Under the pieces are notes generated by a model. The model was not told where the DNA came from. It did not search any database and was given only the letters and a program-made list of their open reading frames with translations. Below are positions 1 to 64,000 of a stretch of 64,000 nt of DNA, piece by piece (positions within the stretch are counted from its first letter, which is position 1; each line of letters opens with the position of its first letter). The position numbers were made by a program, and so were the translations under genes. The stretch comes from Escherichia coli (GTDB lineage: Bacteria > Pseudomonadota > Gammaproteobacteria > Enterobacterales > Enterobacteriaceae), in NCBI RefSeq assembly GCF_003790525.1, contig NZ_CP033635.1; one strand, given 5' to 3'.

Positions 1-686
1 AGGCCCCTCAGGCTATATCCCATGCCGCGATGAGTATTAATCGGTGAAAGATCGGGGTTGATGGCGCGCAGCTTGGCACGCAGCGTTTTAATGTGGGTAT
101 CGACGGTGCGATCGTAGGTGTCCTGCGCATCTTCCCACACGCTATCCATCAGTTGCTGGCGGGACCAGACGCGGCCTGGCGACTTGAGTAACGTCTTCAG
201 CAATAAAAACTCATACCGCGTCAGCGTTAATGGCGTGTCAAACCAGCTGATCTGCGCCGCGGGTTCATTCAATTCAAAATGACCAATACGGATGACGGGA
301 GACGGCGTCGAGAACTTCTTCACCCGACGCAGTAAGGTGCGCACCCTGGCGCACACTTCGCGGGGTGAAAACGGTTTAGCCACATAGTCGTCAGCGCCAA
401 TTTCCAGCCCAAGCAGGCGATCGACCTCTTCACTTCGGGCCGTCAGGAACAGTACAGGTAACGCCGGATGGAGCGCCAGTAACTGGCGGCACAATTCAAA
501 GCCGCTGATATCCGGCAGACCAACATCGAGAATCATGACGTCGGGTACCTGCTGGCGAGCTTTATCCAGCACCGGCAAGCCTCGCTCAAAGACCTCGACA
601 GCAAAACCTTCCTGCTGCAACATGTAGACCAGCGTGTCGGCTATCCCTTGCTCATCTTCCACTAACCAGACCGTTTCCCGTCGCAT
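1..686 (-). CDS. creB: Two-component response regulator CreB; 3' end (last codons and stop) lies just beyond the window start
   Basis: Reverse-strand translation starts MRRETVWLVEDEQ at complement 684-686 and runs to window edge ending ...HRGMGYSLRG; matches CreB from memory. Confidence 0.88.
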   Translation of the reverse strand, partial: MRRETVWLVEDEQGIADTLVYMLQQEGFAVEVFERGLPVLDKARQQVPDVMILDVGLPDISGFELCRQLLALHPALPVLFLTARSEEVDRLLGLEIGADDYVAKPFSPREVCARVRTLLRRVKKFSTPSPVIRIGHFELNEPAAQISWFDTPLTLTRYEFLLLKTLLKSPGRVWSRQQLMDSVWEDAQDTYDRTVDTHIKTLRAKLRAINPDLSPINTHRGMGYSLRG

Positions 687-698
687 AAATCGCCTCTG

Positions 699-1172
699 TT
701 ATTGCCGCCACGGCATGACAGGAACCGCGCTAATCGCGTTTTTCGGCGAACCTTCTACAACTTTGTCGGAGTAAGCCAGATAAGCGAGCGCGTTGCGTTT
801 AGCGTCATAAAAGCGCACGACCTGTAACGACTTAAAGACCAGGGACGTACGTTTTTTGAATACTACCTCGCCCTGAGCTTTGCCGTTTTTAATACGATCC
901 GACAGTTCAATCGGCCCGACTTGCTGACAAGAAATGGCCGCATCGGAGGTATCTTCCGCCAGACCCAATCCCCCTTTAATACCACCGGTTTTCGCCCGGC
1001 TCACATAACAGGTGACATTTTTCACATCGGGATCATCAAAGGCTTCCACAACAATTTTGTGATCCGGGCCGATCATTTTAAATACGGTGTCGACCGAACC
1101 AATCTCTTCTGCATGAGCCAATGGCCCCAGCATTATCAGGCTTAAAGACAGGATCAAATGCTTGTATTTCAT
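699..1172 (-). CDS. creA: Periplasmic protein CreA
   Basis: 157-aa ORF with signal-peptide-like N-terminus [21 protein letters not shown]; matches CreA length and sequence. Confidence 0.9.
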
Positions 1173-1382
1173 ATTGTTACCATTTTTATCTATTACACGA
1201 GCAATTAGTTCGTCACGGTAAATAACATATTGATTAAGAACAAAATCTCAATACTTTTATTTCCGTCAAGTCCTAAAACATACTCTACTAAGAAAAAAAC
1301 ACTGAATGCTAAAACAGCAAAAAATGCTATTATCCAATTACCTGATGTCAGGTGCTCGTTGTTGAAAGGATGAGGATATTTT

Positions 1383-2252
1383 ATGGATCAGGCCGGCATT
1401 ATTCGCGACCTTTTAATCTGGCTGGAAGGTCATCTGGATCAGCCCCTGTCGCTCGACAATGTAGCGGCGAAAGCAGGTTATTCCAAGTGGCACTTACAGA
1501 GAATGTTTAAAGATGTCACTGGCCATGCTATTGGCGCGTATATTCGTGCTCGTCGTTTGTCGAAATCGGCGGTCGCACTACGCCTGACTGCGCGTCCGAT
1601 TCTGGACATCGCGCTGCAATACCGCTTCGACTCTCAACAGACATTTACCCGCGCATTCAAGAAGCAGTTTGCCCAGACTCCTGCACTTTACCGCCGTTCT
1701 CCTGAATGGAGCGCCTTTGGTATTCGCCCGCCGCTACGTCTGGGTGAATTCACTATGCCAGAGCACAAATTTGTCACCCTGGAAGATACGCCGCTGATTG
1801 GTGTAACCCAAAGCTACTCCTGTTCGCTGGAGCAAATCTCTGATTTCCGCCATGAAATGCGTTATCAGTTCTGGCACGATTTTCTCGGCAACGCGCCGAC
1901 CATTCCACCTGTGCTCTACGGCCTGAATGAAACGCGTCCGAGCCAGGATAAAGACGACGAGCAAGAAGTGTTCTATACCACCGCATTAGCCCAGGATCAG
2001 GCAGATGGCTATGTATTGACCGGGCATCCTGTGATGCTGCAAGGCGGTGAATATGTGATGTTTACCTATGAAGGTCTGGGAACCGGCGTGCAGGAGTTTA
2101 TCCTGACGGTATACGGAACGTGCATGCCAATGCTCAACCTGACGCGCCGTAAAGGTCAGGATATTGAGCGATACTACCCGGCAGAAGATGCCAAAGCGGG
2201 AGATCGCCCAATTAATCTGCGCTGTGAACTGCTGATTCCGATCCGTCGTTAA
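1383..2252 (+). CDS. rob: AraC/XylS-family transcriptional activator Rob (right origin-binding protein)
   Basis: 289-aa ORF MDQAGIIRDLLIWLEGHLDQPLSLDNVAAKAGYSKWHLQRMF; N-terminal AraC HTH, matches Rob. Confidence 0.95.
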   Translation: MDQAGIIRDLLIWLEGHLDQPLSLDNVAAKAGYSKWHLQRMFKDVTGHAIGAYIRARRLSKSAVALRLTARPILDIALQYRFDSQQTFTRAFKKQFAQTPALYRRSPEWSAFGIRPPLRLGEFTMPEHKFVTLEDTPLIGVTQSYSCSLEQISDFRHEMRYQFWHDFLGNAPTIPPVLYGLNETRPSQDKDDEQEVFYTTALAQDQADGYVLTGHPVMLQGGEYVMFTYEGLGTGVQEFILTVYGTCMPMLNLTRRKGQDIERYYPAEDAKAGDRPINLRCELLIPIRR

Positions 2253-2896
2253 CGCTGCAGCTCATCTAATGCAGGGGCGTCCAGATGCGAGATGTCCCCT
2301 GCGGTTTCAACGACCCAGCCAGACGCCAGCCACAGGCTTTCCTGATAATCCACGCGCGAAATAGAACAGTTACGCAGACGTAAGCGACGCTCTGCCCATG
2401 CTGGTAATCCGAGAATCGTACTCACCAGGCATCCCAGTGCAATACCGTGGCTCACCAGCAGCGGTCGGCTTCCCTGCGGTAAGTCCCGGCAAGATTCCAG
2501 TGCCGCATTGACGCGATCGCTGAGCTCCTGCATTGACTCTCCTTCAGGAATACGCCCGTCAACGGTGCCATTGACCAGCTGCCGACGCCAGTTCTCTTCT
2601 TCTTCGGTCAGAGAATCGATATGTCTTTTTTCCAGCACCCCCATGTTTAATTCACGCAGGCGAGAATCAAAGATGATGTCACAGCCGCAGGCCTGGGCGA
2701 TGATTTCCGCCGTACGCCGGGTGCGTCCTAAATCGCTACTGATGATATGCGTAATGCCAAGCTCTTTGGCACGGGTTGCCACCTGCATCGCCTGTTGCTC
2801 ACCTTTGGCGGTCAGCGGGCTGTCAGACTGGCCCTGAATACGTCGCTCGGCGTTCCACTGCGTTTCACCGTGGCGGACTAGGTATACCTGTAACAT
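2249..2896 (-). CDS. gpmB: Phosphoglycerate mutase family protein GpmB (YtjC)
   Basis: 215-aa ORF with histidine phosphatase motif LVRHGETQWN; matches GpmB. Confidence 0.93.
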   Translation of the reverse strand: MLQVYLVRHGETQWNAERRIQGQSDSPLTAKGEQQAMQVATRAKELGITHIISSDLGRTRRTAEIIAQACGCDIIFDSRLRELNMGVLEKRHIDSLTEEEENWRRQLVNGTVDGRIPEGESMQELSDRVNAALESCRDLPQGSRPLLVSHGIALGCLVSTILGLPAWAERRLRLRNCSISRVDYQESLWLASGWVVETAGDISHLDAPALDELQR

Positions 2897-2935
2897 GCTT
2901 TTTTTCCGTATACTGCTGTAACGTTAATTTTCTGA

Positions 2936-3798
<863 letters not shown>

Positions 3799-3830
3799 TT
3801 AGCGGGAGAAGCAAAATGCCTCCCCCGGTT

Positions 3831-3848
3831 GTACTCGCTAAAGAGTAC
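3831..3848. promoter_or_regulatory. TrpR operator (autoregulatory) in trpR promoter
   Basis: Palindrome GTACTCGCTAAAGAGTAC immediately upstream of trpR; fits trp operator half-sites GTACT/AGTAC. Confidence 0.6.
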
Positions 3849-3872
3849 GATAGCATATCATAAACGTGTGGA

Positions 3873-5810
3873 TCAGTAACGACGTCCCCATTCCGTGGCG
3901 CTCATCAACGTCGGTTTATCCCCCATGAAATAGCGGTAGTAAGCGTCATAAGCCAGCACGTTTTTCACATAACCGCGCGTCTCGGAGAATGGAATACTCT
4001 CGACAAATGCCACTGCGTCGATACGCCCTGCGCTGTTGCCAAGCCAGGTTCGCACCCGCCCTGGTCCGGCGTTATAAGCTGCTGAGGAGAAAATACGGTT
4101 ATTGCCAAACTGCTGATAAACATATTGCAGGTAACTGGTGCCAATGTTGATGTTTGTTTCCGGATCCAGCAATTGCCCAGGGCTGCTATAACCGGGAATA
4201 GAGAACATCTTCACCGTATGGGTCGCTGTACCCGGCATAATCTGCATCAGGCCGCTGGCTCCTACCGGCGATTTCACTTTCGGATTCCAGGCACTCTCCT
4301 GACGGGCAATCGCCATCGCATAGCTTTGCGGGATCTCCTTCCCACTGGTGTAACGTTTGAAAAGATCGTTGTAAGCCAGCGGGAATCTCTCTTCCAGATG
4401 ATCCCACAGCTTCCCGGCGATCGTTGCCTGAACGCTGAGATCCCACCATTGGTTATTGAAAGCATACCGCGCCAGTTGCGCCTGCTCTGTTTTTGACTTG
4501 CTCTTCACCAGATTGGCCCACTCGCTACGCGCGGTGTTATCGAGATTCCAGTACATCAACTCGCGCACGCGCGCCATCTCCGGCCCCTGAGTCAGGGCGC
4601 TGTCAACATTCTGCGGCGCTTTATCAATCTTCAGCTCATACTCTTCGCCGATGCGTTGTGCAGCAACCATCGGGTAGAAACCACGCTGTTGCATGAGTTG
4701 ATGCAAAATCTCTTTTGCTTCAGCTTCACGTCCGCGTTCAAGCAGTAAATCCGCCTGCCAGTAACGCCATTCATCTTTCTCTTTCGCCTCCATCGGCAGA
4801 CGCGCCAGCCAGGTATTCAGGCCGCGACGATCGCCGGTGCCAAGCGCCATTCGCACACGGCGTTCAATAAGCGAAGTAGATTGCGAACGCATAATGGCGT
4901 CATCACGCCATTTCGCCTGTTCGTCGGTGACATCGTTGCCCATCAAACGCCAGGCGACGATATCGCGCAGTTCCTGAATCTGATCTTCATTAAGCTGCTG
5001 TGCCTGAGCAAGCGATGGAATCATCAGCCGTGCATTTTCAGCATCCTGCCGCGCCACGCTGGCAAACGCCACCGCCGCCATTTGACGGGTAAAATCGGTC
5101 GCGCCGGTTGTACGCGCGAAGGTCAGTACCGTATTAGGGTTGTTCGCCAGTGAAATGATTGCCGAAGCGATAGTCTGGTAATCGGCAGGCATCTGCCCTG
5201 CCAGCACTGTTACCAGGCCGGTGTTACCCGCTTTCATCGCCAGACGGATACGCTCTAAATACGCCAGCGGATCTTGTTTACCTGACGCACGCCAGACGCT
5301 AAATAACTTGTCACAGGCGTTAGGCTGGCTCTTGCCGGTTAGCCACAGCTCTTTCGCCCCTTGCCAGGCTTCTTCACTCTGCCCGGTGTTCCATTTCGCA
5401 TAGTAGTAATTACATTGCGCTTCGGTAGTTCCGGGTTTTTCCGGGCTAAAGGCTAACAAGCCACGCCAGTCTTCACGCCGCGCCAGTTCATTGACGAAAC
5501 GAGATTGCAGCGTGCGAGCGGGAGGAAGCGTGGGGTTAGCGCGAACAAAGTTAGTGACCGTCACCGCCGGTTGATTCATCAGGTCATCGGTGATCTGGCG
5601 GTATTCCAGATAGGGATAAAGTGGATAATCCTTCAATCCAGGCATCATTTGTTCGACCACATCCATTTGTCGATTATCCCAGGCCTGCTTAATTTGCGCG
5701 TAACGGCTACGCTGCTCATCCAGTGAGTCGGCTCGCGCCACGCTGCTGACCGTCAGCAGACAGACACCGACAGCCAACAGCCGCCAGGTAACGTGTTTGG
5801 CTTTTTCCAC
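3873..5810 (-). CDS. slt: Soluble lytic murein transglycosylase Slt70
   Basis: 645-aa ORF with signal peptide and C-terminal lysozyme-like motif GLMQIMPGTA; matches Slt. Confidence 0.95.
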   Translation of the reverse strand: MEKAKHVTWRLLAVGVCLLTVSSVARADSLDEQRSRYAQIKQAWDNRQMDVVEQMMPGLKDYPLYPYLEYRQITDDLMNQPAVTVTNFVRANPTLPPARTLQSRFVNELARREDWRGLLAFSPEKPGTTEAQCNYYYAKWNTGQSEEAWQGAKELWLTGKSQPNACDKLFSVWRASGKQDPLAYLERIRLAMKAGNTGLVTVLAGQMPADYQTIASAIISLANNPNTVLTFARTTGATDFTRQMAAVAFASVARQDAENARLMIPSLAQAQQLNEDQIQELRDIVAWRLMGNDVTDEQAKWRDDAIMRSQSTSLIERRVRMALGTGDRRGLNTWLARLPMEAKEKDEWRYWQADLLLERGREAEAKEILHQLMQQRGFYPMVAAQRIGEEYELKIDKAPQNVDSALTQGPEMARVRELMYWNLDNTARSEWANLVKSKSKTEQAQLARYAFNNQWWDLSVQATIAGKLWDHLEERFPLAYNDLFKRYTSGKEIPQSYAMAIARQESAWNPKVKSPVGASGLMQIMPGTATHTVKMFSIPGYSSPGQLLDPETNINIGTSYLQYVYQQFGNNRIFSSAAYNAGPGRVRTWLGNSAGRIDAVAFVESIPFSETRGYVKNVLAYDAYYRYFMGDKPTLMSATEWGRRY

Positions 5811-6020
5811 AAGCGCATCCTCTAAGTGTCAATACATCAATGCAGCGTCATGCCGCGTAATAGATTTATGCTAACCAGTCATTGCCGTTTACGCCACGTT
5901 ACGGACACTTTTTTACTTTTACTGCGAGGGTGATCGACCGGCTGGGATTAGATAAGGAAAAAGGCTACACTTCGCCTTTGAAAACTCATCATCACGATAA
6001 ACATAGAGGCGAAGTCCAAC

Positions 6021-7688
6021 GTGGCTCAATTCGTTTATACCATGCATCGTGTCGGCAAAGTTGTTCCGCCGAAACGTCATATTTTGAAAAACATCTCTCT
6101 GAGTTTCTTCCCTGGGGCAAAAATTGGTGTCCTGGGTCTGAACGGCGCGGGTAAGTCTACCCTGCTGCGCATTATGGCGGGCATTGATAAAGATATCGAA
6201 GGTGAAGCGCGTCCGCAGCCAGACATCAAGATTGGTTACCTGCCGCAGGAACCTCAGCTGAACCCGGAACACACCGTGCGTGAGTCCATTGAAGAAGCGG
6301 TTTCTGAAGTGGTTAACGCTCTGAAACGTCTGGATGAAGTGTATGCGCTGTACGCCGATCCGGATGCCGATTTTGACAAGCTGGCCGCTGAACAAGGCCG
6401 TCTGGAAGAGATCATTCAGGCTCATGACGGTCATAACCTGAACGTTCAGCTGGAGCGTGCGGCTGATGCGCTGCGTCTGCCGGACTGGGACGCGAAAATC
6501 GCTAACCTTTCCGGTGGTGAGCGTCGTCGCGTGGCGTTGTGCCGCCTGCTGTTGGAAAAACCAGACATGCTGCTGCTCGACGAACCGACCAACCACCTGG
6601 ATGCCGAATCCGTGGCCTGGCTGGAACGCTTCCTGCACGACTTCGAGGGTACCGTGGTGGCGATTACCCACGACCGTTACTTCCTCGATAACGTTGCAGG
6701 CTGGATCCTCGAACTTGACCGCGGTGAAGGTATTCCGTGGGAAGGCAACTACTCCTCCTGGCTGGAGCAGAAAGATCAGCGCCTGGCGCAGGAAGCTTCA
6801 CAAGAAGCGGCGCGTCGTAAGTCGATTGAGAAAGAGCTGGAGTGGGTACGTCAGGGAACTAAAGGCCGCCAGTCGAAAGGTAAAGCCCGTCTGGCGCGCT
6901 TTGAAGAGCTGAACAGCACCGAATATCAGAAACGTAACGAAACCAACGAACTGTTTATTCCACCTGGACCACGTCTGGGCGACAAAGTGCTGGAAGTCAG
7001 CAATCTGCGTAAATCCTATGGCGATCGTCTGCTGATTGACTCCCTGAGTTTCTCGATCCCGAAAGGGGCGATCGTCGGGATCATCGGTCCGAACGGTGCG
7101 GGTAAATCGACCCTGTTCCGTATGATCTCCGGTCAGGAACAGCCGGACAGCGGCACCATCACTTTGGGTGAAACGGTGAAACTGGCATCGGTTGATCAGT
7201 TCCGTGACTCAATGGATAACAGCAAAACCGTTTGGGAAGAAGTTTCCGGCGGGCTGGATATCATGAAGATCGGCAACACCGAGATGCCAAGCCGCGCCTA
7301 CGTTGGCCGCTTTAACTTTAAAGGGGTTGATCAGGGTAAACGCGTTGGCGAACTTTCCGGTGGTGAGCGTGGTCGTCTGCATCTGGCGAAGCTGCTGCAG
7401 GTTGGCGGCAACATGCTGCTGCTCGACGAACCGACCAACGACCTGGATATCGAAACCCTGCGCGCGCTGGAAAACGCCCTGCTGGAGTTCCCGGGCTGCG
7501 CGATGGTTATCTCGCACGACCGTTGGTTCCTCGACCGTATCGCCACACACATTCTGGATTACCAGGATGAAGGTAAAGTTGAGTTCTTTGAAGGTAACTT
7601 TACCGAGTACGAAGAGTACAAGAAACGCACGCTGGGCGCAGACGCGCTGGAGCCGAAGCGTATCAAGTACAAGCGTATTGCGAAGTAA
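6021..7688 (+). CDS. ettA: Energy-dependent translational throttle ABC-F ATPase EttA (YjjK)
   Basis: 555-aa ORF with two ABC cassettes (GLNGAGKST, GPNGAGKST; LSGGERRRV, LSGGERGRL). Confidence 0.95.
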   Translation: MAQFVYTMHRVGKVVPPKRHILKNISLSFFPGAKIGVLGLNGAGKSTLLRIMAGIDKDIEGEARPQPDIKIGYLPQEPQLNPEHTVRESIEEAVSEVVNALKRLDEVYALYADPDADFDKLAAEQGRLEEIIQAHDGHNLNVQLERAADALRLPDWDAKIANLSGGERRRVALCRLLLEKPDMLLLDEPTNHLDAESVAWLERFLHDFEGTVVAITHDRYFLDNVAGWILELDRGEGIPWEGNYSSWLEQKDQRLAQEASQEAARRKSIEKELEWVRQGTKGRQSKGKARLARFEELNSTEYQKRNETNELFIPPGPRLGDKVLEVSNLRKSYGDRLLIDSLSFSIPKGAIVGIIGPNGAGKSTLFRMISGQEQPDSGTITLGETVKLASVDQFRDSMDNSKTVWEEVSGGLDIMKIGNTEMPSRAYVGRFNFKGVDQGKRVGELSGGERGRLHLAKLLQVGGNMLLLDEPTNDLDIETLRALENALLEFPGCAMVISHDRWFLDRIATHILDYQDEGKVEFFEGNFTEYEEYKKRTLGADALEPKRIKYKRIAK

Positions 7689-7697
7689 TGCGTAAAA

Positions 7698-7850
7698 TGC
7701 CGGGTGCGGCGTGAACGCCTTATCCGGCCTACAAACCAAGAAATTTCAATACGTTGTGAATCTCCAGGCCTGATAAGACGCGGTAAGCGTCGCATCAGGC
7801 ATTGAGCACCGAATGCGGGATGCGGCGTGAACACCTTTTCCGGTCTACAA
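7698..7850. repeat. REP/BIME cluster (three REP units in alternating orientation)
   Basis: Repeated GCCGGATGCGGCGTGAACGCCTTATCCGGCCTAC-type palindromic units between ettA and nadR. Confidence 0.8.
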
Positions 7851-7995
7851 CAGCCTTAGCATCCTCAATTTCGTGGCGGGTCACCCGTGCAGGTTTTTTC
7901 AAACCTTGTTTAATCTCGACAGCCTCTTCCAGAGAGGTTTTCAACTCATCAAAAAAACTCATTTTATACCTCGCCTTTGAGCAGTTTCGTCACGG

Positions 7996-9228
7996 TTATC
8001 CTTGCTCCCCCATCATCTCCCGCACCAGCTCCACGCAGCGCAGGAAACGGCTGTCGTAATCGTCCTCTTCAACCCGCACGAATTCGATATTGTTCTCTTC
8101 CAGCATCTCCACCAGCAAGTTCTGGAACTCTTTGCGATCCACCGAACTGCCGAGGCTGCGTAAACCATCCGCCACCCACGGCGTGTTGTTCTCCAGCAGG
8201 ATCACCAGATCGAAACGGTATTCATCAATCAGCGCCTGCACGAACGGATGCTCACGCCCTTCGTACTTTTTGCAGAACGCCTGGGTAGTGACAAAATCGG
8301 TGTCAATAAACGCCACTTTATTGGCGTATTTCACTGCAAAATCAATGTATTGTGCGTGGCCCAACGCGATTTTATCGTAGTCGGAATACTGCAATGCGAT
8401 CTCATCACCGCCGAGGTGTGAAAAGACATAATCGCGGCCATATTCCCACGCACTGGTGGTGTTGAAGATATTGGCAAGTTTGTTTACCAGGGTGGATTTA
8501 CCGCTCGACTCGCCGCCAAGGATCGCCACGGTACGCACAAAGAATGGCTTCACTTCCGTAGGAATATATTCCCAGTAGCGGAACGGGTTTTCGCGGATCT
8601 GCGCACCGCTGATACTCATAAAGGTGCGTTTCGGATCGACCAGCACCGTTTCGATCCCCAGATGTTCCATATACTGTGGCGCATCGGCTTCTTCCGAGGT
8701 GTAGATCAGGTCCGGCTGGATCCCCTTTTCAGCCATAAACTTTTTGATGCCGTTGCTCCACACATCCCAGCCGTGTGGATACGGCTCCATGCCCTCTTCG
8801 TTGAAGGCATGAATGCGAATATTTTTCTGATATTTAAAGGTTTGTAATAACCAGCGCAAACGATCCGGCACCGTGGGCTGCTGCGACATGGCACTGTCTT
8901 CAAACAACGCACGGTCACGGGTATCGTCAAAGCCCATAATGATATGCAGTTCGTCAACCTGGCTACAGGCGCGCTGGATAAGGTAGATATGTCCGGTATG
9001 CAACGGGTAGAACTTACCGAATACCACGCCAATGGTTTTCTTTTGGCGGGGAAACTCAAGCCCCAAAAAACGGTGCAACGCCTCCAGTTTTTGCGCGCTG
9101 GGGCTTTTAATTTTGGCATTCAGTAACTGGCTTAAATACCCTTTGGTCATACCGCTGGCATCAGCCACCTGCTGTAGCGTACAGCCCTGTTGCTTAATGG
9201 CAGTTTTCAGGTAATCAAATGACGACAT
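7996..9228 (-). CDS. nadR: Bifunctional NMN adenylyltransferase / ribosylnicotinamide kinase / repressor NadR
   Basis: ORF track 7996..9249; conserved start at internal Met MSSFDYLKTAIKQQGCTLQQVA; Walker A GGESSGKST. Confidence 0.9.
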   Translation of the reverse strand: MSSFDYLKTAIKQQGCTLQQVADASGMTKGYLSQLLNAKIKSPSAQKLEALHRFLGLEFPRQKKTIGVVFGKFYPLHTGHIYLIQRACSQVDELHIIMGFDDTRDRALFEDSAMSQQPTVPDRLRWLLQTFKYQKNIRIHAFNEEGMEPYPHGWDVWSNGIKKFMAEKGIQPDLIYTSEEADAPQYMEHLGIETVLVDPKRTFMSISGAQIRENPFRYWEYIPTEVKPFFVRTVAILGGESSGKSTLVNKLANIFNTTSAWEYGRDYVFSHLGGDEIALQYSDYDKIALGHAQYIDFAVKYANKVAFIDTDFVTTQAFCKKYEGREHPFVQALIDEYRFDLVILLENNTPWVADGLRSLGSSVDRKEFQNLLVEMLEENNIEFVRVEEDDYDSRFLRCVELVREMMGEQG

Positions 9229-9248
9229 ATCTCCCTCCGTATCTCTCA

Positions 9249-10631
9249 TTATAAGTCGTCGAACACGCTAAGCGCGTCGGAGAGTTTTTTAACGCCAAAA
9301 ATCTGCATCCCTTCCGGCGCTTTTTTCGGCACGTTAGCCGCCGGAACAATCGCCCGCCGAAAACCATGTTTCGCCGCTTCTGAGATACGTTCCTGACCGC
9401 TGGGCACCGGGCGGATCTCCCCTGCCAGCCCGACTTCACCAAACACCACCAGATCCTGCGGCAGCGGTCTGTCGCGCAGGCTGGAAACCATCGCCAGCAG
9501 TAACGCTAAGTCGGCGCTGGTTTCCGTCACCTTCACGCCACCGACCACGTTAACAAACACATCCTGATCGGCCATTTGTAGACCACCGTGACGGTGAAGC
9601 ACCGCCAGCAGGATTGCCAGACGGTTTTGCTCCAGCCCGACTGCCACGCGGCGTGGATTCGCCATCATCGAGTGATCGACGAGCGCCTGAATCTCCACCA
9701 GCAGCGGACGCGTTCCTTCCCACACTACCATCACTGAGCTACCCGAGGTCACTTCATCACCGCGGCTTAAAAAGATTGCCGAAGGGTTGCTGACTTCACG
9801 CAGACCCTGTTCGGTCATTGCGAAGACGCCCAGCTCATTCACCGCGCCGAAGCGGTTTTTATGGCTGCGTAAGGTGCGAAAACGGGAGTCGGCATCGCCA
9901 TCCAGAAGCACCGAACAGTCGATACAGTGTTCCAGCACTTTAGGGCCAGCCAGCGAGCCATCTTTGGTTACGTGCCCAACCATGACAATCGCCACACCGC
10001 GCGTTTTGGCGAAGCGCGTCAGATAAGCCGCCGTTTCACGCACCTGCGCCACGCTGCCAGGCGATGATTGTACATCCGCCATATGCATCACCTGGATGGA
10101 GTCAATTACCATCAGCTTCGGTTGCTCTTCTTCGGCAATCAGGCAGATCTGCTCGATGCTGGTTTCCGACAACATATTGAGATTGTCAGTCGGCAGGCCA
10201 AGGCGATGAGCGCGCATTGCCACCTGTTGCAGCGACTCTTCGCCGGTGACATACAGCGTTTTCATCTGCTGGGCCAGTTTGCACAGCGTTTGCAACAGCA
10301 GCGTGGATTTCCCCGCACCTGGGTTACCGCCAATCAGAATGGCGCTTCCCGGCACCACCCCGCCGCCTAATACGCGGTCGAACTCTTTAAATCCGGTAGA
10401 AAAACGCGGCAGCTCCTCAAGGCTGATGTCGGAGAGTTTCTGGACTTTTGCCACTCCGGCGCTACCGGCATAGCCACTGAGACGCTCGTTACGCGCCACC
10501 GTTGGCGACGCAGCAAGACGCACCTCGGTGATGGTGTTCCAGGCATGACAGGCACTGCACTGCCCCTGCCAGCGCGGATAATCGGCCCCGCATTCATTAC
10601 AAACAAAGGCGCGTTTTGGAGCTTTTGCCAC
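9249..10631 (-). CDS. radA: DNA repair protein RadA (Sms)
   Basis: ORF track 9249..10679; likely GTG start giving (M)AKAPKRAFVCNECG with RBS GAGG upstream; Zn finger CNECG...CSAC, Walker A GGNPGAGKST. Confidence 0.9.
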   Translation of the reverse strand: MAKAPKRAFVCNECGADYPRWQGQCSACHAWNTITEVRLAASPTVARNERLSGYAGSAGVAKVQKLSDISLEELPRFSTGFKEFDRVLGGGVVPGSAILIGGNPGAGKSTLLLQTLCKLAQQMKTLYVTGEESLQQVAMRAHRLGLPTDNLNMLSETSIEQICLIAEEEQPKLMVIDSIQVMHMADVQSSPGSVAQVRETAAYLTRFAKTRGVAIVMVGHVTKDGSLAGPKVLEHCIDCSVLLDGDADSRFRTLRSHKNRFGAVNELGVFAMTEQGLREVSNPSAIFLSRGDEVTSGSSVMVVWEGTRPLLVEIQALVDHSMMANPRRVAVGLEQNRLAILLAVLHRHGGLQMADQDVFVNVVGGVKVTETSADLALLLAMVSSLRDRPLPQDLVVFGEVGLAGEIRPVPSGQERISEAAKHGFRRAIVPAANVPKKAPEGMQIFGVKKLSDALSVFDDL

Positions 10632-10679
10632 GGTGTACCTCGTTAATGCTGTGCCGCCCGCAGGATGACGGGCAGGCAA

Positions 10680-11648
10680 TTACTTCTGATTCAGGCTGCC
10701 AGAGAGGATGCAGAATACCCCCATCAGGTCAGCGTGACGGATGGTGACTTCCGTTTTTTCATTCACTTTTGGCTTGGCATGGTAGGCAATCCCCAGCCCT
10801 GCCGCTTTGATCATCGGCAGGTCATTGGCTCCATCGCCAATCGCCACGGTCTGCGCCAGCGGGATTTCATACTCCTGCGCGAGGCGAGTCAGAGTTTTCG
10901 CTTTGTACTGCGCGTCTACGATGTCGCCGATCACATTGCCGGTAAATTTACCGTCCATGATCTCCAGTTCATTGGCTACCACGGCTGTCAGGCGCAGCTT
11001 GTCGCGCAGGTATTCAGCAAAGAAAGTAAAGCCGCCGGAAGCAATCGCCACTTTCCAGCCCAGCGTTTCCAGCTTGAGCACCAGTTGCGTTAAGCCTGGC
11101 ATCAGCGGCAGATTTTCACGCACCTGTTGCAGGATATTGGCGTCAGCGCCTTTCAGCGTCGCCACACGGCTGCGCAGGCTGGCGGTAAAATCGAGTTCGC
11201 CGCGCATCGCCCGTTCGGTTACCTCCGCCACCATCTCGCCGGTTCCGGCCAGTTTGGCAATTTCGTCAATACATTCAATCTGAATGGCGGTGGAATCCAT
11301 GTCCATCACCAGCAAACCCGGAGAGCGCAGGTGCGGGATTTTCCCCAACGGCGCGACATCCAGTTGCGCTTCGTGGGCCAGGCGCGTAGCCCGCGCGGTG
11401 AGTGAACCTGCCAGACGAATCACCTGATAATCTTCCACGCACCAGGCGGCAACAATCACCATAGCCGCGCCCAGTTTGCTCTGGTATTGGGTCAGACGTT
11501 GTTTATCCAGCCCACGACCATACAGCAGCCAGCCGCTACGACCTGCGTGGTAATCCAGTGGCATCACTTCATCACCACTTAATGAAAGAGGCAGACCAGG
11601 CCATAAAGAGACATCTTCAGGCAGGTCGCACCAGGTAATGTTAGGCAT
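10680..11648 (-). CDS. serB: Phosphoserine phosphatase SerB
   Basis: ORF track 10680..11786; conserved start at internal Met MPNITWCDLPEDVSLWPG; HAD motif DMDSTAI. Confidence 0.9.
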   Translation of the reverse strand: MPNITWCDLPEDVSLWPGLPLSLSGDEVMPLDYHAGRSGWLLYGRGLDKQRLTQYQSKLGAAMVIVAAWCVEDYQVIRLAGSLTARATRLAHEAQLDVAPLGKIPHLRSPGLLVMDMDSTAIQIECIDEIAKLAGTGEMVAEVTERAMRGELDFTASLRSRVATLKGADANILQQVRENLPLMPGLTQLVLKLETLGWKVAIASGGFTFFAEYLRDKLRLTAVVANELEIMDGKFTGNVIGDIVDAQYKAKTLTRLAQEYEIPLAQTVAIGDGANDLPMIKAAGLGIAYHAKPKVNEKTEVTIRHADLMGVFCILSGSLNQK

Positions 11649-11753
11649 TAAGGCTCCTGTAAAATCGTTCGAAGCAGGGAAAATAACGCATGAGGCTACC
11701 TTGTATCCATTGCTTCTGGCAACATTAAGTCTCAAATTTTCAAAGGGTGGAAG

Positions 11754-12398
11754 ATGGCTCGCACAAAACTGAAATTCCGGCTGCATCGGGCAGTGATTGT
11801 CCTGTTCTGTCTCGCCTTGTTAGTGGCGCTGATGCAGGGGGCGTCATGGTTTAGTCAAAACCACCAGCGACAGCGTAATCCACAGCTGGAAGAACTGGCC
11901 CGCACCCTGGCGCGTCAGGTAACGCTGAATGTTGCACCGCTGATGCGTACCGACTCACCGGATGAAAAACGTATTCAGGCGATCCTTGATCAGTTAACGG
12001 ATGAAAGCCGCATCCTCGACGCGGGCGTGTATGACGAACAAGGCGATCTTATCGCCCGTTCTGGCGAAAGCGTCGAAGTGCGCGACCGGTTGGCGCTCGA
12101 CGGTAAAAAAGCGGGCGGCTATTTTAACCAGCAGATTGTCGAACCCATTGCGGGTAAAAACGGACCGCTCGGCTATCTGCGCCTGACGCTCGACACCCAT
12201 ACGCTCGCCACCGAAGCCCAACAGGTGGATAACACCACTAACATTTTACGCCTGATGTTGCTGCTCTCGCTGGCAATCGGCGTAGTGCTGACCCGTACGC
12301 TGCTACAGGGTAAACGCACCCGCTGGCAGCAATCGCCCTTCCTGTTAACCGCCAGCAAACCGGTGCCGGAAGAGGAAGAAAGCGAGAAAAAAGAGTGA
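11754..12398 (+). CDS. ytjB: Inner-membrane protein YtjB (Smp)
   Basis: 214-aa ORF MARTKLKFRLHRAVIVLFCLALL; matches YtjB. Confidence 0.85.
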   Translation: MARTKLKFRLHRAVIVLFCLALLVALMQGASWFSQNHQRQRNPQLEELARTLARQVTLNVAPLMRTDSPDEKRIQAILDQLTDESRILDAGVYDEQGDLIARSGESVEVRDRLALDGKKAGGYFNQQIVEPIAGKNGPLGYLRLTLDTHTLATEAQQVDNTTNILRLMLLLSLAIGVVLTRTLLQGKRTRWQQSPFLLTASKPVPEEEESEKKE

Positions 12399-12425
12399 CC
12401 CATTACTACAAGAAAGGAAATCGTT

Positions 12426-13442
12426 ATGTCCACATTACGCCTGCTCATCTCTGACTCTTACGACCCGTGGTTTAACCTGGCGGTGGAAGAGTGTATTTTT
12501 CGCCAGATGCCCGCCACGCAGCGCGTTCTGTTTCTCTGGCGCAATGCCGACACCGTGGTGATTGGTCGCGCACAGAACCCGTGGAAAGAGTGTAATACCC
12601 GGCGGATGGAAGAAGATAACGTCCGCCTGGCGCGGCGCAGCAGCGGTGGCGGCGCGGTGTTCCACGATCTCGGTAATACCTGCTTTACCTTTATGGCTGG
12701 CAAGCCGGAGTACGATAAAACTATCTCCACGTCGATTGTGCTCAATGCTCTGAACGCGCTCGGCGTCAGCGCCGAAGCGTCCGGCCGTAACGATCTGGTG
12801 GTGAAAACCGCCGAAGGCGACCGCAAAGTCTCAGGCTCAGCCTATCGCGAAACTAAAGATCGCGGCTTCCATCATGGCACCTTGCTACTCAATGCTGACC
12901 TTAGCCGTCTGGCAAACTATCTCAACCCGGATAAAAAGAAACTGGCGGCGAAAGGCATTACGTCGGTACGTTCCCGCGTGACCAACCTCACCGAGCTGCT
13001 GCCGGGGATCACCCATGAGCAGGTTTGCGAGGCCATAACCGAGGCCTTTTTCGCCCATTATGGCGAGCGCGTGGAAGCGGAAATCATCTCCCCGGACAAA
13101 ACGCCAGACTTGCCGAACTTCGCCGAAACCTTTGCCCGTCAGAGTAGCTGGGAGTGGAACTTCGGTCAGGCTCCGGCGTTCTCGCATCTGCTGGATGAAC
13201 GCTTCACCTGGGGCGGCGTGGAACTGCATTTCGACGTTGAAAAAGGCCATATCACCCGCGCCCAGGTGTTTACCGACAGCCTCAACCCCGCACCTCTGGA
13301 AGCTCTCGCCGGGCGACTGCAAGGCTGCCTGTACCGCGCGGATATGCTGCAACAGGAGTGCGAAGCGCTGTTGGTTGACTTCCCGGAACAGGAAAAAGAG
13401 CTACGGGAGTTGTCGACGTGGATAGCGGGGGCGGTAAGGTAA
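12426..13442 (+). CDS. lplA: Lipoate-protein ligase A
   Basis: 338-aa [32 protein letters not shown]; matches LplA. Confidence 0.95.
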
Positions 13443-13473
13443 CTCACTGATTTAAATATCCAGGGAAGGAAAT

Positions 13474-13737
13474 ATGATCGATCTGGAAAACCAGGAACGG
13501 GAGATTATCAATTTAATGTTCAGCCAGGGTATATCCTGGCTAACCGCCGTGCGTATCAGGCATAAACTATCACTTGCTGAAGTAAGTAAAATGTTAGGTA
13601 TCTCCATTAATTCTCTAAAACAGATCGAAAAGACGGAACGGCTTAGTTCAAACATCAAAAGCAAAATGGCAGGAATTTATGGTTGTCCACCAGAGTTGCT
13701 GATATGCCCTTCCTGGATGACGGCTGAACATAAATGA
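13474..13737 (+). CDS. Small XRE-family helix-turn-helix protein (87 aa), not recognised as a K-12 gene
   Basis: ORF with RBS AGGGAAGGA 7 nt upstream of ATG; HTH-like segment LSLAEVSKMLGISINSLKQIEKTE. Confidence 0.5.
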   Translation: MIDLENQEREIINLMFSQGISWLTAVRIRHKLSLAEVSKMLGISINSLKQIEKTERLSSNIKSKMAGIYGCPPELLICPSWMTAEHK

Positions 13738-13835
13738 ATAGATTCGTGAATAGATACTTGAATGGATTTTATTTTCTATCCATATGAAAAATAATAGTAA
13801 ATCTATAAATCAGTTGCTATTGATGAATAGATACT

Positions 13836-13866
13836 AAAAAGCCGGAGCAGTCTCCCGCTCCGGCTT
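13836..13866 (-). terminator. Rho-independent terminator downstream of deoD (end of deo operon)
   Basis: Inverted repeat GCCGGAGC...GCTCCGGC followed on the minus strand by a T-run (plus strand AAAAA at 13836-13840). Confidence 0.65.
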
Positions 13867-13897
13867 CACAAGGCAATCGCCTTTCAGCGAAACACAA

Positions 13898-14617
13898 TTA
13901 CTCTTTATCGCCCAACAGAACGGATTCCAGTGCGATTTTGATCATGTCGTTGAAGGTGGTCTGACGCTCAGCGGCAGTGGTCTGCTCGTGAGTGCGGATG
14001 TGGTCAGACACGGTGCAGATGGTCAGGGCTTTCGCGCCAAATTCTGCAGCGACGCCGTAGATACCAGCTGCTTCCATTTCCACGCCGAGGATGCCGTATT
14101 TTTCCATCACGTCGAACATTTCGCCGTCCGGAGAGTAAAACAGGTCAGCGGAGAACAGGTTACCAACGCGAGCATCAATGCCCAGTGCTTTAGCTGCATC
14201 TACCGCGTTACGCACCATGTCAAAGTCAGCGATAGCGGCAAAGTCATGGTCTTTAAAACGGATACGGTTAACTTTGGAATCGGTGCAGGCACCCATACCG
14301 ATAACGACGTCGCGCAGTTTTACGTGCGGCAGAACAGCGCCACAGGAGCCTACGCGGATAATTTTCTTCACGCCGAAATCGGTGATCAGTTCTTTGGTGT
14401 AGATGGAGCAGGACGGGATACCCATACCGTGCCCCATTACGGAAATTTTGCGGCCTTTGTAAGTACCGGTGAAGCCCAGCATACCGCGAACGTTGTTCAC
14501 TTCACGGGCATCTTCAAGGAAAGTTTCAGCAATATACTTCGCACGCAGCGGGTCGCCTGGCATCAAAACTACGTCAGCGAAATCGCCCATTTCTGCATTA
14601 ATGTGTGGGGTAGCCAT
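13898..14617 (-). CDS. deoD: Purine nucleoside phosphorylase DeoD
   Basis: ORF track 13898..14674; conserved start [33 protein letters not shown]. Confidence 0.95.
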
Positions 14618-14673
14618 TGTTTTATCCTTTTTGTGACATAACAAAGGCGGAGTCAACGCTCCGCCCAAATCCA

Positions 14674-15918
<1,245 letters not shown>

Positions 15919-15948
15919 TCAAATTTAAATGATCAGATCAGTATACCG

Positions 15949-17271
15949 TTATTCACTGATACGACGATAGACAGTTGGTGTGCTTTCCGGTGCTTTATCG
16001 GCAAGTTTAATTGCCGCTTTCACCGCTTTCGCCGCTTCCTGCCAGCTGTTTTCGTCTTTCGCGTGGATAACTGCCAGCGGACGCTGACCGTCTACCTGGT
16101 CGCCCAGACGCGCCATATCAGTAAAGCCGACGCTGTAATCGATGGTGTCAGATGCCTGACGGCGTCCGCCGCCCATTGCAACCACTGCCATCCCCAGCGC
16201 GCGGGTATCCATTTCACTGACAAACCCTTCGGTATCAGCATAGACTGCTTTCGTCAGCATCGCTGTCGGCAGATACTTCGCGTAGTTCTCAACGAAGTCA
16301 GTCGGGCCTTTTTGTGCCGCTACCATACGACCAAAGACTTCTGCCGCTTTACCGTTGTCCAGCACCGCCTGCAATTTCGCGCGCGCTTCGGCGTCATCTT
16401 TCGCCAGTTTGCCGGAGATAAGCATCTCTACGCACAGCGCCATTGTGACATCAAACAGACGCGGGTTACGATACTCACCCGTCAGGAACTGCACCGCTTC
16501 ACGAACTTCAACCGCGTTACCTGCACTGGAGGCCAGTACCTGATTCATATCGGTGAGCAGCGCGGTGGTACGCACGCCAGCGCCGTTAGCTACGCCAACA
16601 ATCGCTTCGGCAAGGGCTTCAGAAAGTTCGTAGGTCGGCATAAACGCGCCGCTACCCACTTTCACGTCCATCACCAGCGCATCCAGACCTTCCGCCAGTT
16701 TCTTCGCCAGGATCGAGGCAGTGATCAGCGGGATGGAGTCCACGGTTGCGGTAATATCACGGGTCGCGTAGAAACGTTTATCCGCCGGAGCCAGTGAGCT
16801 GGTCTGACCGATAATCGCCACGCCGACGTCTTTAATAATTTCGCGGAAACGGTTGTCATCCGGGAAAATGTCGAAGCCAGGGATGGATTCCAGTTTGTCG
16901 AGCGTACCGCCAGTATGACCGAGGCCGCGACCGGAGATCATCGGAATATAGCCGCCACAGGCAGCGACCATCGGCCCCAACATCAGCGAAGTCACATCGC
17001 CGACACCGCCGGTCGAGTGTTTATCAACAATCGGGCCATTCAGATGCAGGCTTTTCCAGTCGAGAACGGTTCCTGAATCTCGCATCGCCATGGTCAGCGA
17101 GACACGCTCAGGCATTGTCATATCGTGGAAGAAAATGGTCATCGCGAGGGCGGCAATCTGCCCTTCGGAGATAGTGTTGTCGCGAATGCCGTTGATAAAG
17201 AAACGAATTTCTTCATCACTCAGCGCATGACCATCACGTTTTTTACGAATAATTTCTTGTGCGAGAAACAA
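15949..17271 (-). CDS. deoA: Thymidine phosphorylase DeoA
   Basis: ORF track 15949..17340; probable TTG start (GGGAGGTTACC TTG TTT CTC GCA) giving (M)[20 protein letters not shown]. Confidence 0.9.
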
Positions 17272-17348
17272 GGTAACCTCCCGTGGAAAAGAGACGAGGT
17301 AATCGGGGAACCGGATGAGCATCGCTGCATCATCCGGCAAATCAAGCC

Positions 17349-18128
17349 TTAGTAGCTGCTGGCGCTCTTACCGTCGCCGTGGCCCAGAGCTTTCAGCAGG
17401 CTTGCCAGCAAGCTGGAAGCACCAAAGCGGTAGTGACGCGCATCAGCCCAGTCAGCACCGAACAGTTCATCGGCGATGGAGAGATATTTCTGCGCATCTT
17501 CCGCAGTACGCACGCCGCCCGCCGGTTTGAAACCAACGGTTTTTTCTACGCCCATATCGCGGATCACTTCCATCATGATGCGCGCGCTTTCCGGCGTCGC
17601 ATTCACAGCCACTTTACCGGTAGAGGTTTTGATGAAGTCAGCACCCGCTTTGATGGAGATTTCAGACGCTTTACGGATCAGCGCTTCGTCTTTCAGTTCT
17701 CCGGTTTCAATAATCACTTTCAGCAGGACGTTCGCCGCAGCGCAAGCCTCTTTACAGGCTTTCACCAGGTCAAAACCAACCTGCTCGTTACCCGCCATCA
17801 GCGCGCGGTACGGGAACACCACGTCAACTTCATCGGCACCGTAGGCGATTGCCGCACGGGTTTCTGCCAGCGCGATTTCGATGTCGTCGTTACCGTGTGG
17901 GAAGTTAGTTACCGTAGCGATACGGATTTCCGGGGTGCCCTGCTCTTTCAGAGTTTTGCGAGCAATCGGGATAAAGCGAGGATAGATACAGATAGCGGCG
18001 GTATTGCCGACCGGAGTTTTGGCCTGATGACACAGGGCGATCACTTTCTCATCGGTGTCGTCGTCATTCAGGGTGGTCAGGTCCATCAATTTCAGTGCAC
18101 GCAGGCTGCTTGCTTTCAGATCAGTCAT
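17349..18128 (-). CDS. deoC: Deoxyribose-phosphate aldolase DeoC
   Basis: ORF track 17349..18152; conserved start [33 protein letters not shown]. Confidence 0.95.
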
Positions 18129-18172
18129 TTCATTCTCCTGGCTTGTCGCCAATAAAATTCACCTTGCGAGTT

Positions 18173-18188
18173 TGTTAGTATTCTAACA
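18173..18188. promoter_or_regulatory. DeoR operator O2 at deo promoter P2
   Basis: 16-bp near-palindrome TGTTAGTATTCTAACA about 45 bp upstream of deoC start. Confidence 0.7.
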
Positions 18189-18192
18189 TCTA

Positions 18193-18280
18193 CTCCGCAA
18201 CACACTTCGATGTACATCACAATTAAGGAAATCTACTTACAAGTTTGCATCACTGTAATGCGATCTGGTTCAAATAATTC
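18193..18280. promoter_or_regulatory. deoP2 CRP/CytR control region (approximate)
   Basis: Minus-strand reads TTGTGATGTACATCGAAGTGTGTT and TTTGAACCAGATCGCATTACAGTGATGCA, resembling the tandem CRP sites of deoP2; boundaries approximate. Confidence 0.45.
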
Positions 18281-18385
18281 ACTTTCAAATGAATGCGTCA
18301 GTGGTGGCAAACGCATCAGGATCAAAGTGAACATCACGAAACTTCTTACAATGGCGCATCACCTTCGGCATAAAAGGAAAAGAAG

Positions 18386-19936
18386 ATGCCCACTTCTCAT
18401 GAAAATGCACTGCAACAACGTTGCCAGCAAATTGTCACCAGCCCGGTACTTAGCCCGGAGCAGAAGCGCCATTTTCTGGCACTGGAAGCAGAAAACAATC
18501 TGCCTTACCCCGCGTTGCCTGCCGAAGCCCGCCGCGCACTGGATGAGGGTGTAATCTGCGATATGTTTGAAGGTCATGCGCCGTACAAACCGCGCTATGT
18601 CTTACCCGATTACGCCCGTTTTCTGGCGAACGGTTCCGAATGGCTGGAGCTGGAAGGCGCGAAAGATCTTGATGACGCACTCTCTCTGCTGACCATTCTT
18701 TACCACCACGTACCGTCGGTCACATCGATGCCGGTCTACCTGGGGCAACTGGATGCGTTGTTGCAACCGTATGTTAGAATTCTAACACAAGACGAGATCG
18801 ATATTCGAATAAAACGTTTCTGGCGTTACCTCGACAGAACCCTGCCAGACGCCTTTATGCACGCCAATATCGGCCCGTCTGATTCGCCCATCACCCGTGC
18901 AATCTTACGTGCAGATGCAGAGCTGAAGCAGGTTTCACCAAACCTGACCTTTATCTACGATCCTGAAATCACCCCTGATGACCTGCTGCTGGAAGTGGCG
19001 AAGAACATCTGTGAATGTAGCAAACCGCACATCGCCAACGGTCCGGTGCATGATAAAATTTTCACAAAAGGGGGCTACGGGATTGTGAGCTGTTACAACT
19101 CACTGCCGCTGGCGGGTGGTGGCAGCACGCTGGTACGCCTAAACCTGAAAGCCATTGCCGAGCGCAGTGAATCGCTGGAGGACTTCTTTACGCGCACTCT
19201 ACCGCACTACTGCCAACAGCAGATCGCCATCATCGATGCGCGGTGTGAATTCCTCTATCAACAATCACACTTCTTTGAGAATAGCTTCCTGGTGAAAGAA
19301 GGGCTGATTAACCCTGAACGTTTTGTGCCAATGTTTGGCATGTACGGACTGGCGGAAGCAGTTAACTTACTGTGTGAGAAAGAAGGAATTGTCGCACGTT
19401 ACGGTAAAGAAGCCACCGCAAATGAAGTGGGTTATCGCATCAGCGCGCAACTGGCGGAGTTTGTCGCCAATACCCCTGTGAAATATGGCTGGCAAAAACG
19501 CGCCATGTTACACGCACAGTCGGGGATCAGTTCCGATATCGGCACCACGCCGGGCGCGCGTTTACCATATGGCGATGAGCCAGATCCGATTACCCATCTG
19601 CAAACTGTCGCGCCGCATCATGCTTATTATTATTCCGGCATCAGCGACATTCTGACGCTCGACGAAACCATCAAACGTAATCCGCAGGCGCTGGTACAGC
19701 TTTGCCTCGGTGCCTTTAAAGCCGGAATGCGTGAATTTACCGCCAATGTCAGCGGTAACGATCTGGTTCGCGTTACCGGTTATATGGTGCGTTTGTCGGA
19801 TTTAGAAAAATATCGCGCCGAAGGTTCACGCACCAACACCACCTGGCTGGGAGAAGAAGCCGCACGCAACACTCGTATTCTGGAACGTCAGCCGCGCGTG
19901 ATAAGCCATGAACAGCAGATGCGCTTTAGTCAGTAA
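18386..19936 (+). CDS. yjjI: Glycine-radical-enzyme-like protein YjjI
   Basis: 516-aa [45 protein letters not shown]; matches YjjI. Confidence 0.9.
18772..18787. promoter_or_regulatory. DeoR operator O1 (deo promoter P1), located inside the yjjI reading frame
   Basis: Perfect 16-bp palindrome TGTTAGAATTCTAACA, centre about 599 bp from the O2 palindrome. Confidence 0.7.
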
Positions 19937-20771
19937 GATTATCCCCTTCTCCTGCGTTGACGGGCCAGGCAGTCGTCTGGCTCTGTTTTTGCAGGGCTGC
20001 AATCTGCGCTGCAAAAACTGTCACAATCCGTGGACGATGGGGCGCTGTAATGATTGCGGAGAGTGCGTGCCGCAGTGTCCGCATCAGGCGTTGCAGATTA
20101 TCGAAGGCAAAGTGGCGTGGAGCGCGGCTGTTTGCGAGCAATGTGATACCTGCCTGAAGATGTGCCCGCAACATGCCACGCCAATGGCGCAATCCATGAG
20201 CGTGGACGAGGTGCTTAACCATGTCCGCAAAGCGGTGCTGTTTATTGAAGGGATAACGGTAAGCGGCGGCGAAGCCACGACCCAGTTGCCGTTTGTGGTG
20301 GCGCTGTTTACTGCCATCAAAAACGATCCGCAACTGTGCCATCTCACCTGCCTCGTGGACAGTAACGGCATGTTGAGCGAAACCGGCTGGGAAAAATTGC
20401 TCCCGGTGTGTGACGGCGCAATGCTCGATCTCAAAGCGTGGGGGAGCGAATGTCATCAGCAATTAACCGGACGCGATAATCAGCAGATCAAGCGCAGCAT
20501 CTGTTTGCTGGCAGAGCGCGGTAAGCTGGCGGAACTGCGTTTGCTGGTAATCCCTGGCCAGGTGGATTATTTGCAACACATCGAAGAACTGGCGGCGTTA
20601 ATCAAGGGACTTGGCGATGTTCCGGTACGCCTGAACGCGTTTCATGCCCACGGCGTGTATGGCGAGGCGCAAAGCTGGCCGAGCGCCACGCCGGAGGATG
20701 TGGAACAACTGGCTGATGCGTTACGGGAGCGCGGGGTGAGTCGGTTAATATTTCCGGCGCTATATTTGTGA
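19908..20771 (+). CDS. yjjW: Radical-SAM glycyl-radical-enzyme activase YjjW
   Basis: 287-aa ORF with cysteine-rich motifs CKNCHNPW and [12 protein letters not shown]; overlaps yjjI end by 29 nt. Confidence 0.85.
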
Positions 20772-20800
20772 CATGCCGGATGTGGCCTACGAAGGGCAAA

Positions 20801-21583
20801 CTACCCACGCATGTTAAACACCTCATTCGTATTATTAAGCAACACTTCGGCAATCTCATCCGCGGGTTCCGGTCGTAACTCGCATAGCACAGCAAACACA
20901 CGGGCTGCCTGTTCAGGGCGATTAGGCTGCCCCTGAAAACCATTGAGCGGCATATCTGGTGCGTCGGTTTCCAGCAACAACGATGCCAGCGGCAGTTTTG
21001 CGATGACATCGCGGGTTTTACTGGCGCGTGGATAGGTGATAGTACCGCCTACGCCGATTTTGTAGCCCAGCTGTACAAACCGTTCAGCCTGTTGCTGGCT
21101 GCCAGAAAATCCGTGGACAACACCAGCACGCGATAAATCGTGGCGTTTAAGATGCATCGCCAGTTTGTCGTGCGTGCGCCGTGAATGCAGGATCACCGGC
21201 AGATCGTAGCGTTTCGCCAGTTTCAGTTGTTCATCAAGCAACCACTGCTGCCTCTCAAATTGCGGATCGTCACCAAAGAGATCCAGGCCGATCTCCCCCA
21301 CCGCCACCACCTTCGCCGGATGCCTTTCCAGCGCCTGCTGTAGCTGATCAAGAGACACATCGCTATGTTTTTCCAACATACCAGGATGCAAGCCCAATGC
21401 GGCATACAGCGGTTGATATTTTTCCGCTAACGCCTGCACGCGGGCAAAATTTTCCGCCTCTGTCGCCGGAACAATGATCTTGCCTACGCCAGCTTGTGCC
21501 GCACGTTGCAGGCTGGCCTCTTCATCGCCACTAAACGGCGGGAAATCAAAATGGCAGTGGGTGTCGATAAAACGGCAAATCAA
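20801..21583 (-). CDS. yjjV: TatD-family metal-dependent hydrolase YjjV
   Basis: 260-aa ORF MICRFIDTHCHFDFPPF (TatD HxH motif). Confidence 0.9.
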   Translation of the reverse strand: MICRFIDTHCHFDFPPFSGDEEASLQRAAQAGVGKIIVPATEAENFARVQALAEKYQPLYAALGLHPGMLEKHSDVSLDQLQQALERHPAKVVAVGEIGLDLFGDDPQFERQQWLLDEQLKLAKRYDLPVILHSRRTHDKLAMHLKRHDLSRAGVVHGFSGSQQQAERFVQLGYKIGVGGTITYPRASKTRDVIAKLPLASLLLETDAPDMPLNGFQGQPNRPEQAARVFAVLCELRPEPADEIAEVLLNNTNEVFNMRG

Positions 21584-22653
21584 GCCAGATCCTCATTGTT
21601 AAATGTCGGGTCGTTCGCCTGCGGAGCGTCGCTCACTTCGGCAACCAACGTATCGTTGGCGACTGGCGCAGGCGGAATAACGATCGACTCCGGCGTCACC
21701 ACCGGCACCAGATGGCGGCTCAGCGGCGCTTTTTCAGTCAATAATTTACCGACCGTTGCCAGAAAATAACGCCCACATAAACGCCCAAGTTTATAGTCTT
21801 CACGCAGCGCCGGAATCCGACTGCCGAGCGCAATACTATGCAATGGCTTCGGCGGATAAATTTCGAATATCCGCAGCTGGCCCGGTGGTTTCTCAATAAA
21901 TTGCTGAATCTCACGATAGCTGGTTTCATGATGCTGCACCAGATTGACCAGCGGCTGCAGGCTACTGTCACCCAGCCAGCGTTCCATGCGTTTGAACCAC
22001 TGCGGCGTGTAGTACATTTGTGACGGCACAGTGCGGATGACGACCAACGTTTTTGCTCCCTGCCTTGCCGCCTCTTTAACCGGGATCGCATCACTGATCC
22101 CGCCATCCAGGTAGTTAATGCCTTCCAGCGACACTCCGCTACGATAAAAGCCAGGTATCGCACTGGAGGCGCGAATCACATCCAGCCAGTTTTGTTTGGT
22201 TGGTAAAAAGTAATTCGGCGCGTAGTCATCCTGACGACAGGCGCACATATAAAACGATTTGCCGCTGTCAAACAACCGCGCGGCGGTATCCATTTGCAAC
22301 GGCATCTGGCTTGCGGTGGCCTCCACCAGCCAGTCGAGATCGATAAGATTTCCTCCACGGACAAAGCGCAATGGATCGAAAAATTCGCGTTTTGTGGTAT
22401 AGCGCATGATGACTTTGCGCGCGTAACCGGGCTGATTACAGATATACGCCGAGAGGTTCTGCGCCCCGGCAGATGTGCCGAGATAAAGATCGAAAGGATT
22501 AAACTGCGCGCGCATAAACTCATCCAGCACGCCAGCCGTGAAAATTCCACGCTGTCCGCCGCCTTCGCACACCAGAGCAATCCGTCCAGGCTGGAACGGC
22601 CTTAGCGACAACGGCGCAATATTACCAAGCGTTACAGGTATTCGCTGCCCCAC
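21580..22653 (-). CDS. yjjU: Patatin-like phospholipase YjjU
   Basis: ORF track 21580..22689; probable GTG start at (M)GQRIPVTLGNIAPL; patatin motifs GGGQRG and GTSAG. Confidence 0.85.
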   Translation of the reverse strand: MGQRIPVTLGNIAPLSLRPFQPGRIALVCEGGGQRGIFTAGVLDEFMRAQFNPFDLYLGTSAGAQNLSAYICNQPGYARKVIMRYTTKREFFDPLRFVRGGNLIDLDWLVEATASQMPLQMDTAARLFDSGKSFYMCACRQDDYAPNYFLPTKQNWLDVIRASSAIPGFYRSGVSLEGINYLDGGISDAIPVKEAARQGAKTLVVIRTVPSQMYYTPQWFKRMERWLGDSSLQPLVNLVQHHETSYREIQQFIEKPPGQLRIFEIYPPKPLHSIALGSRIPALREDYKLGRLCGRYFLATVGKLLTEKAPLSRHLVPVVTPESIVIPPAPVANDTLVAEVSDAPQANDPTFNNEDLA

Positions 22654-22774
22654 CTCTGCCTTCCTGTTTTTGTTGTGAAAGAATGACAAAGTAACGCAAT
22701 TTATTATTCGCTAAAACCGCAAAAGCCAGTCCGCTGGACTGGCTTTGGATAAAATTTTCTTAATGGTCTGAAAT

Positions 22775-22936
22775 CTAGGGTCGTTTTCGGCCCATGAACA
22801 AACTCACCAGGAACAGAATAATCCCGACGACAAAGACAATTTTAGCTGCGCCTGCAGCAGTACCGGCCAGACCACCAAACCCAAGTGCGGCGGCGATTAA
22901 CGCGATAACCAGAAATATGATGCCCCAACGAAACAT
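22775..22936 (-). CDS. ytjA: Small membrane protein YtjA (DUF1328)
   Basis: ORF track 22775..22966; conserved start [25 protein letters not shown]. Confidence 0.8.
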
Positions 22937-23062
22937 AAGCGTCTCCTTTACCATAGTTAATGTCACCGCTTGATATGAGCGTGAAAATCACTCAATGCGA
23001 TATTTTTAGTGTGGCGCACATCGCGCCTCCCGACAAAGTTCGGGAGATCGAATTACGACGAA

Positions 23063-23668
23063 TTACTTAGTTTTCAGATCATTTTTAACGCTTTTCACAC
23101 CATCTACCGCTTTGGCGATACTTTCAGCACGGTCGCTCTGTGCCTGAGAATCTACGGTACCGGAGAGCTGGACCACGCCATCGGTGGTTTCAACTTTCAC
23201 ATGACGGGAAGGGACGATATCGTCCGCCAGCAGTTTGGCTTTGATTTCACTGGTGGTGGCGGTGTCACCCGCGTAGCCTTTCACAGAACTTTCTTTAGCG
23301 TCGCGAACGTGCAGTTTGTCGCTGACAGAGGTCACGCCTTCAACGCCTTTCGCCACTTTCACTGCCTCTTCGGCCTGGGCCTGGCTTTCAACGAAACCGC
23401 TCAGGGTCACGACTTTTTGATCGGTTTTGACAGAGATATCGGTGCTCTTGATGTTGTCATGATCCACCAGGGCCGCCTTCACTTTCGCGGTGATGGCGCT
23501 GTCATCCATGAAATTACCGACTTTATTCATAGAGCTATCGACTTTTTGCCCTGCGCTTTCATTGGTAGTCTGCGCGTTGTTTTCCGCGTAGGCAGAGCCG
23601 GTCGCGACGGCAGAGGTCAACATTACAGCCAGCAAAGTTTTCGAAATCTTCAGTCTTGTCATAGTCAT
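23063..23668 (-). CDS. osmY: Osmotically inducible periplasmic protein OsmY (two BON domains)
   Basis: ORF track 23063..23746; conserved start [28 protein letters not shown]. Confidence 0.95.
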
Positions 23669-24060
23669 CGATTTATTCCTGTATGTTTGCTCGTAATTTG
23701 AGCCTGGCAACACGAGGTTGCATTGCTGAATAGGGAGAGACTTCACCCTCTACAAAAGTCAATGGCCGCCATCACAAAAGCGATGGGTGATGAATAACGA
23801 CCATTACAGCCTCTGAATCAGTTATTAATATCGGTAGAATGACAATCGACGGCTTTAGATACTGATATCTACGCATTGAACGGTATTTAACGCCGTCAGA
23901 AATGTCATTACTTTGTTAAATATAGATCACAATTTTGAAACCGCTCGGGATATCAGCGAAAACATAAGCAAAAGTGAATGTTTTAAGAACATTCCGTAAG
24001 CGGCTAATAAGGAAGGAAAATTGACAGGGCGCAGCGGCTACCGCGCCCTGGAGGCAAGAA

Positions 24061-25650
24061 TTAATGCTCGCGGGTCTGGTGGAACTGAACGTCCGGATAA
24101 CGTTCCTGCGCCAGGCGCAGGTTGACCATGCTGGTAGCGATGTAAGCGAGGTTATCGCCGCCATCAAGCGCCAGTTGGCTTTCGTTCTTACGCTTGAACT
24201 CTTCGAATTTCTTCGCGTCCGCACATTCTACCCAGCGGGCAGTGGCAACGTTGACTGACTCATACACTGCTTCAACGTTGTATTCGCTCTTCAGGCGCGC
24301 TACCACCACATCAAACTGCAGCACACCAACTGCACCAACGATCAGGTCGTTGTTGGAGATCGGACGGAACACCTGCACCGCGCCCTCTTCGGAAAGCTGT
24401 ACCAGCCCTTTGAGCAGCTGTTTTTGCTTCAGCGGATCTTTCAGGCGGATACGACGGAACAGTTCTGGCGCGAAGTTCGGAATACCGGTGAACTTCATCA
24501 TCTCACCCTGGGTAAAGGTGTCGCCGATCTGAATGGTGCCGTGGTTGTGCAGACCAAGGATATCGCCAGGATACGCTTCTTCAACGTGCGAACGGTCACC
24601 CGCCATAAAGGTCAGCGCGTCGGAGATCACCACATCTTTCGCAGTACGCACCTGGCGCAGCTTCATGCCTTTTTCATATTTACCGGACACCACACGCATA
24701 AACGCCACGCGGTCGCGGTGTTTCGGGTCCATGTTGGCCTGAATTTTAAATACGAAGCCGGTAAATTTATCTTCGCTCGCCTCTACGGTACGGGTATCAG
24801 TCTGACGCGGCATCGGCGCTGGGGCCCACTCCACCAGGCCATCCAGCATATGATCAACGCCGAAGTTACCCAGCGCAGTACCAAAGAACACTGGAGTAAT
24901 TTCGCCCGCAAGGAACAATTCTTTGTCGAACTCGTTAGACGCGCCTTTCACCAGTTCCAGTTCGTCACGCAGTTGCTGTGCCAGATCTTCACCAACCGCA
25001 GCGTCGAGATCCGGGTTATTCAGCCCTTTAACAATGCGGACTTCCTGAATGGTGTGGCCTTTACCGCTCTGATAGAGATAGGTTTCATCTTTATAAAGGT
25101 GGTAAACGCCTTTAAACAGCTTGCCGCAGCCAATCGGCCAGGTGATCGGTGCGCAGCCGATTTTCAGCTCGTTCTCAACTTCATCGAGCAGTTCCATCGG
25201 GTCGCGGATATCACGGTCAAGTTTGTTCATAAAGGTGAGGATCGGCGTATCGCGCAGACGGGTAACTTCCATCAGCTTACGGGTACGATCTTCAACACCT
25301 TTTGCAGCGTCGATAACCATCAGGCAGCAGTCCACCGCCGTCAGGGTACGATAGGTATCTTCCGAGAAGTCTTCGTGCCCCGGGGTGTCGAGCAGGTTAA
25401 CCAGGCAATCGTGATACGGAAACTGCATCACAGAAGTAGTAATGGAGATCCCACGCTGCTTTTCCATCTCCATCCAGTCCGACTTAGCGTGCTGGTTGGA
25501 ACCACGGCCTTTTACTGTACCGGCGGTCTGAATGGCCTGTCCGAACAGCAGCACCTTCTCGGTGATGGTAGTTTTACCGGCGTCCGGGTGAGAAATAATG
25601 GCAAAAGTGCGGCGCTTCGCCACCTCTTGCAAATAAGGAGACAACGTCAT
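24061..25650 (-). CDS. prfC: Peptide chain release factor 3 (RF3)
   Basis: ORF track 24061..25677; conserved start [28 protein letters not shown] (GTPase G1 motif). Confidence 0.95.
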
Positions 25651-25740
25651 AATTCTTTCTTCTTGAGTAAGCGGCATCGCGCCGCGCTTGTTGAAAACGA
25701 AAAATTGCGGCTATTTTACCCATCAACGGGGGGGAGGCAA

Positions 25741-26418
25741 TCAGTGTTTACACAGGAGCTGCTCCAGTTCGTGCAACGAAGAAACGGTCCAGGTGGGCGC
25801 GATGCCTTCTGGTTGCTCGCGATTGTGCGCATTCAGCCAGCAGGTCGCAAGCCCGGCGTTGATGCCACCGAGAATATCGGACTCGGCAGTGTCGCCAACC
25901 ATCAGCACGCGTGAACGGTCAGGATTGCCCGCCTGTTCCAGCGCATAATCGAAAATTTTCTTATTCGGTTTGGCAACGCCAACTTCTTCGGAAATCACCA
26001 GCAAATCGAAATAATCACGCAGGCCCGTGCGTTCCAGACGCACCTGTTGCAAGGCGCTAAAACCGTTGGTGATGATGCCGATTTTGGCATTGCCACGAAT
26101 GGCGTTAAGCAGAGAAACCGCGCCCGGCAACGGCGTACAGATTTCCGCCATCGCATTAATAAAGGCCTCGTTGAGTTTACCTGGCTCGACGTTCAGCCGT
26201 TCGGCCCAGCTCTCAAAACGCCCGTGCTGAAGCTGTAATGAAGTGATCGCGCCGTTTTGATAATCTACCCACAGGGGCTTGTTAACGGCCTGATAGTCCT
26301 GAAAATCTTCAGCGGTAAAAGTGACGCTGTAATCAAGAAACATCCGCTGCAGTCCGGTGAACGAGTCAAAGGTAAACAGCGTTTCATCGGCATCAAAGAA
26401 AATCCAGTCCCACTTCAT
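25741..26418 (-). CDS. yjjG: HAD-family pyrimidine 5'-nucleotidase YjjG
   Basis: 225-aa [20 protein letters not shown] (HAD DxDxT motif). Confidence 0.9.
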
Positions 26419-26432
26419 TATTCCACCTTGTC

Positions 26433-26879
26433 TTACATACTGATTGGCAACGCCATGATGATGGCGTCTTCGCGACCGTCCGTGGTGGGGTAGTAATTGC
26501 GGCGAATTGTCGCCTCGTTAAAGCCTAAACTTTCGTACAGGGCAATGGCGGCAGCGTTTGAAGCACGGACTTCCAGCCATAGCGTCGCCACGCCGCGTTT
26601 TTCCAGTTCGTCGATCAGATGTTCCAGCAGCGCCCTTCCCAATCCCTGACGCTGATAGTCAGGATCGACCGCAATATTGAACAATGTAGCTTCATCCAGC
26701 ACCACTTGCGTAATCGCAAACGCCGCCATTTTGCCGTTTTGCGTTAACTGAAAGTTGAGATAACGCTCGCCCTGATTACTGGCAAAGGTTTTTTCACTCC
26801 ACGGAAAGGCGTGGGCGCGTTGTTCAATGTGGTAAGCCGCTGGTAAATCAGTCGTTTCGAGGGAAGAAATCGTGTTCAT
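26433..26879 (-). CDS. rimI: Ribosomal protein S18 alanine N-acetyltransferase RimI
   Basis: 148-aa GNAT ORF with motif [14 protein letters not shown]. Confidence 0.9.
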
Positions 26880-27261
26880 ATGCGCAAATTTGTTGCCATA
26901 ACGCGGCGCGTGCCGTTGGGTTTGCCCGTAATTCGGTGAGCGCCGGTGATGCCACCTGAGCGCCTTCCAGTGATAGCGGTTCGTCAGTACCCAACCGCCA
27001 GCTGTTGCAGCGACTGCCTTGCGGCAGCATCGCGATTTTTTCTGGCGTCAGTTGCAGCACTTGATCGGGGCTGACGGTTAATGCGCGCAGAACATCGCTC
27101 ACTAAAGGATCAGTCAGGGCGGGAAGATCGTTTGCCACCATCACCAGACGGACGTGTGCCGGGATCGCAATGGCAATCTCCCCCTGCAACGCGCCAGGGC
27201 GACGCAGCGACCACTGGGTAATGCCCAGTTGCTGTAACTGCCAGTCTCGTCGGGATGTCAT
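26848..27261 (-). CDS. holD: DNA polymerase III psi subunit HolD
   Basis: 137-aa ORF MTSRRDWQLQQLGITQWSLRRPGALQGEIAI; overlaps rimI start. Confidence 0.9.
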   Translation of the reverse strand: MTSRRDWQLQQLGITQWSLRRPGALQGEIAIAIPAHVRLVMVANDLPALTDPLVSDVLRALTVSPDQVLQLTPEKIAMLPQGSRCNSWRLGTDEPLSLEGAQVASPALTELRANPTARAALWQQICAYEHDFFPRND

Positions 27262-27363
27262 AGCGAATCGCTCCTGTTGTCAGGGGCGCAAATATAGCAA
27301 ATTCGTCGATACCGCGCCAACATATGGCTATAATCGCCGCCAGTATCAATTGAGGAGCATTCC

Positions 27364-28395
27364 ATGTCTGCATTTACCCCGGCAAGTGAAGTCTTGCTGC
27401 GTCACAGTGATGATTTCGAACAAAGCCGTATTCTGTTTGCCGGAGACTTACAGGATGACCTGCCCGCGCGTTTAGATACCGCGGCCAGCCATGCTCATAC
27501 CCAGCAATTCCACCACTGGCAGGTGTTAAGCCGCCAGATGGGGGATAACGCCCGTTTTAGTCTGGTCGCCACGGCGAATGATGTCGCAGATTGCGATACG
27601 CTGATTTACTACTGGCCGAAGAACAAACCGGAAGCCCAGTTCCAGTTGATGAATTTACTTTCTCTGCTGCCAGTGGGCACGGATATTTTTGTCGTTGGCG
27701 AGAACCGCAGCGGCGTGCGCAGCGCCGAGCAGATGCTTGCAGATTATGCACCGTTGAATAAGGTGGACAGCGCCCGTCGCTGTGGCCTCTATTTTGGTCG
27801 TCTGGAAAAACAGCCGGTATTTGATGCCAATAAATTCTGGGGCGAATATAACGTCGATGGCCTGACGGTCAAAACGCTGCCTGGCGTGTTTAGCCGCGAC
27901 GGTCTGGATGTCGGTAGCCAGTTGCTGCTCTCGACGTTAACCCCGCACACGAAAGGTAAAGTGCTGGATGTCGGCTGTGGCGCGGGCGTACTTTCGGTTG
28001 CCTTTGCGCGCCACTCACCGAAGATTCGTCTCACGTTGTGCGATGTTTCTGCGCCAGCAGTTGAAGCCAGCCGTGCAACACTTGCGGCCAACGGTATTGA
28101 AGGTGAAGTCTTTGCCAGCAACGTCTTTTCTGAGGTGAAAGGTCGTTTTGATATGATCATCTCCAACCCGCCGTTCCACGATGGGATGCAAACCAGCCTC
28201 GATGCGGCGCAAACGCTGATTCGCGGCGCGGTGCGTCATCTTAATAGCGGCGGCGAGCTGCGAATTGTAGCGAACGCCTTCCTGCCTTACCCGGACGTGC
28301 TGGATGAGACATTTGGCTTCCACGAAGTGATCGCGCAAACCGGGCGCTTCAAGGTGTATCGCGCCATTATGACCCGCCAGGCGAAGAAAGGTTGA
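27364..28395 (+). CDS. rsmC: 16S rRNA m2G1207 methyltransferase RsmC
   Basis: 343-aa ORF with SAM motif [11 protein letters not shown] and NPPFH. Confidence 0.9.
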
Positions 28396-28413
28396 GTATC
28401 CCGCCGCAAGCCT

Positions 28414-28565
<152 letters not shown>

Positions 28566-28695
28566 TGCACGTTAGTTTCCTGATGGACATTTTTCCAGCA
28601 ATTACACCTCCGGCGATAATTAACTATTGACGAAAAGCTGAAAACCACTAGAATGCGCCTCCGTGGTAGCAATTCTTTTTAAGAATTGATGGTAT

Positions 28696-28781
28696 GCGAA
28701 GGTGGCGGAATTGGTAGACGCGCTAGCTTCAGGTGTTAGTGTCCTTACGGACGTGGGGGTTCAAGTCCCCCCCTCGCACCA
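28696..28781 (+). tRNA. leuQ: tRNA-Leu (anticodon CAG), copy 1; 86 nt, one C shorter in the 3' C-run than the other copies
   Basis: GCGAAGGTGGCGGAATTGGTAGACGCGCTAGCTTCAGGTGTTAGTGTCCTTACGGACGTGGGGGTTCAAGTCCCCCCC-TCGCACCA. Confidence 0.9.
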
Positions 28782-28809
28782 AAAACCACGTTGATATTGC
28801 TCGCACTGG

Positions 28810-28896
28810 GCGAAGGTGGCGGAATTGGTAGACGCGCTAGCTTCAGGTGTTAGTGTTCTTACGGACGTGGGGGTTCAAGTCCCCCCCCTCGCACCA
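28810..28896 (+). tRNA. leuP: tRNA-Leu (anticodon CAG), copy 2; variable-arm variant GTTCTT instead of GTCCTT
   Basis: 87-nt tRNA-Leu sequence ending in CCA; one-base difference to copy 3 in the variable arm. Confidence 0.9.
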
Positions 28897-28930
28897 AACG
28901 AGGCGATATCAAAAAAAGTAAGATGACTGT

Positions 28931-29017
28931 GCGAAGGTGGCGGAATTGGTAGACGCGCTAGCTTCAGGTGTTAGTGTCCTTACGGACGTGGGGGTTCAAG
29001 TCCCCCCCCTCGCACCA
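28931..29017 (+). tRNA. leuV: tRNA-Leu (anticodon CAG), copy 3
   Basis: 87-nt canonical tRNA-Leu(CAG) sequence with encoded CCA end. Confidence 0.92.
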
Positions 29018-29055
29018 ATTATCTTTACTTCCTTTCTTGTTGCTTCCCTGTTTTA

Positions 29056-29292
29056 TCATCCCTGCTTCAAATTCATTATCATCAGCATGATGCCAGCAAT
29101 AAGCGCCAGGCACGATGGCAGCAAAACGTAATGCCGCAACTGTTTGTGATACAGCATCACCGGCGTCAATACTAATCCCATCAGAATGATAATCCGCCAT
29201 TGATCCGGCGATAAATCCGCATACATCAGCCCTGCAATCAGCAATCCCGGCAGCAACACTCCCCAGCCACTGCCCAGCGTACGTTGCAACAT
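29056..29292 (-). CDS. yjjZ: Small membrane protein YjjZ (Fur-regulated)
   Basis: ORF track 29056..29403; conserved 78-aa product starts MLQRTLGSGWGVLLPGLLIAGLMYADL. Confidence 0.75.
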   Translation of the reverse strand: MLQRTLGSGWGVLLPGLLIAGLMYADLSPDQWRIIILMGLVLTPVMLYHKQLRHYVLLPSCLALIAGIMLMIMNLKQG

Positions 29293-29310
29293 GGTTTCAT
29301 CTCTTTCATT

Positions 29311-29349
29311 GATAATGATAACTAATATCATATGATAATTTTTATCATT
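29311..29349. promoter_or_regulatory. Fur boxes in the divergent yjjZ/fhuF promoter region
   Basis: GATAATGATAACTAATATC followed by TGATAATTTTTATCATT; close match to Fur consensus GATAATGATAATCATTATC. Confidence 0.65.
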
Positions 29350-29432
29350 TGCAAGCCAGAGAAATCCCTTGCTATCGGGTAAACCTATCGCTAGGATTAG
29401 CAATCATTATCATTTAGATTACTATCGCGATT

Positions 29433-30221
29433 ATGGCCTATCGTTCCGCACCGCTCTATGAAGATGTTATCTGGCGAACGCATCTCCAGCCGCAGGATGC
29501 TGGGCTTGCACAAGCCGTACGGGCGACGATCGCCGAACATCGTGAACATTTGCTGGAGTTTATCCGCCTGGATGAACCCGCTCCGCTTAACGCCATGACG
29601 CTGGCGCAATGGTCATCACCGAATGCGCTAAGTTCTCTACTCGCGGTCTATTCCGATCATATCTATCGCAACCAACCTTTGATGATCCGCGAGAACAAAC
29701 CGCTGATCTCACTATGGGCACAATGGTATATCGGCCTGATGGTGCCACCATTAATGTTGGCGCTGCTGACGCAGGAAAAAGCATTAGATGTGTCGCCGGA
29801 ACATTTCCACGTTGAGTTTCACGAAACCGGACGCGCCGCCTGTTTCTGGGTCGATGTGTGTGAAGATAAAAACGCAACACCACATTCGCCGCAGCAGCGA
29901 ATGGAAACGTTAATCAGCCAGGCGCTGGTTCCGGTTGTGCAGGCATTAGAAGCGACGGGAGAGATCAACGGCAAACTTATCTGGAGTAATACCGGTTATT
30001 TGATCAACTGGTATCTCACTGAGATGAAGCAGCTGCTTGGCGAGGCGACGGTTGAATCGCTGCGCCATGCCCTCTTTTTTGAGAAAATGCTCACGAACGG
30101 TGAAGATAATCCACTCTGGCGTACCGTGGTACTGCGCGACGGCCTGCTGGTGCGCCGGACCTGCTGCCAGCGTTATCGCTTACCGGATGTGCAGCAATGT
30201 GGTGACTGTACGCTGAAATAG
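29433..30221 (+). CDS. fhuF: Ferric siderophore reductase FhuF (2Fe-2S)
   Basis: 262-aa ORF with C-terminal C-C-x10-C-x2-C cluster (RRTCCQRYRLPDVQQCGDCTLK). Confidence 0.95.
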   Translation: MAYRSAPLYEDVIWRTHLQPQDAGLAQAVRATIAEHREHLLEFIRLDEPAPLNAMTLAQWSSPNALSSLLAVYSDHIYRNQPLMIRENKPLISLWAQWYIGLMVPPLMLALLTQEKALDVSPEHFHVEFHETGRAACFWVDVCEDKNATPHSPQQRMETLISQALVPVVQALEATGEINGKLIWSNTGYLINWYLTEMKQLLGEATVESLRHALFFEKMLTNGEDNPLWRTVVLRDGLLVRRTCCQRYRLPDVQQCGDCTLK

Positions 30222-30259
30222 AAAAATTTGCCGGGGAAGTAAACCCGGCATTAAGCGTA

Positions 30260-30937
30260 TTAATAGGGGTGCAACACGTTACTTGCTTCGCAATGACGCA
30301 TACATAACAGAATGTCTGCGGCCTCCAACAACCCTGCATCAGAACTGACGCCCAGTTTCGACATCACATTAAATTTATGTGCACGGATCGTTTTGATATT
30401 GCGTTTAAGCTGCTCGGCAATTTGTGTCATTGAGTAGCCACGCGACATAAAGCGCAATATTTCTCTCTCCGTCGGGCTTAACGTCCGGCTTTGGTTAATG
30501 TACCACTGATTGTTCAGTCGATCGGTCGCCTGACGTACACCATTTAATGACAAAAAGAGTTCCTGATGAAAAATCTCCAGCGTTGACGCTTTACTTAATA
30601 CACCGTCCAGCGGTGATGGCGACAATGAACCAATCAGCCGAGCTTCAATATCATCATCCGCAATAACTAAACGCCGGGTACGCGGAAACTTAATCGCCAG
30701 TTCAGTCAGGCAGGATAATCCCTCTCTGCGCGCACTTCTCATGGCAGAAAAAGAAAAAATGACCGCCGCAAACGAGATCCGCGACATGGCATCCTGAAAT
30801 GACTCCTGACTGGTATAGGTATGGAGCTTATAAGGGTTACCCGCAAACTTTCTGAATAAACTCTCAATACCGATACTGCTCATGACGCATTTTTCTATGA
30901 GTGCGACATTTCTCTTCTTAATTCGGCTGTGTTCCAT
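30260..30937 (-). CDS. bglJ: LuxR-family transcriptional regulator BglJ
   Basis: 225-aa ORF with C-terminal LuxR HTH ([24 protein letters not shown]). Confidence 0.9.
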
Positions 30938-31620
30938 TCTGCGGCATCTCCATAAACAGAAGGCAAGTTAAGTTCTCTTGCACCCTGCGCGCTATTTATC
31001 CATGCATACATTTCAGCGTTGCTGTGAATTGCCAGTCGACGCATCGCACTGTTTTTTTGGGCGCTGATAGTTTTATTACTTTTCTTAAGCAATGAAGCTA
31101 TCTGGTTGATGCCCCATCCTTTACCTAATAGCCGCAGCACTTTGCGCTCTGAAAGAGTGAGAATGACGGAGCGATAGCTAAAATCATGAGTTTCAGTCAT
31201 TGCCGGAGAGGTCAGCATGGCGCTGATACGCTCTGCGTGCGTATTGCCGGAACGTACGGTCTTGACCAGATTCTCAATGGGTTCAACATCAGACAATAAC
31301 GTCGCCGTAGGGCACATAAGCAGTTCTACTGCCTGGGAATACCAGGAGCGTGACACCATGAAAACCCAGTGAATTTCCCGATATTGCGAGATTAAAGAAT
31401 AATAATGTTCACAAACAGAACGTGGATCTTCACTTTCACCGGCTAAATCAGCAATGACTAATCCGGAACGACGTAATTGTAATAAGGTAAGGTCCTCCGC
31501 AGAGGCGCTGGATATTATTTCATATTCAGGGAAGTGAGTCCTCATGACCTCTTTTAACCCTGCTTGCATAACAGGTATTTTACTGATAACAATTCCATTT
31601 TTGCAGCATCCTGGCAACAT
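30895..31620 (-). CDS. yjjQ: LuxR-family transcriptional regulator YjjQ
   Basis: 241-aa ORF with LuxR HTH ([22 protein letters not shown]); overlaps bglJ start. Confidence 0.9.
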
Positions 31621-32237
31621 ATTTCCTCCACATCCACTGTCTAAAAATCATGATGGTTTATTCAGGATATTCATTCCTTAAATGTTTCCAGCAAATTAAT
31701 AGATTAAGCGAATAAATTATCCTTAGCATTCACTTTCATATCAGCATACTCCTGCTGCACAACAACTCCACTGCATGTGTCAGAAGGTTAGCATCAAATG
31801 ATAACCTGGTGAAATAGCCTGGAGACATTTAAAATATCTACATTAAGTTGTTAGAAATACTTAATGAAAAACAGAATTCTCATTCACTTAATTTATAATT
31901 AACTGATATCCCTTCCCGCAGGATGCAAAATCACACAATCAATATTTATTCAATAAAATCTGATAGTTTTAACTTGTTAAAATTAAAAAACGCGCCCAGT
32001 TATCTTTTATCCTGATTCGTAAGGGCTAAACAATAAATTCATTATAGTGATAATATTCATGCGATAATTTGTTTGCGGCGAGAGATAATTCGCTTTTAAC
32101 ACCGAGCTTCTCCCGATAACCAGGATTAATCAGCGCAATTTTGATCTTAACCTGCCGCAAAACAACCGCGCTTCATGATACAAATGGATTCTCATTATCT
32201 GAACAATACGCAGCACGTCTATGACAAAGGGCGAGTT
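31621..32237. promoter_or_regulatory. AT-rich divergent yjjQ/yjjP intergenic control region
   Basis: About 600 bp of strongly AT-rich non-coding DNA between divergent genes; nucleoid-protein-silenced character is inferred. Confidence 0.4.
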
Positions 32238-33008
32238 ATGCAAACTGAGCAACAGCGAGCCGTAACACGGCTTTGTATCCAGTGTGGATTATTTCTTTTG
32301 CAACATGGTGCGGAAAGCGCGTTGGTTGATGAGCTTTCCTCACGACTGGGTCGGGCGTTGGGAATGGACAGCGTCGAAAGTTCTATCTCTTCGAACGCCA
32401 TAGTGCTGACAACTATTAAAGATGGGCAATGCCTGACATCTACACGTAAAAATCACGATCGCGGCATTAATATGCATGTGGTGACTGAAGTCCAGCACAT
32501 TGTGATTCTGGCGGAGCACCATCTGCTGGATTACAAAGGCGTAGAGAAACGATTTAGCCAAATTCAGCCATTACGTTACCCAAGATGGCTGGTAGCCTTA
32601 ATGGTTGGCCTTTCCTGCGCCTGTTTCTGTAAACTCAATAAAGGTGGCTGGGATGGTGCCGTCATCACCTTCTTTGCCAGTACGGCCGCGATGTATAACC
32701 GCCAGCTACTGGCACAACGTCATCTTCATCCACAGATCAACTTTTGCCTCACCGCTTTCGCCGCCACCACCATTTCCGGATTGCTTTTGCAACTTCCCAC
32801 TTTCAGCAATACCCCCACCATTGCGATGGCCGCCAGCGTTCTGCTGCTGGTGCCGGGCTTTCCGTTGATAAATGCCGTCGCCGATATGTTTAAAGGCCAC
32901 ATCAATACCGGACTGGCACGCTGGGCGATCGCCAGTCTGCTGACACTGGCTACCTGTGTCGGCGTAGTAATGGCACTGACGATTTGGGGGCTACGCGGAT
33001 GGGTGTGA
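32238..33008 (+). CDS. yjjP: Inner-membrane protein YjjP (ThrE family, DUF1212)
   Basis: ORF track 32175..33008; conserved start [30 protein letters not shown]. Confidence 0.85.
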
Positions 33009-33472
33009 TCGAATTTCTGTTAGCGTTGGCGCAGGATATGATCCTCGCCGCCATTCCAGCGGTCGGCTTTGCAATGGTGTTCAACGTTCCCGTGCGGGCG
33101 TTACGCTGGTGTGCGCTGCTTGGCTCGATAGGTCATGGTTCCCGAATGATCTTAATGACCAGCGGGTTGAATATTGAGTGGTCAACTTTTATGGCTTCTA
33201 TGCTGGTCGGCACCATTGGTATTCAATGGTCGCGCTGGTATCTGGCACATCCGAAAGTGTTTACCGTGGCGGCTGTTATCCCTATGTTCCCTGGCATATC
33301 AGCTTATACCGCAATGATTTCGGCGGTAAAAATCAGCCAGCTAGGTTACAGCGAACCGTTGATGATTACCCTGTTAACCAACTTTCTTACAGCTTCATCG
33401 ATTGTTGGTGCGTTATCCATCGGTCTTTCCATTCCTGGATTATGGTTGTACCGCAAGCGCCCTCGCGTATAA
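32999..33472 (+). CDS. yjjB: Inner-membrane protein YjjB (DUF3815)
   Basis: ORF track 32984..33472; conserved start [20 protein letters not shown]; overlaps yjjP end. Confidence 0.85.
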
Positions 33473-33578
33473 AATTGCCTCGCTTAAGCACACGGATGAG
33501 AGACAGCCTCCTCTCCTCCGTGTGTTACTATAAAAGTTATCTCCCTTCTCGTTCATCGTTCCATATTTGAGAAACAGT

Positions 33579-34118
33579 ATGTCTTCCAGAGTTTTGACCC
33601 CGGACGTCGTTGGTATTGACGCCCTGGTACACGATCACCAAACCGTTCTGGCAAAAGCTGAAGGCGGTGTGGTTGCCGTATTTGCTAACAATGCCCCGGC
33701 GTTTTATGCTGTCACGCCTGCACGCCTGGCTGAACTGCTGGCGCTGGAAGAAAAGCTGGCGCGTCCGGGAAGCGATGTCGCTCTGGACGATCAACTCTAT
33801 CAGGAACCGCAAGCCGCTCCCGTTGCTGTACCCATGGGGAAATTCGCCATGTATCCGGACTGGCAACCCGATGCCGACTTTATCCGCCTGGCGGCGCTAT
33901 GGGGCGTGGCGCTAAGAGAGCCGGTGACCACCGAAGAACTGGCCTCATTCATTGCCTACTGGCAGGCGGAAGGTAAAGTCTTTCACCATGTGCAGTGGCA
34001 ACAAAAACTGGCGCGCAGCCTGCAAATCGGCCGTGCCAGCAACGGCGGACTGCCGAAACGAGATGTGAATACGGTCAGTGAACCTGACAGCCAAATTCCA
34101 CCAGGATTCAGAGGGTAA
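33579..34118 (+). CDS. dnaT: Primosomal protein DnaT
   Basis: ORF track 33567..34118; conserved start [24 protein letters not shown]. Confidence 0.95.
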
Positions 34119-34120
34119 CG

Positions 34121-34858
34121 ATGAAAAACGTTGGCGACCTGATGCAACGCCTGCAAAAAATGATGCCTGCCCATATCAAACCTGCGTTCAAAACGGGTGA
34201 AGAACTACTGGCCTGGCAGAAAGAACAAGGAGCGATCCGCTCCGCCGCTCTCGAACGTGAAAATCGGGCGATGAAAATGCAGCGCACCTTTAACCGCTCC
34301 GGTATTCGTCCACTGCATCAGAACTGCTCCTTTGAGAACTATCGCGTTGAGTGTGAAGGGCAGATGAATGCGTTAAGCAAAGCGCGCCAGTATGTCGAAG
34401 AATTTGACGGCAACATCGCCAGCTTCATCTTTTCTGGCAAGCCCGGAACCGGCAAAAACCATCTGGCGGCGGCAATCTGCAACGAACTGCTGCTACGCGG
34501 TAAATCCGTATTGATCATCACCGTGGCTGATATTATGTCGGCGATGAAAGATACCTTCAGGAATAGCGGTACCAGCGAAGAACAACTGCTTAGCGATCTG
34601 AGCAACGTTGATCTGCTGGTGATCGATGAGATCGGCGTGCAGACCGAATCGAAATACGAAAAAGTGATCATCAACCAGATCGTCGATCGCCGCTCTTCTT
34701 CCAAACGCCCAACTGGGATGCTGACCAACAGTAATATGGAAGAGATGACCAAGTTGCTGGGCGAACGCGTGATGGACCGTATGCGCCTGGGTAACAGTTT
34801 GTGGGTGATCTTCAACTGGGATAGCTACCGTAGCCGGGTAACGGGTAAAGAGTATTAA
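34121..34858 (+). CDS. dnaC: Helicase loader DnaC
   Basis: 245-aa ORF with Walker A GKPGTGKNHLAAAI and Walker B LLVIDEIG. Confidence 0.95.
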   Translation: MKNVGDLMQRLQKMMPAHIKPAFKTGEELLAWQKEQGAIRSAALERENRAMKMQRTFNRSGIRPLHQNCSFENYRVECEGQMNALSKARQYVEEFDGNIASFIFSGKPGTGKNHLAAAICNELLLRGKSVLIITVADIMSAMKDTFRNSGTSEEQLLSDLSNVDLLVIDEIGVQTESKYEKVIINQIVDRRSSSKRPTGMLTNSNMEEMTKLLGERVMDRMRLGNSLWVIFNWDSYRSRVTGKEY

Positions 34859-34903
34859 TCCCCGTTTCTGGCGGTATACTGCGACACAATTCCACCTTGA
34901 GTA

Positions 34904-35401
34904 ATGATGATGAAAACTGTTAAACATCTTCTGTGCTGTGCCATTGCCGCCAGCGCATTAATTTCCACCGGGGTGCATGCTGCGTCCTGGAAAGATGCGC
35001 TCTCCAGCGCAGCCAGCGAACTTGGCAACCAAAACAGCACGACACAGGAAGGCGGTTGGTCGCTCGCTTCATTAACTAGCTTGCTTAGCAGCGGGAACCA
35101 GGCCTTAAGCGCAGATAACATGAACAATGCCGCAGGCATACTGCAATACTGCGCGAAGCAGAAGTTGGCTTCGGTAACCGATGCCGAAAACATCAAGAAT
35201 CAGGTACTGGAAAAACTGGGCCTGAACAGTGAAGAGCAAAAAGAAGACACCAACTATCTGGATGGCATTCAGGGTTTGCTGAAAACCAAAGATGGTCAGC
35301 AACTCAATCTGGATAATATTGGAACGACTCCGCTGGCAGAAAAGGTGAAAACCAAAGCCTGCGATCTGGTGTTAAAGCAGGGGCTGAACTTCATTTCCTG
35401 A
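34904..35401 (+). CDS. yjjA: Secreted protein YjjA (DUF2501)
   Basis: 165-aa ORF with signal peptide MMMKTVKHLLCCAIAASALISTGVHA; exact start Met uncertain. Confidence 0.8.
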   Translation: MMMKTVKHLLCCAIAASALISTGVHAASWKDALSSAASELGNQNSTTQEGGWSLASLTSLLSSGNQALSADNMNNAAGILQYCAKQKLASVTDAENIKNQVLEKLGLNSEEQKEDTNYLDGIQGLLKTKDGQQLNLDNIGTTPLAEKVKTKACDLVLKQGLNFIS

Positions 35402-35654
35402 ACCGCGAAACGCCGCGTTTTAGCTGTTACCCGGCTGACGCGGCTCTCTCCTGCCCTTTTCCCTGCTCCTGGACGGTTTTACCCCTGTTACACGGGAAGC
35501 GACCGTAATCAAAAAAGTCTGTTTATAAACTAATTCCTAACAACATCGCATTTTTTTGACACTAGAATTGCAGCAATATGGCGACGCCATTACATTGTGC
35601 TTTTCAAAAAGCTTAAACGTTGGCTAAACGGCCCGGTTTAGTGAGGATCGCCCG

Positions 35655-37946
35655 TTGTCAGAACTACTCTCTTTCGCCCTTTTTCTCGCCTCTGTGCTGA
35701 TTTACGCATGGAAAGCGGGACGTAACACCTGGTGGTTTGCAGCCACGTTAACGGTGCTGGGGCTATTTGTCGTTTTAAATATCACCCTGTTTGCCAGCGA
35801 CTATTTTACTGGCGATGGTATTAACGACGCGGTTCTCTATACCTTAACCAACAGCCTGACCGGTGCTGGCGTCAGCAAATACATTCTGCCGGGTATCGGC
35901 ATTGTGCTGGGGCTGACAGCGGTGTTCGGTGCGCTGGGCTGGATCCTGCGCCGTCGTCGTCATCATCCGCACCATTTTGGTTACAGCCTGCTGGCACTCT
36001 TACTGGCGCTGGGTTCAGTGGATGCCAGCCCGGCATTTCGTCAGATAACGGAACTGGTGAAATCCCAGTCACGCGACGGCGACCCGGACTTTGCGGCTTA
36101 TTATAAAGAGCCGTCGAAAACTATCCCTGACCCGAAACTCAACCTGGTTTATATCTACGGCGAAAGTCTCGAGCGAACCTATTTTGATAACGAAGCTTTC
36201 CCGGATCTCACGCCTGAACTGGGCGCGTTGAAAAATGAAGGCCTGGATTTCAGCCACACGCAGCAGCTGCCAGGAACGGATTACACGATTGCGGGCATGG
36301 TGGCTTCTCAGTGCGGCATACCGCTGTTTGCCCCCTTTGAAGGCAACGCCTCCGCCTCTGTCTCCAGCTTCTTCCCGCAGAACATCTGTCTGGGCGATAT
36401 CCTGAAAAACTCGGGTTATCAGAACTATTTCGTGCAGGGCGCGAATCTGCGTTTTGCCGGTAAAGATGTGTTCCTGAAATCGCACGGCTTCGACCACTTA
36501 TTCGGCTCAGAAGAGCTGAAAAGCGTGGTGGCCGACCCGCACTATCGCAACGACTGGGGATTCTACGACGATACCGTTCTCGATGAAGCGTGGAAAAAGT
36601 TTGAAGAGCTTTCCCGCTCAGGTCAGCGATTCTCACTGTTTACCCTGACAGTCGATACCCATCACCCGGATGGTTTTATCTCGCGTACCTGTAACCGCAA
36701 AAAATATGATTTTGACGGTAAGCCGAATCAGTCATTCAGCGCGGTAAGTTGCAGTCAGGAGAATATCGCGACGTTTATCAACAAAATCAAAGCGTCACCG
36801 TGGTTTAAAGATACTGTTATCGTCGTCTCTTCTGACCATTTAGCGATGAACAACACGGCGTGGAAATACCTTAATAAACAGGATCGCAATAACCTGTTTT
36901 TTGTCATCCGTGGCGACAAGCCGCAGCAAGAGACGCTGGCGGTAAAGCGTAACACGATGGATAACGGCGCGACGGTGCTGGACATTCTCGGTGGCGATAA
37001 CTATCTCGGACTTGGTCGTAGCAGTTTATCCGGGCAGTCGATGTCGGAAATCTTCCTCAATATCAAAGAGAAAACATTGGCGTGGAAGCCGGATATCATC
37101 CGCCTGTGGAAATTCCCTAAAGAGATGAAAGAGTTCACCATCGACCAGCAGAAAAACATGATTGCCTTCTCGGGTAGCCATTTCCGTTTGCCGCTGCTGT
37201 TGCGGGTTTCAGACAAACGCGTGGAACCGCTGCCGGAAAGTGAATACTCAGCACCGCTGCGTTTCCAGCTGGCCGATTTCGCTCCACGCGACAATTTCGT
37301 CTGGGTTGACCGTTGCTACAAGATGGCACAACTTTGGGCTCCGGAACTGGCACTCTCCACCAACTGGTGTGTCTCGCAAGGGCAGCTTGGCGGTCAGCAA
37401 ATTGTCCAGCATGTTGACAAAACAACATGGAAGGGCAAAACGGCATTTAAAGATACGGTCATCGACATGGCGCGTTACAAAGGCAATGTCGATACGCTGA
37501 AGATTGTTGATAACGATATTCGCTACAAAGCCGACAGTTTCATCTTTAACGTCGCCGGTGCGCCGGAAGAGGTGAAACAGTTTAGCGGGATTTCTCGTCC
37601 GGAGTCGTGGGGCCGCTGGTCCAACGCTCAGCTGGGCGATGAAGTAAAAATCGAGTATAAGCATCCGCTGCCGAAGAAATTTGACCTGGTGATTACCGCC
37701 AAAGCATACGGCAATAACGCCAGCCGTCCTATTCCGGTACGCGTAGGCAATGAAGAACAAACCCTTGTACTGGGCAATGAAGTGACCACCACCACGCTGC
37801 ATTTCGATAACCCAACCGATGCCGACACGCTGGTAATTGTGCCGCCGGAACCTGTCTCAACCAACGAAGGGAATATCCTCGGACACTCGCCGCGTAAGCT
37901 CGGGATCGGCATGGTGGAGATTAAAGTGGTAGAACGTGAAGGGTAA
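35655..37946 (+). CDS. opgB: Phosphoglycerol transferase I OpgB (MdoB)
   Basis: 763-aa ORF, TTG start, [22 protein letters not shown]; sulfatase-like domain. Confidence 0.95.
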
Positions 37947-37959
37947 TTCCTGACTGATT

Positions 37960-38005
37960 TGTAGGTCGCATAAGGTGCGGCCTACACGCCTTCTCCGGCT
38001 TACAA
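37960..38005. repeat. REP-like palindrome downstream of opgB
   Basis: TGTAGGTCGCATAAGGTGCGGCCTACA palindromic unit. Confidence 0.4.
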
Positions 38006-38083
38006 CACACTATTAAGAAACAAAAAAAACAGCGCCCAACACTTCCCCGGACGCTGCATGGCAACTTTAATAATCTCGCCTTA

Positions 38084-39106
38084 TCAGAAAGTAATTACAC
38101 CCTTAATCAACTCACGATTGTTAATCACATCACGTTCGTAGGTTTCTGCCAGCGTGGCGAACGGGTAGCGATGGGTTAACATCATGTCGGCAGTGATTTT
38201 CCCTTCCGCCATCAATCGACCGACTTTAGCGAAATCTTCCGGCGTGGCGTTGCGGCTGCCCATCATCGTCGTTTCTTTTTTATGGAATTCCGGATCGGAG
38301 AACTGCAACTCACCTTTAAACAGACCGACAAATACCACCGTGCCGCCGTGACGAATCAGATTTACGGTGTTATTCATCGCATGTTGATTACCTGTCGCGT
38401 CGATCACTTTCTGCGCCAGCGAACCACCAAACTGCGCCCGCAGCTGCGCGTCAAAATCTTCGGCTGACGGGTCCAGTACAGGTAATTCCAGACGCGTTGC
38501 CACATGTTCACGGCGCGCCGGACTGGTATCCGCCACTACCACCTGTGCGCCATCGGCTTTAGCGATTGCCGCCGCGCCCAGACCGATTGGCCCCGCCCCG
38601 ACCACCAGCACCTGCTCGCCGGGAGCAATGGCTGCACGACGCACCGCATGTGCGCTAATAGCGAAAGGTTCAATCAATGCTGCCGCCTGCGGGTCAATAC
38701 CGTCTGCGGGCAAAATGTTCGCCACCGGCACGCTCAAATACTCACTAAAACCACCATCCTGATGCACACCAATAACTGAAATTTTTTCACAGCAATTGGT
38801 ACGACCGCTTTTACATGCAGGGCATTGCTGACAGGCAACATAAGGGATCACAGCAACTTGCTGACCATTTTTAAGATCAGCAATATTTTTACCCAGCCCA
38901 ACAATCTCCCCACATATTTCATGGCCTAAAACACGTGGATAACTAAAAAATGGTTGATTTCCACCCCAGGCATGAATATCGGTACCGCAAATCCCGACAG
39001 ACTTAATTTTTATTAATGCTTCATTGTCACCCGGAATAGGTATCTCGCGTTGTTTCCAGACTAATTCTTTCGGCTGCTGGCAAATTAAATCATTCATCGT
39101 AGACAT
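38084..39106 (-). CDS. lgoD: L-galactonate oxidoreductase LgoD (YjjN), Zn-dependent alcohol dehydrogenase family
   Basis: ORF track 38084..39121; conserved start MSTMNDLICQQPKELVWKQREIP; motifs GICGTDIH and GAGPIGLG. Confidence 0.9.
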   Translation of the reverse strand: MSTMNDLICQQPKELVWKQREIPIPGDNEALIKIKSVGICGTDIHAWGGNQPFFSYPRVLGHEICGEIVGLGKNIADLKNGQQVAVIPYVACQQCPACKSGRTNCCEKISVIGVHQDGGFSEYLSVPVANILPADGIDPQAAALIEPFAISAHAVRRAAIAPGEQVLVVGAGPIGLGAAAIAKADGAQVVVADTSPARREHVATRLELPVLDPSAEDFDAQLRAQFGGSLAQKVIDATGNQHAMNNTVNLIRHGGTVVFVGLFKGELQFSDPEFHKKETTMMGSRNATPEDFAKVGRLMAEGKITADMMLTHRYPFATLAETYERDVINNRELIKGVITF

Positions 39107-39244
39107 GATTCGGCTCTCCATTTTTTGTTGCCTTAGATATCAATGAAAATGAAAAATGGCAGCGGAACGGAAAATCTGTTTTGTGAAAACACACGCATAA
39201 AAATGTTTTAAATCGGGTTTTAATGGACTCACAAGGAGGAAAAT

Positions 39245-40159
39245 ATGAGTCGCTCACAAAATTTACGCCACAATGTGATTAACCAGGTCATTGATGATAT
39301 GGCGCGGGGTCATATCCCTTCCCCACTTCCATCGCAAAGTGCGCTGGCGGAAATGTACAACATCAGCCGCACCACAGTGCGTCATATTCTCAGCCACTTA
39401 CGCGAATGCGGCGTCTTGACGCAGGTTGGAAACGATTATGTTATTGCGCGTAAACCTGACCACGATGACGGTTTCGCCTGTACTACCGCTTCAATGAGTG
39501 AACAAAACAAAGTGTTTGAGCAGGCTTTTTTCACGATGATAAACCAGCGTCAGTTACGCCCTGGGGAAACTTTTTCTGAACTGCAACTGGCGCGGGCCGC
39601 GGGTGTCAGCCCGGTGGTTGTAAGAGAATATCTTTTAAAATTCGGCCGTTATAATCTTATTCAAAGCGAAAAGCGCGGCCAGTGGAGCATGAAGCAATTC
39701 GATCAATCCTACGCCGAGCAGCTGTTTGAGCTACGCGAAATGCTCGAAACACATTCACTTCAGCACTTTCTCAACCTGCCTGATCACGATCCCCGCTGGC
39801 TGCAGGCGAAAACCGTGCTCGAACGTCATCGGCTACTGCGTGACAACATCGGCAATAGCTTTCGCATGTTCTCGCAACTTGACAGAGATTTTCACTCCTT
39901 ACTGCTTTCAGCTGCCGACAATATCTTTTTTGATCAATCGCTTGAGATCATCTCAGTCATCTTTCATTTTCACTATCAATGGGACGAAAGCGATCTTAAA
40001 CAGCGCAATATCATTGCCGTCGATGAGCATATGACCATTCTCAGTGCTCTGATTTGCCGCAGTGACCTGGATGCCACCCTTGCGCTCCGTAACCATTTGA
40101 ATTCAGCTAAACAATCAATGATTCGATCCATTAATGAGAACACGCGTTATGCTCATTAA
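39245..40159 (+). CDS. lgoR: GntR-family regulator LgoR (YjjM)
   Basis: 304-aa ORF with N-terminal GntR HTH (LPSQSALAEMYNISRTTVRHIL). Confidence 0.9.
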   Translation: MSRSQNLRHNVINQVIDDMARGHIPSPLPSQSALAEMYNISRTTVRHILSHLRECGVLTQVGNDYVIARKPDHDDGFACTTASMSEQNKVFEQAFFTMINQRQLRPGETFSELQLARAAGVSPVVVREYLLKFGRYNLIQSEKRGQWSMKQFDQSYAEQLFELREMLETHSLQHFLNLPDHDPRWLQAKTVLERHRLLRDNIGNSFRMFSQLDRDFHSLLLSAADNIFFDQSLEIISVIFHFHYQWDESDLKQRNIIAVDEHMTILSALICRSDLDATLALRNHLNSAKQSMIRSINENTRYAH

Positions 40160-40373
40160 GTACGGATTAAAAACAGCAAACTATTAGCGGGTGCACGGTT
40201 TTATCAAAAGATAAATACCGGGAAAATCCCGCTTACCTATGCTCACAATCAGTCGACTAAAAATGTTTTTGTGAGCGGTAGTAAAGTCCTAAAACTTTAA
40301 CCTGCCGTTAATGTCAACCTTGCGTAATGCACAATTACGTAAACAATTAAAATTATAAATACAGGAGTCCGGC

Positions 40374-41735
40374 GTGGAAAAAGAAAATATCACCCTCGAT
40401 CCGCGTTCTTCATTTACTCCATCTTCGTCGGCAGATATTCCCGTGCCACCAGATGGATTAGTTCAACGCAGTACCCGAATTAAACGCATTCAAACCACCG
40501 CCATGTTGTTATTATTTTTTGCGGCGGTAATCAATTATCTCGACCGCAGTTCGCTGTCGGTAGCAAATTTAACGATTCGTGAAGAATTGGGATTAAGTGC
40601 CACCGAAATCGGCGCTTTGCTCTCCGTGTTTTCACTCGCTTACGGGATTGCGCAACTTCCTTGCGGCCCACTATTGGATCGTAAAGGCCCGCGCCTGATG
40701 CTGGGACTGGGGATGTTCTTCTGGTCACTGTTCCAGGCCATGTCTGGCATGGTGCACAGCTTTACGCAGTTCGTGTTGGTGCGTATCGGTATGGGGATTG
40801 GTGAAGCGCCGATGAACCCATGCGGTGTAAAAGTCATTAACGACTGGTTCAACATCAAAGAGCGCGGACGCCCGATGGGCTTCTTCAACGCAGCTTCTAC
40901 CATTGGCGTTGCCGTAAGCCCACCGATTCTGGCGGCGATGATGCTGGTGATGGGCTGGCGCGGGATGTTTATTACTATTGGTGTACTGGGGATTTTTCTC
41001 GCCATCGGCTGGTATATGCTCTATCGCAACCGCGAGCACGTAGAACTGACTGCCGTTGAACAAGCTTATCTCAATGCAGGTAGCGTCAATGCCCGCCGAG
41101 ATCCGCTCAGTTTTGCCGAATGGCGCAGCCTGTTCCGTAACCGCACAATGTGGGGAATGATGCTCGGATTCAGTGGCATCAACTACACTGCGTGGCTGTA
41201 TCTGGCCTGGCTTCCTGGTTACCTGCAAACAGCCTATAACCTGGATTTAAAAAGCACAGGGTTGATGGCGGCTATCCCTTTCCTGTTTGGGGCTGCCGGG
41301 ATGCTGGTCAACGGTTACGTTACTGACTGGCTGGTCAAAGGGGGAATGGCTCCGATTAAAAGCCGTAAGATCTGCATTATTGCCGGGATGTTCTGTTCTG
41401 CCGCCTTTACGCTGGTCGTACCGCAAGCGACAACATCCATGACGGCGGTTCTGCTGATTGGTATGGCACTGTTTTGTATTCACTTTGCCGGAACATCCTG
41501 CTGGGGATTGATCCACGTCGCAGTAGCTTCTCGCATGACTGCGTCGGTGGGCAGTATCCAGAACTTTGCCAGCTTCATCTGCGCCTCTTTCGCGCCGATC
41601 ATTACTGGTTTTATTGTTGATACCACCCATTCATTCCGTCTGGCACTAATCATCTGCGGTTGCGTCACTGCGGCGGGTGCACTGGCGTACATCTTCCTGG
41701 TTCGTCAGCCGATCAACGACCCACGGAAAGATTAA
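40374..41735 (+). CDS. lgoT: L-galactonate MFS transporter LgoT (YjjL)
   Basis: 453-aa ORF (GTG start) with MFS architecture. Confidence 0.9.
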   Translation: MEKENITLDPRSSFTPSSSADIPVPPDGLVQRSTRIKRIQTTAMLLLFFAAVINYLDRSSLSVANLTIREELGLSATEIGALLSVFSLAYGIAQLPCGPLLDRKGPRLMLGLGMFFWSLFQAMSGMVHSFTQFVLVRIGMGIGEAPMNPCGVKVINDWFNIKERGRPMGFFNAASTIGVAVSPPILAAMMLVMGWRGMFITIGVLGIFLAIGWYMLYRNREHVELTAVEQAYLNAGSVNARRDPLSFAEWRSLFRNRTMWGMMLGFSGINYTAWLYLAWLPGYLQTAYNLDLKSTGLMAAIPFLFGAAGMLVNGYVTDWLVKGGMAPIKSRKICIIAGMFCSAAFTLVVPQATTSMTAVLLIGMALFCIHFAGTSCWGLIHVAVASRMTASVGSIQNFASFICASFAPIITGFIVDTTHSFRLALIICGCVTAAGALAYIFLVRQPINDPRKD

Positions 41736-41783
41736 TCTCCCTATGCCCGATAACATTTTGCTTATCGGGCATTTTTATGGCGA

Positions 41784-43448
41784 TTAAAACGTTTCCCAGT
41801 TCTCCCCGCTATCTGCCACGGCCATTTTACGCGGCGCAGCTGGCGTCACGGTTTTTACCACAGCCGATGTTTCACGCTGATGTTGCTGCTGTTGCTGAAT
41901 CCGGAACACTGCCACAGCTTCGGTCAGGCGACTGGCCTGCTCTTCCAGCGCGGCGGCGGCAGCGGCAGATTCTTCCACCAGCGCAGCGTTCTGTTGAGTT
42001 ACCCGGTCCATCTCAGCAACCGCTAATCCAACCTGATCGATACCACGGCTCTGCTCATCAGAAGCAGAAGCTATTTCGCCCATAATGTCCGTCACGCGGG
42101 TCACAGCGCTGACAATCTCTGCCATGGTTTCCCCGGCGCTTTCGACCAGCGTAGAGCCAACATCCACTTTGCCCACCGAGTCTTCAATCAGGCTTTTAAT
42201 TTCGCGAGCCGCCTGAGCGCTACGCTGGGCCAGATTACGCACTTCTCCCGCAACCACCGCAAAACCGCGCCCTTGCTCACCCGCGCGCGCTGCTTCAACC
42301 GCCGCGTTCAAAGCGAGAATATTGGTCTGGAAGGCAATGCCGTCAATTACGCTGATAATATCGGCGATTTTCTGCGAACTGGTGGAGATATCGCGCATGG
42401 TCTGCACCACGTTATCCACCACTTTGCCGCCGCGTTGCGCCGTTTCAGAAGCACTTAACGCCAGGTGGCTGGCCTGGCGCGCATTTTCGGCGTTCTGCTT
42501 CACCGTTGCGGTCAGTTGCTCCATGCTGGCTGCCGTCTCTTCCAGCGAAGCGGCCTGTTGCTCGGTGCGCGAAGAGAGATCGTTATTGCCGGTAGCGATT
42601 TCGCTGGCACCGCTATAGATGGCATTGGCCCCGTTGCGCACATCACCGACGGTACGCATCAGCTCTCCCTGCATATGGCGCAAACTCTCAGCCAGTTGCC
42701 CCATCTCATTAGAGCCATCCACCTCAATCGGTTTCACCAGATCGCCGCCTGCAATATGACGAATGCTGTCAATCAGGCGATTCATTGGCGCTACCAACGA
42801 GGCTTTAATACCGAACCAGACGGCGAAGATGACCGCCAGTACGACGATCATCACGCCCACCAGAATCCACATCGCCTGGCTGTAGGAGGCATTATTATCG
42901 CTGACGGCGATATCATAGAGCCGATCGTTTTGCTCCATGTAAGCCACATACTGCTTCTCGAAACCGTCCTGATATCCCTGGGTTGGCTGATCAAAGAACT
43001 CGTTGATTTTGCCTGCACCTAACAGTTGGATCAGCTCCGCCAGCGCATTGTGATAAATATCGTAATTACGTTTGATCTCTGCCGCTGCGGCGGTGCTCTG
43101 ACGCGGGTCACGCGGCAACGCTTCGTAATCCGCCCAGTTTTTTTCCGCCTGTTTCAGCGAAATACTGGCACTCTGCATCAGCTCAGCAACGGTTGAACCG
43201 CTACCAATATTATTCTGATCCATCATGTAGCGGATACCCGCGCGGTTGAGGGTGTTACGCGTCTGCAACAACGCGACCCAGCTGCCATTCAGCGTGGATT
43301 GCTGCTGGCGAATGGTTTGTAAAACAGTGAAATTTTCTTTGTCATTCTTTAAGGCATTAAAGAACAGACCGCCTGATGTCAGTTGTAAAAGGCCAAAAAC
43401 GGCCAAAACCAGCAGTAAGCTGGTCACGATCTTGATACGTTTTAACAT
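41784..43448 (-). CDS. tsr: Methyl-accepting chemotaxis protein I (serine chemoreceptor) Tsr
   Basis: ORF track 41784..43463; conserved start [23 protein letters not shown]; C-terminal NWETF pentapeptide. Confidence 0.92.
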
Positions 43449-43587
43449 GGTTTCTCTTTCCACTAGACAGATACACTGGTTGTCGGCCTGGTGGTGGAAA
43501 ACTTTATGCTGTGGAAAAGCGTCGGCACTGCTTTTGTTGCAGCAAACTTGCGTTTTTTGTGAGGGTCACACTCTATAGCGGCAGTTT

Positions 43588-44493
43588 ATGGTACAAAGTA
43601 TCAATCTTCTTCGAACCAGTGATACTCCTATGGCTTATAGCATCGATATCATCTCCTGCATTACCGAACGGTTTATGGCGTTAACAGCCACTGAAAAGCG
43701 TATCGCACAATTTATTCTTGATGACGTCTCTGCCGCAGTAGAGTTGCCAATTGCTGAGCTGGCACGGTTAACGCAAACCAGTCAGGCGTCGGTGACGCGT
43801 TTTGCCCGTGCACTGGGGTGCAAAGATGTCCGCGAGTTGAAAGTCAAACTGGCGCAGTCACTGGCTGTCGGGCAGCGGTTTATTCTCGATGTACCGGATC
43901 TTGACGGTGTTCAGGGGATCTACGAAGCGATTATTAGCGTGCTGGAGACGCATCGTCGTTCGCTGGATATGAATGCCATCAGCCAGGCTGTAAGCTGGTT
44001 AAGTCAGGCGCGGCAAATTCTTGCGTTAGGAACTGGCGGCGGTTCCACTATCTGTTCACAGGAGATTCAGTACCGTTTATTCCGTCTGGGGCTACCGGTG
44101 GTCAGTCAGAATGATGCCCTGATGATGAGAATGATGTGCTCGGCAGTCATGCCGCAGGATGTGGTGATTGTGCTTTCGCTGGGCGGTTATACACCGGAAA
44201 TCATCGAAAGTGCGGCAATCGCCCGTCAGTATGGCGCGCGTGTTATTGCCATTACGCCAGCACAAACACCGCTGGCGGAACAGGTGGATCTGGTATTGCC
44301 GTTACTGGTTCAGGAAAGTGATTACATCTTTAAGCCCACCCCTTCCCGCTACGCGATGTTAGCCATGGTCGATGTACTGGCAACAGAACTGGCAATGGCA
44401 AATAAAGCGCAGGCGAAAGATCGCCTGCGGCGGATAAAACTCGTGTTAGACAGCCACCGTGGGGGCGCTAACCGCCAGCCACTTGGCGATTAG
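43588..44493 (+). CDS. RpiR/MurR-family transcriptional regulator (N-terminal HTH, C-terminal SIS domain); start may be the internal Met at 43630
   Basis: HTH segment ELPIAELARLTQTSQASVTRFARALG and SIS-like ILALGTGGGS; divergent from tsr. Confidence 0.8.
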   Translation: MVQSINLLRTSDTPMAYSIDIISCITERFMALTATEKRIAQFILDDVSAAVELPIAELARLTQTSQASVTRFARALGCKDVRELKVKLAQSLAVGQRFILDVPDLDGVQGIYEAIISVLETHRRSLDMNAISQAVSWLSQARQILALGTGGGSTICSQEIQYRLFRLGLPVVSQNDALMMRMMCSAVMPQDVVIVLSLGGYTPEIIESAAIARQYGARVIAITPAQTPLAEQVDLVLPLLVQESDYIFKPTPSRYAMLAMVDVLATELAMANKAQAKDRLRRIKLVLDSHRGGANRQPLGD

Positions 44494-44502
44494 CATTGTC
44501 GG

Positions 44503-45972
44503 TTATGCTTCTTCAGGTTTGGTGATCACGACACTCTGGTTTTCACGCTCATTGGTGATAATAGCCAAAGCTTCTTCCCGGCTGACCTGACTTGCTGGCG
44601 TTACCAACGTCACCAGTACGCCAGCGACCAGGCTGCCCAGCACTGACGGAATACACGGGTTACCCCAGTAAGCCAGCCAGTCGGCATTCATCAGCACCAC
44701 AATTGACATCACCATACCACTCACTAACGCCGCCAGCGCGCCCTGCCAGTTAAAGCGTAGCCAGAAGCGACCGAGAATCGAGCAGATAAACAACCCGGAC
44801 ATCAGCATCGAAATCATTTTGGTAATGTAGCTGATGATGTCGTTAGAGGTCAGAGCAAAGACCAGCGCCAGGCCAATAACAAAGGTCAACATCCAGCGTG
44901 AGTAAGTGATTGCCTTATCCTCCGGCGGCATTCTGCCGGTAATCATGGTGTAGACGTCGCGCATCATAATCGCCACCGCCGCGATGGCATCGGAGCTGGC
45001 AGAAGACATGGTGGCTGAAAGCCCGGCAATCAGCACCACCAGCCCAAGAATGGCAGGTAAGAAACTGGTCGCGAACAAGAAGGCGTAGTTGCTGTTTTCC
45101 AGATTTGGGTTCATGGTGAACGCCGCCATGCCGATAATGGCAGGCAAAATCGAGAAGAACAGATATAACACCCCAGTAATAACAAACGAACGGCGTACAG
45201 AGGGAACATCTTTACCCGAGTAAATACGCTGGCGATAAGACGGTGTTGCCAGCACACCTACGCCAATAACCAGTGCCAGCGAAAGCGCAGGCAGCACGCC
45301 CATTTTATCAATCGCAAACAGGCTCATCGCTTTTGGGTCCATCGCCTGCTCAATCGCACTCCAGCCGCCAACGTGAACAACGGCAAGAATAGCCATTAAT
45401 ATAAAGCCAAAGAACAGAATTAGGGCCTGAATAGTATCTGTCCACACTACCGCCGAATAACCGCCGATAATAACGTAAATCGCAAAAGCTAAGGCAATAA
45501 TTAATTTTGCCACCGTAAGATCAATACCTGTTGCCCAGGCAAGATACATACTTCCACCTAATATATGCGCCCCCAGCCAGCCAATAGAGGCAATAAATAT
45601 CATCAGGCCGACAATATTTTTAATTAAATGGCTGCCGCCAGTATAATAAGATATTTCTTCACTCATGGTCATAAATCGTAATTTACGTACCGGTGCAAAC
45701 AGCCACGCCACCAGTAATATACCTACGGCCCCACCGACGCCATAAAGCATTCCGGCCCAGCCATTGCTGTAGCCAAAGCCCACTGCGCCCATACTGGAAC
45801 CCGTGCCAACCATCGTGGCAACGGTTGACCCCAGCGTCAGAAACAGCGGCAGCGAACGCCCGCCCAGCAGAAAATCTTCTCCGCTTTTCTGATTACGAGA
45901 AACAAACCAACCAAGCCAAATCATGGCGATGGCATAAATAATAAAGCCGACTAAAAAGATATGACTGTTCAT
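44503..45972 (-). CDS. Sodium:solute symporter family (SSF) transporter
   Basis: 489-aa polytopic membrane protein with SSF N-terminal signature FLLGGRSLPLFLTLGSTVATMVGTGSSMGAVGFGY. Confidence 0.8.
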   Translation of the reverse strand: MNSHIFLVGFIIYAIAMIWLGWFVSRNQKSGEDFLLGGRSLPLFLTLGSTVATMVGTGSSMGAVGFGYSNGWAGMLYGVGGAVGILLVAWLFAPVRKLRFMTMSEEISYYTGGSHLIKNIVGLMIFIASIGWLGAHILGGSMYLAWATGIDLTVAKLIIALAFAIYVIIGGYSAVVWTDTIQALILFFGFILMAILAVVHVGGWSAIEQAMDPKAMSLFAIDKMGVLPALSLALVIGVGVLATPSYRQRIYSGKDVPSVRRSFVITGVLYLFFSILPAIIGMAAFTMNPNLENSNYAFLFATSFLPAILGLVVLIAGLSATMSSASSDAIAAVAIMMRDVYTMITGRMPPEDKAITYSRWMLTFVIGLALVFALTSNDIISYITKMISMLMSGLFICSILGRFWLRFNWQGALAALVSGMVMSIVVLMNADWLAYWGNPCIPSVLGSLVAGVLVTLVTPASQVSREEALAIITNERENQSVVITKPEEA

Positions 45973-46074
45973 AATTCACATCCTGCCAGTAGAGAGAAAT
46001 TAATGTAAGAGTTCCCGGAGTGCTGAATGTATTCAGCACTCAATTGCGGTCTGTTTTTTTAATTCTTAAATTTA

Positions 46075-46470
46075 TTAGCGGGTCGCGTTATAACAGGTCA
46101 CATCGACTTCGACTTTACAATCGACAACCAGATCAGCCACACAACAAATACGTGCAGGTGGATTCTCGCCAAAAAATTCTCTGAATACTTTATTAAATGA
46201 CTGGAAATAGCGGGCGTCGGTCAGGATCACTTTCACGTGAACCACATCCACCAGGCTATAACCGGCTTCAGTCATGATGTCGACACAGTTTTGAATCGCC
46301 AGTCGTGACTGTTCAACGATTCCGCCTTCTACCACTTCACCGTTTTTCATGGGTGTTTGCCCGGAGACGTACAGCCAGCCGCCCGCCTCAACCGCCCTGG
46401 CAAAAGGCAAATGCTGCCCGCCAGTGCCTGTTCCACCTTCCGTACCGTAACGTTTAATGCTCATATTCAC
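46075..46470 (-). CDS. RidA/YjgF-family reactive-intermediate (enamine/imine) deaminase
   Basis: 131-aa ORF with family motifs LYVSGQTP, ARY..FN.V...FF and conserved Arg in ENPPARICCV. Confidence 0.8.
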   Translation of the reverse strand: MNMSIKRYGTEGGTGTGGQHLPFARAVEAGGWLYVSGQTPMKNGEVVEGGIVEQSRLAIQNCVDIMTEAGYSLVDVVHVKVILTDARYFQSFNKVFREFFGENPPARICCVADLVVDCKVEVDVTCYNATR

Positions 46471-46473
46471 TCC

Positions 46474-47925
46474 TTAATGTGAGGTCTGCCGGCGCAGGAA
46501 GCGTCCCGCACGGCCTGTAATATGTTTATCGGGACCATAGCTCATAACGCCGTTCACCATCACCGCCTCAATGCCATCTGCCGGGCGTTTGGGATCAGAA
46601 AAGCTGGCAACATCACGAATGGTTTGTGGATCGAACAACACCAGGTCCGCAAAATAGCCAACTTTCACCAGCCCACGCTGGGGCAGGCGAAAACGGCTGG
46701 CAGAAAGCCCGGTCATTTTGTGGATAGCCGTGGTCAGTGGGAATAAGCCTTCATCACGGCAATAGTGGCCCAGCACGCGAGGGAAGGCGCCCCATAAACG
46801 TGGATGCGGCATGGGATCATTGGGCAGGCCGTCAGAGCCAATCATACTGACCGGATAACTCAACACTCGGCGGACGTCGCGCTCGTCCATGTTGTAATAG
46901 ATAGCCCCGGCAGGCATTAGCAGCTTCGCGGCCTCCAGCATACTCATCTGCCAGTCGATGGCGATTTGCGCCAGTGTTTTCCCGGCCTGCTGCGGATGTG
47001 TTTGTGACCAGGTGATCACAATATCGAATTCGTCGGTGACTTGTTTGAGATCCAGCGTTGAAGAGCTGGCTGAGTAAGGGTAGACATCGCAGCCAATTTC
47101 CTGGTGTTGACGCATTTGGTCAAAAAAGGCCAACGTTTCTTTTGTCCGCCCCCAGTTTTTCGCCCCGGCGCATTTATGGTGGGAAACCACGACAGGCACT
47201 TTGCCATGACGCCCAATACGAAACGCCTCATCCAGGGCATCGAGAATCGGTTCAAATTCAGAACGCAGATGGGTGGTATAAACGCCCTTCTCACCGGCTA
47301 ATTCTTCCGCCAGCGCCATGACTTCTTCGGTAGTCGCCTGAAATGCCGTTGCATAGGCCAGCCCGGAACTTAACCCCAGCGCCCCCTGACTCAACGCCAG
47401 ACGTAAGTCGGCACGCATAGCGGCAATTTCATCCACCGTCGCCGGGCGAAACAGGTCGTCCATATGGTTATTACGCAGCGCCGTATGACCAATCAGCGTG
47501 CCAACGTTCAGTGACGGCCTGGCTGCTTCCACTGCCTGGGCATAGCTTTCAACGGTAGGATAAATAAAGTGCTCTGCTTCCCCCAACAGATTCATCGGGT
47601 CAGGAACTTCACCTTTCATTTTCGCCGACGCCGCACTAATCCCGCAGTTACCGACAATCACCGTAGTGATCCCCTGGCTGATCTTTGGCAGATATTCCGG
47701 GATGCGAATAACGTTGATATCGTCATGGGTATGAACGTCGATAAACCCTGGTGCCAGCACCCGCCCTTCCCCGTCAATGACCTGCTGCGCCGTAACGTTA
47801 AGCGCAGGGGCAATATCGACAATCCGATCACCTGTTATTGCCACGTCACCGCGAAATTCAGGGCCGCCGCTACCGTCGATAACGGTCACATTTTTGATTA
47901 ACCAGTCAACCTGCATGTTCGTCAC
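46474..47925 (-). CDS. N-acyl-D-amino-acid deacylase (D-aminoacylase), amidohydrolase superfamily
   Basis: 483-aa ORF with N-terminal IKNVTVIDGSG...GFIDVHTHDD metal-binding motif typical of D-aminoacylases. Confidence 0.8.
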   Translation of the reverse strand: MTNMQVDWLIKNVTVIDGSGGPEFRGDVAITGDRIVDIAPALNVTAQQVIDGEGRVLAPGFIDVHTHDDINVIRIPEYLPKISQGITTVIVGNCGISAASAKMKGEVPDPMNLLGEAEHFIYPTVESYAQAVEAARPSLNVGTLIGHTALRNNHMDDLFRPATVDEIAAMRADLRLALSQGALGLSSGLAYATAFQATTEEVMALAEELAGEKGVYTTHLRSEFEPILDALDEAFRIGRHGKVPVVVSHHKCAGAKNWGRTKETLAFFDQMRQHQEIGCDVYPYSASSSTLDLKQVTDEFDIVITWSQTHPQQAGKTLAQIAIDWQMSMLEAAKLLMPAGAIYYNMDERDVRRVLSYPVSMIGSDGLPNDPMPHPRLWGAFPRVLGHYCRDEGLFPLTTAIHKMTGLSASRFRLPQRGLVKVGYFADLVLFDPQTIRDVASFSDPKRPADGIEAVMVNGVMSYGPDKHITGRAGRFLRRQTSH

Positions 47926-48116
47926 TCCATTTCTGCAATGGTGACAAGTTAACCATTTACAAGGACGAAAAACAGTGGAAAACTACGCAAAACCCAGATG
48001 ATTTTATGATACTTTTATTCATAAATAATAAGATAAATAAACTAAATATTTATATTTCATTTAGTTACAAATGATACTCACATCCGATACGGTGAAAAAC
48101 TTAAAAGGTAAATGTT

Positions 48117-49337
48117 ATGAAATACCACTCAGAACCTCTGGTTCCCCATAAATCTGCCCTGATGCAAATGCCCGCAAATCTCCTTGCCGAAGATGTCTGT
48201 TTACCTGCCGCGATCATTAAAAAGCAGGCCCTGGAGAACAACATTACGTGGATGCAACGCTACGCTGACGCGCGCGGCGTTTCACTGGCACCGCACGGTA
48301 AAACCACCATGACGCCGTGGATTTTTCAGGCGCAGCAGGCGGCTGGTGCCTGGGCAATAGGTGTCGGTAGCGCATGGCAGGCTGGTGCGGCAATGGCGAG
48401 CGGTATTCAGCGAGTGCTGATGGTTAACCAGCTGGTCGGCAAGGCGAATATGCAGTTGATTGCCCAGTTGCAACGACATTACCCGACGGTCGATTTTATC
48501 AGCTGTATCGACAGCATTGAGAACGCCCGCGCTTTGTCTGCCTTTTTTGCCAGTCAGCAACAGACACTGAACGTGATGATTGAGTTGGGTGTCCCCGGCG
48601 GGCGCTGTGGTTGCCGCTCAAGGGATGCCGCACTGACACTGGCTAAACAGGCAGCCCAATTACCGGGGTTACGCCTGCGGGGGCTTGAGTTATATGAAGG
48701 CGTTTTACACGGTGACGATCCACAACCGCAGGTAGAAGCTCTGCTGCGGGATGCCGCACAACTGGCCTGTGATATGGCAAGTCTGGTTGATGGCGAGTTT
48801 ATTCTCACCGGAGCAGGCACGGTCTGGTATGACGTGGTGTGCAATATCTGGCTGGCGGCAGAAAAGCCTGATAACTGCCGCATTGTTATTCGCCCTGGCT
48901 GCTACATCACTCACGACACCGGGATCTACGACGCGGCACAACAACAGTTGCTTGCCCGTGATCCTGTGGCTTGCGATCTGGCAGGCGATCTCACATCTGC
49001 ACTGGAACTGGTCGCCATGGTGCAATCGGTGCCGGAAGCTGATCGTGCGGTGGTTAATTTTGGTAAGCGTGATTGCGCCTTCGACGCCGGACTGCCGCAA
49101 CCAGTCGCCCACTATCGCAACGGCAAATCACTGGCATTTGATCCACAGGCGATTCGCAGTACAGGCATTATGGATCAGCACTGCATGTTGCAGTTGGGTG
49201 CCGACAGCGACGTGCAAGTGGGGGATATTCTGGTGTTTGGCACATCGCATCCGTGCCTGACCTTCGACAAATGGAAAACGTTGTTATTGACTGATGACGA
49301 CTACAACGTACTGGCAGAATTAGACACTCTCTTCTAA
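48117..49337 (+). CDS. DSD1-family PLP enzyme (alanine racemase N-terminal fold; D-serine dehydratase / D-threonine aldolase-like)
   Basis: 406-aa ORF with probable PLP-lysine motif LAPHGKTT; RBS AAGG upstream of ATG; divergent from the aminoacylase gene. Confidence 0.72.
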   Translation: MKYHSEPLVPHKSALMQMPANLLAEDVCLPAAIIKKQALENNITWMQRYADARGVSLAPHGKTTMTPWIFQAQQAAGAWAIGVGSAWQAGAAMASGIQRVLMVNQLVGKANMQLIAQLQRHYPTVDFISCIDSIENARALSAFFASQQQTLNVMIELGVPGGRCGCRSRDAALTLAKQAAQLPGLRLRGLELYEGVLHGDDPQPQVEALLRDAAQLACDMASLVDGEFILTGAGTVWYDVVCNIWLAAEKPDNCRIVIRPGCYITHDTGIYDAAQQQLLARDPVACDLAGDLTSALELVAMVQSVPEADRAVVNFGKRDCAFDAGLPQPVAHYRNGKSLAFDPQAIRSTGIMDQHCMLQLGADSDVQVGDILVFGTSHPCLTFDKWKTLLLTDDDYNVLAELDTLF

Positions 49338-49341
49338 GAAC

Positions 49342-49377
49342 GCCCCTTCGGTTAATTATCGAAGGGGCATTTTTATT
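49342..49377 (+). terminator. Rho-independent terminator after the DSD1-family gene
   Basis: GCCCCTTCG-loop-CGAAGGGGC hairpin followed by ATTTTTATT. Confidence 0.6.
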
Positions 49378-49395
49378 GTGATCTCAATCACATAT
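49374..49395. promoter_or_regulatory. CRP binding site in btsT promoter
   Basis: TATTGTGATCTCAATCACATAT with perfect TGTGA-N6-TCACA core. Confidence 0.6.
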
Positions 49396-49420
49396 CCACC
49401 CGACGAATAATTCTTGCCCA

Positions 49421-49448
49421 ACCGCTCACCGCCATTCCTGACCGCTTA
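49421..49448. promoter_or_regulatory. BtsR (YehT, LytTR-family) direct-repeat binding motif in btsT promoter
   Basis: Direct repeat ACCGCTCA ... ACCGCTTA with 12-bp spacer upstream of btsT. Confidence 0.55.
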
Positions 49449-49604
49449 CATCCCTAAAATAACCACTCAGTTATTTACCTTACTTTACGCGCGCGTAACT
49501 CTGGCAACATCACTGCAGGATAGCGGTCAATTTACCTCCTCAAACGCAACGCAAACCTAGAACGGCTTCGGCCAACTATTAATCAATACATGCCAGGTTT
49601 TACT

Positions 49605-51755
49605 ATGGATACTAAAAAGATATTCAAGCACATACCCTGGGTGATTCTCGGAATCATCGGTGCATTCTGCCTCGCGGTAGTTGCATTACGTCGGGGGGAG
49701 CACGTCAGTGCCCTGTGGATCGTGGTCGCCTCTGTGTCGGTGTATCTGGTGGCTTATCGCTACTACAGTCTGTACATCGCCCAGAAGGTGATGAAACTCG
49801 ACCCCACGCGCGCGACGCCTGCGGTTATTAACAACGACGGTCTGAACTATGTTCCGACCAACCGTTACGTGTTGTTTGGTCACCACTTCGCCGCTATCGC
49901 CGGTGCTGGTCCGCTGGTTGGTCCGGTTCTCGCCGCGCAGATGGGCTACCTGCCTGGCACGCTGTGGCTGCTGGCGGGGGTAGTGCTGGCCGGTGCGGTA
50001 CAGGACTTTATGGTGCTGTTTATCTCCTCTCGCCGTAACGGCGCATCTCTCGGTGAGATGATCAAAGAAGAGATGGGACCAGTACCGGGGACTATCGCGC
50101 TGTTTGGCTGTTTCTTAATCATGATCATCATCCTTGCCGTCCTGGCGCTGATTGTGGTTAAAGCCCTGGCCGAAAGTCCGTGGGGTGTCTTCACCGTTTG
50201 CTCAACCGTACCGATTGCGCTGTTTATGGGTATCTACATGCGCTTTATTCGTCCGGGGCGTGTGGGTGAAGTCTCTGTCATTGGTATCGTGCTGCTGGTT
50301 GCCTCTATCTACTTCGGTGGCGTGATTGCTCACGATCCGTACTGGGGTCCGGCACTGACCTTTAAAGACACCACCATTACCTTCGCGCTGATTGGCTATG
50401 CGTTTGTTTCCGCACTGCTGCCAGTGTGGCTGATCCTCGCACCGCGCGACTATCTGGCAACCTTCCTGAAAATCGGCGTTATCGTCGGCCTGGCGCTGGG
50501 TATCGTGGTGCTGAACCCGGAACTGAAAATGCCTGCGATGACCCAGTACATTGACGGTACTGGCCCGCTGTGGAAAGGCGCTCTGTTCCCGTTCCTGTTC
50601 ATCACCATCGCCTGTGGTGCGGTATCTGGCTTCCACGCGCTGATCTCTTCCGGTACGACGCCGAAACTGCTGGCTAACGAAACCGACGCGCGTTTCATTG
50701 GCTACGGCGCAATGCTGATGGAGTCCTTCGTGGCGATTATGGCGCTGGTTGCTGCGTCCATCATCGAACCGGGTCTTTACTTCGCGATGAACACCCCGCC
50801 TGCTGGCCTTGGCATCACCATGCCTAACCTGCATGAAATGGGTGGCGAGAACGCGCCGATCATCATGGCGCAGCTGAAAGACGTTACCGCACACGCGGCA
50901 GCGACCGTCAGCTCCTGGGGCTTCGTGATTTCGCCAGAGCAGATCCTGCAAACAGCGAAAGATATTGGTGAGCCTTCTGTCCTGAACCGTGCAGGTGGTG
51001 CGCCGACGCTGGCGGTAGGTATCGCTCACGTGTTCCACAAAGTGCTGCCGATGGCTGACATGGGCTTCTGGTATCACTTCGGTATTCTGTTCGAAGCCCT
51101 GTTCATCCTGACCGCGCTGGATGCGGGTACCCGTTCTGGCCGCTTTATGCTGCAAGACCTGCTGGGTAACTTCATCCCGTTCCTGAAAAAAACCGACTCT
51201 CTGGTTGCCGGTATCATCGGTACTGCGGGCTGTGTGGGTCTGTGGGGGTACCTGCTGTATCAGGGCGTGGTCGATCCGCTGGGCGGCGTTAAGAGCCTGT
51301 GGCCGCTGTTCGGTATCTCCAACCAGATGCTGGCAGCCGTAGCGCTGGTACTGGGCACCGTTGTGCTGATTAAGATGAAGCGCACCCAATACATCTGGGT
51401 AACTGTTGTTCCGGCTGTATGGCTGCTTATCTGCACCACCTGGGCGCTGGGCCTGAAACTGTTCAGCACCAACCCGCAGATGGAAGGCTTCTTCTACATG
51501 GCAAGCCAGTACAAAGAGAAGATTGCTAACGGTACTGACCTGACGGCACAGCAGATTGCCAACATGAACCACATCGTTGTGAACAACTACACCAACGCGG
51601 GCCTGAGTATTCTGTTCCTGATTGTGGTGTACAGCATCATCTTCTACGGTTTCAAAACCTGGCTGAAGGTGCGTAACAGCGACAAACGTACTGACAAAGA
51701 AACTCCGTACGTTCCAATCCCGGAAGGCGGCGTGAAGATCTCTTCGCACCACTAA
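49605..51755 (+). CDS. btsT: Pyruvate/H+ symporter BtsT (YjiY), CstA family
   Basis: ORF track 49590..51755; conserved start MDTKKIFKHIPWVILGIIGAFCLAVVAL. Confidence 0.95.
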   Translation: MDTKKIFKHIPWVILGIIGAFCLAVVALRRGEHVSALWIVVASVSVYLVAYRYYSLYIAQKVMKLDPTRATPAVINNDGLNYVPTNRYVLFGHHFAAIAGAGPLVGPVLAAQMGYLPGTLWLLAGVVLAGAVQDFMVLFISSRRNGASLGEMIKEEMGPVPGTIALFGCFLIMIIILAVLALIVVKALAESPWGVFTVCSTVPIALFMGIYMRFIRPGRVGEVSVIGIVLLVASIYFGGVIAHDPYWGPALTFKDTTITFALIGYAFVSALLPVWLILAPRDYLATFLKIGVIVGLALGIVVLNPELKMPAMTQYIDGTGPLWKGALFPFLFITIACGAVSGFHALISSGTTPKLLANETDARFIGYGAMLMESFVAIMALVAASIIEPGLYFAMNTPPAGLGITMPNLHEMGGENAPIIMAQLKDVTAHAAATVSSWGFVISPEQILQTAKDIGEPSVLNRAGGAPTLAVGIAHVFHKVLPMADMGFWYHFGILFEALFILTALDAGTRSGRFMLQDLLGNFIPFLKKTDSLVAGIIGTAGCVGLWGYLLYQGVVDPLGGVKSLWPLFGISNQMLAAVALVLGTVVLIKMKRTQYIWVTVVPAVWLLICTTWALGLKLFSTNPQMEGFFYMASQYKEKIANGTDLTAQQIANMNHIVVNNYTNAGLSILFLIVVYSIIFYGFKTWLKVRNSDKRTDKETPYVPIPEGGVKISSHH

Positions 51756-51763
51756 CCGTGTTT

Positions 51764-51792
51764 AGCCCCGCTTCGGCGGGGCTTTGTTCTTA
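51764..51792 (+). terminator. Hairpin terminator after btsT
   Basis: GCCCCGC-TTCG-GCGGGGC followed by TTTGTTCTT. Confidence 0.5.
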
Positions 51793-51804
51793 TCAGAGTG
51801 AACT

Positions 51805-52008
51805 ATGTTTGGTAACTTAGGACAGGCAAAAAAATATCTCGGCCAGGCGGCGAAGATGTTGATTGGCATTCCAGACTACGACAACTACGTCGAGCATATG
51901 AAGACCAACCATCCCGACAAGCCGTACATGAGCTATGAAGAATTCTTCCGCGAACGCCAGAACGCGCGCTACGGCGGCGATGGTAAAGGCGGTATGCGCT
52001 GTTGTTAA
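51805..52008 (+). CDS. yjiX: Small protein YjiX (YbdD/YjiX family, DUF466)
   Basis: 67-aa [61 protein letters not shown]. Confidence 0.85.
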
Positions 52009-52018
52009 TGGAGAGAGC

Positions 52019-52975
52019 ATGAACCCGATTGCAGTTACCCTACTCACCGGTTTTTTAGGCGCGGGCAAAACCACCCTGCTGCGCCATATTCTTAATGAAC
52101 AGCACGGCTACAAAATTGCCGTGATTGAAAACGAATTCGGCGAAGTCTCCGTTGATGATCAACTGATTGGCGATCGCGCCACGCAGATCAAAACGCTGAC
52201 CAACGGCTGCATCTGTTGTTCGCGCTCCAACGAGCTGGAGGACGCGCTACTCGACCTGCTGGATAATCTCGACAAGGGCAATATTCAGTTCGACCGTCTG
52301 GTCATTGAATGCACAGGCATGGCCGATCCCGGCCCGATTATTCAGACCTTTTTCTCCCATGAGATTTTATGCCAGCGTTACCTGCTGGACGGCGTGATTG
52401 CGCTGGTGGATGCGGTACATGCCGATGAGCAGATGAACCAGTTCACCATCGCCCAGTCACAGGTTGGCTACGCCGACCGTATTCTGCTGACTAAAACCGA
52501 CGTCGCAGGTGAAGCAGAAAAACTGCGCGAACGCCTGGCACGCATCAACGCCCGCGCACCGGTCTACACCGTCACCCACGGCGACATCGACCTGGGCCTG
52601 TTGTTCAACACCAACGGTTTTATGCTGGAAGAAAACGTCGTCAGCACCAAACCGCGTTTCCACTTTATCGCGGATAAACAAAACGATATTTCGTCGATTG
52701 TGGTGGAACTGGATTACCCGGTAGATATCAGCGAAGTTTCCCGCGTGATGGAAAACCTGCTGCTGGAATCGGCGGATAAACTGCTGCGTTACAAAGGGAT
52801 GCTGTGGATTGACGGCGAACCTAACCGCCTGCTGTTCCAGGGTGTCCAGCGCCTCTACAGCGCCGACTGGGACAGGCCATGGGGCGATGAAAAACCGCAT
52901 AGCACGATGGTGTTTATCGGGATTCAGCTGCCGGAGGAAGAGATTCGGGCGGCGTTTGCGGGGTTAAGGAAGTAA
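52019..52975 (+). CDS. yjiA: CobW/HypB-family GTPase YjiA
   Basis: ORF track 51935..52975; conserved start MNPIAVTLLTGFLGAGKTTLLRHIL (P-loop) and CxCC motif GCICCS. Confidence 0.9.
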   Translation: MNPIAVTLLTGFLGAGKTTLLRHILNEQHGYKIAVIENEFGEVSVDDQLIGDRATQIKTLTNGCICCSRSNELEDALLDLLDNLDKGNIQFDRLVIECTGMADPGPIIQTFFSHEILCQRYLLDGVIALVDAVHADEQMNQFTIAQSQVGYADRILLTKTDVAGEAEKLRERLARINARAPVYTVTHGDIDLGLLFNTNGFMLEENVVSTKPRFHFIADKQNDISSIVVELDYPVDISEVSRVMENLLLESADKLLRYKGMLWIDGEPNRLLFQGVQRLYSADWDRPWGDEKPHSTMVFIGIQLPEEEIRAAFAGLRK

Positions 52976-53305
52976 TACCCTTAACCTACTAATACGAAGC
53001 GGACGAGGATAAAACCCTATCATTTTCCGTTCGCTTCACTATTTTATTTCGTTCCAACACCCATTAAAATTAAAAATATAATTCTGCCATAATTTCCTGA
53101 ACACAGATGTAATTACATTGCCACCACTCATACTTTTAAAAATAATTTATATGATAGACGTCCTATTGAGGCGTAATAGATGTATTAATTTCCAAATACG
53201 CAAACATTCTGGTACAGTCCAAAAAAGAAAAATCATCAACCAAAACAATCAGCAAATAAATTAACAACGATTGAATCATAATCAACACGAATACAAGAGA
53301 TTAAC

Positions 53306-55156
53306 ATGGCAACAATAATCCCAACAATCAGTAGCTGCAACGATAAAATTACTGCCGGAGAGAAAAGGCTGGCAAGAATTCTGGAAAGAGGACTAGGCGA
53401 AGAGTGCTGCTGTTGGTATGACATTCCCACGGGTGATAAGCATCTTCACCCAGATTTTATGATACTTTCGCCAGAAAAAGGCATTATTTTTCTCGAGGTA
53501 AAAGATTGGTTTATTACAAAAATAAAAAAAGCCAACAAGTCTAATGTGTTGTATGAGACACAAAATGGTATTCAATCTTTAAAGAATCCGATAGAACAAG
53601 TTAGGCGATATGCTTTCGAAGCTGTAAACCAGTTAAAAAAAGACCCCCTATTGTGCCAACAGGATGATCGTTACAATGGCAATCTTCTTTTCCCCTATGG
53701 ATATGGCGTCTACTTTAGTAATATTACACGAGAAGCATTAAATAATAAATTTACTCAAGAAGAGCTGCTCGGGATCTTCCCATCAGATCTCATCATCTGC
53801 AAAGACGAAATAAATGAATTCATGTCAAAAGAGGATGTTTCATCCAAAATACATTCGTTGATTAAATATGACTTCAAATGTCATGCTACACAAGAACAGT
53901 TGAACAGGATTAGATGGCACTTATACCCCGATGTCAGAATAGAAAGGGAAAAGAGAAGTAAAAACCGTGATGAATTTAGTGTCGATGCACCAACCATCAT
54001 TTCTATCCTGGATACTCAACAGGAACAACTTGCCAGAAGTATGAGAGATGGCCACCGGATCATTCATGGTGTTGCAGGTTCAGGGAAGACATTGATCCTC
54101 TATCATCGCTGTCAGGAATTAGCGAAAAAAAATGACAGCGAAAAGCCAATTCTTGTCATTTGCTACAATATTACTTTAGCCAAAAAACTTCGGTCGATGT
54201 TCATCAATCATCCCTTTGCAGAGAAAATAAAGGTTAAAAATTTTCATGCTTGGTGTTTCCAACAAATTAAAGAAAACAAGATCACTATTCCAGAAGGGGA
54301 TAATATTTTTGAAAATATGGAGCTAGCGTTGACTGATGGTTTCAAGACAGGAAAAATAAAACCAGAACAATACAGCGCTGTATTAATTGATGAAGGACAT
54401 GATTTTAAGCCAGAATGGTTAAAAATCCTGGCAAAAATGACTGACTCTCAGGACGAGAATTTGCTATTCCTTTATGATGATGCTCAGTCAATTTACCAAA
54501 AAAAGAAAGCATTAGACTTTACACTGTCCAGCGTAGATATTAAAGCGACAGGACGCACAACCATTCTTAATATAAATTATAGAAACACACAGCAAATCCT
54601 ACACTTTGCCAGTTGCATTGCATTTAATTATCTTAATAGCCATATCGATAGTTCTTTAACCTATCATAAACCTGCTGCGGGAGGAATGAATGGCGATTAT
54701 CCCAACCTTGAACATTTCGACACACAGGACGAAGAAATAGCACGAGCAGTCGAATGGATTACAGAGCAAAATGAACAAGGGATTCCGTGGTCTGAAATTG
54801 CTATACTAAGTCCATCAACTCACACCCTTTCTAACTCTCTAAGCTCTGTACTTGAATCGAAAAACATCCCCTTTAATCTTATTGTAAGCTCTGCAGATAA
54901 AAAGTCCTGGACGCCAGAACAAGAGCGTATTTCTGTTATGCCATTACCCAGCAGTAAAGGACTTGAGTTTCACTCAGTTGTCATTATTGATGCAGCGAGA
55001 ACACGGGATAATAGCGATGATTTGAGTGAGGATATAAAGAGACTCTATGTAGGTTTTACCCGAGCACGTTGCAATCTCTTGGTAACCTTGCACGGTGAAG
55101 GTGCGTTAAATGAGCATCTACTAAAAACCTATGAGCAAAGCCCACAATATATGTAA
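53306..55156 (+). CDS. NERD (PD-(D/E)xK-like nuclease) domain fused to SF1 UvrD-like helicase/ATPase, 616 aa; candidate single-gene defence protein
   Basis: N-terminal HPDFMILSPEKGIIFLEVKDW (D..E.K nuclease-like core); Walker A GVAGSGKT (aa 255-262), Walker B LIDEGHDF, motif VI-like VGFTRAR; gene is low-GC and sits where K-12 has mrr-hsdRMS. Confidence 0.8.
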   Translation: MATIIPTISSCNDKITAGEKRLARILERGLGEECCCWYDIPTGDKHLHPDFMILSPEKGIIFLEVKDWFITKIKKANKSNVLYETQNGIQSLKNPIEQVRRYAFEAVNQLKKDPLLCQQDDRYNGNLLFPYGYGVYFSNITREALNNKFTQEELLGIFPSDLIICKDEINEFMSKEDVSSKIHSLIKYDFKCHATQEQLNRIRWHLYPDVRIEREKRSKNRDEFSVDAPTIISILDTQQEQLARSMRDGHRIIHGVAGSGKTLILYHRCQELAKKNDSEKPILVICYNITLAKKLRSMFINHPFAEKIKVKNFHAWCFQQIKENKITIPEGDNIFENMELALTDGFKTGKIKPEQYSAVLIDEGHDFKPEWLKILAKMTDSQDENLLFLYDDAQSIYQKKKALDFTLSSVDIKATGRTTILNINYRNTQQILHFASCIAFNYLNSHIDSSLTYHKPAAGGMNGDYPNLEHFDTQDEEIARAVEWITEQNEQGIPWSEIAILSPSTHTLSNSLSSVLESKNIPFNLIVSSADKKSWTPEQERISVMPLPSSKGLEFHSVVIIDAARTRDNSDDLSEDIKRLYVGFTRARCNLLVTLHGEGALNEHLLKTYEQSPQYM

Positions 55157-55174
55157 AAATGATAAATTATCTCC

Positions 55175-55206
55175 ATAACGCCCGGTAACGCTGTACCGGG
55201 CGTTAT
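55175..55206 (+). terminator. Stem-loop downstream of the NERD-helicase gene (possible terminator; no clear T-run)
   Basis: 13-bp perfect inverted repeat ATAACGCCCGGTA ... TACCGGGCGTTAT with 6-nt loop. Confidence 0.4.
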
Positions 55207-55288
55207 GAATGTATATCTAAGATATTAGTCACGCCTGATAGCCGCTACCAAAAACGCCATCATCTCCCTCTCATCTTTGCTGTGATAA

Positions 55289-55594
55289 AAGCGTACCATT
55301 TTGCTGTTAAATTCCAGCGCTTTAGCCACTGGAATTAACAAGTTCAAACTTCCGACAACGAAGTTCCAGTTATTACAAAAATTACTGGCAAAAGAGATGA
55401 AAAGCGTAGTTGACAACACATCGAAATATACTGACTGGAGTAAACGCGATGATATTAAAGCGAAACTGAAAGTTGAACTTATTCTGCTTCTACACAAGCA
55501 TAAGTTCCCGCCAGTAGCGAATGATGATGTTTATATGGGTGTGCTGGCACAGGCAGAGAATTTTAAAGAACATCATATGAGTGCTTTAAATTAA
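55289..55594 (+). pseudogene. Possible 3' remnant of a type I restriction enzyme R-subunit (HsdR C-terminal region)
   Basis: Frame opens only at 55289 after a stop, no upstream coding partner; product ...TDWSKRDDIKAKLKVELILLLHKHKFPPVANDDVYMGVLAQAENFKEH resembles the conserved HsdR C-terminal YPP-containing motif as recalled. Confidence 0.4.
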
Positions 55595-55713
55595 TTATGA
55601 AGGCCGGATACACTTTGTTATCCGGCCATTGTGAATTAACGTTAATTTCTCTTCCAGATATTTCCAGTAACGCTTTTATTATTTTCTATTTTTAGCTGGA
55701 CTTTCCCTGTATT

Positions 55714-55733
55714 TACTGATGATATGTCCAGGT
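55714..55733. promoter_or_regulatory. LexA (SOS) box upstream of symE
   Basis: TACTGATGATATGTCCAGGT contains CTG-N10-CAG with AT-rich spacer about 80 bp upstream of symE start. Confidence 0.5.
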
Positions 55734-55749
55734 ATTTAGCGCGGTGCGA

Positions 55750-55830
55750 ATGTGCGCCAACACACCCGCACCGCTCATCACAATCACTATTTATGGAGAA
55801 TAGTAATCATGACTGACACGCATTCTATTG
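55750..55830 (-). ncRNA. symR: Expected position of SymR antisense sRNA overlapping the symE 5' end (approximate)
   Basis: Placed by established knowledge that SymR is transcribed antisense across the symE RBS and start codon; ends not determined from sequence. Confidence 0.35.
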
Positions 55831-56150
55831 CACAACCGTTCGAAGCAGAAGTCTCCCCGGCAAATAACCGTCAATTAACCGTGAGTTATGCGAGTCGCTA
55901 CCCGGATTACAGCCGTATTCCCGCCATCACCCTGAAAGGTCAGTGGCTGGAAACCGCCGGTTTTGCTACCGGCACGGCGGTAGATGTCAAAGTGATGGAA
56001 GGCTGTATTGTCCTCACCGCCCAACCACCCACCGCCGAAGAGAGCGAACTGATGCAGTCACTGCGCCAGGTGTGCAAGCTGTCAGCGCGTAAACAAAAGC
56101 AGGTGCGGGAATTTATTGGGGTGATTGCCGGTAAACAGAAAGTCGCCTGA
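55809..56150 (+). CDS. symE: SOS-induced type I toxin SymE (YjiW), AbrB/MazE-fold endoribonuclease-like
   Basis: ORF track 55752..56150; conserved start [48 protein letters not shown]. Confidence 0.9.
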
Positions 56151-56196
56151 TACATTGACCCGGTAGCGCCAGTGCTACCGGGTATTATTCGCCGTG

Positions 56197-58290
56197 TTAG
56201 ACCAACGCGCTCTCCATCTGTTTTTCAAATGCCTGACGAATTAATCCCATAACGTAAGGAAGTTGTGCGAGGTCGCTGAAACCAATTTCCACATCACCAT
56301 TGCCCCAGCGCCCAACATTTGTCACATCTTTGGCAATACCTTTCGGATCGACCAGTTCATGAAACTGCATATTAAGCGACAATCGCAGTCGGCTTTTTTG
56401 CGGCACAACATCAACAAAATTCGTTTCCGCTTTAAACGCAATATAGAGCTTCAATACTTCCTGCGTGATCCCTGCGTCCAGGCGCATAACTTCATCGCGA
56501 AGATGATCAAATAACACCCGGCTATGCGAACCATCAGCAAGAAAAGGATAATCACTCAGGCTATAACTGGTTTTGTTTTCAGGCTGCGCCCGATAAACAG
56601 CTAAAACCTCTTCAGGAAGAGCAGGCGCTTGCCAGACCTGAACCGCGAGATCGGCCAGACGATCGGCACGGGCGCGAATGGCGGCTTCATCCCATTTTTC
56701 GCACTGTCCAAGACCGATATTCAAATAAAGCGGGCTATGCTTAAAGCCGTCTTCAATATCGCGTTTTTCCGCGAAAGGTCTGTCACTGTAGCGGGAGTTA
56801 TAGCGCGTTAATGTGAGATTCCCCAACGTATGTAACAGTTCTTTATGCACACGCTGCCAGTCGCTTCCCAGCTCTTCACGCCATTTAGCCGACAAATTTT
56901 CGTTCTGCGGCATAATATGCTCAATCGTAAACTCTTCCACGCGCTCTCTGCGTTTATCGTTTTCCAGTCGTCGTAACCAGTAGCTGCGACTGCGGAAGTT
57001 ATAGAGATCGCGAACTTTTAATTCCCGTTTAAATTCATCATCGTTGGGGAAACGACGATATGAAGGCAGATTCAGAAAATGTACCTGAATACTTTCCAGA
57101 TATTTTTCTTTAATAATGACCTTATAAAAGGTAGCAAACGTCTTGTTAAGAGAATTTGTCGGAATCGCACATACTGCACGGCGGAAAACATAAGATTCAA
57201 TTAAACGAATTATGCTCAGGAAATCTTCGTGAGGCAAATCGCCATTTTTATAGTCATGATAAAGCGCCAGTAAGAAAGGATACGCCACATCGACCTTTAA
57301 CTCGCGCAAATCCTGAAAAGCCGTAGCAAGCGATTTGTCACTTTCTTTACCCAATGCCATTGCACAGTAATACTCCGCGTAGATGTGAATATCTTCAACC
57401 AGGTGATCCACGCCTTTTTCAGCAACACTCTGGCTGCGGGCATGGAGTTTAAATGCCTCATAGACTTCATCTGTACGAGGGATCTCCCCCGTTTTTACCG
57501 TCAGATAATGACGCATAAAGCTGTCAAAATATTCGCTGTAACCTTGCTGACCAAAAGCGACTTCCATTGGACGCCAGTGATCTTCATACAACCGGGTTTG
57601 ATGCTCTGGTTCGAGACCCATCAGAATAAAATTGCGCACCAGATCGGCCTGACTTAACGCCTTACCGGTAGAGTTCATACTTTCAAAAATCAGTTGCGGA
57701 TTATCCTGACCACGATTAAGCGCCACATCGACAATTAATAATTTTGCTAACCCACGACATAAGGGGATCAAGTCATCACCGAGTTTGGCAATTTGCTCAT
57801 CAAAGAAAGTAAAGTTTTCCATTATTCGATGGGAATAGTTTTCTGGCATTGGTCTTTGTTTTATTAACGCCAGCAAACTGTCTTTATCAGTCTCGGTCAG
57901 CAGTAATTTAAATCCTTTCTCGCCGGACTCATAAGGATTGAGTAAATAATAATTACGCAATTTCATTGCTGAAAAGCCATCAAAAACTTCGTCTTCGCCA
58001 AGATGACGCGATAAAGCCTCAATCAGCAACATTGCGGTCGTCAGCCTTTGTTGACCATCAATGACCAGTAACGGAGAAATACCAGAAACCTGATACAACC
58101 CCTGCTCAATATAAACAACCGAACCGATAAAATGCGCTGATATATCGTCACGCTTTCCGGCACGAATGATGTCGTCCCAAAGTTGCCGACATTGTTGTTC
58201 TGTCCATGAATAAGTCCGTTGATAAATGGGAATCACAAACTGCTGCGAACGTTTTAAAAAATCGAGTAGGCGGGCTTCTGTAGCTTTCAT
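56197..58290 (-). CDS. DUF262 (ParB-like NTPase) + DUF1524 (His-Me finger nuclease) fusion, GmrSD-family putative type IV modification-dependent restriction endonuclease
   Basis: 697-aa ORF with N-terminal VIDGQQRLTT (DGQQR motif) and C-terminal EFTIEHIMPQN...H..LGNLTL nuclease motif; convergent with symE, in the slot where K-12 has mcrBC. Confidence 0.78.
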   Translation of the reverse strand: MKATEARLLDFLKRSQQFVIPIYQRTYSWTEQQCRQLWDDIIRAGKRDDISAHFIGSVVYIEQGLYQVSGISPLLVIDGQQRLTTAMLLIEALSRHLGEDEVFDGFSAMKLRNYYLLNPYESGEKGFKLLLTETDKDSLLALIKQRPMPENYSHRIMENFTFFDEQIAKLGDDLIPLCRGLAKLLIVDVALNRGQDNPQLIFESMNSTGKALSQADLVRNFILMGLEPEHQTRLYEDHWRPMEVAFGQQGYSEYFDSFMRHYLTVKTGEIPRTDEVYEAFKLHARSQSVAEKGVDHLVEDIHIYAEYYCAMALGKESDKSLATAFQDLRELKVDVAYPFLLALYHDYKNGDLPHEDFLSIIRLIESYVFRRAVCAIPTNSLNKTFATFYKVIIKEKYLESIQVHFLNLPSYRRFPNDDEFKRELKVRDLYNFRSRSYWLRRLENDKRRERVEEFTIEHIMPQNENLSAKWREELGSDWQRVHKELLHTLGNLTLTRYNSRYSDRPFAEKRDIEDGFKHSPLYLNIGLGQCEKWDEAAIRARADRLADLAVQVWQAPALPEEVLAVYRAQPENKTSYSLSDYPFLADGSHSRVLFDHLRDEVMRLDAGITQEVLKLYIAFKAETNFVDVVPQKSRLRLSLNMQFHELVDPKGIAKDVTNVGRWGNGDVEIGFSDLAQLPYVMGLIRQAFEKQMESALV

Positions 58291-58386
58291 TCTGACGTCT
58301 TTCCGTGAAGCGATGATTTCGCAATAATAACCACTTCCTTGTGGAGGTTATAGAGAAATCCTGTTTATCCGCGACGAACTGCCCCA

Positions 58387-58551
58387 TCACTCCACATCCT
58401 CCCTGCGTAACCCAATATCCCTCAACCGCTCATCACTCATCTGCTGTAACACCCGCCGGGCCTGCATTTGCCGCCGCCAACGCCTCACTGCCTGCCAGAG
58501 TTGCACAAGTCCAATAAACGGTGCTTTAGCTTTGTTTTCGTGAAATTCCAT
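58387..58551 (-). CDS. yjiS: Small DUF1127 protein YjiS (54 aa; below the ORF-track length cutoff)
   Basis: Manual minus-strand translation MEFHENKAKAPFIGLVQLWQAVRRWRRQMQARRVLQQMSDERLRDIGLRREDVE. Confidence 0.8.
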   Translation of the reverse strand: MEFHENKAKAPFIGLVQLWQAVRRWRRQMQARRVLQQMSDERLRDIGLRREDVE

Positions 58552-58727
58552 CTGCTGCCTCCTCATCTTTCAGAGGCTTCATCATCCGCCTTCTGGCAGT
58601 TCACAATACAGATGCAAATATTAGTTTTATTTAACATACAGACAGGTTAAAACAGCATCTGCATCCGGTTTTTTAGCCTCATCTGTACCGGTTTTTCTCT
58701 CTGTATGGTCCAAATAAGGAATACAGC

Positions 58728-60140
58728 ATGACGCGTTATCAACATCTGGCGACTTTGCTTGCCGAGCGGATTGAGCAAGGGCTGTATCGTCACGGGGAGA
58801 AATTGCCGTCGGTGCGCAGCTTAAGTCAGGAGCACGGCGTCAGCATCAGTACCGTGCAGCAGGCGTACCAGACGCTGGAAACGATGAAGCTCATCACTCC
58901 GCAGCCGCGTTCGGGTTATTTTGTCGCACAACGTAAAGCCCAGCCGCCAGTACCGCCGATGACGCGTCCGGTGCAGCGCCCGGTGGAAATTACCCAGTGG
59001 GATCAGGTGCTGGATATGCTGGAGGCGCATAGCGACAGTTCCATTGTTCCGTTAAGTAAAAGCACGCCGGATGTCGAAACGCCCAGCCTGAAACCGCTGT
59101 GGCGGGAGCTAAGCCGGGTGGTGCAGCATAATCTGCAAACCGTTCTCGGTTATGACTTGTTAGCCGGCCAGCGGGTATTGCGCGAGCAGATTGCCCGCCT
59201 GATGCTCGACAGCGGCTCGGTGGTCACCGCCGATGACATCATCATCACCAGCGGCTGCCATAACTCGATGTCGCTGGCGTTGATGGCAGTGTGTAAACCG
59301 GGCGATATTGTCGCGGTCGAATCCCCCTGTTATTACGGTTCGATGCAGATGCTGCGCGGCATGGGCGTGAAAGTGATTGAAATCCCCACCGATCCAGAAA
59401 CAGGCATCAGCGTTGAAGCGCTGGAACTGGCGCTGGAGCAGTGGCCGATTAAAGGCATCATTCTGGTGCCAAACTGTAATAATCCGCTGGGATTTATTAT
59501 GCCGGACGCGCGCAAACGGGCCGTTCTCTCTCTCGCTCAGCGTCATGATATTGTGATTTTTGAAGATGATGTCTACGGCGAACTGGCGACGGAGTATCCG
59601 CGCCCGCGGACCATTCATTCCTGGGATATCGACGGGCGAGTGCTGTTGTGCAGCTCGTTCAGTAAAAGTATTGCTCCAGGCCTGCGCGTGGGTTGGGTCG
59701 CACCGGGGCGCTATCACGATAAACTGCTGCATATGAAATATGCCATCAGCAGCTTTAATGTGCCGTCCACGCAAATGGCGGCGGCAACGTTTGTGCTGGA
59801 AGGTCACTATCATCGCCATATCCGGCGGATGCGGCAGATCTATCAGCGCAATTTGGCGCTTTATACCTGCTGGATACGGGAATATTTTCCCTGCGAAATC
59901 TGTATTACGCGCCCGAAAGGCGGATTTTTACTGTGGATCGAATTGCCTGAACAGGTCGATATGGTTTGCGTTGCGCGGCAGCTATACCGCATGAAAATCC
60001 AGGTGGCGGCAGGCTCGATTTTCTCAGCTTCCGGCAAATACCGTAATTGTCTGCGCATCAACTGCGCTTTGCCGCTCAGCGAAACCTATCGCGAAGCACT
60101 GAAGCAAATTGGCGAAGCCGTGTATCGGGCAATGGAATGA
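58728..60140 (+). CDS. yjiR: MocR/GabR-type regulator YjiR (GntR HTH fused to PLP aminotransferase-like domain)
   Basis: 470-aa ORF with N-terminal HTH (LPSVRSLSQEHGVSISTVQQAYQTLE) and aminotransferase-like C-terminal domain. Confidence 0.9.
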   Translation: MTRYQHLATLLAERIEQGLYRHGEKLPSVRSLSQEHGVSISTVQQAYQTLETMKLITPQPRSGYFVAQRKAQPPVPPMTRPVQRPVEITQWDQVLDMLEAHSDSSIVPLSKSTPDVETPSLKPLWRELSRVVQHNLQTVLGYDLLAGQRVLREQIARLMLDSGSVVTADDIIITSGCHNSMSLALMAVCKPGDIVAVESPCYYGSMQMLRGMGVKVIEIPTDPETGISVEALELALEQWPIKGIILVPNCNNPLGFIMPDARKRAVLSLAQRHDIVIFEDDVYGELATEYPRPRTIHSWDIDGRVLLCSSFSKSIAPGLRVGWVAPGRYHDKLLHMKYAISSFNVPSTQMAAATFVLEGHYHRHIRRMRQIYQRNLALYTCWIREYFPCEICITRPKGGFLLWIELPEQVDMVCVARQLYRMKIQVAAGSIFSASGKYRNCLRINCALPLSETYREALKQIGEAVYRAME

Positions 60141-60254
60141 ATTCGAAATAGTGGCGAGCCCCCTGATTTCCTCTCACGAATAGCGTGTGACTCGTTTTAT
60201 CTTTGCAGGGTCATCTCCACGTTCCAGCATGGCTTAGGCAAAATGCGCTTCGTT

Positions 60255-60360
60255 CATGCCGGATGCCATGTGAACACCTTACCAGGTCTACAAAATCTTT
60301 AAAATTCAATATATTTAATGGGTTATGTAGACCTGATAAGCGTAGCGCATCAGGCTGCTT
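60255..60360. repeat. REP-like elements between yjiR and rpnD
   Basis: GCCGGATGCC...CCTTACCAGGTCTACA and TGTAGACCTGATAAGCGTAGCGCATCAGGC palindromic units. Confidence 0.6.
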
Positions 60361-60382
60361 TGCGTTTGTCATCAGTCTCTGA

Positions 60383-61339
60383 TTAGTACTCGATCCATGG
60401 ATCGCGCTTGCTTTCAGGCAAGGGCTGCTCTAATGCCTGCATTTGCTCTGCCGAAAGTCCGGTATATCGTTGTATCCATTCAGGATCCGCCCCATTCTGC
60501 AACAACAATCGGAGGAGGCTCTTTTCCCCTTCTTCTTTCCCTTCTTTCCTCCCCCTCTCCCTTCCCAACAGCCATCCATCATTATGAATTCGCTCTGCAA
60601 TCGTCATTATTCGCTCCCTGTGTTGTGGCATTCGACGGATAAGTTCGCTGATAAACTCATTAAAACGCGCTTCATCGCCAGTCAGTAAAATGTAATTTAA
60701 CAGCGCGGTTATCTGGCTGTCATTAGCGCACCCTGTAACCAGTAATACTGCCAGTTGATCAATAAGCCCCATTAGATCGCGCTGGCGAATATGCTTTTGG
60801 ATCAACTCCAGCAGGGCGACTCTGCGATGCTGCACAATCTCGTCGTCTGGCACGACAGTGACATCCACCAGCGGGAACGCTGCGGTATAAAGCTTCCGCG
60901 CGGTAGCCGGGTCGGCAAATTCATCCAGCCAGCACAAAGACCAGGGGTAAGGACTACGGCTACTGTGATAAAACAGCATCGGGATGACCAGCGGTAGCGG
61001 CCGGCGTTTATCATGCTCGATATGGCGCTGCATCACCGCCATGGAATATCGCATCAGGCGAAAGGCCATATGGATATCCTCGCGGCTCTGATGTTCAATC
61101 ACCACATAAATATAGCCATCTCCTTCGCGGGTCTTTACCGACCACAGAATATCGGAATGTAGCGCCCGCAATTTTTCATCGACAAAGCTGGCGTATTCCA
61201 GTTTTAAGCTGTCGAGATCGCACAGTTCACGTAAATCTTTGGGTAAGTGGATCTCCATAAAATCCCGCGCGGTGTCAGGGTGGGTGAGAAAAGATTTAAA
61301 TAATGCGTCATGCGGCGTGCTGGTCGTGAAGTTTGTCAT
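60383..61339 (-). CDS. rpnD: Rpn-family recombination-promoting nuclease (YhgA-like, PD-(D/E)xK), intact 318-aa copy at the yjiP/yjiQ (rpnD) position
   Basis: [45 protein letters not shown]...[10 protein letters not shown] matches the Rpn/transposase_31 family N-terminus. Confidence 0.85.
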
Positions 61340-61805
61340 GGCGATCCGTCACCTGTAGATAAGATGGCCCGACTGTAGCGACTAACAAAACCATTCTCAC
61401 CCGGCAATTTCTCGTTCCCCGAGGTGCTTTCCAGGCTATTTTTGTTCCTCTGCAAACGATACATTTTTCCGGAAACAGGCTCGCGTTTTACATTTCCTGT
61501 ACCCGGCAGATATTCCCCTTTCCACCGCACTCTTTTGATTAACCGCAAATTTTAATTACACTTAAGGTGTATATTTTCTATGCAACCCATCAATTCAAGA
61601 GGTGTAATGTGCTGATGACTATTTGTAATCGTTATACATTCTGACCTGGAGTCAGAAGGTATTTCTCTGTCTGTGTGTTCACAGGCAGTGTGGTTGATTA
61701 CATGAAATTCAGTACATTTGCCCTTCTCGCCTGCCTTTCGTCATTACCGACGGTATTGAATTTCGTTTTCCCCATTGGGGTTCTCCGGACAAGGAGTTGT
61801 TTGTT

Positions 61806-63038
61806 ATGCCACGTTTTTTTGCCCGCCATGCCGCCACGCTGTTTTTCCCGATGGCGTTGATTTTGTATGACTTTGCTGCGTATCTGTCGACGGACCTGAT
61901 CCAGCCAGGGATCATTAATGTGGTCCGTGATTTTAATGCCGATGTCAGTCTGGCCCCGGCTGCCGTCAGTCTCTATCTCGCTGGAGGCATGGCATTGCAG
62001 TGGCTGCTGGGGCCGCTTTCCGACAGGATTGGCCGCAGGCCGGTGCTGATTAACGGGGCGTTAATTTTTACCCTTGCCTGCGCCGCGACAATGTTCACCA
62101 CGTCAATGACACAATTTCTTATCGCGCGTGCAATTCAGGGCACCAGTATCTGTTTTATTGCCACCGTTGGTTATGTCACGGTGCAGGAGGCGTTCGGACA
62201 GACAAAAGGGATCAAGTTGATGGCGATTATCACCTCCATCGTACTGATTGCGCCGATTATCGGCCCGCTTTCCGGCGCAGCTCTGATGCACTTTATGCAC
62301 TGGAAAGTCCTTTTTGCCATCATTGCGGTTATGGGTTTTATCTCATTTGTTGGCTTACTGTTGGCGATGCCAGAGACGGTGAAGCGCGGCGCGGTTCCGT
62401 TTAGCGCCAAAAGCGTCTTGCGCGATTTTCGTAATGTCTTTTGCAATCGGCTGTTCCTCTTTGGCGCAGCAACCATCTCTTTAAGCTATATCCCGATGAT
62501 GAGTTGGGTGGCTGTCTCGCCGGTGATCCTGATTGACGCAGGCGGCTTAACGACCTCGCAGTTCGCCTGGACACAGGTTCCGGTGTTCGGCGCGGTGATT
62601 GTTGCGAATGCCATCGTGGCGCGTTTCGTTAAAGATCCGACCGAACCGCGGTTTATCTGGCGTGCCGTGCCCATTCAACTGGCCGGCCTCGCACTGTTGA
62701 TTGTCGGCAATTTGCTGTCGCCACACGTCTGGCTGTGGTCGGTGCTGGGCACCAGTCTGTATGCTTTCGGGATTGGTTTGATTTTCCCGACCTTATTCCG
62801 CTTTACGCTGTTTTCCAATAACTTACCGAAAGGGACCGTCTCCGCATCGCTAAATATGGTGATCCTGATGGTGATGTCGGTCTCGGTCGAAATCGGCCGC
62901 TGGCTGTGGTTTAACGGCGGTCGCTTGCCGTTTCATCTGTTAGCCGTTTTAGCGGGCGTTATCGTCGTTTTCACCCTGGCGGGATTGCTCAATCGCGTGC
63001 GCCAGCATCAGGCTGCCGAGCTGGCGGAGGAGCGGTGA
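61806..63038 (+). CDS. mdtM: Multidrug efflux MFS transporter MdtM (YjiO)
   Basis: ORF track 61797..63038; conserved start [27 protein letters not shown]; MFS motif [13 protein letters not shown]. Confidence 0.9.
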
Positions 63039-63078
63039 TTTTTGCGCGATCCTGCCGTCAGGCTCTATTCTTAACGTT

Positions 63079-64000
63079 ATGAATAAACTCATTGAACTCA
63101 GACGCGCCAAAATGTTGGCGCTCTCTTTACTGCTTATCGCCGCTGCTACCTTTGTCGTTACGCTGTTTTTGCCGCCCAATTTTTGGGTGAGCGGCGTGAA
63201 GGCGATTGCTGAAGCGGCGATGGTCGGCGCGCTGGCGGACTGGTTTGCGGTGGTGGCGCTATTTCGCCGCGTGCCGATTCCGATCATTTCTCGTCATACG
63301 GCGATTATCCCGCGTAATAAAGACCGGATTGGCGAAAATCTCGGTCAGTTCGTGCAGGAAAAATTTCTCGATACCCAATCGCTGGTGGCATTGATTCGAC
63401 GTCACGAACCGGCGTTGTTGATTGGCAACTGGTTTAGTCAGCCAGAAAACGCCCGCCGCGTTGGTCAGCATCTGTTGCAGATCATGAGTGGTTTTCTTGA
63501 ACTGACCGATGATGCGCGTATTCAGCGCCTGCTTAAGCGCGCAGTCCATCGGGCGATTGATAAGGTCGATCTTTCCGGCACCAGTGCGTTGATGCTGGAG
63601 AGTATGACCAAAAACGATCGTCATCAGGTGCTGCTGGATACGCTGATCGCACAGTTGATCGCCCTTCTCCAGCGCGATAAATCGCGCAAGTTTATCGCCC
63701 AGCAGATTGTTCGCTGGCTGGAGAGTGAGCATCCACTGAAAGCCAAAATTTTGCCCACTGAATGGCTGGGCGAACATAGCGCGGAGTTGGTTTCTGACGC
63801 GGTGAATTCTTTGCTTGATGATATTAGTCGCGATCGTGCGCATCAGATCCGCCATGCGTTTGATCGCGCCACCTTCGCCCTGATCGACAAGCTGAAAAAC
63901 GATCCGGAAATGGCAGCGCGAGCCGATGCCGTAAAAAGCTATCTGAAAGAAGATGAAGCTTTTAATCGCTATCTCAGTGAATTGTGGGGGGATTTACGGG
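63079..64000 (+). CDS. yjiN: Inner-membrane protein YjiN (DUF445); 5' part only, continues beyond window end
   Basis: Open frame from ATG at 63079 to window end, [36 protein letters not shown]; absent from ORF track because no stop in window. Confidence 0.85.

Follow-up and report, generated by a model that had tools for sequence, protein, structure and literature searches.

The immigration control region (ICR) of E. coli is described in the literature as a stretch of variable content with a high level of homologous exchange, bounded by the framework genes yjiAXY on one side and yjiPRS/yjiN on the other. The names tied to it are Raleigh (1992), Sibley & Raleigh (2004) and Milkman, with hsd as a 'bastion of polymorphism', and it corresponds to defence hotspot #36 of Hochhauser et al. 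According to a review, a GmrSD homologue takes the place of McrBC in some ICRs. That the ICR is a hypervariable defence island has long been recognised and is not new. A protein family relevant to the locus described below is C3a187, which was defined from three loci as a candidate accessory family of type III CRISPR (Shah et al. 2018).

We analysed an AT-rich block at positions 52976–55700 of a 64,000-nucleotide stretch of E. coli SMS-3-5 DNA (the window), and found that it corresponds to the variable slot on the yjiA side of the ICR (slot A). The gene order in the window is yjiA, the cassette, symE, GmrSD and yjiS-yjiR-rpn-mdtM-yjiN. Compared with the definitions of the ICR, this places slot A between conserved framework, with yjiA(-yjiX-btsT) on one side and yjiS-yjiR-rpn…yjiN on the other. 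In a junction alignment of five alleles, the homology common to all strains stops at the yjiA stop codon (52975/52976), and it returns at 55678–55684 for every E. coli genome compared; the edges that the earlier note had drawn for the block were thus accurate. The framework genes and variable slots are as follows.

52019–52975, plus strand: yjiA, a CobW-family GTPase (Pfam cobW/CobW_C; RefSeq; GC 0.541), the framework gene on the left side of the ICR
52976–55677, no strand assigned: variable slot A, the low-GC block (GC 0.374–0.377), between the breakpoints 52975/52976 and 55678–55684
55738–55814, minus strand: symR antitoxin RNA (Rfam RF01809, 92.8 bits, E 8.8e-18), which opens the conserved middle framework module
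55809–56150, plus strand: symE, a type I toxin (Pfam SymE_toxin; RefSeq; GC 0.543), the conserved framework gene that divides the two variable slots
56127–58375, minus strand: variable slot B, with a homologue of type IV restriction proteins of the GmrSD family (ORF 56197–58290, 697 aa)

In other strains, unrelated gene sets are found at the slot A junctions (brnTA-REase-hsdMSR; Fic-hsdRMS; a deletion allele), and in each case the alleles part from one another at the yjiA stop codon. The SMS-3-5 locus therefore resembles the described ICR in its chromosomal position and framework genes, with symE in the middle, in its cassette-like replacement with sharp junctions and elevated flank divergence, and in carrying restriction-type genes, a remnant of hsdR and a homologue of GmrSD, which are defence genes by homology. 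It differs in its yjiA-proximal occupant, which here is a protein with a NERD domain and a UvrD-like helicase instead of Mrr or a type I restriction–modification (RM) system. In the ICR literature other than Sibley & Raleigh 2004 we found no paper that names a NERD cassette as an ICR occupant, and a 2025 review of the ICR never mentions NERD. The explanation that we favour, and consider likely as a whole, is that the block is a yjiA-proximal ICR cassette in which a NERD-helicase unit, old and spread by recombination, lies over the decayed remains of earlier occupants, with a presumed role in defence and presumed control by H-NS.

The earlier note had proposed a compositional discontinuity at 52976–55700, and the measurements bear this out. 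The block has a GC content of 0.374, the window as a whole one of 0.513, and among sliding windows of 2725 bp (mean 0.512, sd 0.034) the minimum falls on the block (0.373, at start 53001); in a 400-bp profile GC falls from 0.52–0.58 to 0.34–0.41 between about 53000 and 55800. The helicase ORF at 53306–55156 has a GC of 0.382 (z = −5.1) and a GC3 of 0.351 (z = −4.6) relative to the 46 other long ORFs of the window (GC 0.529, sd 0.029; GC3 0.590, sd 0.052), and its synonymous-codon log-likelihood is the second lowest among 48 ORFs (z = −2.4), so that neither its GC nor its codon use is like that of core genes. AGA makes up 37% of its arginine codons (4% elsewhere), CTG 10% of its leucine codons (55% elsewhere) and ATA 22% of its isoleucine codons (4% elsewhere). 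The genes yjiA, btsT (0.560) and symE are host-typical in GC, as had been stated. The GmrSD-like gene, which had also been called typical, is not: its GC is 0.443 and its GC3 0.426. Slot B is a second low-GC cassette (about 44% GC, z about −3), and its ORF matches Pfam GmrSD_N, GmrSD_C and DUF5655, with support from PADLOC.

Slot A itself consists of a self-contained unit, about 2.25 kb long (52976–55224) and made up of an AT-rich leader, the NERD/UvrD-like gene and a hairpin terminator, followed by the scars of former occupants.

52976–53305, plus strand: AT-rich leader, GC 31.6%; two stretches, 53064–53093 and 53118–53146, are candidate sigma-70 promoters by consensus matches only
53306–55156, plus strand: intact 616-aa NERD (PD-(D/E)xK nuclease) and SF1A UvrD-like helicase protein, WP_000190966.1 (Pfam NERD, UvrD-helicase, UvrD_C)
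55174–55207, no strand assigned: hairpin with a perfect 14-bp stem and a 6-nt loop, which likely terminates the helicase gene and marks where its insert ends on the right
55225–55335, minus strand: 3′ remnant of a Fic-family gene with its stop codon, 90% identical in nucleotides to the Fic gene of strain E04
55332–55398, plus strand: hsdR remnant, piece A, 92.5% identical to hsdR of GPEC1210 (positions 11652–11718 of locus L002)
55384–55594, plus strand: hsdR remnant, piece B, which covers the final 70 codons and the stop codon of a gene for a type I R subunit (Pfam T1RH-like_C, 6.7e-18; PADLOC REase_I; a RefSeq pseudogene)
55602–55627, no strand assigned: GC-rich hairpin (GGCCGGAT ... ATCCGGCC) past the hsdR stop, read from the sequence and presumably the old hsdR terminator

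The Fic remnant is also recognisable at the protein level (30/46 residues identical, E 4e-18), and in strain E04 the intact Fic gene directly adjoins yjiA. Piece B of hsdR is 97% identical to the intact hsdR of GPEC1210. The Fic remnant and piece A join at a 4-nt overlap (GAAT), and pieces A and B are joined where about 0.29 kb has been deleted internally, at a direct repeat of 15–17 nt that is imperfect. These matches indicate two earlier occupants of slot A: a Fic gene, formerly right beside yjiA, and a gene for a type I restriction R subunit, formerly right beside symE. The earlier note had missed the identity of the locus as the ICR, as well as the Fic and hsdR origin of what it called the 'downstream fragment'.

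We compared the NERD-helicase with described nuclease–helicase systems. The PADLOC profile C3a187, 'NERD+UvrD', matches it over its full length (residues 1–599, E 1.3e-140), and the two share the same architecture, an N-terminal NERD domain and a C-terminal SF1 helicase. In contrast to the candidate CRISPR association of C3a187, there is no CRISPR-cas near the SMS-3-5 gene, and no cas genes were found in its neighbourhood in the window or in eight homologue loci. With Gabija GajB and RTasNERD-Hel (UG34/DRT) the protein has in common a UvrD-like helicase core. The RTasNERD-Hel profile spans residues 1–594 (E 3.6e-22, far under the C3a187 score), while the GajB models match just parts of the helicase core, again with scores far below that of C3a187. 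A GajA (OLD/TOPRIM) or reverse-transcriptase partner is absent beside the SMS-3-5 gene and in the eight homologue loci; we rejected Gabija, as the neighbours of the SMS-3-5 gene are yjiA and gene remnants, with no GajA. Two further candidates were set aside, ZwsA, a NERD RNA endonuclease of different architecture, and Druantia DruE–DruH, which is unrelated. A search for literature on the NERD-helicase protein or 'NERD helicase' found none.

Nhi is said to have been described by Bari and co-workers in 2022 as a nuclease–helicase immunity protein. The SMS-3-5 gene is likewise a solo gene with a nuclease and an SF1 helicase in one polypeptide, and we favour Nhi/AbiO as a mechanistic analogy. Membership in the Nhi/AbiO family was rejected, because the PADLOC models of Nhi and AbiO match only residues 235–297 around Walker A (E 2.9e-9 and 7.9e-13).

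The protein is under functional constraint. The PD-(D/E)xK triad D50, E64 and K66 is invariant in 25 homologues of 43–64% identity, as are GSGKT 258–262 (Walker A), DEGHD 362–366, R417, R586 and other residues, and the dN/dS of the gene, 0.10–0.15, indicates purifying selection. The NERD-helicase is a candidate single-gene defence protein, as judged from its domains and setting. It is also conceivable, but unlikely, that it is an accessory enzyme of DNA repair or recombination, or a decaying passenger, and not a defence gene. The fold of its AF2 model matches UvrD/PcrA/Rep and SLFN11, so that the closest solved folds include the repair helicases UvrD, PcrA and Rep, the RefSeq name of the protein is '3′-5′ exonuclease', and it is a helicase–nuclease without a known phenotype. 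However, other strains have Mrr, type I RM, BrnTA or Fic in this slot, the homologues are solo genes beside restriction-like genes, and the sporadic distribution is atypical for repair genes. Decay can be discounted, because the catalytic residues are invariant and the dN/dS is low.

As a defence protein, the NERD-helicase would be a stand-alone anti-phage or anti-plasmid effector. It may load on invading or replicating foreign DNA, where the ATP-driven motor would translocate it and the N-terminal nuclease would cut. The AT-rich leader is probably bound by H-NS, which would keep basal expression low. The earlier note had thought xenogeneic silencing probable; the block is 62–68% AT over 2.7 kb, with an especially AT-rich leader, and is plausibly AT-rich enough to be an H-NS target. 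The leader is also the fastest-diverging part of the cassette (91.9% identity, with indels, to that of XH990). A scan of sigma-70 promoters gave 8 sites against 9.7 expected from shuffles, that is, no enrichment, and an Rfam search, in which symR was the sole match, placed no structured RNA in the leader. In one genome an IS1 is inserted within the cassette, and capture of insertion sequences by H-NS-bound DNA has been reported. The block thus resembles xenogeneically silenced islands in its AT-rich tract of at least 1 kb, its AT-rich leader and the IS1 insertion in one genome. It differs from them in that the H-NS high-affinity 10-mer (TCGATAAATT, up to 2 mismatches) is not enriched (4 of the 94 matches in the window fall in the block, in proportion to its length), and in that its gene is under purifying selection. 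The gene is not permanently off, since its dN/dS shows that the protein is under selection.

We analysed the distribution of the cassette in E. coli. The NERD allele of slot A is present in 100 of 5426 complete genomes (1.8%), and is chromosomal every time; E. coli C is absent among the roughly 90 cassette matches listed. Some 900 extra matches obtained with the XH990 query appear to be genomes that carry the related, intact hsdR, and not further copies of the cassette. Relative to E2348/69, there are 11–12 SNPs per 250 bp in the 3′ half of yjiA, 0–3 across 53000–55249, and then a rise. The yjiA alleles are unlinked to the cassette type, and GmrSD is co-carried by 40 of the 100 NERD-cassette genomes, compared with 1358 of 5426 overall, so that the two slots assort independently. 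Homologous recombination, with crossovers in the framework genes or close to them, has therefore carried the cassette from one E. coli lineage to another, as read from three fully compared cassette-bearing loci among the 100, and its transfer is independent of the neighbouring GmrSD slot. The SNP-density step, the unlinked yjiA alleles and the independent assortment of the slots agree with the exchange of foreign-looking DNA within conserved flanks that the earlier note had put forward.

An alternative to this ordinary exchange is a dedicated, semi-site-specific one, in which the neighbouring Rpn (YhgA-like) nuclease promotes RecA-independent replacement of ICR cassettes. An Rpn gene (PF04754, Transposase_31) at 60383–61339, 4.7 kb past the block, indeed belongs to the framework, and the breakpoints fall sharply at the yjiA stop codon. 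A published study found that YjiP/RpnD lifts RecA-independent recombination about 5-fold, and its authors considered site-specific ICR replacement possible. In the same study, however, the action of YjiP was not targeted to the ICR, and site-specific ICR replacement was 0.0% among homologous (RecA+) recombinants. Sharp boundaries, moreover, are expected wherever homology ends. We therefore regard this route as improbable.

Delivery by a mobile element (a P4-like satellite, a transposon or an integrative element) that later lost its machinery is more doubtful still. Such elements are reported to enter hotspot #36: Hochhauser et al. describe P4-like satellites in the interval from yjiA to yjiO, and at the hotspot a transposable element that flanks the type I RM locus; in addition, a Yersinia homologue of the NERD-helicase lies near an integrase. 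Against this, neither edge of the block has an integrase, a tRNA, an att-like repeat or an IS end. Pfam searches detected no integrase or transposase at the edges, no tRNA was found in 40000–64000, and flanking direct repeats amounted to nothing beyond chance 13–18-mers, in line with the absence of an integrase, a transposase or a tRNA-associated att site that had been noted before. All repeats detected were short and in two copies, and a 20-nt inverted pair (55159/55791) is probably due to chance. The junction lies exactly at the yjiA stop codon, the same as in unrelated cassettes, no near-identical copy of the cassette was found on 72,556 plasmids or in 50,697 phage records, and the cassette is just 2.25 kb long, with one gene.

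The earlier note had also called the acquisition 'relatively recent', which does not stand. The dS between SMS-3-5 and XH990, which represent two cassette allele classes, is 0.064 for the NERD gene and 0.059 for btsT; between SMS-3-5 and E2348/69 it is 0.021 against 0.057–0.15. The Fic and hsdR scars are common to every allele that was compared (three loci, in three allele classes), which argues for a single old origin of the cassette. The cassette is thus an old presence/absence polymorphism, with at least three allele classes that carry the same scars. In E. coli the NERD-helicase forms one 90% cluster, followed by a gap; the next closest proteins among 5.8 billion are at most 64% identical. 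Homologues of 57–64% protein identity occupy this locus in Salmonella, Enterobacter, Leclercia-type contigs and Klebsiella aerogenes. Their GC is 35.8–42.8%, while the framework genes beside them have 55.6–60.2% GC and encode proteins that are 80–91% identical. Since these relatives are equally AT-rich, low GC is a stable trait of the gene pool and not a clock of arrival. Beyond the Enterobacteriaceae, solo homologues have neighbours of a defence type: in Serratia a ScoMcrA-like HNH protein, in Yersinia a giant DUF4011 helicase and the integrase, and in Photobacterium a PLD-helicase and a methyltransferase. The least probable explanation, that the block came in recently from a distant donor rich in AT, has not had time to ameliorate and was inserted by recombination in the flanks, would account for the strong compositional contrast, the rarity of the cassette and the single protein cluster with its gap, but it is largely refuted by an allele-class dS as deep as that of core genes, by the identical scars, by the failure to find a donor-like sequence among proteins, plasmids and phages, and by positional homologues in four other genera that are equally AT-rich despite 36–43% protein divergence.

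An old, recombination-spread ICR cassette may have a longer history than that of E. coli. It is possible, and we propose it only tentatively, that the NERD-UvrD cassette is an ancient trans-generic ICR allele, encoding an immune effector that is nuclease and helicase in a single gene, and kept at the slot as a presence/absence polymorphism since before the split of Escherichia, Salmonella, Enterobacter and Klebsiella, at 36–43% GC throughout. The intergeneric protein divergence is roughly what would be expected from the within-species dN/dS, in an estimate that leans partly on general E. coli–Salmonella divergence. However, the same-locus homologues could also stem from repeated insertion with a preference for the site. 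If the trans-generic reading is true, the AT-richness would be no fading signature of a donor; it would be actively maintained, for example by H-NS-dependent control that aids tolerance and switching-on.

These results do not overturn the known picture of the ICR. They flag a candidate single-gene nuclease–helicase in a slot classically held by Mrr/EcoKI, and one carrier of the NERD cassette is E2348/69, an EPEC strain in wide use, in which it lies at NC_011601.1 4,906,434–4,908,840. The scars of Fic and hsdR are a readable record of successive ICR occupants and of illegitimate deletions. With alleles as old as the core divergence of the species, the cassette is a clear case against the use of GC as a clock: low GC here is not a sign of recent arrival.

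The interval 52976-55700, between the yjiA stop codon and symR/symE, has a GC content of 37.4% against 51.3% in the 64-kb window, and a sliding scan at 2725 bp reaches its minimum here (0.373, against a mean of 0.512 and an sd of 0.034). In a 400-bp profile GC falls steeply past ~52900 and comes back up past ~55700; the compositional discontinuity claimed for this interval in an earlier note is thus real, with accurate boundaries. We set the 616-codon helicase gene within it (53306-55156) against 46 further long ORFs from the window. As the note had proposed, the gene is clearly off its surroundings, since its GC (0.382, z = -5.1), its GC3 (0.351, z = -4.6) and its synonymous-codon likelihood, second worst among 48 ORFs, are all atypical; AGA, ATA, CTA and NNA codons are frequent and CTG is scarce. 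The note also took yjiA, btsT, symE and the GmrSD-like gene to be typical of the host. This holds for the first three, which are host-like, but not for the last (GC 0.443, GC3 0.426, z about -3), which is a second low-GC cassette, its recognition being a modest addition of the present analysis. The GmrSD-family ORF (56197-58290, minus strand) is a single uninterrupted 697-aa frame with DUF262, DUF1524 and C-terminal DUF5655 domains; RefSeq splits it into a 388-aa CDS and a 'DUF262 pseudogene', and does so in SMS-3-5, XH990 and every genome among the matches listed, which looks like a systematic annotation artefact. Elsewhere in the window, a second atypical patch lies at ~29500-33500, where minus-strand ORFs 30260-30937 and 30895-31620 (GC 0.45-0.46) have the worst codon-usage fit of the window and the adjoining ORFs at 32175-33472 also fit poorly, and GC dips briefly to 0.395 at 47800-48200, in the intergenic stretch that precedes the gene for an amino-acid deaminase (48117-49337).

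The window is 100% identical to the chromosome of E. coli SMS-3-5 (NC_010498.1). The block lies in the immigration control region (ICR), alias defence hotspot #36, where the order in SMS-3-5 is btsT-yjiX-yjiA, helicase gene, hsdR pseudogene, symE, GmrSD homologue and yjiS-yjiR-rpn-mdtM-yjiN. In K-12 the region contains mrr-hsdRMS-symE-mcrBC, consistent with the ICR literature. That literature describes variable 'migratory' genes set within a conserved gene framework, with evidence of a high rate of homologous exchange. At identical junctions other E. coli genomes hold unrelated content: brnTA-REase-hsdM-hsdS-hsdR in GPEC1210, a decayed set of the same type in SX48, and Fic-hsdR-hsdM-hsdS followed by mcrB in E04. 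WB61 has a deletion allele, in which yjiA and 137 nt of the NERD-cassette leader (9001-9138 of the WB61 locus, window 52977-53114) are fused to 61718, upstream of mdtM, taking out the helicase gene, symE/symR, GmrSD, yjiS, yjiR and rpn. In all alleles compared colinearity ends at the yjiA stop codon, with divergence from the next base, and common homology restarts at 55678-55684, upstream of symR/symE. For this hypervariable defence island, which is well known, a compositional discontinuity is nothing unusual. In E2348/69 (11554-12780 of its locus), the 'framework' side of the ICR has decayed further: an internal stop truncates yjiR, mdtM is absent, and rpn directly abuts what is left of yjiR. 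The features of the block and its downstream neighbours are as follows.

52976-53305, leader, 31.6% GC, with two consensus promoter matches
53306-55156, helicase CDS, N-terminal NERD domain and SF1A UvrD-like helicase
55174-55207, hairpin with a perfect 14-bp stem
55225-55335, minus strand, Fic remnant, the 3' end of a Fic gene with its stop codon
55332-55398, hsdR remnant A, 92.5% identical to GPEC1210 hsdR
55384-55594, hsdR remnant B, 97% identical to GPEC1210 hsdR
55602-55627, hairpin read from the sequence, presumably the old hsdR terminator
55738-55814, symR, by Rfam match
56127 (within the symE 3' end) to 58375, second variable slot (slot B)

The Fic remnant has 90% DNA identity to the E04 Fic gene (30/46 residues in the protein, E 4e-18), which lies 42 nt from yjiA in that strain. 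It overlaps hsdR remnant A by 4 nt, and remnants A and B meet across a ~0.29-kb deletion at an imperfect direct repeat. In the simplest history, the ancestor would have been yjiA, Fic, ... hsdM-hsdS-hsdR, symE; a 2.25-kb helicase unit would then have come to sit between yjiA and Fic, and illegitimate deletions would last have stripped everything from within Fic to within hsdR. This reconstruction is another modest addition of the present analysis. A 20-nt inverted repeat, 80% complementary (55159-55178 and 55791-55810), stands either side of the scar region; its first arm follows closely on the helicase stop and, read on the minus strand, looks like the Shine-Dalgarno and start region of symE, probably by chance.

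The top PADLOC model for the helicase protein was C3a187 'NERD+UvrD' (1.3e-140, full length), a candidate type III CRISPR accessory family without demonstrated function, whereas matches to the GajB, Nhi, AbiO and RT-associated helicase models were partial or weak. Across 25 homologues (43-64% identity) there is no variation in the PD...EVK nuclease triad (D50, E64, K66), Walker A (G258-T262), DEGHD (362-366) or the helicase motifs further on. The family has no solved structure; an AlphaFold model (pLDDT 76.5) matches UvrD, PcrA and Rep and, more loosely, nuclease-plus-helicase Schlafen proteins. Homologues are always solo genes and, outside Enterobacteriaceae, lie beside restriction-like genes. 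On these grounds there is about an even chance that the protein is a stand-alone nuclease-helicase restricting foreign DNA, acting like Nhi but outside the Nhi family.

The note proposed that the block came by homologous recombination within the conserved flanks, and we found three lines of support for this. Relative to E2348/69, there are 11-12 differences per 250 bp in the 3' half of yjiA, 0-3 between 53000 and 55249, and 5-6 beyond; since scar divergence (1.9%) agrees with the helicase gene dS (0.021), recent shared ancestry extends over essentially all of slot A, the block itself. The yjiA alleles of three cassette strains are 20-33/957 nt apart, and stand no closer to one another than to those of strains with other cassettes. 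Finally, slot B assorts independently of slot A, the GmrSD cassette being present in 40 of the 100 NERD-cassette genomes and 1358 of 5426 overall. The neighbouring Rpn nuclease may have a role in cassette exchange, although in the literature its action is not found to be ICR-targeted. Transfer by a mobile element, which the note had discounted, finds no trace: there is no tRNA around the block, no meaningful flanking repeat, no Pfam integrase or transposase at the edges, and no close cassette copy in plasmid (72,556) and phage (50,697) records, the sole long 'plasmid' match, with 64% identity, being to a Klebsiella record of 5.4 Mb. The yjiA 3' half (52500-52975) is itself unusually divergent between strains (yjiA dS 0.10-0.15 versus 0.06 for btsT), with no linkage of alleles to the type of adjoining cassette, in keeping with the 'bastion of polymorphism' that Milkman described around hsd.

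The cassette is found in 100 of 5426 complete E. coli genomes, chromosomal in every case. Identity to the SMS-3-5 copy is at least 99% in 79 of 103 matching genomes and 95-99% in 22; the XH990 copy as query gave 20 genomes with that allele and a further class ~97% identical to both. In one of the 100 carriers, THO-010 (NZ_AP022540.1, 4247284-4250459), IS1 lies within the cassette. Three cassette strains (SMS-3-5, XH990 and E2348/69) were compared fully. The genes upstream of btsT differ among them, and therefore their genomic backgrounds differ, yet the Fic and hsdR scars are identical in all three, which indicates a single origin of the cassette. Between SMS-3-5 and XH990, dS is 0.064 for the helicase gene, 0.059 for btsT and 0.100 for yjiA; between SMS-3-5 and E2348/69 it is 0.021, 0.057 and 0.152, respectively. 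Given these values and a helicase gene dN/dS of 0.10-0.15, the alleles date back as far as the core divergence of the lineages compared, and purifying selection acts on the protein.

The note also proposed probable xenogeneic silencing, which may apply here. H-NS binding of the block is plausible from its AT-rich composition; H-NS motif matches are proportional to block length and so favour neither side. Purifying selection argues that the gene would be expressed under some conditions.

The 'relatively recent' acquisition read from composition does not hold, as allele dS matches that of core genes and AT-rich relatives occupy the same locus in other genera. The best non-E. coli proteins are only 64% identical (among 5.8 billion searched), and relatives come immediately after yjiA in a Leclercia-type contig and Enterobacter kobei, follow yjiA-brnAT in Salmonella, and follow yjiR in Klebsiella aerogenes. 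Upstream of the Salmonella homologue, the intergenic DNA (contig ABHBWR010000020.1, 7564-8000) carries a (GGCATCC)x7 tandem heptamer beside a REP-like GC-rich element. The same-locus relatives have 35.8-42.8% GC, versus 55.6-60.2% for framework neighbours that share 80-91% protein identity with E. coli. Because they are equally AT-rich amid GC-richer neighbours, low GC is a lasting property of the family at the ICR and not a sign of recency. The NERD-UvrD gene, a candidate defence gene, thus appears to be a long-standing, persistently AT-rich ICR resident across genera, a further modest addition to what is known of this island.

Follow-up and report, generated by a model that had tools for sequence, protein, structure and literature searches.

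The window analysed here is a 64,000-nucleotide stretch of an Escherichia coli contig (NZ_CP033635.1, assembly GCF_003790525.1) and is identical to the E. coli SMS-3-5 sequence. Between yjiA, which ends at position 52975, and symE (55809-56150), the program-made list of open reading frames gives an intact ORF with an ATG start on the plus strand (53306..55156), whose 616-aa product is 100% identical to the SMS-3-5 protein and is entered in RefSeq as WP_000190966.1, labelled "3'-5' exonuclease". A first-pass annotation of this DNA had reported the ORF, its position after yjiA and before symE, and the presence of mrr-hsdRMS at the same site in K-12, all of which we could reproduce; the K-12 order is yjiA-mrr-hsdR-hsdM-hsdS-symE. 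The site is the immigration control region, hotspot #36, in agreement with the hypervariable defence hotspot named in that annotation, and a GmrSD-family gene adjoins the ORF. The features of the locus are:

52977..53305, plus strand: left end of the cassette, an AT-rich upstream region of 329 bp (GC ~0.36), placed by the break in homology at 52976
53306..55156, plus strand: NERD nuclease/UvrD-like SF1A helicase fusion gene, 616 aa (ORF list, Pfam domains, full-length PADLOC C3a187 match, SMS-3-5 identity)
53306..53926, plus strand: N-terminal nuclease domain, residues 1-207, with the NERD PD-(D/E)xK core at residues 17-110
53453-53455, 53495-53497 and 53501-53503, plus strand: codons of the nuclease residues D50, E64 and K66, respectively
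53927..53989, plus strand: flexible linker between nuclease and helicase, residues 208-228 (pLDDT <50 in both models; variable in length and sequence in the alignment)
53990..55153, plus strand: SF1A helicase core of the UvrD/Rep/PcrA type, residues 229-616 (Pfam, invariant motifs, PDB sequence and fold matches), with Q239, DEGHD 362-366, YDDAQSIY 390-397, NYRNT 424-428, SSKGLEF 549-555 and YVGFTRA 581-587
54086-54088, plus strand: codon of K261 in the helicase Walker A motif (residues 255-262)
55172..55209, plus strand: GC-rich hairpin (stem of 14-16 bp) located 15 nt past the stop codon (terminator-type scan, RNA folding)
55332..55594, plus strand: right junction, 3'-terminal remnant of a type I hsdR (PADLOC REase_I positions 963-1027 of 1029, E 1.5e-25)

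The gene sits in a cassette of ~2.4 kb with 36-40% GC, the left border of which lies 1 nt past the yjiA stop codon and the right border inside the hsdR 3' stump (junctions 52976/52977 and 55383/55384). Homology to yjiA of E. coli NC101 and of Enterobacter ends at 52976, and from 55384 the sequence is again colinear with NC101 and numerous further strains, in which hsdR is intact; a displaced scrap of hsdR is found at 55332-55394. RefSeq marks the hsdR remnant as a pseudogene "missing N-terminus". Between the same flanks, NC101 carries brnTA, a restriction endonuclease gene, hsdM, hsdS and hsdR. As judged from this alignment, the remnant is the scar of a replaced type I restriction-modification (R-M) operon, which bears out the replacement proposed earlier. 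The markedly AT-rich composition noted at first reading is likewise evident, GC content being 0.35-0.41 over ~53000-55700 as compared to 0.52-0.58 in btsT/yjiA and 0.52 in symE. Low GC content, exact junctions and presence in just 100 of 5426 E. coli genomes together support the horizontal acquisition that had been suggested. The locus thereby displays, at base-pair resolution, a cassette exchange in the immigration control region, in which an R-M operon gave way to a single-gene cassette plus an hsdR stump.

The intergenic region upstream of the gene measures 330 bp, and the native promoter is presumably located in its cassette portion (52977..53305). At 53118-53146 there is a sigma-70-like site (TTGCCA-17-AATAAT), such sites being no more numerous in the promoter scan than expected from shuffled sequence. 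Downstream, the hairpin at 55172..55209 has a predicted RNA folding energy of -27.2 kcal/mol (z = -5.05), which none of 200 shuffles equalled, and it is followed by no U-tract on the plus strand. It is probably a transcription stop or an RNA-stabilising element closing the cassette; we infer the terminator role.

Pfam searches confirmed the proposed fusion of a NERD nuclease with an SF1 helicase. The NERD model (PF08378) matched residues 17-110 (i-E 3.8e-8), and a NERD assignment is precomputed for nearly all homologs as well; AAA_19 matched residues 238-398 (E 1.1e-9), UvrD_C matched residues 421-526 and 537-596, and UvrD_C_2 was also matched. Every motif quoted in the first-pass annotation was recovered at the claimed residues: HPDFMILSPEKGIIFLEVKDW at 48-68, GVAGSGKT at 255-262 (including K261), LIDEGHDF at 360-367 and VGFTRAR at 582-588. 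In the N-terminal domain, D50, E64 and K66 are invariant in the alignment of homologs and the predicted fold resembles PD-(D/E)xK nucleases; alignment and model thus place a D...(D/E)xK signature, the putative catalytic site, on a restriction-endonuclease-like fold, which continues into a conserved extension at residues 111-207. The helicase half contains all SF1A motifs (Q, I, Ia, II, III, IV, V and VI; Q239, GVAGSGKT, NITLA, DEGHD, YDDAQSIY, NYRNT, SSKGLEF and YVGFTRA), each invariant or nearly so.

The ORF is, by its conservation, a genuine gene and no chance reading frame, because it has more than 7000 homologous 90%-identity clusters of equal length and architecture, with invariant active-site residues. 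Of 230 full-length family members, down to ~29% identity, 214 retain the D-ExK triad, 227 retain the helicase catalytic residues and 211 (92%) retain both; the nuclease triad is lost in ~7%. This pattern of conservation indicates strong purifying selection on both catalytic sites throughout a large family.

In sequence and fold comparisons with the PDB, the helicase half matched PcrA, UvrD and Rep best (fold E ~1e-15) and also GajB. The sequence search gave just local matches to UvrD, PcrA, Rep and HelD, and it retrieved no solved structure with the NERD-UvrD architecture. The fold matches of the N-terminal domain were mostly to defence effectors (Can2, Cdn1, Card1, NucC, Shedu SduA, McrC, HamA, Hna and Upx), with NucS and Bax1 also among them. 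SLFN11, SLFN12 and SLFN14 were moderate fold matches to the N-terminal domain as well as to the full-length model, in which the placement of the nuclease relative to the helicase is predicted poorly (pTM 0.54). Orthology to a housekeeping helicase (UvrD, Rep, PcrA, HelD, RecB or AddA) was rejected, as the corresponding NCBIfam equivalogs scored 15-58 bits against cut-offs of 419-1697 bits; no NCBIfam family reached its cut-off, and a PHROGs search gave generic helicase families only. Neither Pfam nor PADLOC detected a sensor or modified-base reader (SRA, Mrr-N winged helix, DUF262, PUA or similar) in the 616-aa protein, and Pfam detected no CARF or SAVED domain in it.

Of 5426 complete E. coli genomes, 100 (1.8%) carry the gene, each as a single chromosomal copy and without exception at a known variable hotspot; IS903B interrupts one of these copies. 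The wider family comprises ~500 clusters at 50% identity in several phyla, carrying the RefSeq labels "3'-5' exonuclease", "AAA family ATPase" and "NERD domain-containing protein". In the same hotspot of other genera, solo homologs directly follow yjiA in Enterobacter kobei and yjiR in Klebsiella aerogenes. Homologs also occur on 138 plasmid records, including conjugative IncF and IncK plasmids of E. coli, a conjugative plasmid of V. harveyi and Nostoc plasmids, and tblastn found no family match among 50,697 phage records. The gene moves as a single-gene cassette, at island positions and on plasmids, with no fixed partner.

Indeed, the 80 loci compared yielded 652 neighbour clusters, the largest of which was found in 4 of the 80, so that no neighbour family exceeds this count and the earlier description of a one-gene unit is upheld. 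The family often adjoins R-M, Thoeris, Menshen, PD-Lambda-1, Hachiman and AbiE genes. A Serratia homolog has a ScoMcrA-like HNH protein, Mrr and HipA as neighbours; the homolog on the conjugative V. harveyi plasmid is flanked by a methyltransferase and an HNH protein; a Vibrio splendidus homolog lies at the integrase end of a P2-like prophage. Homologs on E. coli plasmids lie near toxin-antitoxin genes, a recombinase and IS elements, and a paralog lies within ~6-9 kb of umuDC. Several loci are solitary amid metabolic genes, for example in Microbulbifer and Enterobacter kobei. The contigs of two distant metagenomic homologs were too short to show any neighbourhood. Among 25 species-level loci, 11 had at least one PADLOC match among four sampled ORFs, comprising type I and III methyltransferases, ThsA, PD-Lambda-1, pAgo/SIR2, NsnB, a PDC-S41/Nhi-like protein, AbiEi, HamA, PDC-S05 and mad2. 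Adjacent ORFs were matched in 8 of 50 cases and ORFs at 7-10 kb in 4 of 40 (Fisher p = 0.54), the distal ORFs constituting no independent background. When 142 adjacent ORFs and 150 distal ones were scanned with Pfam, the 20 commonest families listed had at most two members each, which indicates heterogeneity but provides no usable enrichment figure. One of the adjacent PADLOC matches, to DndA/SspA, is probably an ordinary cysteine desulfurase. No cas genes were found in the 19-kb annotated region around the gene or in ~100 other loci inspected.

The gene had been put forward as a candidate for an undescribed system, a proposal that stands in part. PADLOC-DB holds a full-length model of the family, PDLC01087 (C3a187, "NERD+UvrD"), which the protein matches with E 1.3e-140 and 467.9 bits, residues 1-599 aligning with model positions 1-547 of 559. 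C3a187 corresponds to cluster 187 in Shah et al. 2018, where Dole_0738 is its reference gene; it was listed there among candidate accessory genes for type III CRISPR, and its row in the table appears to give just ~three occurrences. A named model is thus matched, but it is catalogued as a bioinformatic cluster, an uncharacterised accessory candidate, rather than as a system. Three other entries that carry the NERD name proved to be distinct: DS-26 "NERD" of DefensePredictor is an unrelated, 532-aa Upx-like protein, ZwsA is an unrelated NERD RNA endonuclease, and HEC-02, in which NERD effectors have been experimentally validated, pairs an ABC ATPase with a NERD protein and is not a homologous system.

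We consider it rather probable, from genomic context and domain logic, that the gene encodes a stand-alone, horizontally mobile nuclease-helicase that protects against invading DNA, that is, phages and possibly plasmids. Because the searchable literature gave no experiment on the 616-aa protein or a close homolog, we infer this defence role. In such a system, the helicase would load on single-stranded DNA or DNA ends, as presented by phage replication or recombination intermediates or by incoming conjugative ssDNA, and would translocate 3'->5' with ATP like other SF1A enzymes. Translocation would feed the DNA to, or position, the tethered Mg2+-dependent nuclease, which would then cut. Cutting might degrade the foreign DNA directly, as proposed for Nhi, or might be indiscriminate and abort the infection in the manner of Hna, AbpAB and Hachiman; sequence cannot separate these two outcomes. 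Of the ways in which the host's own DNA may be spared, the likeliest are activation through a complex of ssDNA with a phage replication protein such as SSB, and a requirement for free DNA ends. Related NERD-helicases have been recruited beside type III CRISPR (C3a187) and UG34 reverse transcriptases. A further-reaching proposal, which we hold to be unlikely, is that the family forms an independent, widespread defence, found on plasmids and in hundreds of species, with a sensing logic unlike that of Nhi, Hna or Gabija; the UvrD-type motor might then license the tethered NERD nuclease only on ssDNA-protein intermediates of phages or plasmids.

The alternative that survives best overlaps with this reading and differs from it only in the target: the gene might serve a mobile element as a weapon or maintenance function, directed against competing plasmids or against ssDNA that enters by conjugation, and would then hardly affect lytic phages. 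The plasmid-borne homologs, some of them on conjugative plasmids, and the homolog beside an integrase at a prophage end are in line with this idea, and an ssDNA-requiring SF1A motor would fit conjugative entry. Nevertheless, all 100 E. coli copies are chromosomal and reside in a hotspot cassette that lacks integrase or transfer genes, and neighbours in other taxa mostly belong to anti-phage systems, so that we regard a role of this kind as unlikely.

An accessory role in DNA repair or recombination, acting on damaged DNA, stalled forks or ends in the manner of RecB/AddA, NucS or UvrD rather than in immunity, appears to us no more than a minor prospect. The building blocks, a UvrD-type motor and a PD-(D/E)xK nuclease, are those of RecB/AddA, the nuclease domain resembles NucS and Bax1 in fold, and some loci lie amid metabolic genes or, on plasmids, in the vicinity of umuDC. 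Against such a role, the gene is distributed very patchily over E. coli and confined to the variable hotspot, its GC content is foreign, one copy is IS-disrupted and partner subunits are lacking; moreover, all repair-helicase equivalogs scored far below cut-off, and defence genes are frequent neighbours.

Type IV enzymes cluster in the immigration control region. It could be asked whether the product belongs with them, as a modification-dependent (type IV-like) restriction enzyme that uses ATP, follows the logic of SauUSI or McrBC and fills the slot held in other strains by Mrr, McrBC or GmrSD, for which the adjacent GmrSD-family gene, the fold matches to McrC and several restriction endonucleases, and the conserved extension at residues 111-207 might speak. 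We think this quite improbable, given that no modified-base reader was detected by Pfam or PADLOC and that motors of the UvrD type track along ssDNA, the dsDNA translocases in known ATP-dependent restriction enzymes being SF2 or AAA+ proteins. An effector working only with cyclic-oligoadenylate signalling, as the C3a187 label would imply from the full-length match, the record of the family beside type III cas cassettes and the fold matches to Can2, Card1 and Cdn1, is highly implausible and was rejected for the present locus, which has no cas genes in the 19 kb around the gene and no CARF or SAVED domain, as the other inspected loci also lack cas genes, no neighbour family recurs, and simple co-residence in defence islands could explain the few occurrences in the 2018 table.

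Returning to stand-alone defence, we regard the gene, whose family is already catalogued as a bioinformatic cluster and not as a system, as a credible anti-phage/anti-plasmid candidate. If plaque assays confirm this role, a compact one-gene system of 1.85 kb would join the defence repertoire of E. coli, and a function would be assigned to a family of several hundred 50%-identity clusters that PADLOC scores solely as a CRISPR accessory. Such a system would also offer a clean model for a long-standing question, namely how a single-chain nuclease-helicase discriminates foreign from self DNA without a modification partner. The concept of coupling a motor to a nuclease is well established, so that this would be an incremental advance and no new principle.

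Among known systems, C3a187 is the closest in sequence, as it represents the same protein family with the same domain description over the full length; it differs in that it was listed as a candidate type III CRISPR-Cas accessory from few adjacencies, whereas the present gene and nearly all loci examined stand alone, without cas. RTasNERD-Hel of PADLOC (cluster 485, beside UG34 reverse transcriptases; Mestre et al. 2022) has the same architecture and gives a full-length but weak match of 77 bits, in which residues 1-594 align with model positions 1-510 of 519; this is a distant sister family whose genes neighbour a reverse transcriptase. An assignment to DRT or the UG34-associated NERD-helicases was rejected, as the present locus has no reverse transcriptase.

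Gabija resembles the candidate in that GajB is a UvrD-like SF1A motor that works with a nuclease against phage DNA, and GajB models (local matches of at most 72 bits) and a GajB structure are among the matches. However, GajB requires a separate ATPase-TOPRIM nuclease, GajA, and membership was rejected since no GajA-like gene lies beside the 616-aa gene, where yjiA and the hsdR stump are found instead. In RecB/AddA, the nuclease is C-terminal and partner subunits are needed, whereas here it is N-terminal in the same chain, with no partner. An AbiO profile gave 46 bits and matched only near the P-loop (residues 235-297). The design of a motor joined to a nuclease is further shared with Hna, DdmD, DruE, HamAB and the eukaryotic Schlafen group III (SLFN11). 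The moderate fold matches of both halves to SLFN11, SLFN12 and SLFN14 hint, as a further part of the far-reaching proposal that we hold to be unlikely, that the nuclease plus SF1-helicase design of Schlafen group III could have its bacterial counterpart in the family, which might even be related to it.

The likeness to Nhi proposed at first reading holds at the level of architecture but not of sequence family. Nhi was described in Staphylococcus epidermidis (Bari et al. 2022) and an "Nhi-like" protein by Millman et al. 2022; both combine an HsdR-like or other nuclease with a DUF2075 (PF09848) helicase. The PADLOC Nhi profile (PDLC02372) gave 34 bits over the P-loop alone (best stretch, residues 235-295), and PF09848 matched the 616-aa protein marginally (i-E 2.6e-4, 20.8 bits), while models and motifs of the UvrD type do fit; membership in the Nhi family was thus rejected. 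Where Nhi has a DUF2075 helicase, the present protein joins NERD to a UvrD/AAA_19/UvrD_C helicase with canonical SF1A motifs III-VI. The resemblance is one of design: a single protein that carries its nuclease at the N-terminus and its SF1 helicase at the C-terminus and has no conserved neighbour. By this analogy, Nhi, the proposed targets of which are phage replication intermediates, would be the best functional counterpart of the 616-aa protein.

The window was compared with strain NC101 (locus L017). The locus comprises the following features.

53306-55156, plus strand: NERD-UvrD ORF (ORF listing; ATG start, 616 aa)
residues 17-110 of the product: NERD domain (Pfam, E = 3.8e-8)
residues 238-398: AAA_19 domain (Pfam, 1.1e-9)
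residues 421-526 and 537-596: UvrD_C domain (Pfam)
the 329 bp directly 5' of the NERD-UvrD gene: AT-rich leader of the cassette
55172-55209: strong hairpin, 15 nt past the NERD-UvrD stop codon (-27 kcal/mol, z = -5)
55738-55814, minus strand: symR (Rfam match, 92.8 bits)
55809-56150, plus strand: symE (NCBIfam SymE, 226 bits)
56197-58290, minus strand: DUF262/DUF1524 GmrSD-family protein (intact 697-aa ORF)
~60383-61339 (15484-16440 in locus L001), minus strand: Rpn-family recombination-promoting nuclease/putative transposase gene, between yjiR and mdtM

The gene order in NC101 is yjiA-brnA-brnT-restriction endonuclease-hsdM-hsdS-hsdR-symE-yjiS-yjiR. Colinearity with the window stops at 52976, 1 nt past the yjiA stop codon, and restarts at 55384, within the last ~210 nt of hsdR. 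The remaining hsdR stump corresponds to positions 963-1027 of the 1029 in the PADLOC type I REase model and is annotated in RefSeq as a pseudogene without N-terminus. Based on these junctions and the stump, a ~2.4-kb cassette, consisting of the leader, the NERD-UvrD gene and the hairpin, took the place of a toxin-antitoxin pair, a restriction endonuclease and most of a type I restriction-modification (R-M) operon; that the gene replaced a type I R-M system, as proposed in the first-pass annotation, is thus well supported. A 63-bp scrap of hsdR (window 55332-55394; L017 11652-11714), whose counterpart in the intact gene lies ~350 bp further 5', now abuts the colinear hsdR 3' end, indicating replacement with an internal deletion or rearrangement rather than a single clean breakpoint. 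K-12 carries yjiA-mrr-hsdR-hsdM-hsdS-symE at the same place, as had been stated, and the interval is indeed the classical immigration control region, hotspot #36 in an E. coli pan-genome survey.

Horizontal acquisition, also part of the original proposal, is borne out by the junctions, by a GC content of 0.35-0.41 over ~53000-55700 versus 0.52-0.58 in the flanking core genes, and by its distribution: of 5426 complete E. coli genomes, exactly 100 carry the gene, with one chromosomal copy each at 98-100% identity. One E. coli copy is split by IS903B. From 44900 to its end at 64000, the window equals E. coli SMS-3-5 (NC_010498.1) base for base; the SMS-3-5 copy, WP_000190966.1, is named "3'-5' exonuclease", a product of automatic annotation that carries no experimental weight.

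The symE/symR type I toxin-antitoxin pair directly follows the hsdR stump and is intact; the listed 132-aa symE ORF begins upstream of the annotated 113-aa SymE. A second single-gene cassette, which NC101 lacks, occupies 56127-58386 between symE and yjiS. Its GmrSD-family product matches PADLOC "Orf5" (E = 1.7e-222) and, in its C-terminal region, PDC-S18, and is probably of the Eco94GmrSD type, which takes the place of McrBC in some strains. In the sequence, this ORF is unbroken; RefSeq gives a 387-aa CDS and a separate DUF262 pseudogene in SMS-3-5. The Rpn-family gene is also found in NC101 and is therefore a conserved resident of the variable region.

The position of the NERD-UvrD ORF had been called exactly, every quoted motif was found with correct residue numbering, and the Pfam search suggested as a check recovered NERD, AAA_19 and UvrD_C. 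In a 30-sequence alignment (42-64% identity), the invariant residues included D50, E64 and K66 of the nuclease, the PD...ExK signature, and, in the helicase, Q239, Walker A (K261), DEGHD, YDDAQSIY, NYRNT, SSKGLEF and YVGFTRA, with motifs III-VI in the UvrD/Rep/PcrA form. Of 230 full-length members reaching down to ~29% identity, 214 keep the nuclease triad, 227 the helicase catalytic residues and 211 both, which argues that the two predicted activities are selected together. About 7% of these members lack the D-ExK triad and keep all helicase residues (P0175, at locus L018 1917-3746, and 15 others); P0175 has QTL where EVK is expected and is predicted to be nuclease-dead. Such members could be regulatory or decoy variants.

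In an AlphaFold model (pLDDT 80.7), residues 1-207 fold into a compact N-terminal domain, residues 208-228 form a disordered linker, and the helicase core carries short 1B and 2B inserts; how nuclease and helicase are oriented to each other is uncertain (pTM 0.54). A fold search with the full model returned UvrD, PcrA and Rep as best matches (E ~1e-15, TM ~0.46), followed by SLFN11, Upf1 and GajB. None of the solved structures or NCBIfam families searched corresponds to the protein.

By sequence, the protein belongs to the PADLOC-DB family PDLC01087 ("C3a187, NERD+UvrD"), which it matches over its full length (E = 1.3e-140). The C3a187 label stems from a 2018 survey of genes adjoining type III CRISPR cassettes (reference gene Dole_0738), in which its table row appears to give only ~3 occurrences; the cluster was never characterised. 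A word-indexed search yielded over 7000 90%-identity clusters, and the top 120 are all ~600-630 aa long and share the same architecture; an exhaustive search of 50%-identity representatives gave 508 clusters at E <= 1e-30, and a scan of one genome per species at least 538 relatives. The relatives listed include Gamma- and Betaproteobacteria, Cyanobacteria, Verrucomicrobia, Nitrospirae/Nitrospinae, Chloroflexi and others. Homologs occur in 138 plasmid records (among them E. coli IncF/IncK, a Vibrio harveyi conjugative plasmid, Nostoc and a Ralstonia megaplasmid) and in none of 50,697 phage genome records. The paralog on E. coli IncF and IncK plasmids is only ~39% identical to the chromosomal gene:

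L020 (plasmid locus, NZ_AP027831.1) 9043-10791: plasmid paralog
L021 (plasmid locus, NZ_CP055049.1) 9043-10788: plasmid paralog

It adjoins a RelE/ParE-NadS toxin-antitoxin pair, a recombinase and IS elements, with umuDC and ArdA/DNA-methylase leading-region genes ~6-9 kb away or less.

NERD-UvrD genes reside in variable or defence loci and on plasmids. In the same hotspot, the Enterobacter kobei homolog stands alone directly after yjiA and the Klebsiella aerogenes homolog alone directly after yjiR; the Serratia homolog adjoins a ScoMcrA-like HNH enzyme, Mrr and HipA, the Vibrio splendidus homolog the integrase end of a P2-like prophage, and plasmid homologs toxin-antitoxin, recombinase and IS genes, or methyltransferase and HNH genes. 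Clustering of 722 ORFs that lie no more than 6 kb from the gene at 80 loci produced 652 clusters, 596 confined to a single locus and the largest present at 4 loci with varying offset and strand. With no conserved partner, the functional unit is one gene, as originally proposed.

Four ORFs per locus were sampled at 25 loci for PADLOC matches (E <= 1e-8). The nearest upstream and downstream ORFs gave 8/50 (type I and type III methyltransferases, ThsA, PD-Lambda-1, pAgo-associated SIR2, NsnB, PDC-S41/Nhi-like, and a DndA/IscS-like match that is probably spurious) and ORFs 7-10 kb away 4/40 (AbiEi, HamA, PDC-S05, mad2), a comparison without difference (p = 0.54). At least one defence match occurred at 11 of the 25 loci, which agrees with frequent residence in defence islands, as supportive context rather than demonstrated enrichment. 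At two loci, the adjoining ORF is a fusion of a T5orf172/MUG113 nuclease with a DUF2075 (SLFN-g3) helicase (7254-9731, minus strand, at locus L085; others in alignment A3), so that two different nuclease-helicase fusions lie side by side. This is a true Nhi-like architecture, and the L085 copy matches PADLOC PDC-S41/AbiO/Nhi.

Thus, a horizontally mobile single-gene cassette codes for a protein in which a NERD nuclease is tethered to a complete SF1A motor, with both sites conserved. We consider a defence or anti-MGE role plausible and somewhat favoured. SF1A enzymes such as UvrD, Rep and PcrA load on ssDNA and translocate 3'->5'. The NERD-UvrD protein may act on foreign DNA, its natural substrates being intermediates of phage replication or recombination, DNA ends or ssDNA entering by conjugation, and the tethered nuclease would do the cutting. 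The outcome might be that phage DNA is selectively destroyed, the action proposed for Nhi, or that the response is abortive, as with Hna, AbpAB and Hachiman. Use of the gene as a tool of competition between MGEs, a reading that overlaps with this defence role, seems rather unlikely as the explanation. An accessory repair function is doubtful; the protein is orthologous to no housekeeping helicase. We regard a type IV-like, modification-dependent enzyme as improbable. A CRISPR accessory is very improbable, as no cas genes lie near this gene or the other homologs examined and the protein lacks CARF and SAVED domains; the family's association with CRISPR therefore probably reflects island co-residence.

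Compared with known systems, defence by the NERD-UvrD protein would most resemble that by Nhi, the best functional analogy and a different family. Nhi and Nhi-like systems are defined by a nuclease and a DUF2075 helicase; the Nhi (34 bits) and AbiO (46 bits) profiles cover the P-loop alone in the NERD-UvrD protein, and PF09848, which defines the Nhi/Nhi-like helicase, is marginal. The first-pass label "Nhi-like" hence holds as an analogy but not as a family assignment. A distant sister family beside UG34 reverse transcriptases gives a 77-bit match. GajB, RecB and AddA have the same type of motor but depend on partners or have their nuclease at the opposite end. In HEC-02, NERD domains have been validated as defence effectors; PglW, DndF and Mokosh I contain them as well. 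A literature search, in which subscription journals were thinly covered so that absence is not proof, found no tests of a single-chain NERD-UvrD protein. The family, presented at first as a candidate for an undescribed defence, is already catalogued bioinformatically at full length as C3a187, but not as a stand-alone system. Single-gene defence by motor plus nuclease is already known, and NERD-UvrD is in this respect conceptually incremental: a candidate in a well-known hotspot, from a large uncharacterised family.

Follow-up and report, generated by a model that had tools for sequence, protein, structure and literature searches.

A short reading frame beside symE in Escherichia coli as a probable relic of a lost type I restriction-modification cassette

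The alternative cassettes described for the immigration control region of Escherichia coli comprise type IA, IB and ID hsd systems, Mrr, McrBC, GmrSD, brnAT and symE/symR (PMC2481252; PMC12707154), and descriptions of cassette replacement between yjiA and yjiS go back to 2004 (Sibley and Raleigh 2004, as cited in PMC2481252 and PMC12707154). A recent review of the region (PMC2481252 / PMC12707154) records only types IA, IB and ID there and does not use the word "remnant", and NERD and Fic are mentioned in neither PMC2481252 nor PMC12707154. The right-hand framework gene of the island is symE, which adjoins the last gene of any resident hsd cassette. The type IA locus of strain E04 reads hsdR (1170 aa), hsdM, hsdS and symE, and the type IB locus of 'clone D i14' has an EcoAI-family hsdR (810 aa) followed by hsdM, hsdS and symE; the statement in the initial annotation that hsdS abuts symE is accurate for both of these types.

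A third family is organised in another order. The intact locus of Res13-Lact-EB12-05 consists of yjiA, brnAT, a restriction endonuclease pseudogene, hsdM, hsdS, hsdR (3264 nt, 1087 aa) and symE, and the layout is shared by ST131, where 215 nt separate hsdR from symE as they do in Res13; in more than 1,000 E. coli genomes symE is immediately preceded by an intact 1087-aa hsdR. The parent of the fragment described here belongs to this third family, so that hsdR, the last gene of its hsdM-hsdS-hsdR order, is the natural neighbour of symE. It had been suggested, as a caveat, that the ancestral cassette might have been arranged differently from the hsdR-hsdM-hsdS order of K-12, and the intact relatives bear this out.

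The frame and its neighbourhood

The window, a 64,000-nt stretch of E. coli DNA, matches strain SMS-3-5 (NC_010498.1) over 17,841 overlapping nucleotides with 0 mismatches, and a 641-nt query around the frame is 100% identical. The frame under study lies within the immigration control region (Table 1). It opens immediately after an in-frame TAA at 55286-55288, as first described and with the peptide that was quoted, and closes with TAA at 55592-55594; the earliest possible start in frame is TTG 55301, giving a product of 97 aa, and ATG 55397 is the sole internal ATG that opens a sizeable frame.

Table 1. Features at and around the frame, in positions of the window
Feature	Position	Strand	Remarks
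btsT	49590-51755	+	
yjiX	51805-52008	+	
yjiA	51935-52975	+	
NERD + UvrD-type SF1 helicase gene	53306-55156	+	616 aa; Pfam NERD, UvrD-helicase, UvrD_C
Hairpin, G+C-rich, terminator-like	55172-55209		between convergent helicase gene and fic remnant
Fic-family gene 3' remnant	55225-55335	-	~35 last codons and stop
Frame under study	55289-55594	+	
fic'/'hsdR deletion junction	55332-55335		4-nt microhomology GAAT
hsdR segment A	55332-55388	+	nt 2705-2761 of the intact 3264-nt hsdR; codons ~902-920, INKIKLPATKIQLLQKLL
Internal deletion junction	55384-55394		imperfect direct repeat ACTGG[A/C]AAAAG
hsdR segment B	55384-55594	+	nt 3054-3264 of intact hsdR; last 69 codons and stop
symR antisense RNA	55738-55814	-	Rfam RF01809, 92.8 bits, E=7e-18
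symE	55809-56150	+	Pfam SymE_toxin, E=6e-21; RefSeq annotation
GmrSD-type gene	56197-58290	-	
yjiS	next after GmrSD-type gene	-	

The resemblance of the product to the C-terminal region of HsdR, proposed in the initial annotation, far exceeds chance. Pfam PF11867 (T1RH-like_C, formerly DUF3387) matches the frame with 65 bits (E=1e-17, cut-off 26.8), the alignment being limited to the last 62 positions of the profile (267-328 of 329), and PADLOC REase_I matches over positions 963-1027 of 1029 (E=1e-25), while no match to Methylase_S (PF01420, HsdS) is listed in the Pfam search at E up to 1 and no NCBIfam family was found in the frame. Descent from hsdR is indicated by this significant similarity to the C-terminal domain together with the chromosomal position and flank of intact members. 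The N-terminal PD-(D/E)xK nuclease domain is missing, hsdR nt 1-2704 being gone, and so is the SF2 helicase-like translocase core, the TIGR00348 region of the intact relative (residues 142-745) being deleted in its entirety; having neither a nuclease nor a motor domain, the remnant cannot restrict DNA. Neither the reading frames nor the RefSeq annotation of the region hold a cognate hsdM or hsdS.

On the right, the conserved symE/symR module flanking the cassette begins with symR. A LexA-box-like CTG-N10-CAG (TACTGATGATATGTCCAGGT) is found at 55716-55731, shortly upstream of symE, and fits the known SOS control of that gene. In EPEC E2348/69 (locus L014, 1250-1758) the same module of helicase gene and scar leads into symE and then directly into yjiS with no GmrSD gene, and variation in the right half of the island is therefore independent of the left half. 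The GmrSD-type gene of the window is a single unbroken frame of 697 codons with the domains GmrSD_N, GmrSD_C and DUF5655; on the identical sequence RefSeq has a 387-aa CDS and a separate pseudogene ('DUF262, missing C-terminus') and leaves 57361-57636 unannotated. The same split is found in clone D i14 and DETEC-C31; in EcPF15 a homologue of 76% identity carries an undivided annotation (699 aa). The split looks like an annotation inconsistency.

On the left, the helicase gene matches the PADLOC candidate family 'NERD+UvrD' C3a187 (E=1e-140). The hairpin that follows it folds at -25.9 kcal/mol on the plus strand and -28.9 on the minus strand (z = -5.9 and -6.9), the minus strand being scored terminator-like, and it looks like a bidirectional terminator; a comparison of the helicase 3' flank among genera, made to assign the hairpin to a cassette, gave no usable similarity. 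Helicase homologues of 63-64% identity lie directly after yjiA in Leclercia and after yjiA-brnAT in Salmonella (loci L009-L013); in Salmonella a 191-aa HsdS fragment comes next. The helicase gene, whose function is putative, is a recurrent single-gene occupant of the defence island.

Anatomy of the scar

The hsdR sequence is present in two pieces. Segment A is identical to the Res13 hsdR at 49/52 nt over 55332-55383 (94%) and has 92.5% identity to the internal part of hsdR in about 1,000 genomes; segment B matches the intact hsdR 3' end at 214 of 217 nt (98.6%), and across window 55384-55800, which takes in the downstream flank, identity to complete E. coli genomes with an intact hsdR is 94-98.5%. 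Between the two segments 297 nt (99 codons) of intact hsdR are missing, and the imperfect repeat ACTGG[A/C]AAAAG is present at both ends of the missing stretch: the two parents of the internal joint in the intact gene are ACTGGAAAAAG (nt 2757) and ACTGGCAAAAG (nt 3054). The deletion, 297 being divisible by three, leaves the frame open, and it is common to all five haplotypes that we aligned. At window position 55389, the C in ACTGGCAAAAG, the base is C in SMS-3-5, E2348/69 and UTME-7 and A in XH990 and DETEC-C31, C being found in the downstream parental repeat and A in the upstream one; the difference may reflect a later substitution or a different resolution of the same joint.

Homology to hsdR begins at 55332, with GAATTAACAAG / GAATTAAC, and the DNA to the left of this point is not hsdR. 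The breakpoint, which had been placed at 55289, is thus located by alignment with intact hsdR loci at GAAT, 55332-55335; that alignment had been proposed as the way to find it, and it also revealed the second, internal deletion, which had not been foreseen.

The DNA on the far side of the breakpoint is the 3' end of a fic gene on the opposite strand, which is unannotated and lies between the terminator hairpin of the helicase gene and the hsdR remnant. Its minus-strand stop codon is the complement of 55225-55227, and over the stretch 55225-55335 the DNA identity is 84.5% to the fic 3' end of EcPF15 (E=3e-19) and 92% to the fic gene of E04 (E=5e-25). On the minus strand it encodes ...ALEFNSKMVRFYHSKD..EMMAFLV, a match to the Fic C-terminus, with which ...ALEFNSKMVRFYHSKDEREMMAFLVAAIRRD* aligns; the region of the Fic core motif, upstream of the surviving codons in an intact 244-aa relative, is missing. 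In other haplotypes intact fic genes are found at the left end of the region. Since homology to fic runs through ...CTGGAAT and homology to hsdR begins with GAATTAAC, both parents share GAAT, and the joint between the two remnants falls in this 4-nt microhomology.

The frame is accordingly composed of antisense fic, 19 hsdR codons and the last 69 hsdR codons, and a 90-codon minus-strand frame (55225-55497) is its mirror-image chimera. The initial annotation had described the frame as having no upstream coding partner; this stands in part, its codons 1-14 (55289-55331) being the antisense of the minus-strand fic remnant. The long open frame is a chance product of the two joints, and the deposited 97-codon 'DUF3387 protein' is a chimera of antisense fic and two hsdR pieces. 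The view that the hsd cassette was displaced by the NERD-helicase gene is not supported by the junction, at which the hsdR remnant adjoins the fic remnant, the helicase gene lying beyond the hairpin and the fic stop codon.

To the right of the stop codon, 55595-55677 (+) is the native 3' flank of the remnant's hsdR family, common only to loci with the same hsdR type, and identity of ~98% with the intact locus is contiguous as far as symE; genomes with other cassettes match only from query position ~519 (window 55678) onward. This flank contains a hairpin, GGCCGGAT...ATCCGGCC, at 55602-55627 (-19.2 kcal/mol, z = -4.7).

As to the type of the parent, its HsdR 90% cluster has members from E. coli, Klebsiella and Salmonella, and these are the three genera of known type ID enzymes. 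The ancestral cassette was probably of the type ID family (EcoR9I, StySBLI, KpnAI), an assignment made by elimination and from the species in the cluster; NCBIfam does not separate IA, IB and ID for the parent HsdR, and the nearest solved structure is the HsdR of EcoR124I, a type IC enzyme, as a weak match (E=4e-24). In EcPF15 (locus L003, 12167-18097) the region contains a type I system whose HsdM has 781 aa and whose HsdR shares only 23% identity with the hsdM-hsdS-hsdR family. This is apparently a fourth type I lineage, where IA, IB and ID are the only types said to occur. Because of this unrelated fourth HsdR the argument by elimination is not airtight. The EcPF15 arrangement (fic, GmrSD, hsdM, hsdS, hsdR) was considered as the direct ancestor and ruled out on the same 23% identity to the remnant's parent; it shows only that fic can reside at the left end.

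Origin, decay and alternative readings

We consider it very probable that the frame is a non-functional, neutrally decaying hsdR pseudogene and that an hsdM-hsdS-hsdR cassette, most likely of type ID, once lay between yjiA and symE. That the frame marks the scar of a lost type I restriction-modification system had been the central proposal of the initial annotation, and an hsdR 3' remnant at the position of intact hsdR beside symE agrees with it. The scar shows two deletions. An illegitimate event at the GAAT microhomology joined the 3' end of the leftward-reading fic gene to hsdR nt 2705; it would at the same time have taken out the 5' part of fic, hsdM, hsdS, whatever genes lay between fic and hsdM, and hsdR as far as nt 2704, an estimated loss of 6.5 kb or more. 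A second microhomology deletion (ACTGGNAAAAG) took 297 nt out of the surviving piece, the frame being kept by chance. If this happened in place, the helicase gene would already have been resident between yjiA and fic when the deletion made the scar. The remnant may owe its survival to its small size and to its place next to the conserved symR/symE control region.

The age of the event can be judged from five aligned copies (SMS-3-5, E2348/69, UTME-7, XH990 and DETEC-C31), which differ by up to 3.6% of DNA in the helicase-gene region and by up to ~6% in the remnant region. Both junctions are identical in 5/5 of these diverged copies, and the event was therefore single and old. The haplotype of helicase gene plus scar occurs in ~2% of complete E. 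coli genomes and is a single old lineage. Decay has taken different courses within it: in XH990 and DETEC-C31 a +1 T insertion in segment A divides the frame into pieces of 37 and 65 codons, and in UTME-7 the ATG at 55397 has become ATA. The lineage-specific changes in segment B comprise 11 non-synonymous and 3 synonymous substitutions (a small sample, n=14); between two intact hsdR genes the corresponding 70 codons show 1 non-synonymous change and 3 synonymous ones. The frameshift or lost ATG in some copies, together with non-synonymous changes at 11 of 14, points to neutral decay. A consensus scan of the plus strand from the hairpin to the frame (55210-55400) predicted no sigma-70-like promoter, and the AAGAG that directly abuts ATG 55397 is too close to it to work as a ribosome binding site, so that, judged from such signals, the remnant is probably neither transcribed nor translated to a useful extent.

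A replacement in one step, which comes near the displacement proposed in the initial annotation, is possible, albeit doubtful. A single event, by homology-facilitated illegitimate recombination, would have replaced the whole stretch between the yjiA stop codon and hsdR nt 2704, incoming DNA with the helicase gene and a partial fic recombining homologously in or next to yjiA and being joined illegitimately at GAAT in hsdR. Homology with other haplotypes does end exactly at the yjiA stop codon, and the helicase gene, the fic remnant and the hsdR remnant are inseparable: the fic'/'hsdR junction is linked to the helicase gene in 100/100 complete E. coli genomes that carry the latter, and all public contigs examined with an identical helicase have the same scarred context. 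The Salmonella helicase homologues, too, adjoin a type I fragment, HsdS. However, the DNA that adjoins the hsdR remnant is fic and not the helicase gene, and fic recurs at the left end in other haplotypes; being a recurrent resident elsewhere, it need not have arrived with the helicase gene.

Nor did we find a donor with the helicase gene plus an intact fic. A scan of contigs for an intermediate or donor carrying the helicase gene with intact fic or hsd gave one shortened locus in Escherichia sp. E1V33, which has no downstream DNA; an exact look-up of the helicase protein returned solely the same scarred context; the 64%-identical Leclercia and Salmonella homologues have different right-hand neighbours; and nothing close was found among plasmids. 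An intact ancestor, with fic plus the same hsd family, was likewise not found. It is in the order of events alone that one-step replacement departs from the preferred explanation, the identity of the frame being unchanged. Both histories, deletion in place or one-step replacement, fit the data, and the frame is a relic either way.

Very unlikely is the suggestion that the stub has been kept for a reason, whether as a landing pad of ~350 bp, made up of the hsdR 3' end and its native flank, that together with yjiA would allow a complete type ID cassette to be regained through homologous recombination, or as the source of a low-level peptide (55397-55594) hindering type ID assembly.

We also attach very little credence to a working small protein, in which the whole frame, or its last 62-65 codons from ATG 55397, would modulate restriction as a free helical C-terminal HsdR domain bound to type I methyltransferase cores, or would aid the helicase. 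HsdR contacts the methylase through its C-terminal region in EcoR124I and EcoKI, the last 65 codons are open in all five copies, and some pipelines deposit the product as a protein. Against these points, UTME-7 lacks the start codon and a frameshift interrupts the long frame of XH990 and DETEC-C31, the substitutions are mostly non-synonymous, there is no evident promoter or usable ribosome binding site and a hairpin stands upstream, helicase homologues in other genera have no such neighbour, and the region has no cognate hsdM or hsdS. An intact small accessory gene, the alternative raised in the initial annotation, is rejected on the same grounds, neither frame nor start being conserved and synonymous changes showing no excess. 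A remnant of hsdS, as K-12 gene order predicts and as the hsdS-symE neighbourhood of type IA and IB loci would allow, can be dismissed almost outright, given that no Methylase_S match is listed for the frame, that its DNA is 98.6% identical to hsdR 3' ends and that hsdR abuts symE in the hsdM-hsdS-hsdR family.

Annotation and comparison with described loci

The fragment has been flagged before. RefSeq PGAP annotates a pseudogene, ECSMS35_RS24580, at 55385-55594 ('type I restriction enzyme endonuclease domain-containing protein; incomplete; missing N-terminus'), and the same pseudogene is annotated in every other carrier that we opened (E2348/69, UTME-7, XH990 and DETEC-C31). On 454 contigs the 97-aa translation has been deposited as 'DUF3387 domain-containing protein' or 'hsdR-like', and several gene callers deposit the 97-aa or a 62-aa product as a protein. 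As a fragment already marked as a pseudogene it is ordinary, and both the remnant as a pseudogene and the exchange of cassettes at this locus are already known. The present analysis adds the precise anatomy of the scar with its two microhomology junctions, the unannotated fic remnant on the opposite strand and the chimeric nature of the long frame. Beyond a tidier annotation this has little significance, the locus being a textbook case of restriction-system cassette exchange; the details of the scar could serve as a haplotype marker with which to trace exchange at the defence island.

Compared with what has been described, ECSMS35_RS24580 is the same DNA but covers segment B alone, omitting the 57-nt hsdR segment, the internal 297-nt deletion, the fic remnant and the junction microhomologies. 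The closest intact relative, HsdR WP_000058888.1 of Res13-Lact-EB12-05 (also in ST131), has the same 3' flank and is 98.6% identical in DNA across the final 211 nt; of its 1087 codons the remnant retains 88, the nuclease, the SF2 motor and most of the helical C-terminal region having been lost. The hsdR of ST131 strain MB1159 is of the same family, stands at the same position and is also inactivated, but by truncation through insertion of IS1, and it retains 2.8 kb plus hsdM and hsdS, unlike the deletion stub described here. With the cassette variation already described for the immigration control region, the remnant shares the locus, the anchor genes yjiA and yjiS and the phenomenon itself.

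Follow-up and report, generated by a model that had tools for sequence, protein, structure and literature searches.

The symE-SymR locus is very probably a constant companion of type I restriction operons and a patch of shared homology, rather than an anchor of the defense hotspot in which it sits. Because symE always follows an hsd operon or the remnant of one, and because it is missing from about half of the genomes, it is best regarded as a companion of type I operons; the true anchors of the hotspot are yjiA and yjiS/yjiR/mdtM/yjiN. The locus studied here, in a window of 64,000 nucleotides of Escherichia coli DNA (the whole stretch that was analyzed), is the known symE-symR locus inside the immigration control region (defense hotspot 36, yjiA-yjiN). 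According to the explanation proposed here, symE would be the constant 3' neighbor of type I hsd operons of whichever family (IA, IB or ID). Since the module around symE is the only homologous stretch common to otherwise unrelated restriction haplotypes, it could serve as a passive patch for homologous crossovers, and crossovers in it would let the hsd slot on the left and the slot on the right (a type IV enzyme or nothing) reassort. The anatomy of the locus, its distribution, the boundaries of homology, the reassortment of cargo and the mosaicism of the module are matters of direct observation; that the crossovers occur within the module is what sequence comparison suggests.

The gene order in the window is btsT, yjiX, yjiA, a NERD/UvrD gene, an HsdR fragment, symE, GmrSD, yjiS, yjiR, rpn, mdtM and yjiN, and the 601 bases around symE are a 100% match by BLAST to NC_010498.1 (E. 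coli SMS-3-5). The interval from yjiA to yjiN/mdtM, with variable restriction genes inside it, is that of the immigration control region or hotspot 36, of which 20 loci were compared. The relevant features are:

51935-52975: yjiA.
53306-55156, + strand: gene for a 616-aa protein with NERD and UvrD-type helicase domains (Pfam NERD, UvrD-helicase, UvrD_C).
55384-55594, + strand: 3' remnant of a type ID hsdR, 211 bp, the last ~69 codons (Pfam T1RH-like_C; C-terminus of PADLOC REase_I).
55596-55685, + strand: type ID-specific 3' flank of hsdR, with the hairpin GGCCGGATA...TATCCGGCC.
55686-56126, + strand: conserved symE module, ~440 bp (441 bp), the sole stretch common to all restriction-bearing versions of the locus.
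55714-55733, + strand: predicted LexA box, the 20-mer TACTGATGATATGTCCAGGT, occupying the alignment columns of the box in K-12.
55738-55814, - strand: SymR antisense RNA, 77 nt, a full-length match to Rfam RF01809 that spans the symE 5' UTR and start codon.
55809-56150, + strand: symE, an intact open reading frame of 113 aa with a Pfam match, named symE by RefSeq.
55823-55828, - strand: probable -10 hexamer of SymR, TAGAAT (ATTCTA on the + strand), inside the symE coding sequence.
56197-58290, - strand: fused GmrSD type IV restriction gene, a 697-aa open frame convergent with symE, in the position of mcrBC in K-12.

In K-12, SymE is a small DNA-binding protein of the AbrB fold that is toxic when overproduced; LexA, acting through a site at the symE promoter, represses its transcription, SymR represses the stability and translation of its mRNA, and Lon degrades the protein (PMC1891008). 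[quoted passage not shown] The first-pass annotation, which was made from the letters alone, had described symE as an intact gene of 113 aa, and the product of 55809-56150 indeed matches Pfam SymE_toxin (PF08845, AbrB-like) at 74.8 bits against a cut-off of 29 and has 94% amino-acid identity to K-12 SymE; it is thus a SymE_toxin-domain protein of the ~113 aa expected of a symE-symR locus. The annotation had also pointed to the opposite strand as the place for SymR and its promoter. A cis-antisense SymR lies there, over the 5' UTR and start codon of symE, with a score of 92.8 bits (the gathering score of RF01809 is 61). Its two-hairpin fold is retained in an alignment covering six genera, where changes on both arms of hairpin 2 preserve pairing. 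The candidate -10 lies 8 nt upstream of the SymR 5' end, and its ATTCTA (+ strand) is invariant in 14 aligned sequences. In a simple sigma-70 and terminator scan of 55550-56250, no promoter was called for either symE or SymR.

Two variations within SymR were observed. The loop of its 3' hairpin (window 55755-55760) has two orientations among the alleles, CGCCAA or TTGGCG on the + strand; the flip is an inversion between the stem arms, seen across loci L003, L008, L009 and L010, and the inverted form is common to ST131-type (ID) alleles and one divergent IA allele. In the symE 5' UTR (window 55796-55808), three substitutions (TAATC vs CAGTT) are located in stem 1 of SymR, where two exchange A-U and G-U pairs and the third closes a C-A mismatch; this variant is common to strains differing in left cargo.

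The LexA box requires more caution. The annotation had noted a LexA-like CTG-N10-CAG sequence upstream of symE, and this pattern is no evidence by itself, because the window holds 28 copies against 13.4 expected. TACTG-N10-CAG is rarer, with 5 copies in the window, and an A/T-rich spacer is found only in the copy upstream of symE. The credibility of the box was judged instead by alignment to the K-12 box and by conservation across genera, and on these grounds the annotation was right: the predicted box, with its core motif CTGATGATATGTCCAG at 55716-55731, aligns column for column with the box of K-12 symE (yjiW), TACTGATGATATATACAGGT. In a comparison covering six genera, 11 of 13 sequences preserve both half-sites around a variable 10-base spacer; CTG and CAG are retained in E. 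coli, Salmonella, Serratia, Pantoea and Citrobacter, and the Kosakonia copies have TTG for CTG. At the level of sequence, then, the symE promoter has its TACTG-N10-CAGGT box, which presumably still binds LexA.

Compared with K-12 symE-symR (yjiW/RyjC), the window has the same gene, the same 77-nt two-hairpin antisense RNA, the same position of the LexA box and an unchanged orientation behind a type I operon, all in the same chromosomal region. The differences are small in the module itself (two spacer positions of the LexA box, ATGTCC in the window and ATATAC in K-12, and three substitutions in the symE 5' UTR/SymR stem 1) and large outside it. The K-12 order is yjiA, mrr, hsdRMS (type IA), symE, mcrB, mcrC, and the K-12 neighbors of symE, hsdS(IA) and mcrBC, contrast with the type ID hsdR remnant, NERD/UvrD gene and GmrSD of the window. 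The annotation's statement that the K-12 restriction genes are replaced on both sides was therefore correct, with NERD/UvrD and the type ID hsdR remnant on the left and GmrSD on the right.

On the left, the gene at 53306-55156 corresponds to PADLOC C3a187 "NERD+UvrD" (E=1.3e-140) and is called "3'-5' exonuclease" by RefSeq; it is a candidate defense gene in the place of the type I operon. The block formed by this gene and the hsdR remnant was found in 100 of 5426 genomes at ≥80% coverage. (The block occurs in at least two lineages with diverged symE alleles.) In strain BHD6, which carries it, the symE module is 94.7% identical to that of the window. PGAP calls the remnant a pseudogene "missing N-terminus", and its sequence is 94-99% identical to the 3' end of the intact type ID hsdR of ~980 other genomes. 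The adjoining flank, 55596-55685, is near-identical in strains 51489 and JJ1886, which bear type ID, and cannot be aligned with the flanks of IA and IB. Read-through from hsd into symE was considered as a possibility; in an alignment of 13 loci, the ID and IA flanks have hairpins behind the stop codon of hsd. Between the NERD/UvrD gene and the remnant, window 55235-55335 is a 90% match to DNA under a Fic family protein annotation in another E. coli genome (H136).

On the right, the GmrSD gene matches Pfam GmrSD_N, GmrSD_C and DUF5655 and has PADLOC matches. RefSeq splits the frame into a 387-aa CDS and an N-terminal "DUF262 pseudogene", as it also does in O157 SS17, AH65, BHD6 and KE47; this split is probably an annotation artifact.

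How constant is symE in the species? Counts were made over 5426 complete E. coli genomes, using for the junctions queries of 201 bases, each running from a class-specific left flank into the first part of the module. yjiA was found in 5382 genomes, yjiR in 3759 and the symE module in 2872. symE is thus present in 53% of genomes and missing from 47% of those that bear the locus (yjiA+; 2872/5382 have it). At ≥80% coverage, the ID-type left flank was joined to the module in 962 genomes; the IB-type flank was joined to it in 967 and the IA-type flank in 915. Together, these type I hsd-type left flanks account for 2844 genomes, or 99% of those that are symE-positive. The penicillin G acylase gene (pga) was found in 1075 genomes and the brnT-IS1 junction (the "empty site" type of E. 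coli C) in 1113, and most symE-negative loci are one or the other, pga or brnT-IS1 deletion, without restriction cargo. The symE-positive, pga and brnT-IS1 classes add up to 5060 of 5382, leaving ~6% (322) in none of them. The same picture emerged from a systematic sample of 14 loci, taken as every fourth row of evenly spaced yjiA matches (one scheduled K-12-like strain was left out): symE was present in all eight loci with hsd or an hsd remnant and in none of the six without hsd, of which four were brnTA-IS1-mdtM and two pga. E. coli C (ATCC 8739) has a locus of the brnTA-IS1 type.

Truncations of symE are rare, with 1 in 40 evenly spaced matches, in which IS1 had removed everything past ~codon 12. 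In strain LST200A, hsd is intact and an IS1-bounded deletion took the symE coding sequence. The reverse situation, symE intact with hsd lost, is found in SMS-3-5 and BHD6 (whose alleles are 96% identical), in EH08 and in Kosakonia L022. SymE relatives occur in 15 of 72,556 plasmid records, and the four near-identical matches among them come from records of 0.37-4.9 Mb that appear to be chromosomal DNA deposited as plasmids; symE proper is essentially absent from true plasmids.

Within the loci that do carry restriction genes, the module is well defined. Its edges were taken from an alignment of 13 E. coli loci: all classes become alignable from ~55686 (ATTTTTAGCTGGACTTT...) and are 88-98% identical to SMS-3-5 within the module. 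On the right, homology ends at 56126 in alleles where yjiS directly follows (these have another eight-codon tail, ...ISSKTPR), at 56146 in mcrBC strains, and past the stop codon in GmrSD strains. The corresponding BLAST boundaries are at query positions 83/84 and 531/551/599. Beyond these edges the three left classes are unrelated to one another, as are the three right classes. Six left/right combinations of cargo were found: IA with mcrBC, IA with GmrSD (IA hsdRMS in KE47 and UID2309220007), IB with GmrSD, ID with none, ID remnant/NERD-UvrD with GmrSD, and IB remnant with none (EH08, with an IB hsdS remnant to the left and yjiS directly to the right). SMS-3-5 has the ID-type left flank and the GmrSD right flank. 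By evenly spaced matches and junction counts, from which the proportions of left-by-right pairings were taken, the usual pairings IA-mcrBC, IB-GmrSD and ID-none dominate. Since most genomes show a strong linkage between the cargo on the two sides, independent exchange around symE is a minority outcome.

The module is itself variable, with 97 variable sites in 55686-56126. In a four-gamete test on 22 biallelic sites in nine alleles, 142 of 231 pairs of informative sites were incompatible, as might be expected of a mosaic in which crossovers have been resolved, although recurrent mutation could be behind some of the incompatible pairs. A single crossover point for SMS-3-5 was sought inside the module and not located, owing to changes private to this allele and to the strongly mosaic make-up of the module. 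SMS-3-5 would nevertheless be a recombinant that combines an ID left flank with the GmrSD right flank usual with IB; most of its hsd operon would have been lost later, with the NERD/UvrD gene now in its place and 211 bp of hsdR left. symE did not serve as the junction of this left replacement: its breakpoint is within hsdR, ~300 bp farther left, and in both SMS-3-5 and EH08 the change on the left is a deletion/insertion ending inside hsdR or hsdS, with no crossover at the module edge.

What remains, then, of the view of symE as a fixed anchor? The part about its surroundings stands: the edges of the module are sharp, the cargo on both sides reassorts, and the regulatory region is preserved, the symE/SymR/LexA-box module being intact in every restriction-bearing version of the locus that was examined. 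The part about its permanence does not, since an anchor would be there whatever the cargo, and symE, found in 2872 of 5382 loci, is absent at the pga and brnT-IS1 loci. (In E. coli KE47, UID2309220007 and 51489, loci L041, L042 and L017, yjiS, yjiR and mdtM are missing or partial and rpn abuts yjiN; from this erosion of the right flank it follows that the right boundary of the hotspot is not fixed either.)

The linkage to type I operons is not peculiar to E. coli. SymE orthologues with 71-88% identity lie directly after a type I operon in five other genera: Kosakonia (type IA, with mcrBC after symE), Salmonella (types ID, IB and IA), Serratia (type IA, in two different chromosomal contexts), Pantoea (type IA) and Citrobacter (type ID). 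In E. coli and these genera the symE start codon is 214-228 bp past the last hsd gene and co-directional with it, apart from two exceptions to this spacing, Salmonella L030 and Serratia L027, whose called hsdS stops ~350 bp upstream. A homolog on a metagenome contig, at 46% identity, lies 227 bp after an HsdS gene, and SymE-family homologs at 60% and 37% identity have no hsd next to them; for two distant homologs (L037 among them) the contigs were too short to reveal the surroundings of the gene. One Kosakonia contig has an identical SymE without hsd and retains the IA-type left flank. As a separate observation, Kosakonia L022 and L023 have identical SymE and the same integrase and fimbrial genes to the right; one has hsdRMS and mcrBC around symE and the other SMC_N, Lactamase_B, DUF8370 and DUF7480, possibly another defense system.

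If symE so faithfully follows hsd, it could be simple cargo of each type I cassette, its constancy coming from co-transfer rather than residence. This is unlikely on balance, but there is a good deal that fits: symE occurs only where an hsd flank is present, and is absent from the penicillin acylase and IS1-deletion loci; the hsdRMS-symE unit appears in differing chromosomal contexts in Serratia and Kosakonia; and by alignment the family-specific ID and IA left flanks are recognizable between genera. The SymE tree, on the other hand, follows the host. All nine E. coli alleles, whether taken from an IA, IB or ID context, group together and away from the other genera, even though the three operons differ down to their gene order; E. 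coli SymE is 88-96% identical across IA, IB and ID, the divergent IA allele M37H being at 79-88%. In Salmonella, the IA and IB copies likewise cluster together. Such clustering by genus argues against symE having been carried in with each hsd family. Salmonella ID SymE is a partial exception that would suit co-transfer, being as close to Serratia and Citrobacter (80-83%; 83% to Serratia IA) as to other Salmonella (80-85%). Against co-transfer also speak the abrupt end of homology at the module edges, the mosaic module common to all classes and the near absence of symE from plasmids. The synonymous divergence of symE (pS 0.11) is about that of the core gene yjiA (0.10), indicating that symE has been part of the locus for roughly as long as this neighboring core gene. 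Its pN/pS over 11 E. coli alleles is 0.31, compared with 0.04 for yjiA; by this measure constraint on symE is weaker than on yjiA but real.

Why, then, is symE kept beside hsd? The annotation had suggested that symE may function as part of the hotspot, for instance as an SOS-linked backstop to restriction damage. On such a reading, cuts made in the host chromosome by the adjacent type I enzyme, as might follow a loss or change of modification, would set off the SOS response and with it SymE, which would shield or compact the nucleoid or stop the damaged cell. Three unrelated type I families, spread over six genera and more than one chromosomal site, have symE closely linked and co-directional, and this agrees with such a role, as do the LexA half-sites conserved across genera. 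So does the later work cited in a review (Thompson 2022, in PMC11894785), by whose account SymE condenses the nucleoid and binds DNA non-specifically, rather than cleaving RNA; a similar question, "defense or addiction?", was posed for symE of P. aeruginosa cDHS1 (PMC10250203). However, deletion of symER in K-12 left growth and colony counts after mitomycin C unchanged (PMC1891008), symE outlasts hsd in SMS-3-5, BHD6, EH08 and Kosakonia L022, LST200A has retained hsd after IS1 deleted symE, and the more distant SymE homologs lack the linkage to hsd. The knockout without a phenotype, together with the survival of each gene without the other, weakens the idea, and it is as improbable as transport with each cassette. 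A narrower version is a shade less probable still, namely that SymE proper is an SOS-induced, non-specific DNA-coating accessory of enterobacterial type I systems that would limit or resolve self-restriction by the adjacent HsdR. It is similarly doubtful that such an accessory acts as restriction alleviation or damage-triggered arrest, and that selection, and not only shared ancestry, keeps symE 3' of three unrelated hsd families. The least likely suggestion by far, and one already largely refuted, is that symE-SymR is an addiction (post-segregational killing) module that stabilizes restriction cassettes. The locus counts as a type I toxin-antitoxin system, Kawano et al. discuss such modules as selfish elements (PMC1891008), and the idea has been raised for P. 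aeruginosa hotspots (PMC10250203). An addiction module should have a labile antitoxin, an association with plasmids or mobile elements, and a loss that is not tolerated; here SymR is stable and SymE Lon-labile, the reverse of addiction modules (PMC1891008), more than 1100 genomes have an IS1-bounded deletion across the whole symE/SymR interval, hsd has been lost beside an intact symE, and plasmid records contain next to no symE, the near-identical ones apparently being chromosomal. The stable antitoxin, the common IS1 deletions and the absence from plasmids make an addiction role unlikely. The companion and homology patch thus remains the preferred explanation.

Much of this setting has been published. 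SymE genes were found to associate with restriction-modification operons (Kawano, Aravind & Storz 2007, PMC1891008), symE-symR has been listed among the toxin-antitoxin systems of the immigration control region (EcoSal Plus 2025, PMC12707154), and some E. coli have a GmrSD homolog in place of McrBC (PMC12707154). The immigration control region or hotspot 36 of Enterobacteriaceae, as described there, is the same yjiA-yjiN interval, with cassette-like variation of IA/IB/ID, Mrr, McrBC and GmrSD; the presence of symE in 53% of genomes, the hsd-type flank in 99% of these, the module edges, the six combinations and the mosaic structure are not given in that account (PMC12707154). A SymE-family gene likewise recurs amid variable defense cargo in P. 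aeruginosa cDHS1 (Johnson et al. 2023, PMC10250203), compared here by description; it is a distant family member in another genus, and its linkage to type I systems or a LexA box is not shown in that paper. The immigration control region, its cassette variation, the three type I families, the substitution of GmrSD for McrBC and the presence of symE-symR are thus already on record, and the locus in the window is a known and ordinary one to which this analysis adds numbers and boundaries. The symE module is no new kind of system. Sibley & Raleigh (2004), who also dealt with this region, may already have described yjiW as a conserved patch.

The practical consequence is that "anchor" should be corrected to "type I companion and homology patch". 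The gene is a marker of the type I slot and offers a short patch of homology for recombination between restriction haplotypes, and this aids annotation and typing of the locus. If the linkage were functional, SymE, which is without an established physiological role, would gain one, and an SOS-controlled layer would be added to the means by which a cell survives its own type I enzymes.

The flanking core gene is itself divergent. The yjiA of SMS-3-5 has at most 97.9% identity to the yjiA of any other genome, and synonymous divergence of yjiA among 11 strains, ~0.10, is high for an E. coli core gene. Such divergence fits an old description of the immigration control region, which reportedly calls it a bastion of polymorphism.

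Follow-up and report, generated by a model that had tools for sequence, protein, structure and literature searches.

An intact three-domain GmrSD-superfamily gene in the immigration control region of Escherichia coli SMS-3-5

The locus and its neighbours

[quoted passage not shown] The features around it within the window (the whole 64,000-nucleotide stretch of DNA that was analysed) are as follows.

55385..55594 (+): 3′ remnant of a type I hsdR gene, about 70 codons (PADLOC REase_I, 1.5e-25; pseudogene in RefSeq)
55738..55814 (-): SymR antisense RNA (Rfam RF01809, 92.8 bits)
55809..56150 (+): symE, the convergent neighbour (NCBIfam, 2.2e-68; RefSeq)
56147..58381: cassette without a K-12 counterpart, in place of yjiT-yjiV′-mcrC-mcrB (BLAST against K-12)
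56158..56183: GC-rich inverted repeat of 10 bp between the stop codons of symE and EcSMS35_4888, inside the non-K-12 cassette
56197..58290 (-): EcSMS35_4888, an intact GmrSD-superfamily gene of 697 codons without an internal stop
58387..58551 (-): yjiS (DUF1127), the co-directional upstream neighbour, 96 bp from the EcSMS35_4888 ATG

As originally predicted, the gene is convergent with symE, which lies on the plus strand and EcSMS35_4888 on the minus strand. The 46-bp spacer between them contains the inverted repeat, which was spotted by eye and then folded (dG -21 kcal/mol, z -3.3), and the resulting hairpin is probably a terminator shared by the two genes. A scan for promoter and terminator consensus sequences did no better than on shuffled sequences, and we therefore make no claim about transcription. 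The GC content of EcSMS35_4888 is 44%, against approximately 55% in the flanking core genes.

Beside EcSMS35_4888, the interval from yjiA to yjiS contains a NERD/UvrD helicase gene, the hsdR remnant and symR/symE. There is no methyltransferase gene between yjiA and yjiS, and the ICR around the gene contains no phage genes. The description of the gene as solitary is thus accurate for SMS-3-5, but this is a derived state: its relatives usually occur in type I restriction-modification (R-M) operons, and the hsdR remnant is the trace of a type I partner that has been lost.

Domain architecture and predicted structure

The 697-residue open reading frame, with a full-length product of 79 kDa, is uninterrupted and contains both of the motifs from which it was first recognised, DGQQR and EHIMPQ. 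Domains and motifs are located as follows, all on the minus strand.

57625..58266 (-): DUF262/GmrSD_N, a ParB/Srx-like NTPase domain, residues 9-222 (Pfam E 9.4e-35; AlphaFold2 pLDDT >90)
58045..58059 (-): DGQQR motif, residues 78-82, with no variation across 70 homologs
57049..57624 (-): all-helical linker or connector, residues 223-414 (AlphaFold2 secondary structure; colinear with the Eco94GmrSD connector)
56650..57048 (-): DUF1524/GmrSD_C His-Me finger nuclease domain, residues 415-547 (Pfam E 1.1e-26)
56905..56922 (-): EHIMPQ motif, residues 457-462 (from the sequence)
56797..56922 (-): predicted catalytic core, consisting of E457-H458, P461, N491 (in GNLTL) and N498 (homolog conservation and alignment with Eco94GmrSD)
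56221..56520 (-): DUF5655 domain, residues 591-690 (Pfam E 2.6e-13)

The Pfam matches to DUF262 and DUF1524 are far beyond chance, and the latter is a nuclease domain, so that this part of the original domain reading stands; the third domain, the C-terminal DUF5655, had been overlooked. The AlphaFold2 model has a pLDDT of 90.3, with helices over residues ~228-450 connecting the NTPase and nuclease domains in one chain. With DUF262, DUF1524 and the helical connector all present, EcSMS35_4888 is a member of the GmrSD superfamily, and its product name in RefSeq is already that of a GmrSD-domain protein. No NCBIfam model matches the protein, and its matches in PHROGs are to families of unknown function only.

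Among 70 homologs, which are 34-82% identical to EcSMS35_4888, the DGQQR motif, P461 and N491 are invariant, while E457, H458 and N498 are kept in at least 90%. DGQQR is the NTP-hydrolysis motif of DndI, BrxU and HEC-06 (PMC11662687; bioRxiv 10.1101/2024.01.29.577857). E457-H458 aligns with D507-H508 of Eco94GmrSD, a pair that is essential there, mutation killing the enzyme (PMC4437046). An RLLDF sequence near the N-terminus was considered as an equivalent of the RLFDS motif of BrxU and set aside, since it lies at a different position and has no supporting alignment.

The DUF5655 domain is predicted to be an α+β fold. A PDB sequence search using a profile of this domain gave no match, and only fold comparison was informative, indicating a YdhG/YjbR/frataxin-like fold. 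When the domain was used alone as a query for homologs, the hits were pieces of this three-domain family without any new architecture, and AFDB50 gave the same result. Among its conserved residues are Y616, D648, D655 and Q686. Its net charge is about -4, unlike that of a typical DNA binder, which counts against the function proposed below.

A cassette in place of mcrBC

In a BLAST comparison with K-12, homology stops at 56146, at the end of symE, and resumes at 58382, just past yjiS. From these breakpoints, a 2.2-kb cassette replaces the 7.6-kb yjiT-yjiV′-mcrC-mcrB segment of K-12, which bears out the original placement of the gene in the position of mcrBC, yjiT and yjiV with yjiS retained. 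It had further been proposed that the strain swapped McrBC away, and this is not supported. Among 5426 complete E. coli genomes the EcSMS35_4888 gene occurs in 1358 (approximately 25%) and K-12-type mcrBC in 582 (11%), so that there is no basis for assuming a swap away from McrBC; Citrobacter amalonaticus also carries an 82%-identical copy at the same locus. A remnant of EcSMS35_4888 was sought in K-12 in order to polarise the replacement, and none was found. K-12 is simply one among several alternative fillings of this hotspot.

We note that the gene, its domain architecture, its location in the ICR and the reading of gmrSD in place of mcrBC are all already known. He et al. (2015; PMC4437046, Fig. 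8) listed EcSMS35_4888 among the GmrSD homologs of the ICR, with gmrSD replacing mcrB/mcrC, in a treatment of this gene that was purely bioinformatic. The observation is therefore correct but ordinary, since EcSMS35_4888 itself was published as an mcrBC replacement in 2015. A recent review (EcoSal Plus, 2025) describes gmrSD homologs as standard occupants of the ICR, scored in 12% of loci. What is new here is minor: the YdhG/YjbR-like fold of DUF5655, a fixed frameshift in O157:H7, and the mis-splitting of intact copies by PGAP.

Allelic state and annotation

The nucleotide identity to EcSMS35_4888 is 97.7% for the copy in CFT073 and 97.3% for that in LF82, and dN/dS against three other E. coli alleles is 0.06-0.07. 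UTI89 also carries an ortholog, UTI89_C5048. The reading frame is intact and under strong purifying selection. Some other alleles are damaged, in O157:H7 at the following position.

57486..57490 (-): run of five G, nucleotides 801-805 of the gene; four G in O157:H7

The resulting frameshift in O157:H7 splits the gene into coding sequences of 293 and 387 residues. About one third of the sampled copies are short by 1-2 bp, including all of those sampled from O157:H7, and other E. coli strains have copies disrupted by IS421 or IS1, or 5′ stumps.

The intact SMS-3-5 copy is annotated in RefSeq as a pseudogene plus a 387-residue coding sequence. A genuine frameshift or a mosaic structure of the SMS-3-5 copy was considered as the cause and rejected: the reading frame runs on without a break, colinear with homologs of full length, and because it is uninterrupted, the split has no basis in the sequence. 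The boundaries of the 387-residue coding sequence are identical to those in O157:H7, suggesting that the annotation was probably carried over from the pair of protein models in O157:H7. Since RefSeq systematically misannotates intact copies as a pseudogene and a fragment, automated censuses of defence systems would undercount the gene. About one in four sequenced E. coli carries it, among them UPEC, APEC, O104:H4 and, in frameshifted form, O157:H7, and the substrate range of this ICR clade matters both for host range in phage therapy and for the cloning of modified DNA.

Proposed function

On the basis of its architecture, its conserved motifs and its relatives, EcSMS35_4888 is likely to be a GmrSD-superfamily restriction endonuclease that works as a single chain and depends on NTP and on DNA modification (type IV). 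By analogy with Eco94GmrSD, BrxU and HEC-06, the N-terminal domain would bind and hydrolyse nucleotide and so license the C-terminal nuclease, which would then cut incoming phage DNA with hypermodified bases, the likeliest being the modified cytosines found in phages of the T-even type, while unmodified host DNA would be spared. Such an enzyme would cover phages that evade type I restriction through DNA modification. In SMS-3-5 it now stands alone, because the type I partner has been deleted. The original prediction also held that the target spectrum among modified phages differs from that of McrBC; this is plausible, as a prediction.

The proximity to type I systems is consistent with this reading, but it also invites a different explanation. 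Outside E. coli there are eight informative homolog contexts, a further three metagenomic contigs being too short to give any. In six of the eight, the gene cluster that contains the homolog also includes type I R-M genes: the homolog lies between hsdS and hsdR in four, just after hsdR in one, and convergent with hsdR in one. Where it sits between hsdS and hsdR in Kiritimatiella and Salinivibrio, the genes overlap by 4 nt; Halopseudomonas and Polycyclovorans have it in the same position, with other embedded defence genes around it; and the Oceanimonas homolog begins before hsdR has ended. Homologs in other phyla that are 70-82% identical are mostly inside type I R-M operons, and the ICR copies of other E. 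coli have type I hsd genes as neighbours. The clade of EcSMS35_4888 is very large, horizontally mobile, and usually found in or beside type I R-M operons.

One might argue from this arrangement that the protein is an accessory or guard of the type I system rather than an autonomous sensor of modified DNA. As a guard, it would be kept inactive by the Hsd complex or type I methylation until phage inhibition of type I restriction set it free, following a PrrC-like logic; as an accessory, it would supply the type I enzyme with an additional nuclease. The tight gene overlaps and the constant presence of E. coli copies in an hsd-bearing ICR are consistent with this. We consider it unlikely, however. 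SMS-3-5 has lost the type I genes and yet the frame is still intact, with dN/dS of about 0.065; solitary copies occur in Nitrincola and in one metagenomic contig, the latter with housekeeping genes around; and the E. coli gene runs convergently towards the hsd/symE side instead of sharing an operon with it. Furthermore, the related HEC-06 and BrxU are active alone once cloned (bioRxiv 10.1101/2024.01.29.577857), and unrelated autonomous defence genes are commonly embedded in type I operons.

A second alternative is suggested by structure. Like DndI or SspE, EcSMS35_4888 could be an effector that senses phosphorothioate (PT): its NTPase and nuclease would be switched by the PT mark on self DNA, and DNA lacking the host mark would be nicked. 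DndI (9JFL) is the closest solved structure to EcSMS35_4888 (profile E 1.1e-39, aligned over residues 6-555; Foldseek 6e-17), and Orf5, which is DndI, is the top PADLOC model (PDLC02693, 1.7e-222). The tyrosine of the DndI YQR motif (PMC11662687) is also present: Y23 aligns with Y25 in the PT-sensing pocket of DndI. This tyrosine is however shared with Eco94GmrSD, and is therefore not diagnostic of PT sensing. The genomic evidence points the other way. The dnd, ssp and BREX genes are absent from the ICR of SMS-3-5 and from all eight informative homolog neighbourhoods, and none of the 9,040 ICR loci surveyed in the EcoSal Plus 2025 review contains a PT system. CFT073, described as dnd-negative, carries its 97.7% identical copy; the gene is present in about a quarter of E. 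coli genomes, while dnd is rare. DndI is moreover genotoxic without PT (PMC11662687), yet EcSMS35_4888 is intact under purifying selection. A PT-sensing function is thus very unlikely.

Finally, it is highly improbable that the gene is a decaying, non-functional relic of a defence island: although about a third of the sampled copies are 1-2 bp short, others are interrupted or truncated, and RefSeq calls even the SMS-3-5 copy a pseudogene, the SMS-3-5 frame has no interruption and runs the full length of homologs in other phyla, all the catalytic residues are present, dN/dS is 0.065, and the RefSeq split lacks any basis in the sequence.

Within the type IV reading, the DUF5655 domain is a candidate specificity or regulatory module. 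Purifying selection maintains the domain in a clade whose members still share approximately 70% identity between E. coli and Kiritimatiellota and are usually integrated into type I R-M operons. The domain probably tunes substrate recognition or regulation, although its role is speculative. It seems rather unlikely to be a dedicated reader, with a DNA modification, some phage protein or the status of the type I complex as its input; if it were so, the clade would have a target range or an activation logic unlike that of known GmrSD enzymes.

Comparison with known systems

McrBC occupies the interval between symE and yjiS in K-12 and, like the proposed activity of EcSMS35_4888, provides modification-dependent, NTP-driven restriction. 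The two are nevertheless unrelated, McrBC consisting of two subunits, an AAA+ GTPase and a PD-(D/E)xK nuclease.

Eco94GmrSD/EcoCT596 GmrSD is the prototype type IV enzyme for glc-5hmC and 5hmC. The GmrS/GmrD pair of CT596, an artefact, still worked as a two-chain enzyme. Eco94GmrSD shares with EcSMS35_4888 the single-chain DUF262-connector-DUF1524 arrangement, the DGQQR motif and the (D/E)H-x2-P nuclease motif, and the two align colinearly with 24% identity (E 5e-29). It differs in being 629 residues long, in lacking DUF5655, and in being prophage-borne, whereas EcSMS35_4888 is in a chromosomal ICR. Members of GmrSD sensu stricto, that is, the CT596/Eco94/UTI89 prophage clade directed at glc-5hmC and sensitive to IPI*, are 93-99% identical to one another, and EcSMS35_4888 lies outside this group. 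Because the identity is only 24%, the target modification is not transferable from Eco94GmrSD. Even within that group activity is hard to predict, since the purified UTI89 prophage GmrSD is inactive in vitro despite being 93% identical to Eco94GmrSD (He et al., 2015, supplement).

The kinship originally drawn with GmrSD, BrxU and SspE stands at the level of architecture and motifs, but by sequence it is distant. BrxU (PDB 7P9K) has the same domain plan and follows the same logic of placing type IV activity inside another restriction system in order to catch modified phages; against EcSMS35_4888 it gives no phmmer or hmmsearch match at E<=1, and is matched only at the level of fold (Foldseek with the AlphaFold2 model, 2.5e-4). 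SspE matches in fold (3e-14), and by sequence only over residues ~3-103.

DndI (Orf5 of Salmonella Cerro 87) combines a DGQQR NTPase domain with an HNH nickase domain. It belongs to a dndBCDE-dndI-dndFGH system, senses phosphorothioate, lacks DUF5655, and is 18% identical to EcSMS35_4888 in the structural alignment. We note, against the type IV reading, that the nearest solved protein is a phosphorothioate-sensing nickase and not a modified-base enzyme.

HEC-06 is a single-gene GmrSD-like defence and, as with homologs of EcSMS35_4888, is found embedded in other restriction systems, in its case Hma systems. It is a validated defence gene in which both DGQQR and EH are essential (Payne et al., bioRxiv 10.1101/2024.01.29.577857); it blocks T4, and its homolog HEC-06_Bact protects against T-even phages but not against the unmodified T4-GT7. 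The PADLOC HEC-06 models (PDLC04155/04157) match EcSMS35_4888 over residues 8-555 at ~3e-67, and the PADLOC model mREase_IV matches it at 8e-28; the HEC-06 score is lower than that on Orf5, and we therefore regard HEC-06 as a related clade rather than as one to which the protein strictly belongs. These models are ~560 residues long, and DUF5655 is absent from them as it is, at the sequence level, from Eco94GmrSD and DndI. The nearest relatives of EcSMS35_4888 are DndI in structure and HEC-06 among validated defence genes.

Gene and domain structure

The original prediction described a 697-residue reading frame carrying DGQQR and EHIMPQ motifs, and this frame is present, with both of the expected domains, DUF262 and DUF1524, matched in Pfam-A. 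A third domain, DUF5655, had been overlooked.

56197-58290, minus strand: GmrSD-like ORF, 697 codons, no internal stops
Residues 9-222: GmrSD_N (formerly DUF262), Pfam-A E 9.4e-35
Residues 415-547: GmrSD_C (formerly DUF1524), Pfam-A E 1.1e-26
Residues 591-690: DUF5655, Pfam-A E 2.6e-13

The SMS-3-5 copy in NC_010498.1 is 100% identical to the window gene. DGQQR occupies residues 78-82 and EHIMPQ residues 457-462; across 70 aligned homologs (34-82% identity to the query), D78-G79-Q80-Q81-R82, P461 and N491 never vary, and E457, H458 and N498 are kept in at least 90%. The AlphaFold2 model has a pLDDT of 90.3 and a pTM of 0.80.

Modelled alone, residues ~556-697 gave a pLDDT of 94.5. The DUF5655 domain has a net charge of approximately -4, and a plain DNA-binding role for it is not obvious. 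PADLOC matches it to the C-terminus of the candidate single-gene defence protein PDC-S18 (4.5e-24). Relatives at 57-61% identity either lack the domain or have other C-terminal extensions instead, and it is therefore a modular add-on. The three-domain architecture also occurs in Helicobacter, Proteus, Moraxella, Eubacterium, Bacteroides and Methanobrevibacter (AFDB50). Machnicka et al. (2015) catalogued DUF4268, DUF4357 and DNA_binding_1 as C-terminal add-ons, DUF5655 not being among them, and a literature search for 'DUF5655' returned essentially nothing; unlike the rest of the locus, this domain had not been described before.

Locus layout

The gene order in K-12 MG1655 is yjiS-yjiT-yjiV'-mcrC-mcrB-symE-symR-hsdS-hsdM-hsdR-mrr-yjiA. 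A BLAST comparison of the window with K-12 gave three blocks: up to 52975 (the end of yjiA), 55678-56146 (symR/symE, 93% identity) and 58382-64000 (yjiS onward, 95% identity). The features between and within these blocks are:

52976-55677: second cassette, GC 37.5%, in place of K-12 mrr-hsdRMS
55385-55594, plus strand: type I hsdR 3' remnant, last ~70 codons, PADLOC REase_I 1.5e-25, just upstream of symR/symE
55738-55814, minus strand: SymR, Rfam, 92.8 bits
55809-56150, plus strand: symE, NCBIfam 2.2e-68
56147-58381: GmrSD cassette, 2.2 kb, GC 44.6% compared with ~55% in the flanking core genes, in place of the 7.6-kb yjiT-yjiV'-mcrCB

Because the blocks flank the 2.2-kb cassette, the gene was correctly placed in the position of mcrBC, yjiT and yjiV with yjiS retained, and it is indeed convergent with symE. 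The convergent genes are separated by 46 bp and have in common a 10-bp GC-rich hairpin (dG -21 kcal/mol, z -3.3). The GmrSD-like gene has yjiS 96 bp upstream of it, in the same orientation.

The 3' end that survives in SMS-3-5 lies inside an intact hsdR in ~1000 other genomes, and SMS-3-5 has therefore lost a type I restriction-modification (R-M) system here. Since the remnant is kept, the solitary state of the gene in SMS-3-5 is secondary, and the gene is evidently tolerated in the absence of a type I partner.

The second cassette, which only 100 of the 5426 E. coli genomes carry in full, encodes at 53306-55156 (plus strand) a 616-residue protein with NERD, AAA_19 and UvrD_C domains in Pfam, named '3'-5' exonuclease' in RefSeq. 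This NERD + UvrD/SF1-helicase protein matches PADLOC C3a187 'NERD+UvrD' at 1.3e-140 and is probably a further candidate for single-gene defence. An Rpn-family gene (rpnD; K-12 yjiP/yjiQ) at 60383-61339 (minus strand) is intact, at 318 residues; it is annotated as a pseudogene in K-12 and as frameshifted in O157:H7 strain 1130. Homology to the K-12 region ends upstream of btsT at 49422, setting apart positions 1-49421, and the place of K-12 tsr is taken in SMS-3-5 by genes for an amino-acid deaminase and an N-acyl-D-amino-acid deacylase; this junction is another variable site beside the immigration control region (ICR).

Distribution and alleles

Of 5426 complete E. coli genomes, 1358 have the gene (coverage at least 80%), nearly all copies being 95-99% identical, compared with 582 that have K-12-type mcrBC; the K-12 configuration is therefore the rarer. 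Citrobacter amalonaticus has an 82%-identical copy at the same locus (cstA-yjiX-yjiA-brnTA-hsdMSR, the gene, yjiS-yjiR). The suggestion that SMS-3-5 had swapped McrBC for this gene finds no support in these results: the two are alternative fillings of a hotspot. A recent review lists the ICR as hotspot 36, with 9,040 loci, of which 12% contain GmrSD, 6% McrBC and 22% Mrr, and reports no BREX or phosphorothioate (PT) systems among them (EcoSal Plus 2025, PMC12707154).

An even-step sample of 60 hits contained 52 near-full-length copies. The full 2094 bp is present in 33 of the 52, and 17-18 others are 1-2 bp short, a class that includes every sampled O157:H7; IS421 interrupts one sampled copy. 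In O157:H7 strain 1130, the G5 run at 57486-57490 is reduced to G4, splitting the gene at codon 267 into a 293-residue DUF262 protein and a 387-residue C-terminal protein (DUF1524 and DUF5655). This 1-bp deletion occurs in all sampled O157:H7 (positions 4001-6093 of the O157:H7 locus L003) and in a second, ~97.0% group. Other strains, such as the IS1-truncated EC22, retain only a 5' stump beside yjiS. There is also a second allele, of 699 residues and 76% protein identity, at a different place in the ICR, flanked by a Fic/BrnA pair and a type I system.

Strain 222, isolated from human urine, lacks yjiS, yjiR and mdtM beside the gene (positions 6095-6202 of its locus, L004). The strain 222 ORF is open for 36 codons further upstream, 733 in total, which probably explains the length given for the '733-aa APECO1_2080' in He et al. 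Homologs show almost no variation at M1 and A3, so the conserved start is most likely the same Met as in SMS-3-5.

Selection and annotation

dN/dS is 0.065 against strain 222 and 0.059 against the divergent allele, with dN much lower than dS in all four regions, including the C-terminal domain. When the O157:H7 frameshift was repaired in silico, dN/dS was 0.066 with no further stops; thus either the break is recent, or both halves are still constrained.

RefSeq/PGAP splits the SMS-3-5 gene (NC_010498.1 5005139-5007232) into a 387-residue CDS and an N-terminal 'pseudogene, missing C-terminus', and the intact 733-codon ORF of strain 222 is split likewise, as are most other carriers, judging by feature names. 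We ruled out the split as real: the ORFs are continuous and colinear with ~700-residue homologs from many phyla. A PADLOC model of 543 positions matches the protein in one stretch. As the C-terminal CDSs of SMS-3-5 and strain 222 share the 1164-nt span of O157:H7, the split was most likely propagated from the frameshifted O157:H7 models WP_001304006.1 and WP_001304007.1. The divergent allele is annotated correctly, as a single 699-residue CDS.

The SMS-3-5 gene is real and was correctly recognised, and both publications and database annotation already cover this exact gene; the product name in use at RefSeq is 'GmrSD restriction endonuclease domain-containing protein'. He et al. (2015, PMC4437046) state in their supplement that UTI89_C5048, the homolog in the ICR, 'has not been characterized', and a literature search with locus tags found no later paper on the ICR homolog. 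The remaining interest lies in a very common uncharacterised E. coli type IV clade, in the unexplained DUF5655 domain of that clade and in the way RefSeq systematically mis-annotates the gene.

Genomic context and proposed function

The family is very large, with 19,597 cluster representatives (50% identity) at E<=1e-3, of which 2,782 pass E<=1e-30. Kiritimatiella, Halomonas, Oceanimonas, Salinivibrio and others have full-length homologs at 70-77% identity, which indicates strong constraint and horizontal spread. We read the neighbourhoods of ten homologs, of which eight were informative. Kiritimatiella glycovorans (L007 6257-15243) and Salinivibrio (L014 5849-15300) have ~71%-identical homologs in the arrangement hsdM-hsdS-[gene]-hsdR, with 4-nt overlaps on both sides, which suggests translational coupling in a type I operon. 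In Halopseudomonas and Polycyclovorans the homolog lies between hsdS and hsdR with other embedded defence genes, among them Abi_C, Fic and Abi_2; in Oceanimonas the order is BrxR-hsdM-hsdS-Bro-hsdR-[gene], the gene start overlapping the hsdR end; and in Citrobacter the homolog is convergent with hsdR, in the ICR. The homologs in Nitrincola and one metagenomic contig are solitary. O157:H7 and strain 222 each have a type I system across symE from the gene. Payne et al. had already noted frequent embedding of GmrSD-like genes in type I R-M and Hma systems.

The best-supported reading, which we consider probable, is an autonomous NTP-dependent type IV nuclease directed against hypermodified phage DNA. 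Such an enzyme would cut DNA of this kind and so would complement type I restriction. Our results show the domain chemistry, and by analogy with Eco94GmrSD (a characterised type IV enzyme), BrxU and HEC-06 we infer that cleavage would depend on modification. Experiments have validated HEC-06 as a single-gene, GmrSD-like defence in which DGQQR and the EH motif are needed. T4 is blocked by HEC-06 itself, and a homolog with 22% identity is active against T-even phages but not against unmodified T4-GT7.

The overlaps within hsd operons could instead point to a role linked to type I R-M, as a PrrC-like guard or an accessory. We regard this as unlikely, given the intact solitary copies and the autonomy of HEC-06 and BrxU. 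Slightly less likely still is a PT-sensing effector like DndI or SspE. The best structural match is on the DndI/SspE side; however, the linkage test failed in every context, with no dnd, ssp or BREX genes in any of the eight informative neighbourhoods, the gene is present in the dnd-negative CFT073, and DndI is toxic without PT. That the gene is a dead relic is very improbable, in view of the intact ORF, the conserved catalytic residues and the dN/dS value.

Comparison with characterised proteins

The closeness to classical GmrSD that had been implied is not supported. Eco94GmrSD (sequence from the supplement of He et al.) is colinear but only 24% identical (E 5e-29). Its essential D507-H508 aligns with E457-H458, and it stops at SMS-3-5 residue 553, and thus lacks the third domain. 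The O157:H7 split is reminiscent of the GmrS/GmrD artefact, where two separate chains still cut DNA (PMC4437046).

The best PDB sequence match is DndI, a PT-sensing nickase (9JFL; 2.5e-13 with a single sequence, 1.1e-39 with a profile, residues 6-555), while SspE matches only over residues ~3-103 and BrxU gave no match in the PDB sequence search. Foldseek with the AlphaFold2 model found all three (DndI 6e-17, SspE 3e-14, BrxU 2.5e-4). The top PADLOC models were 'Orf5' (1.7e-222), the former name of dndI (PMC4198939), followed by HEC-06 (3e-67) and mREase_IV (8e-28).
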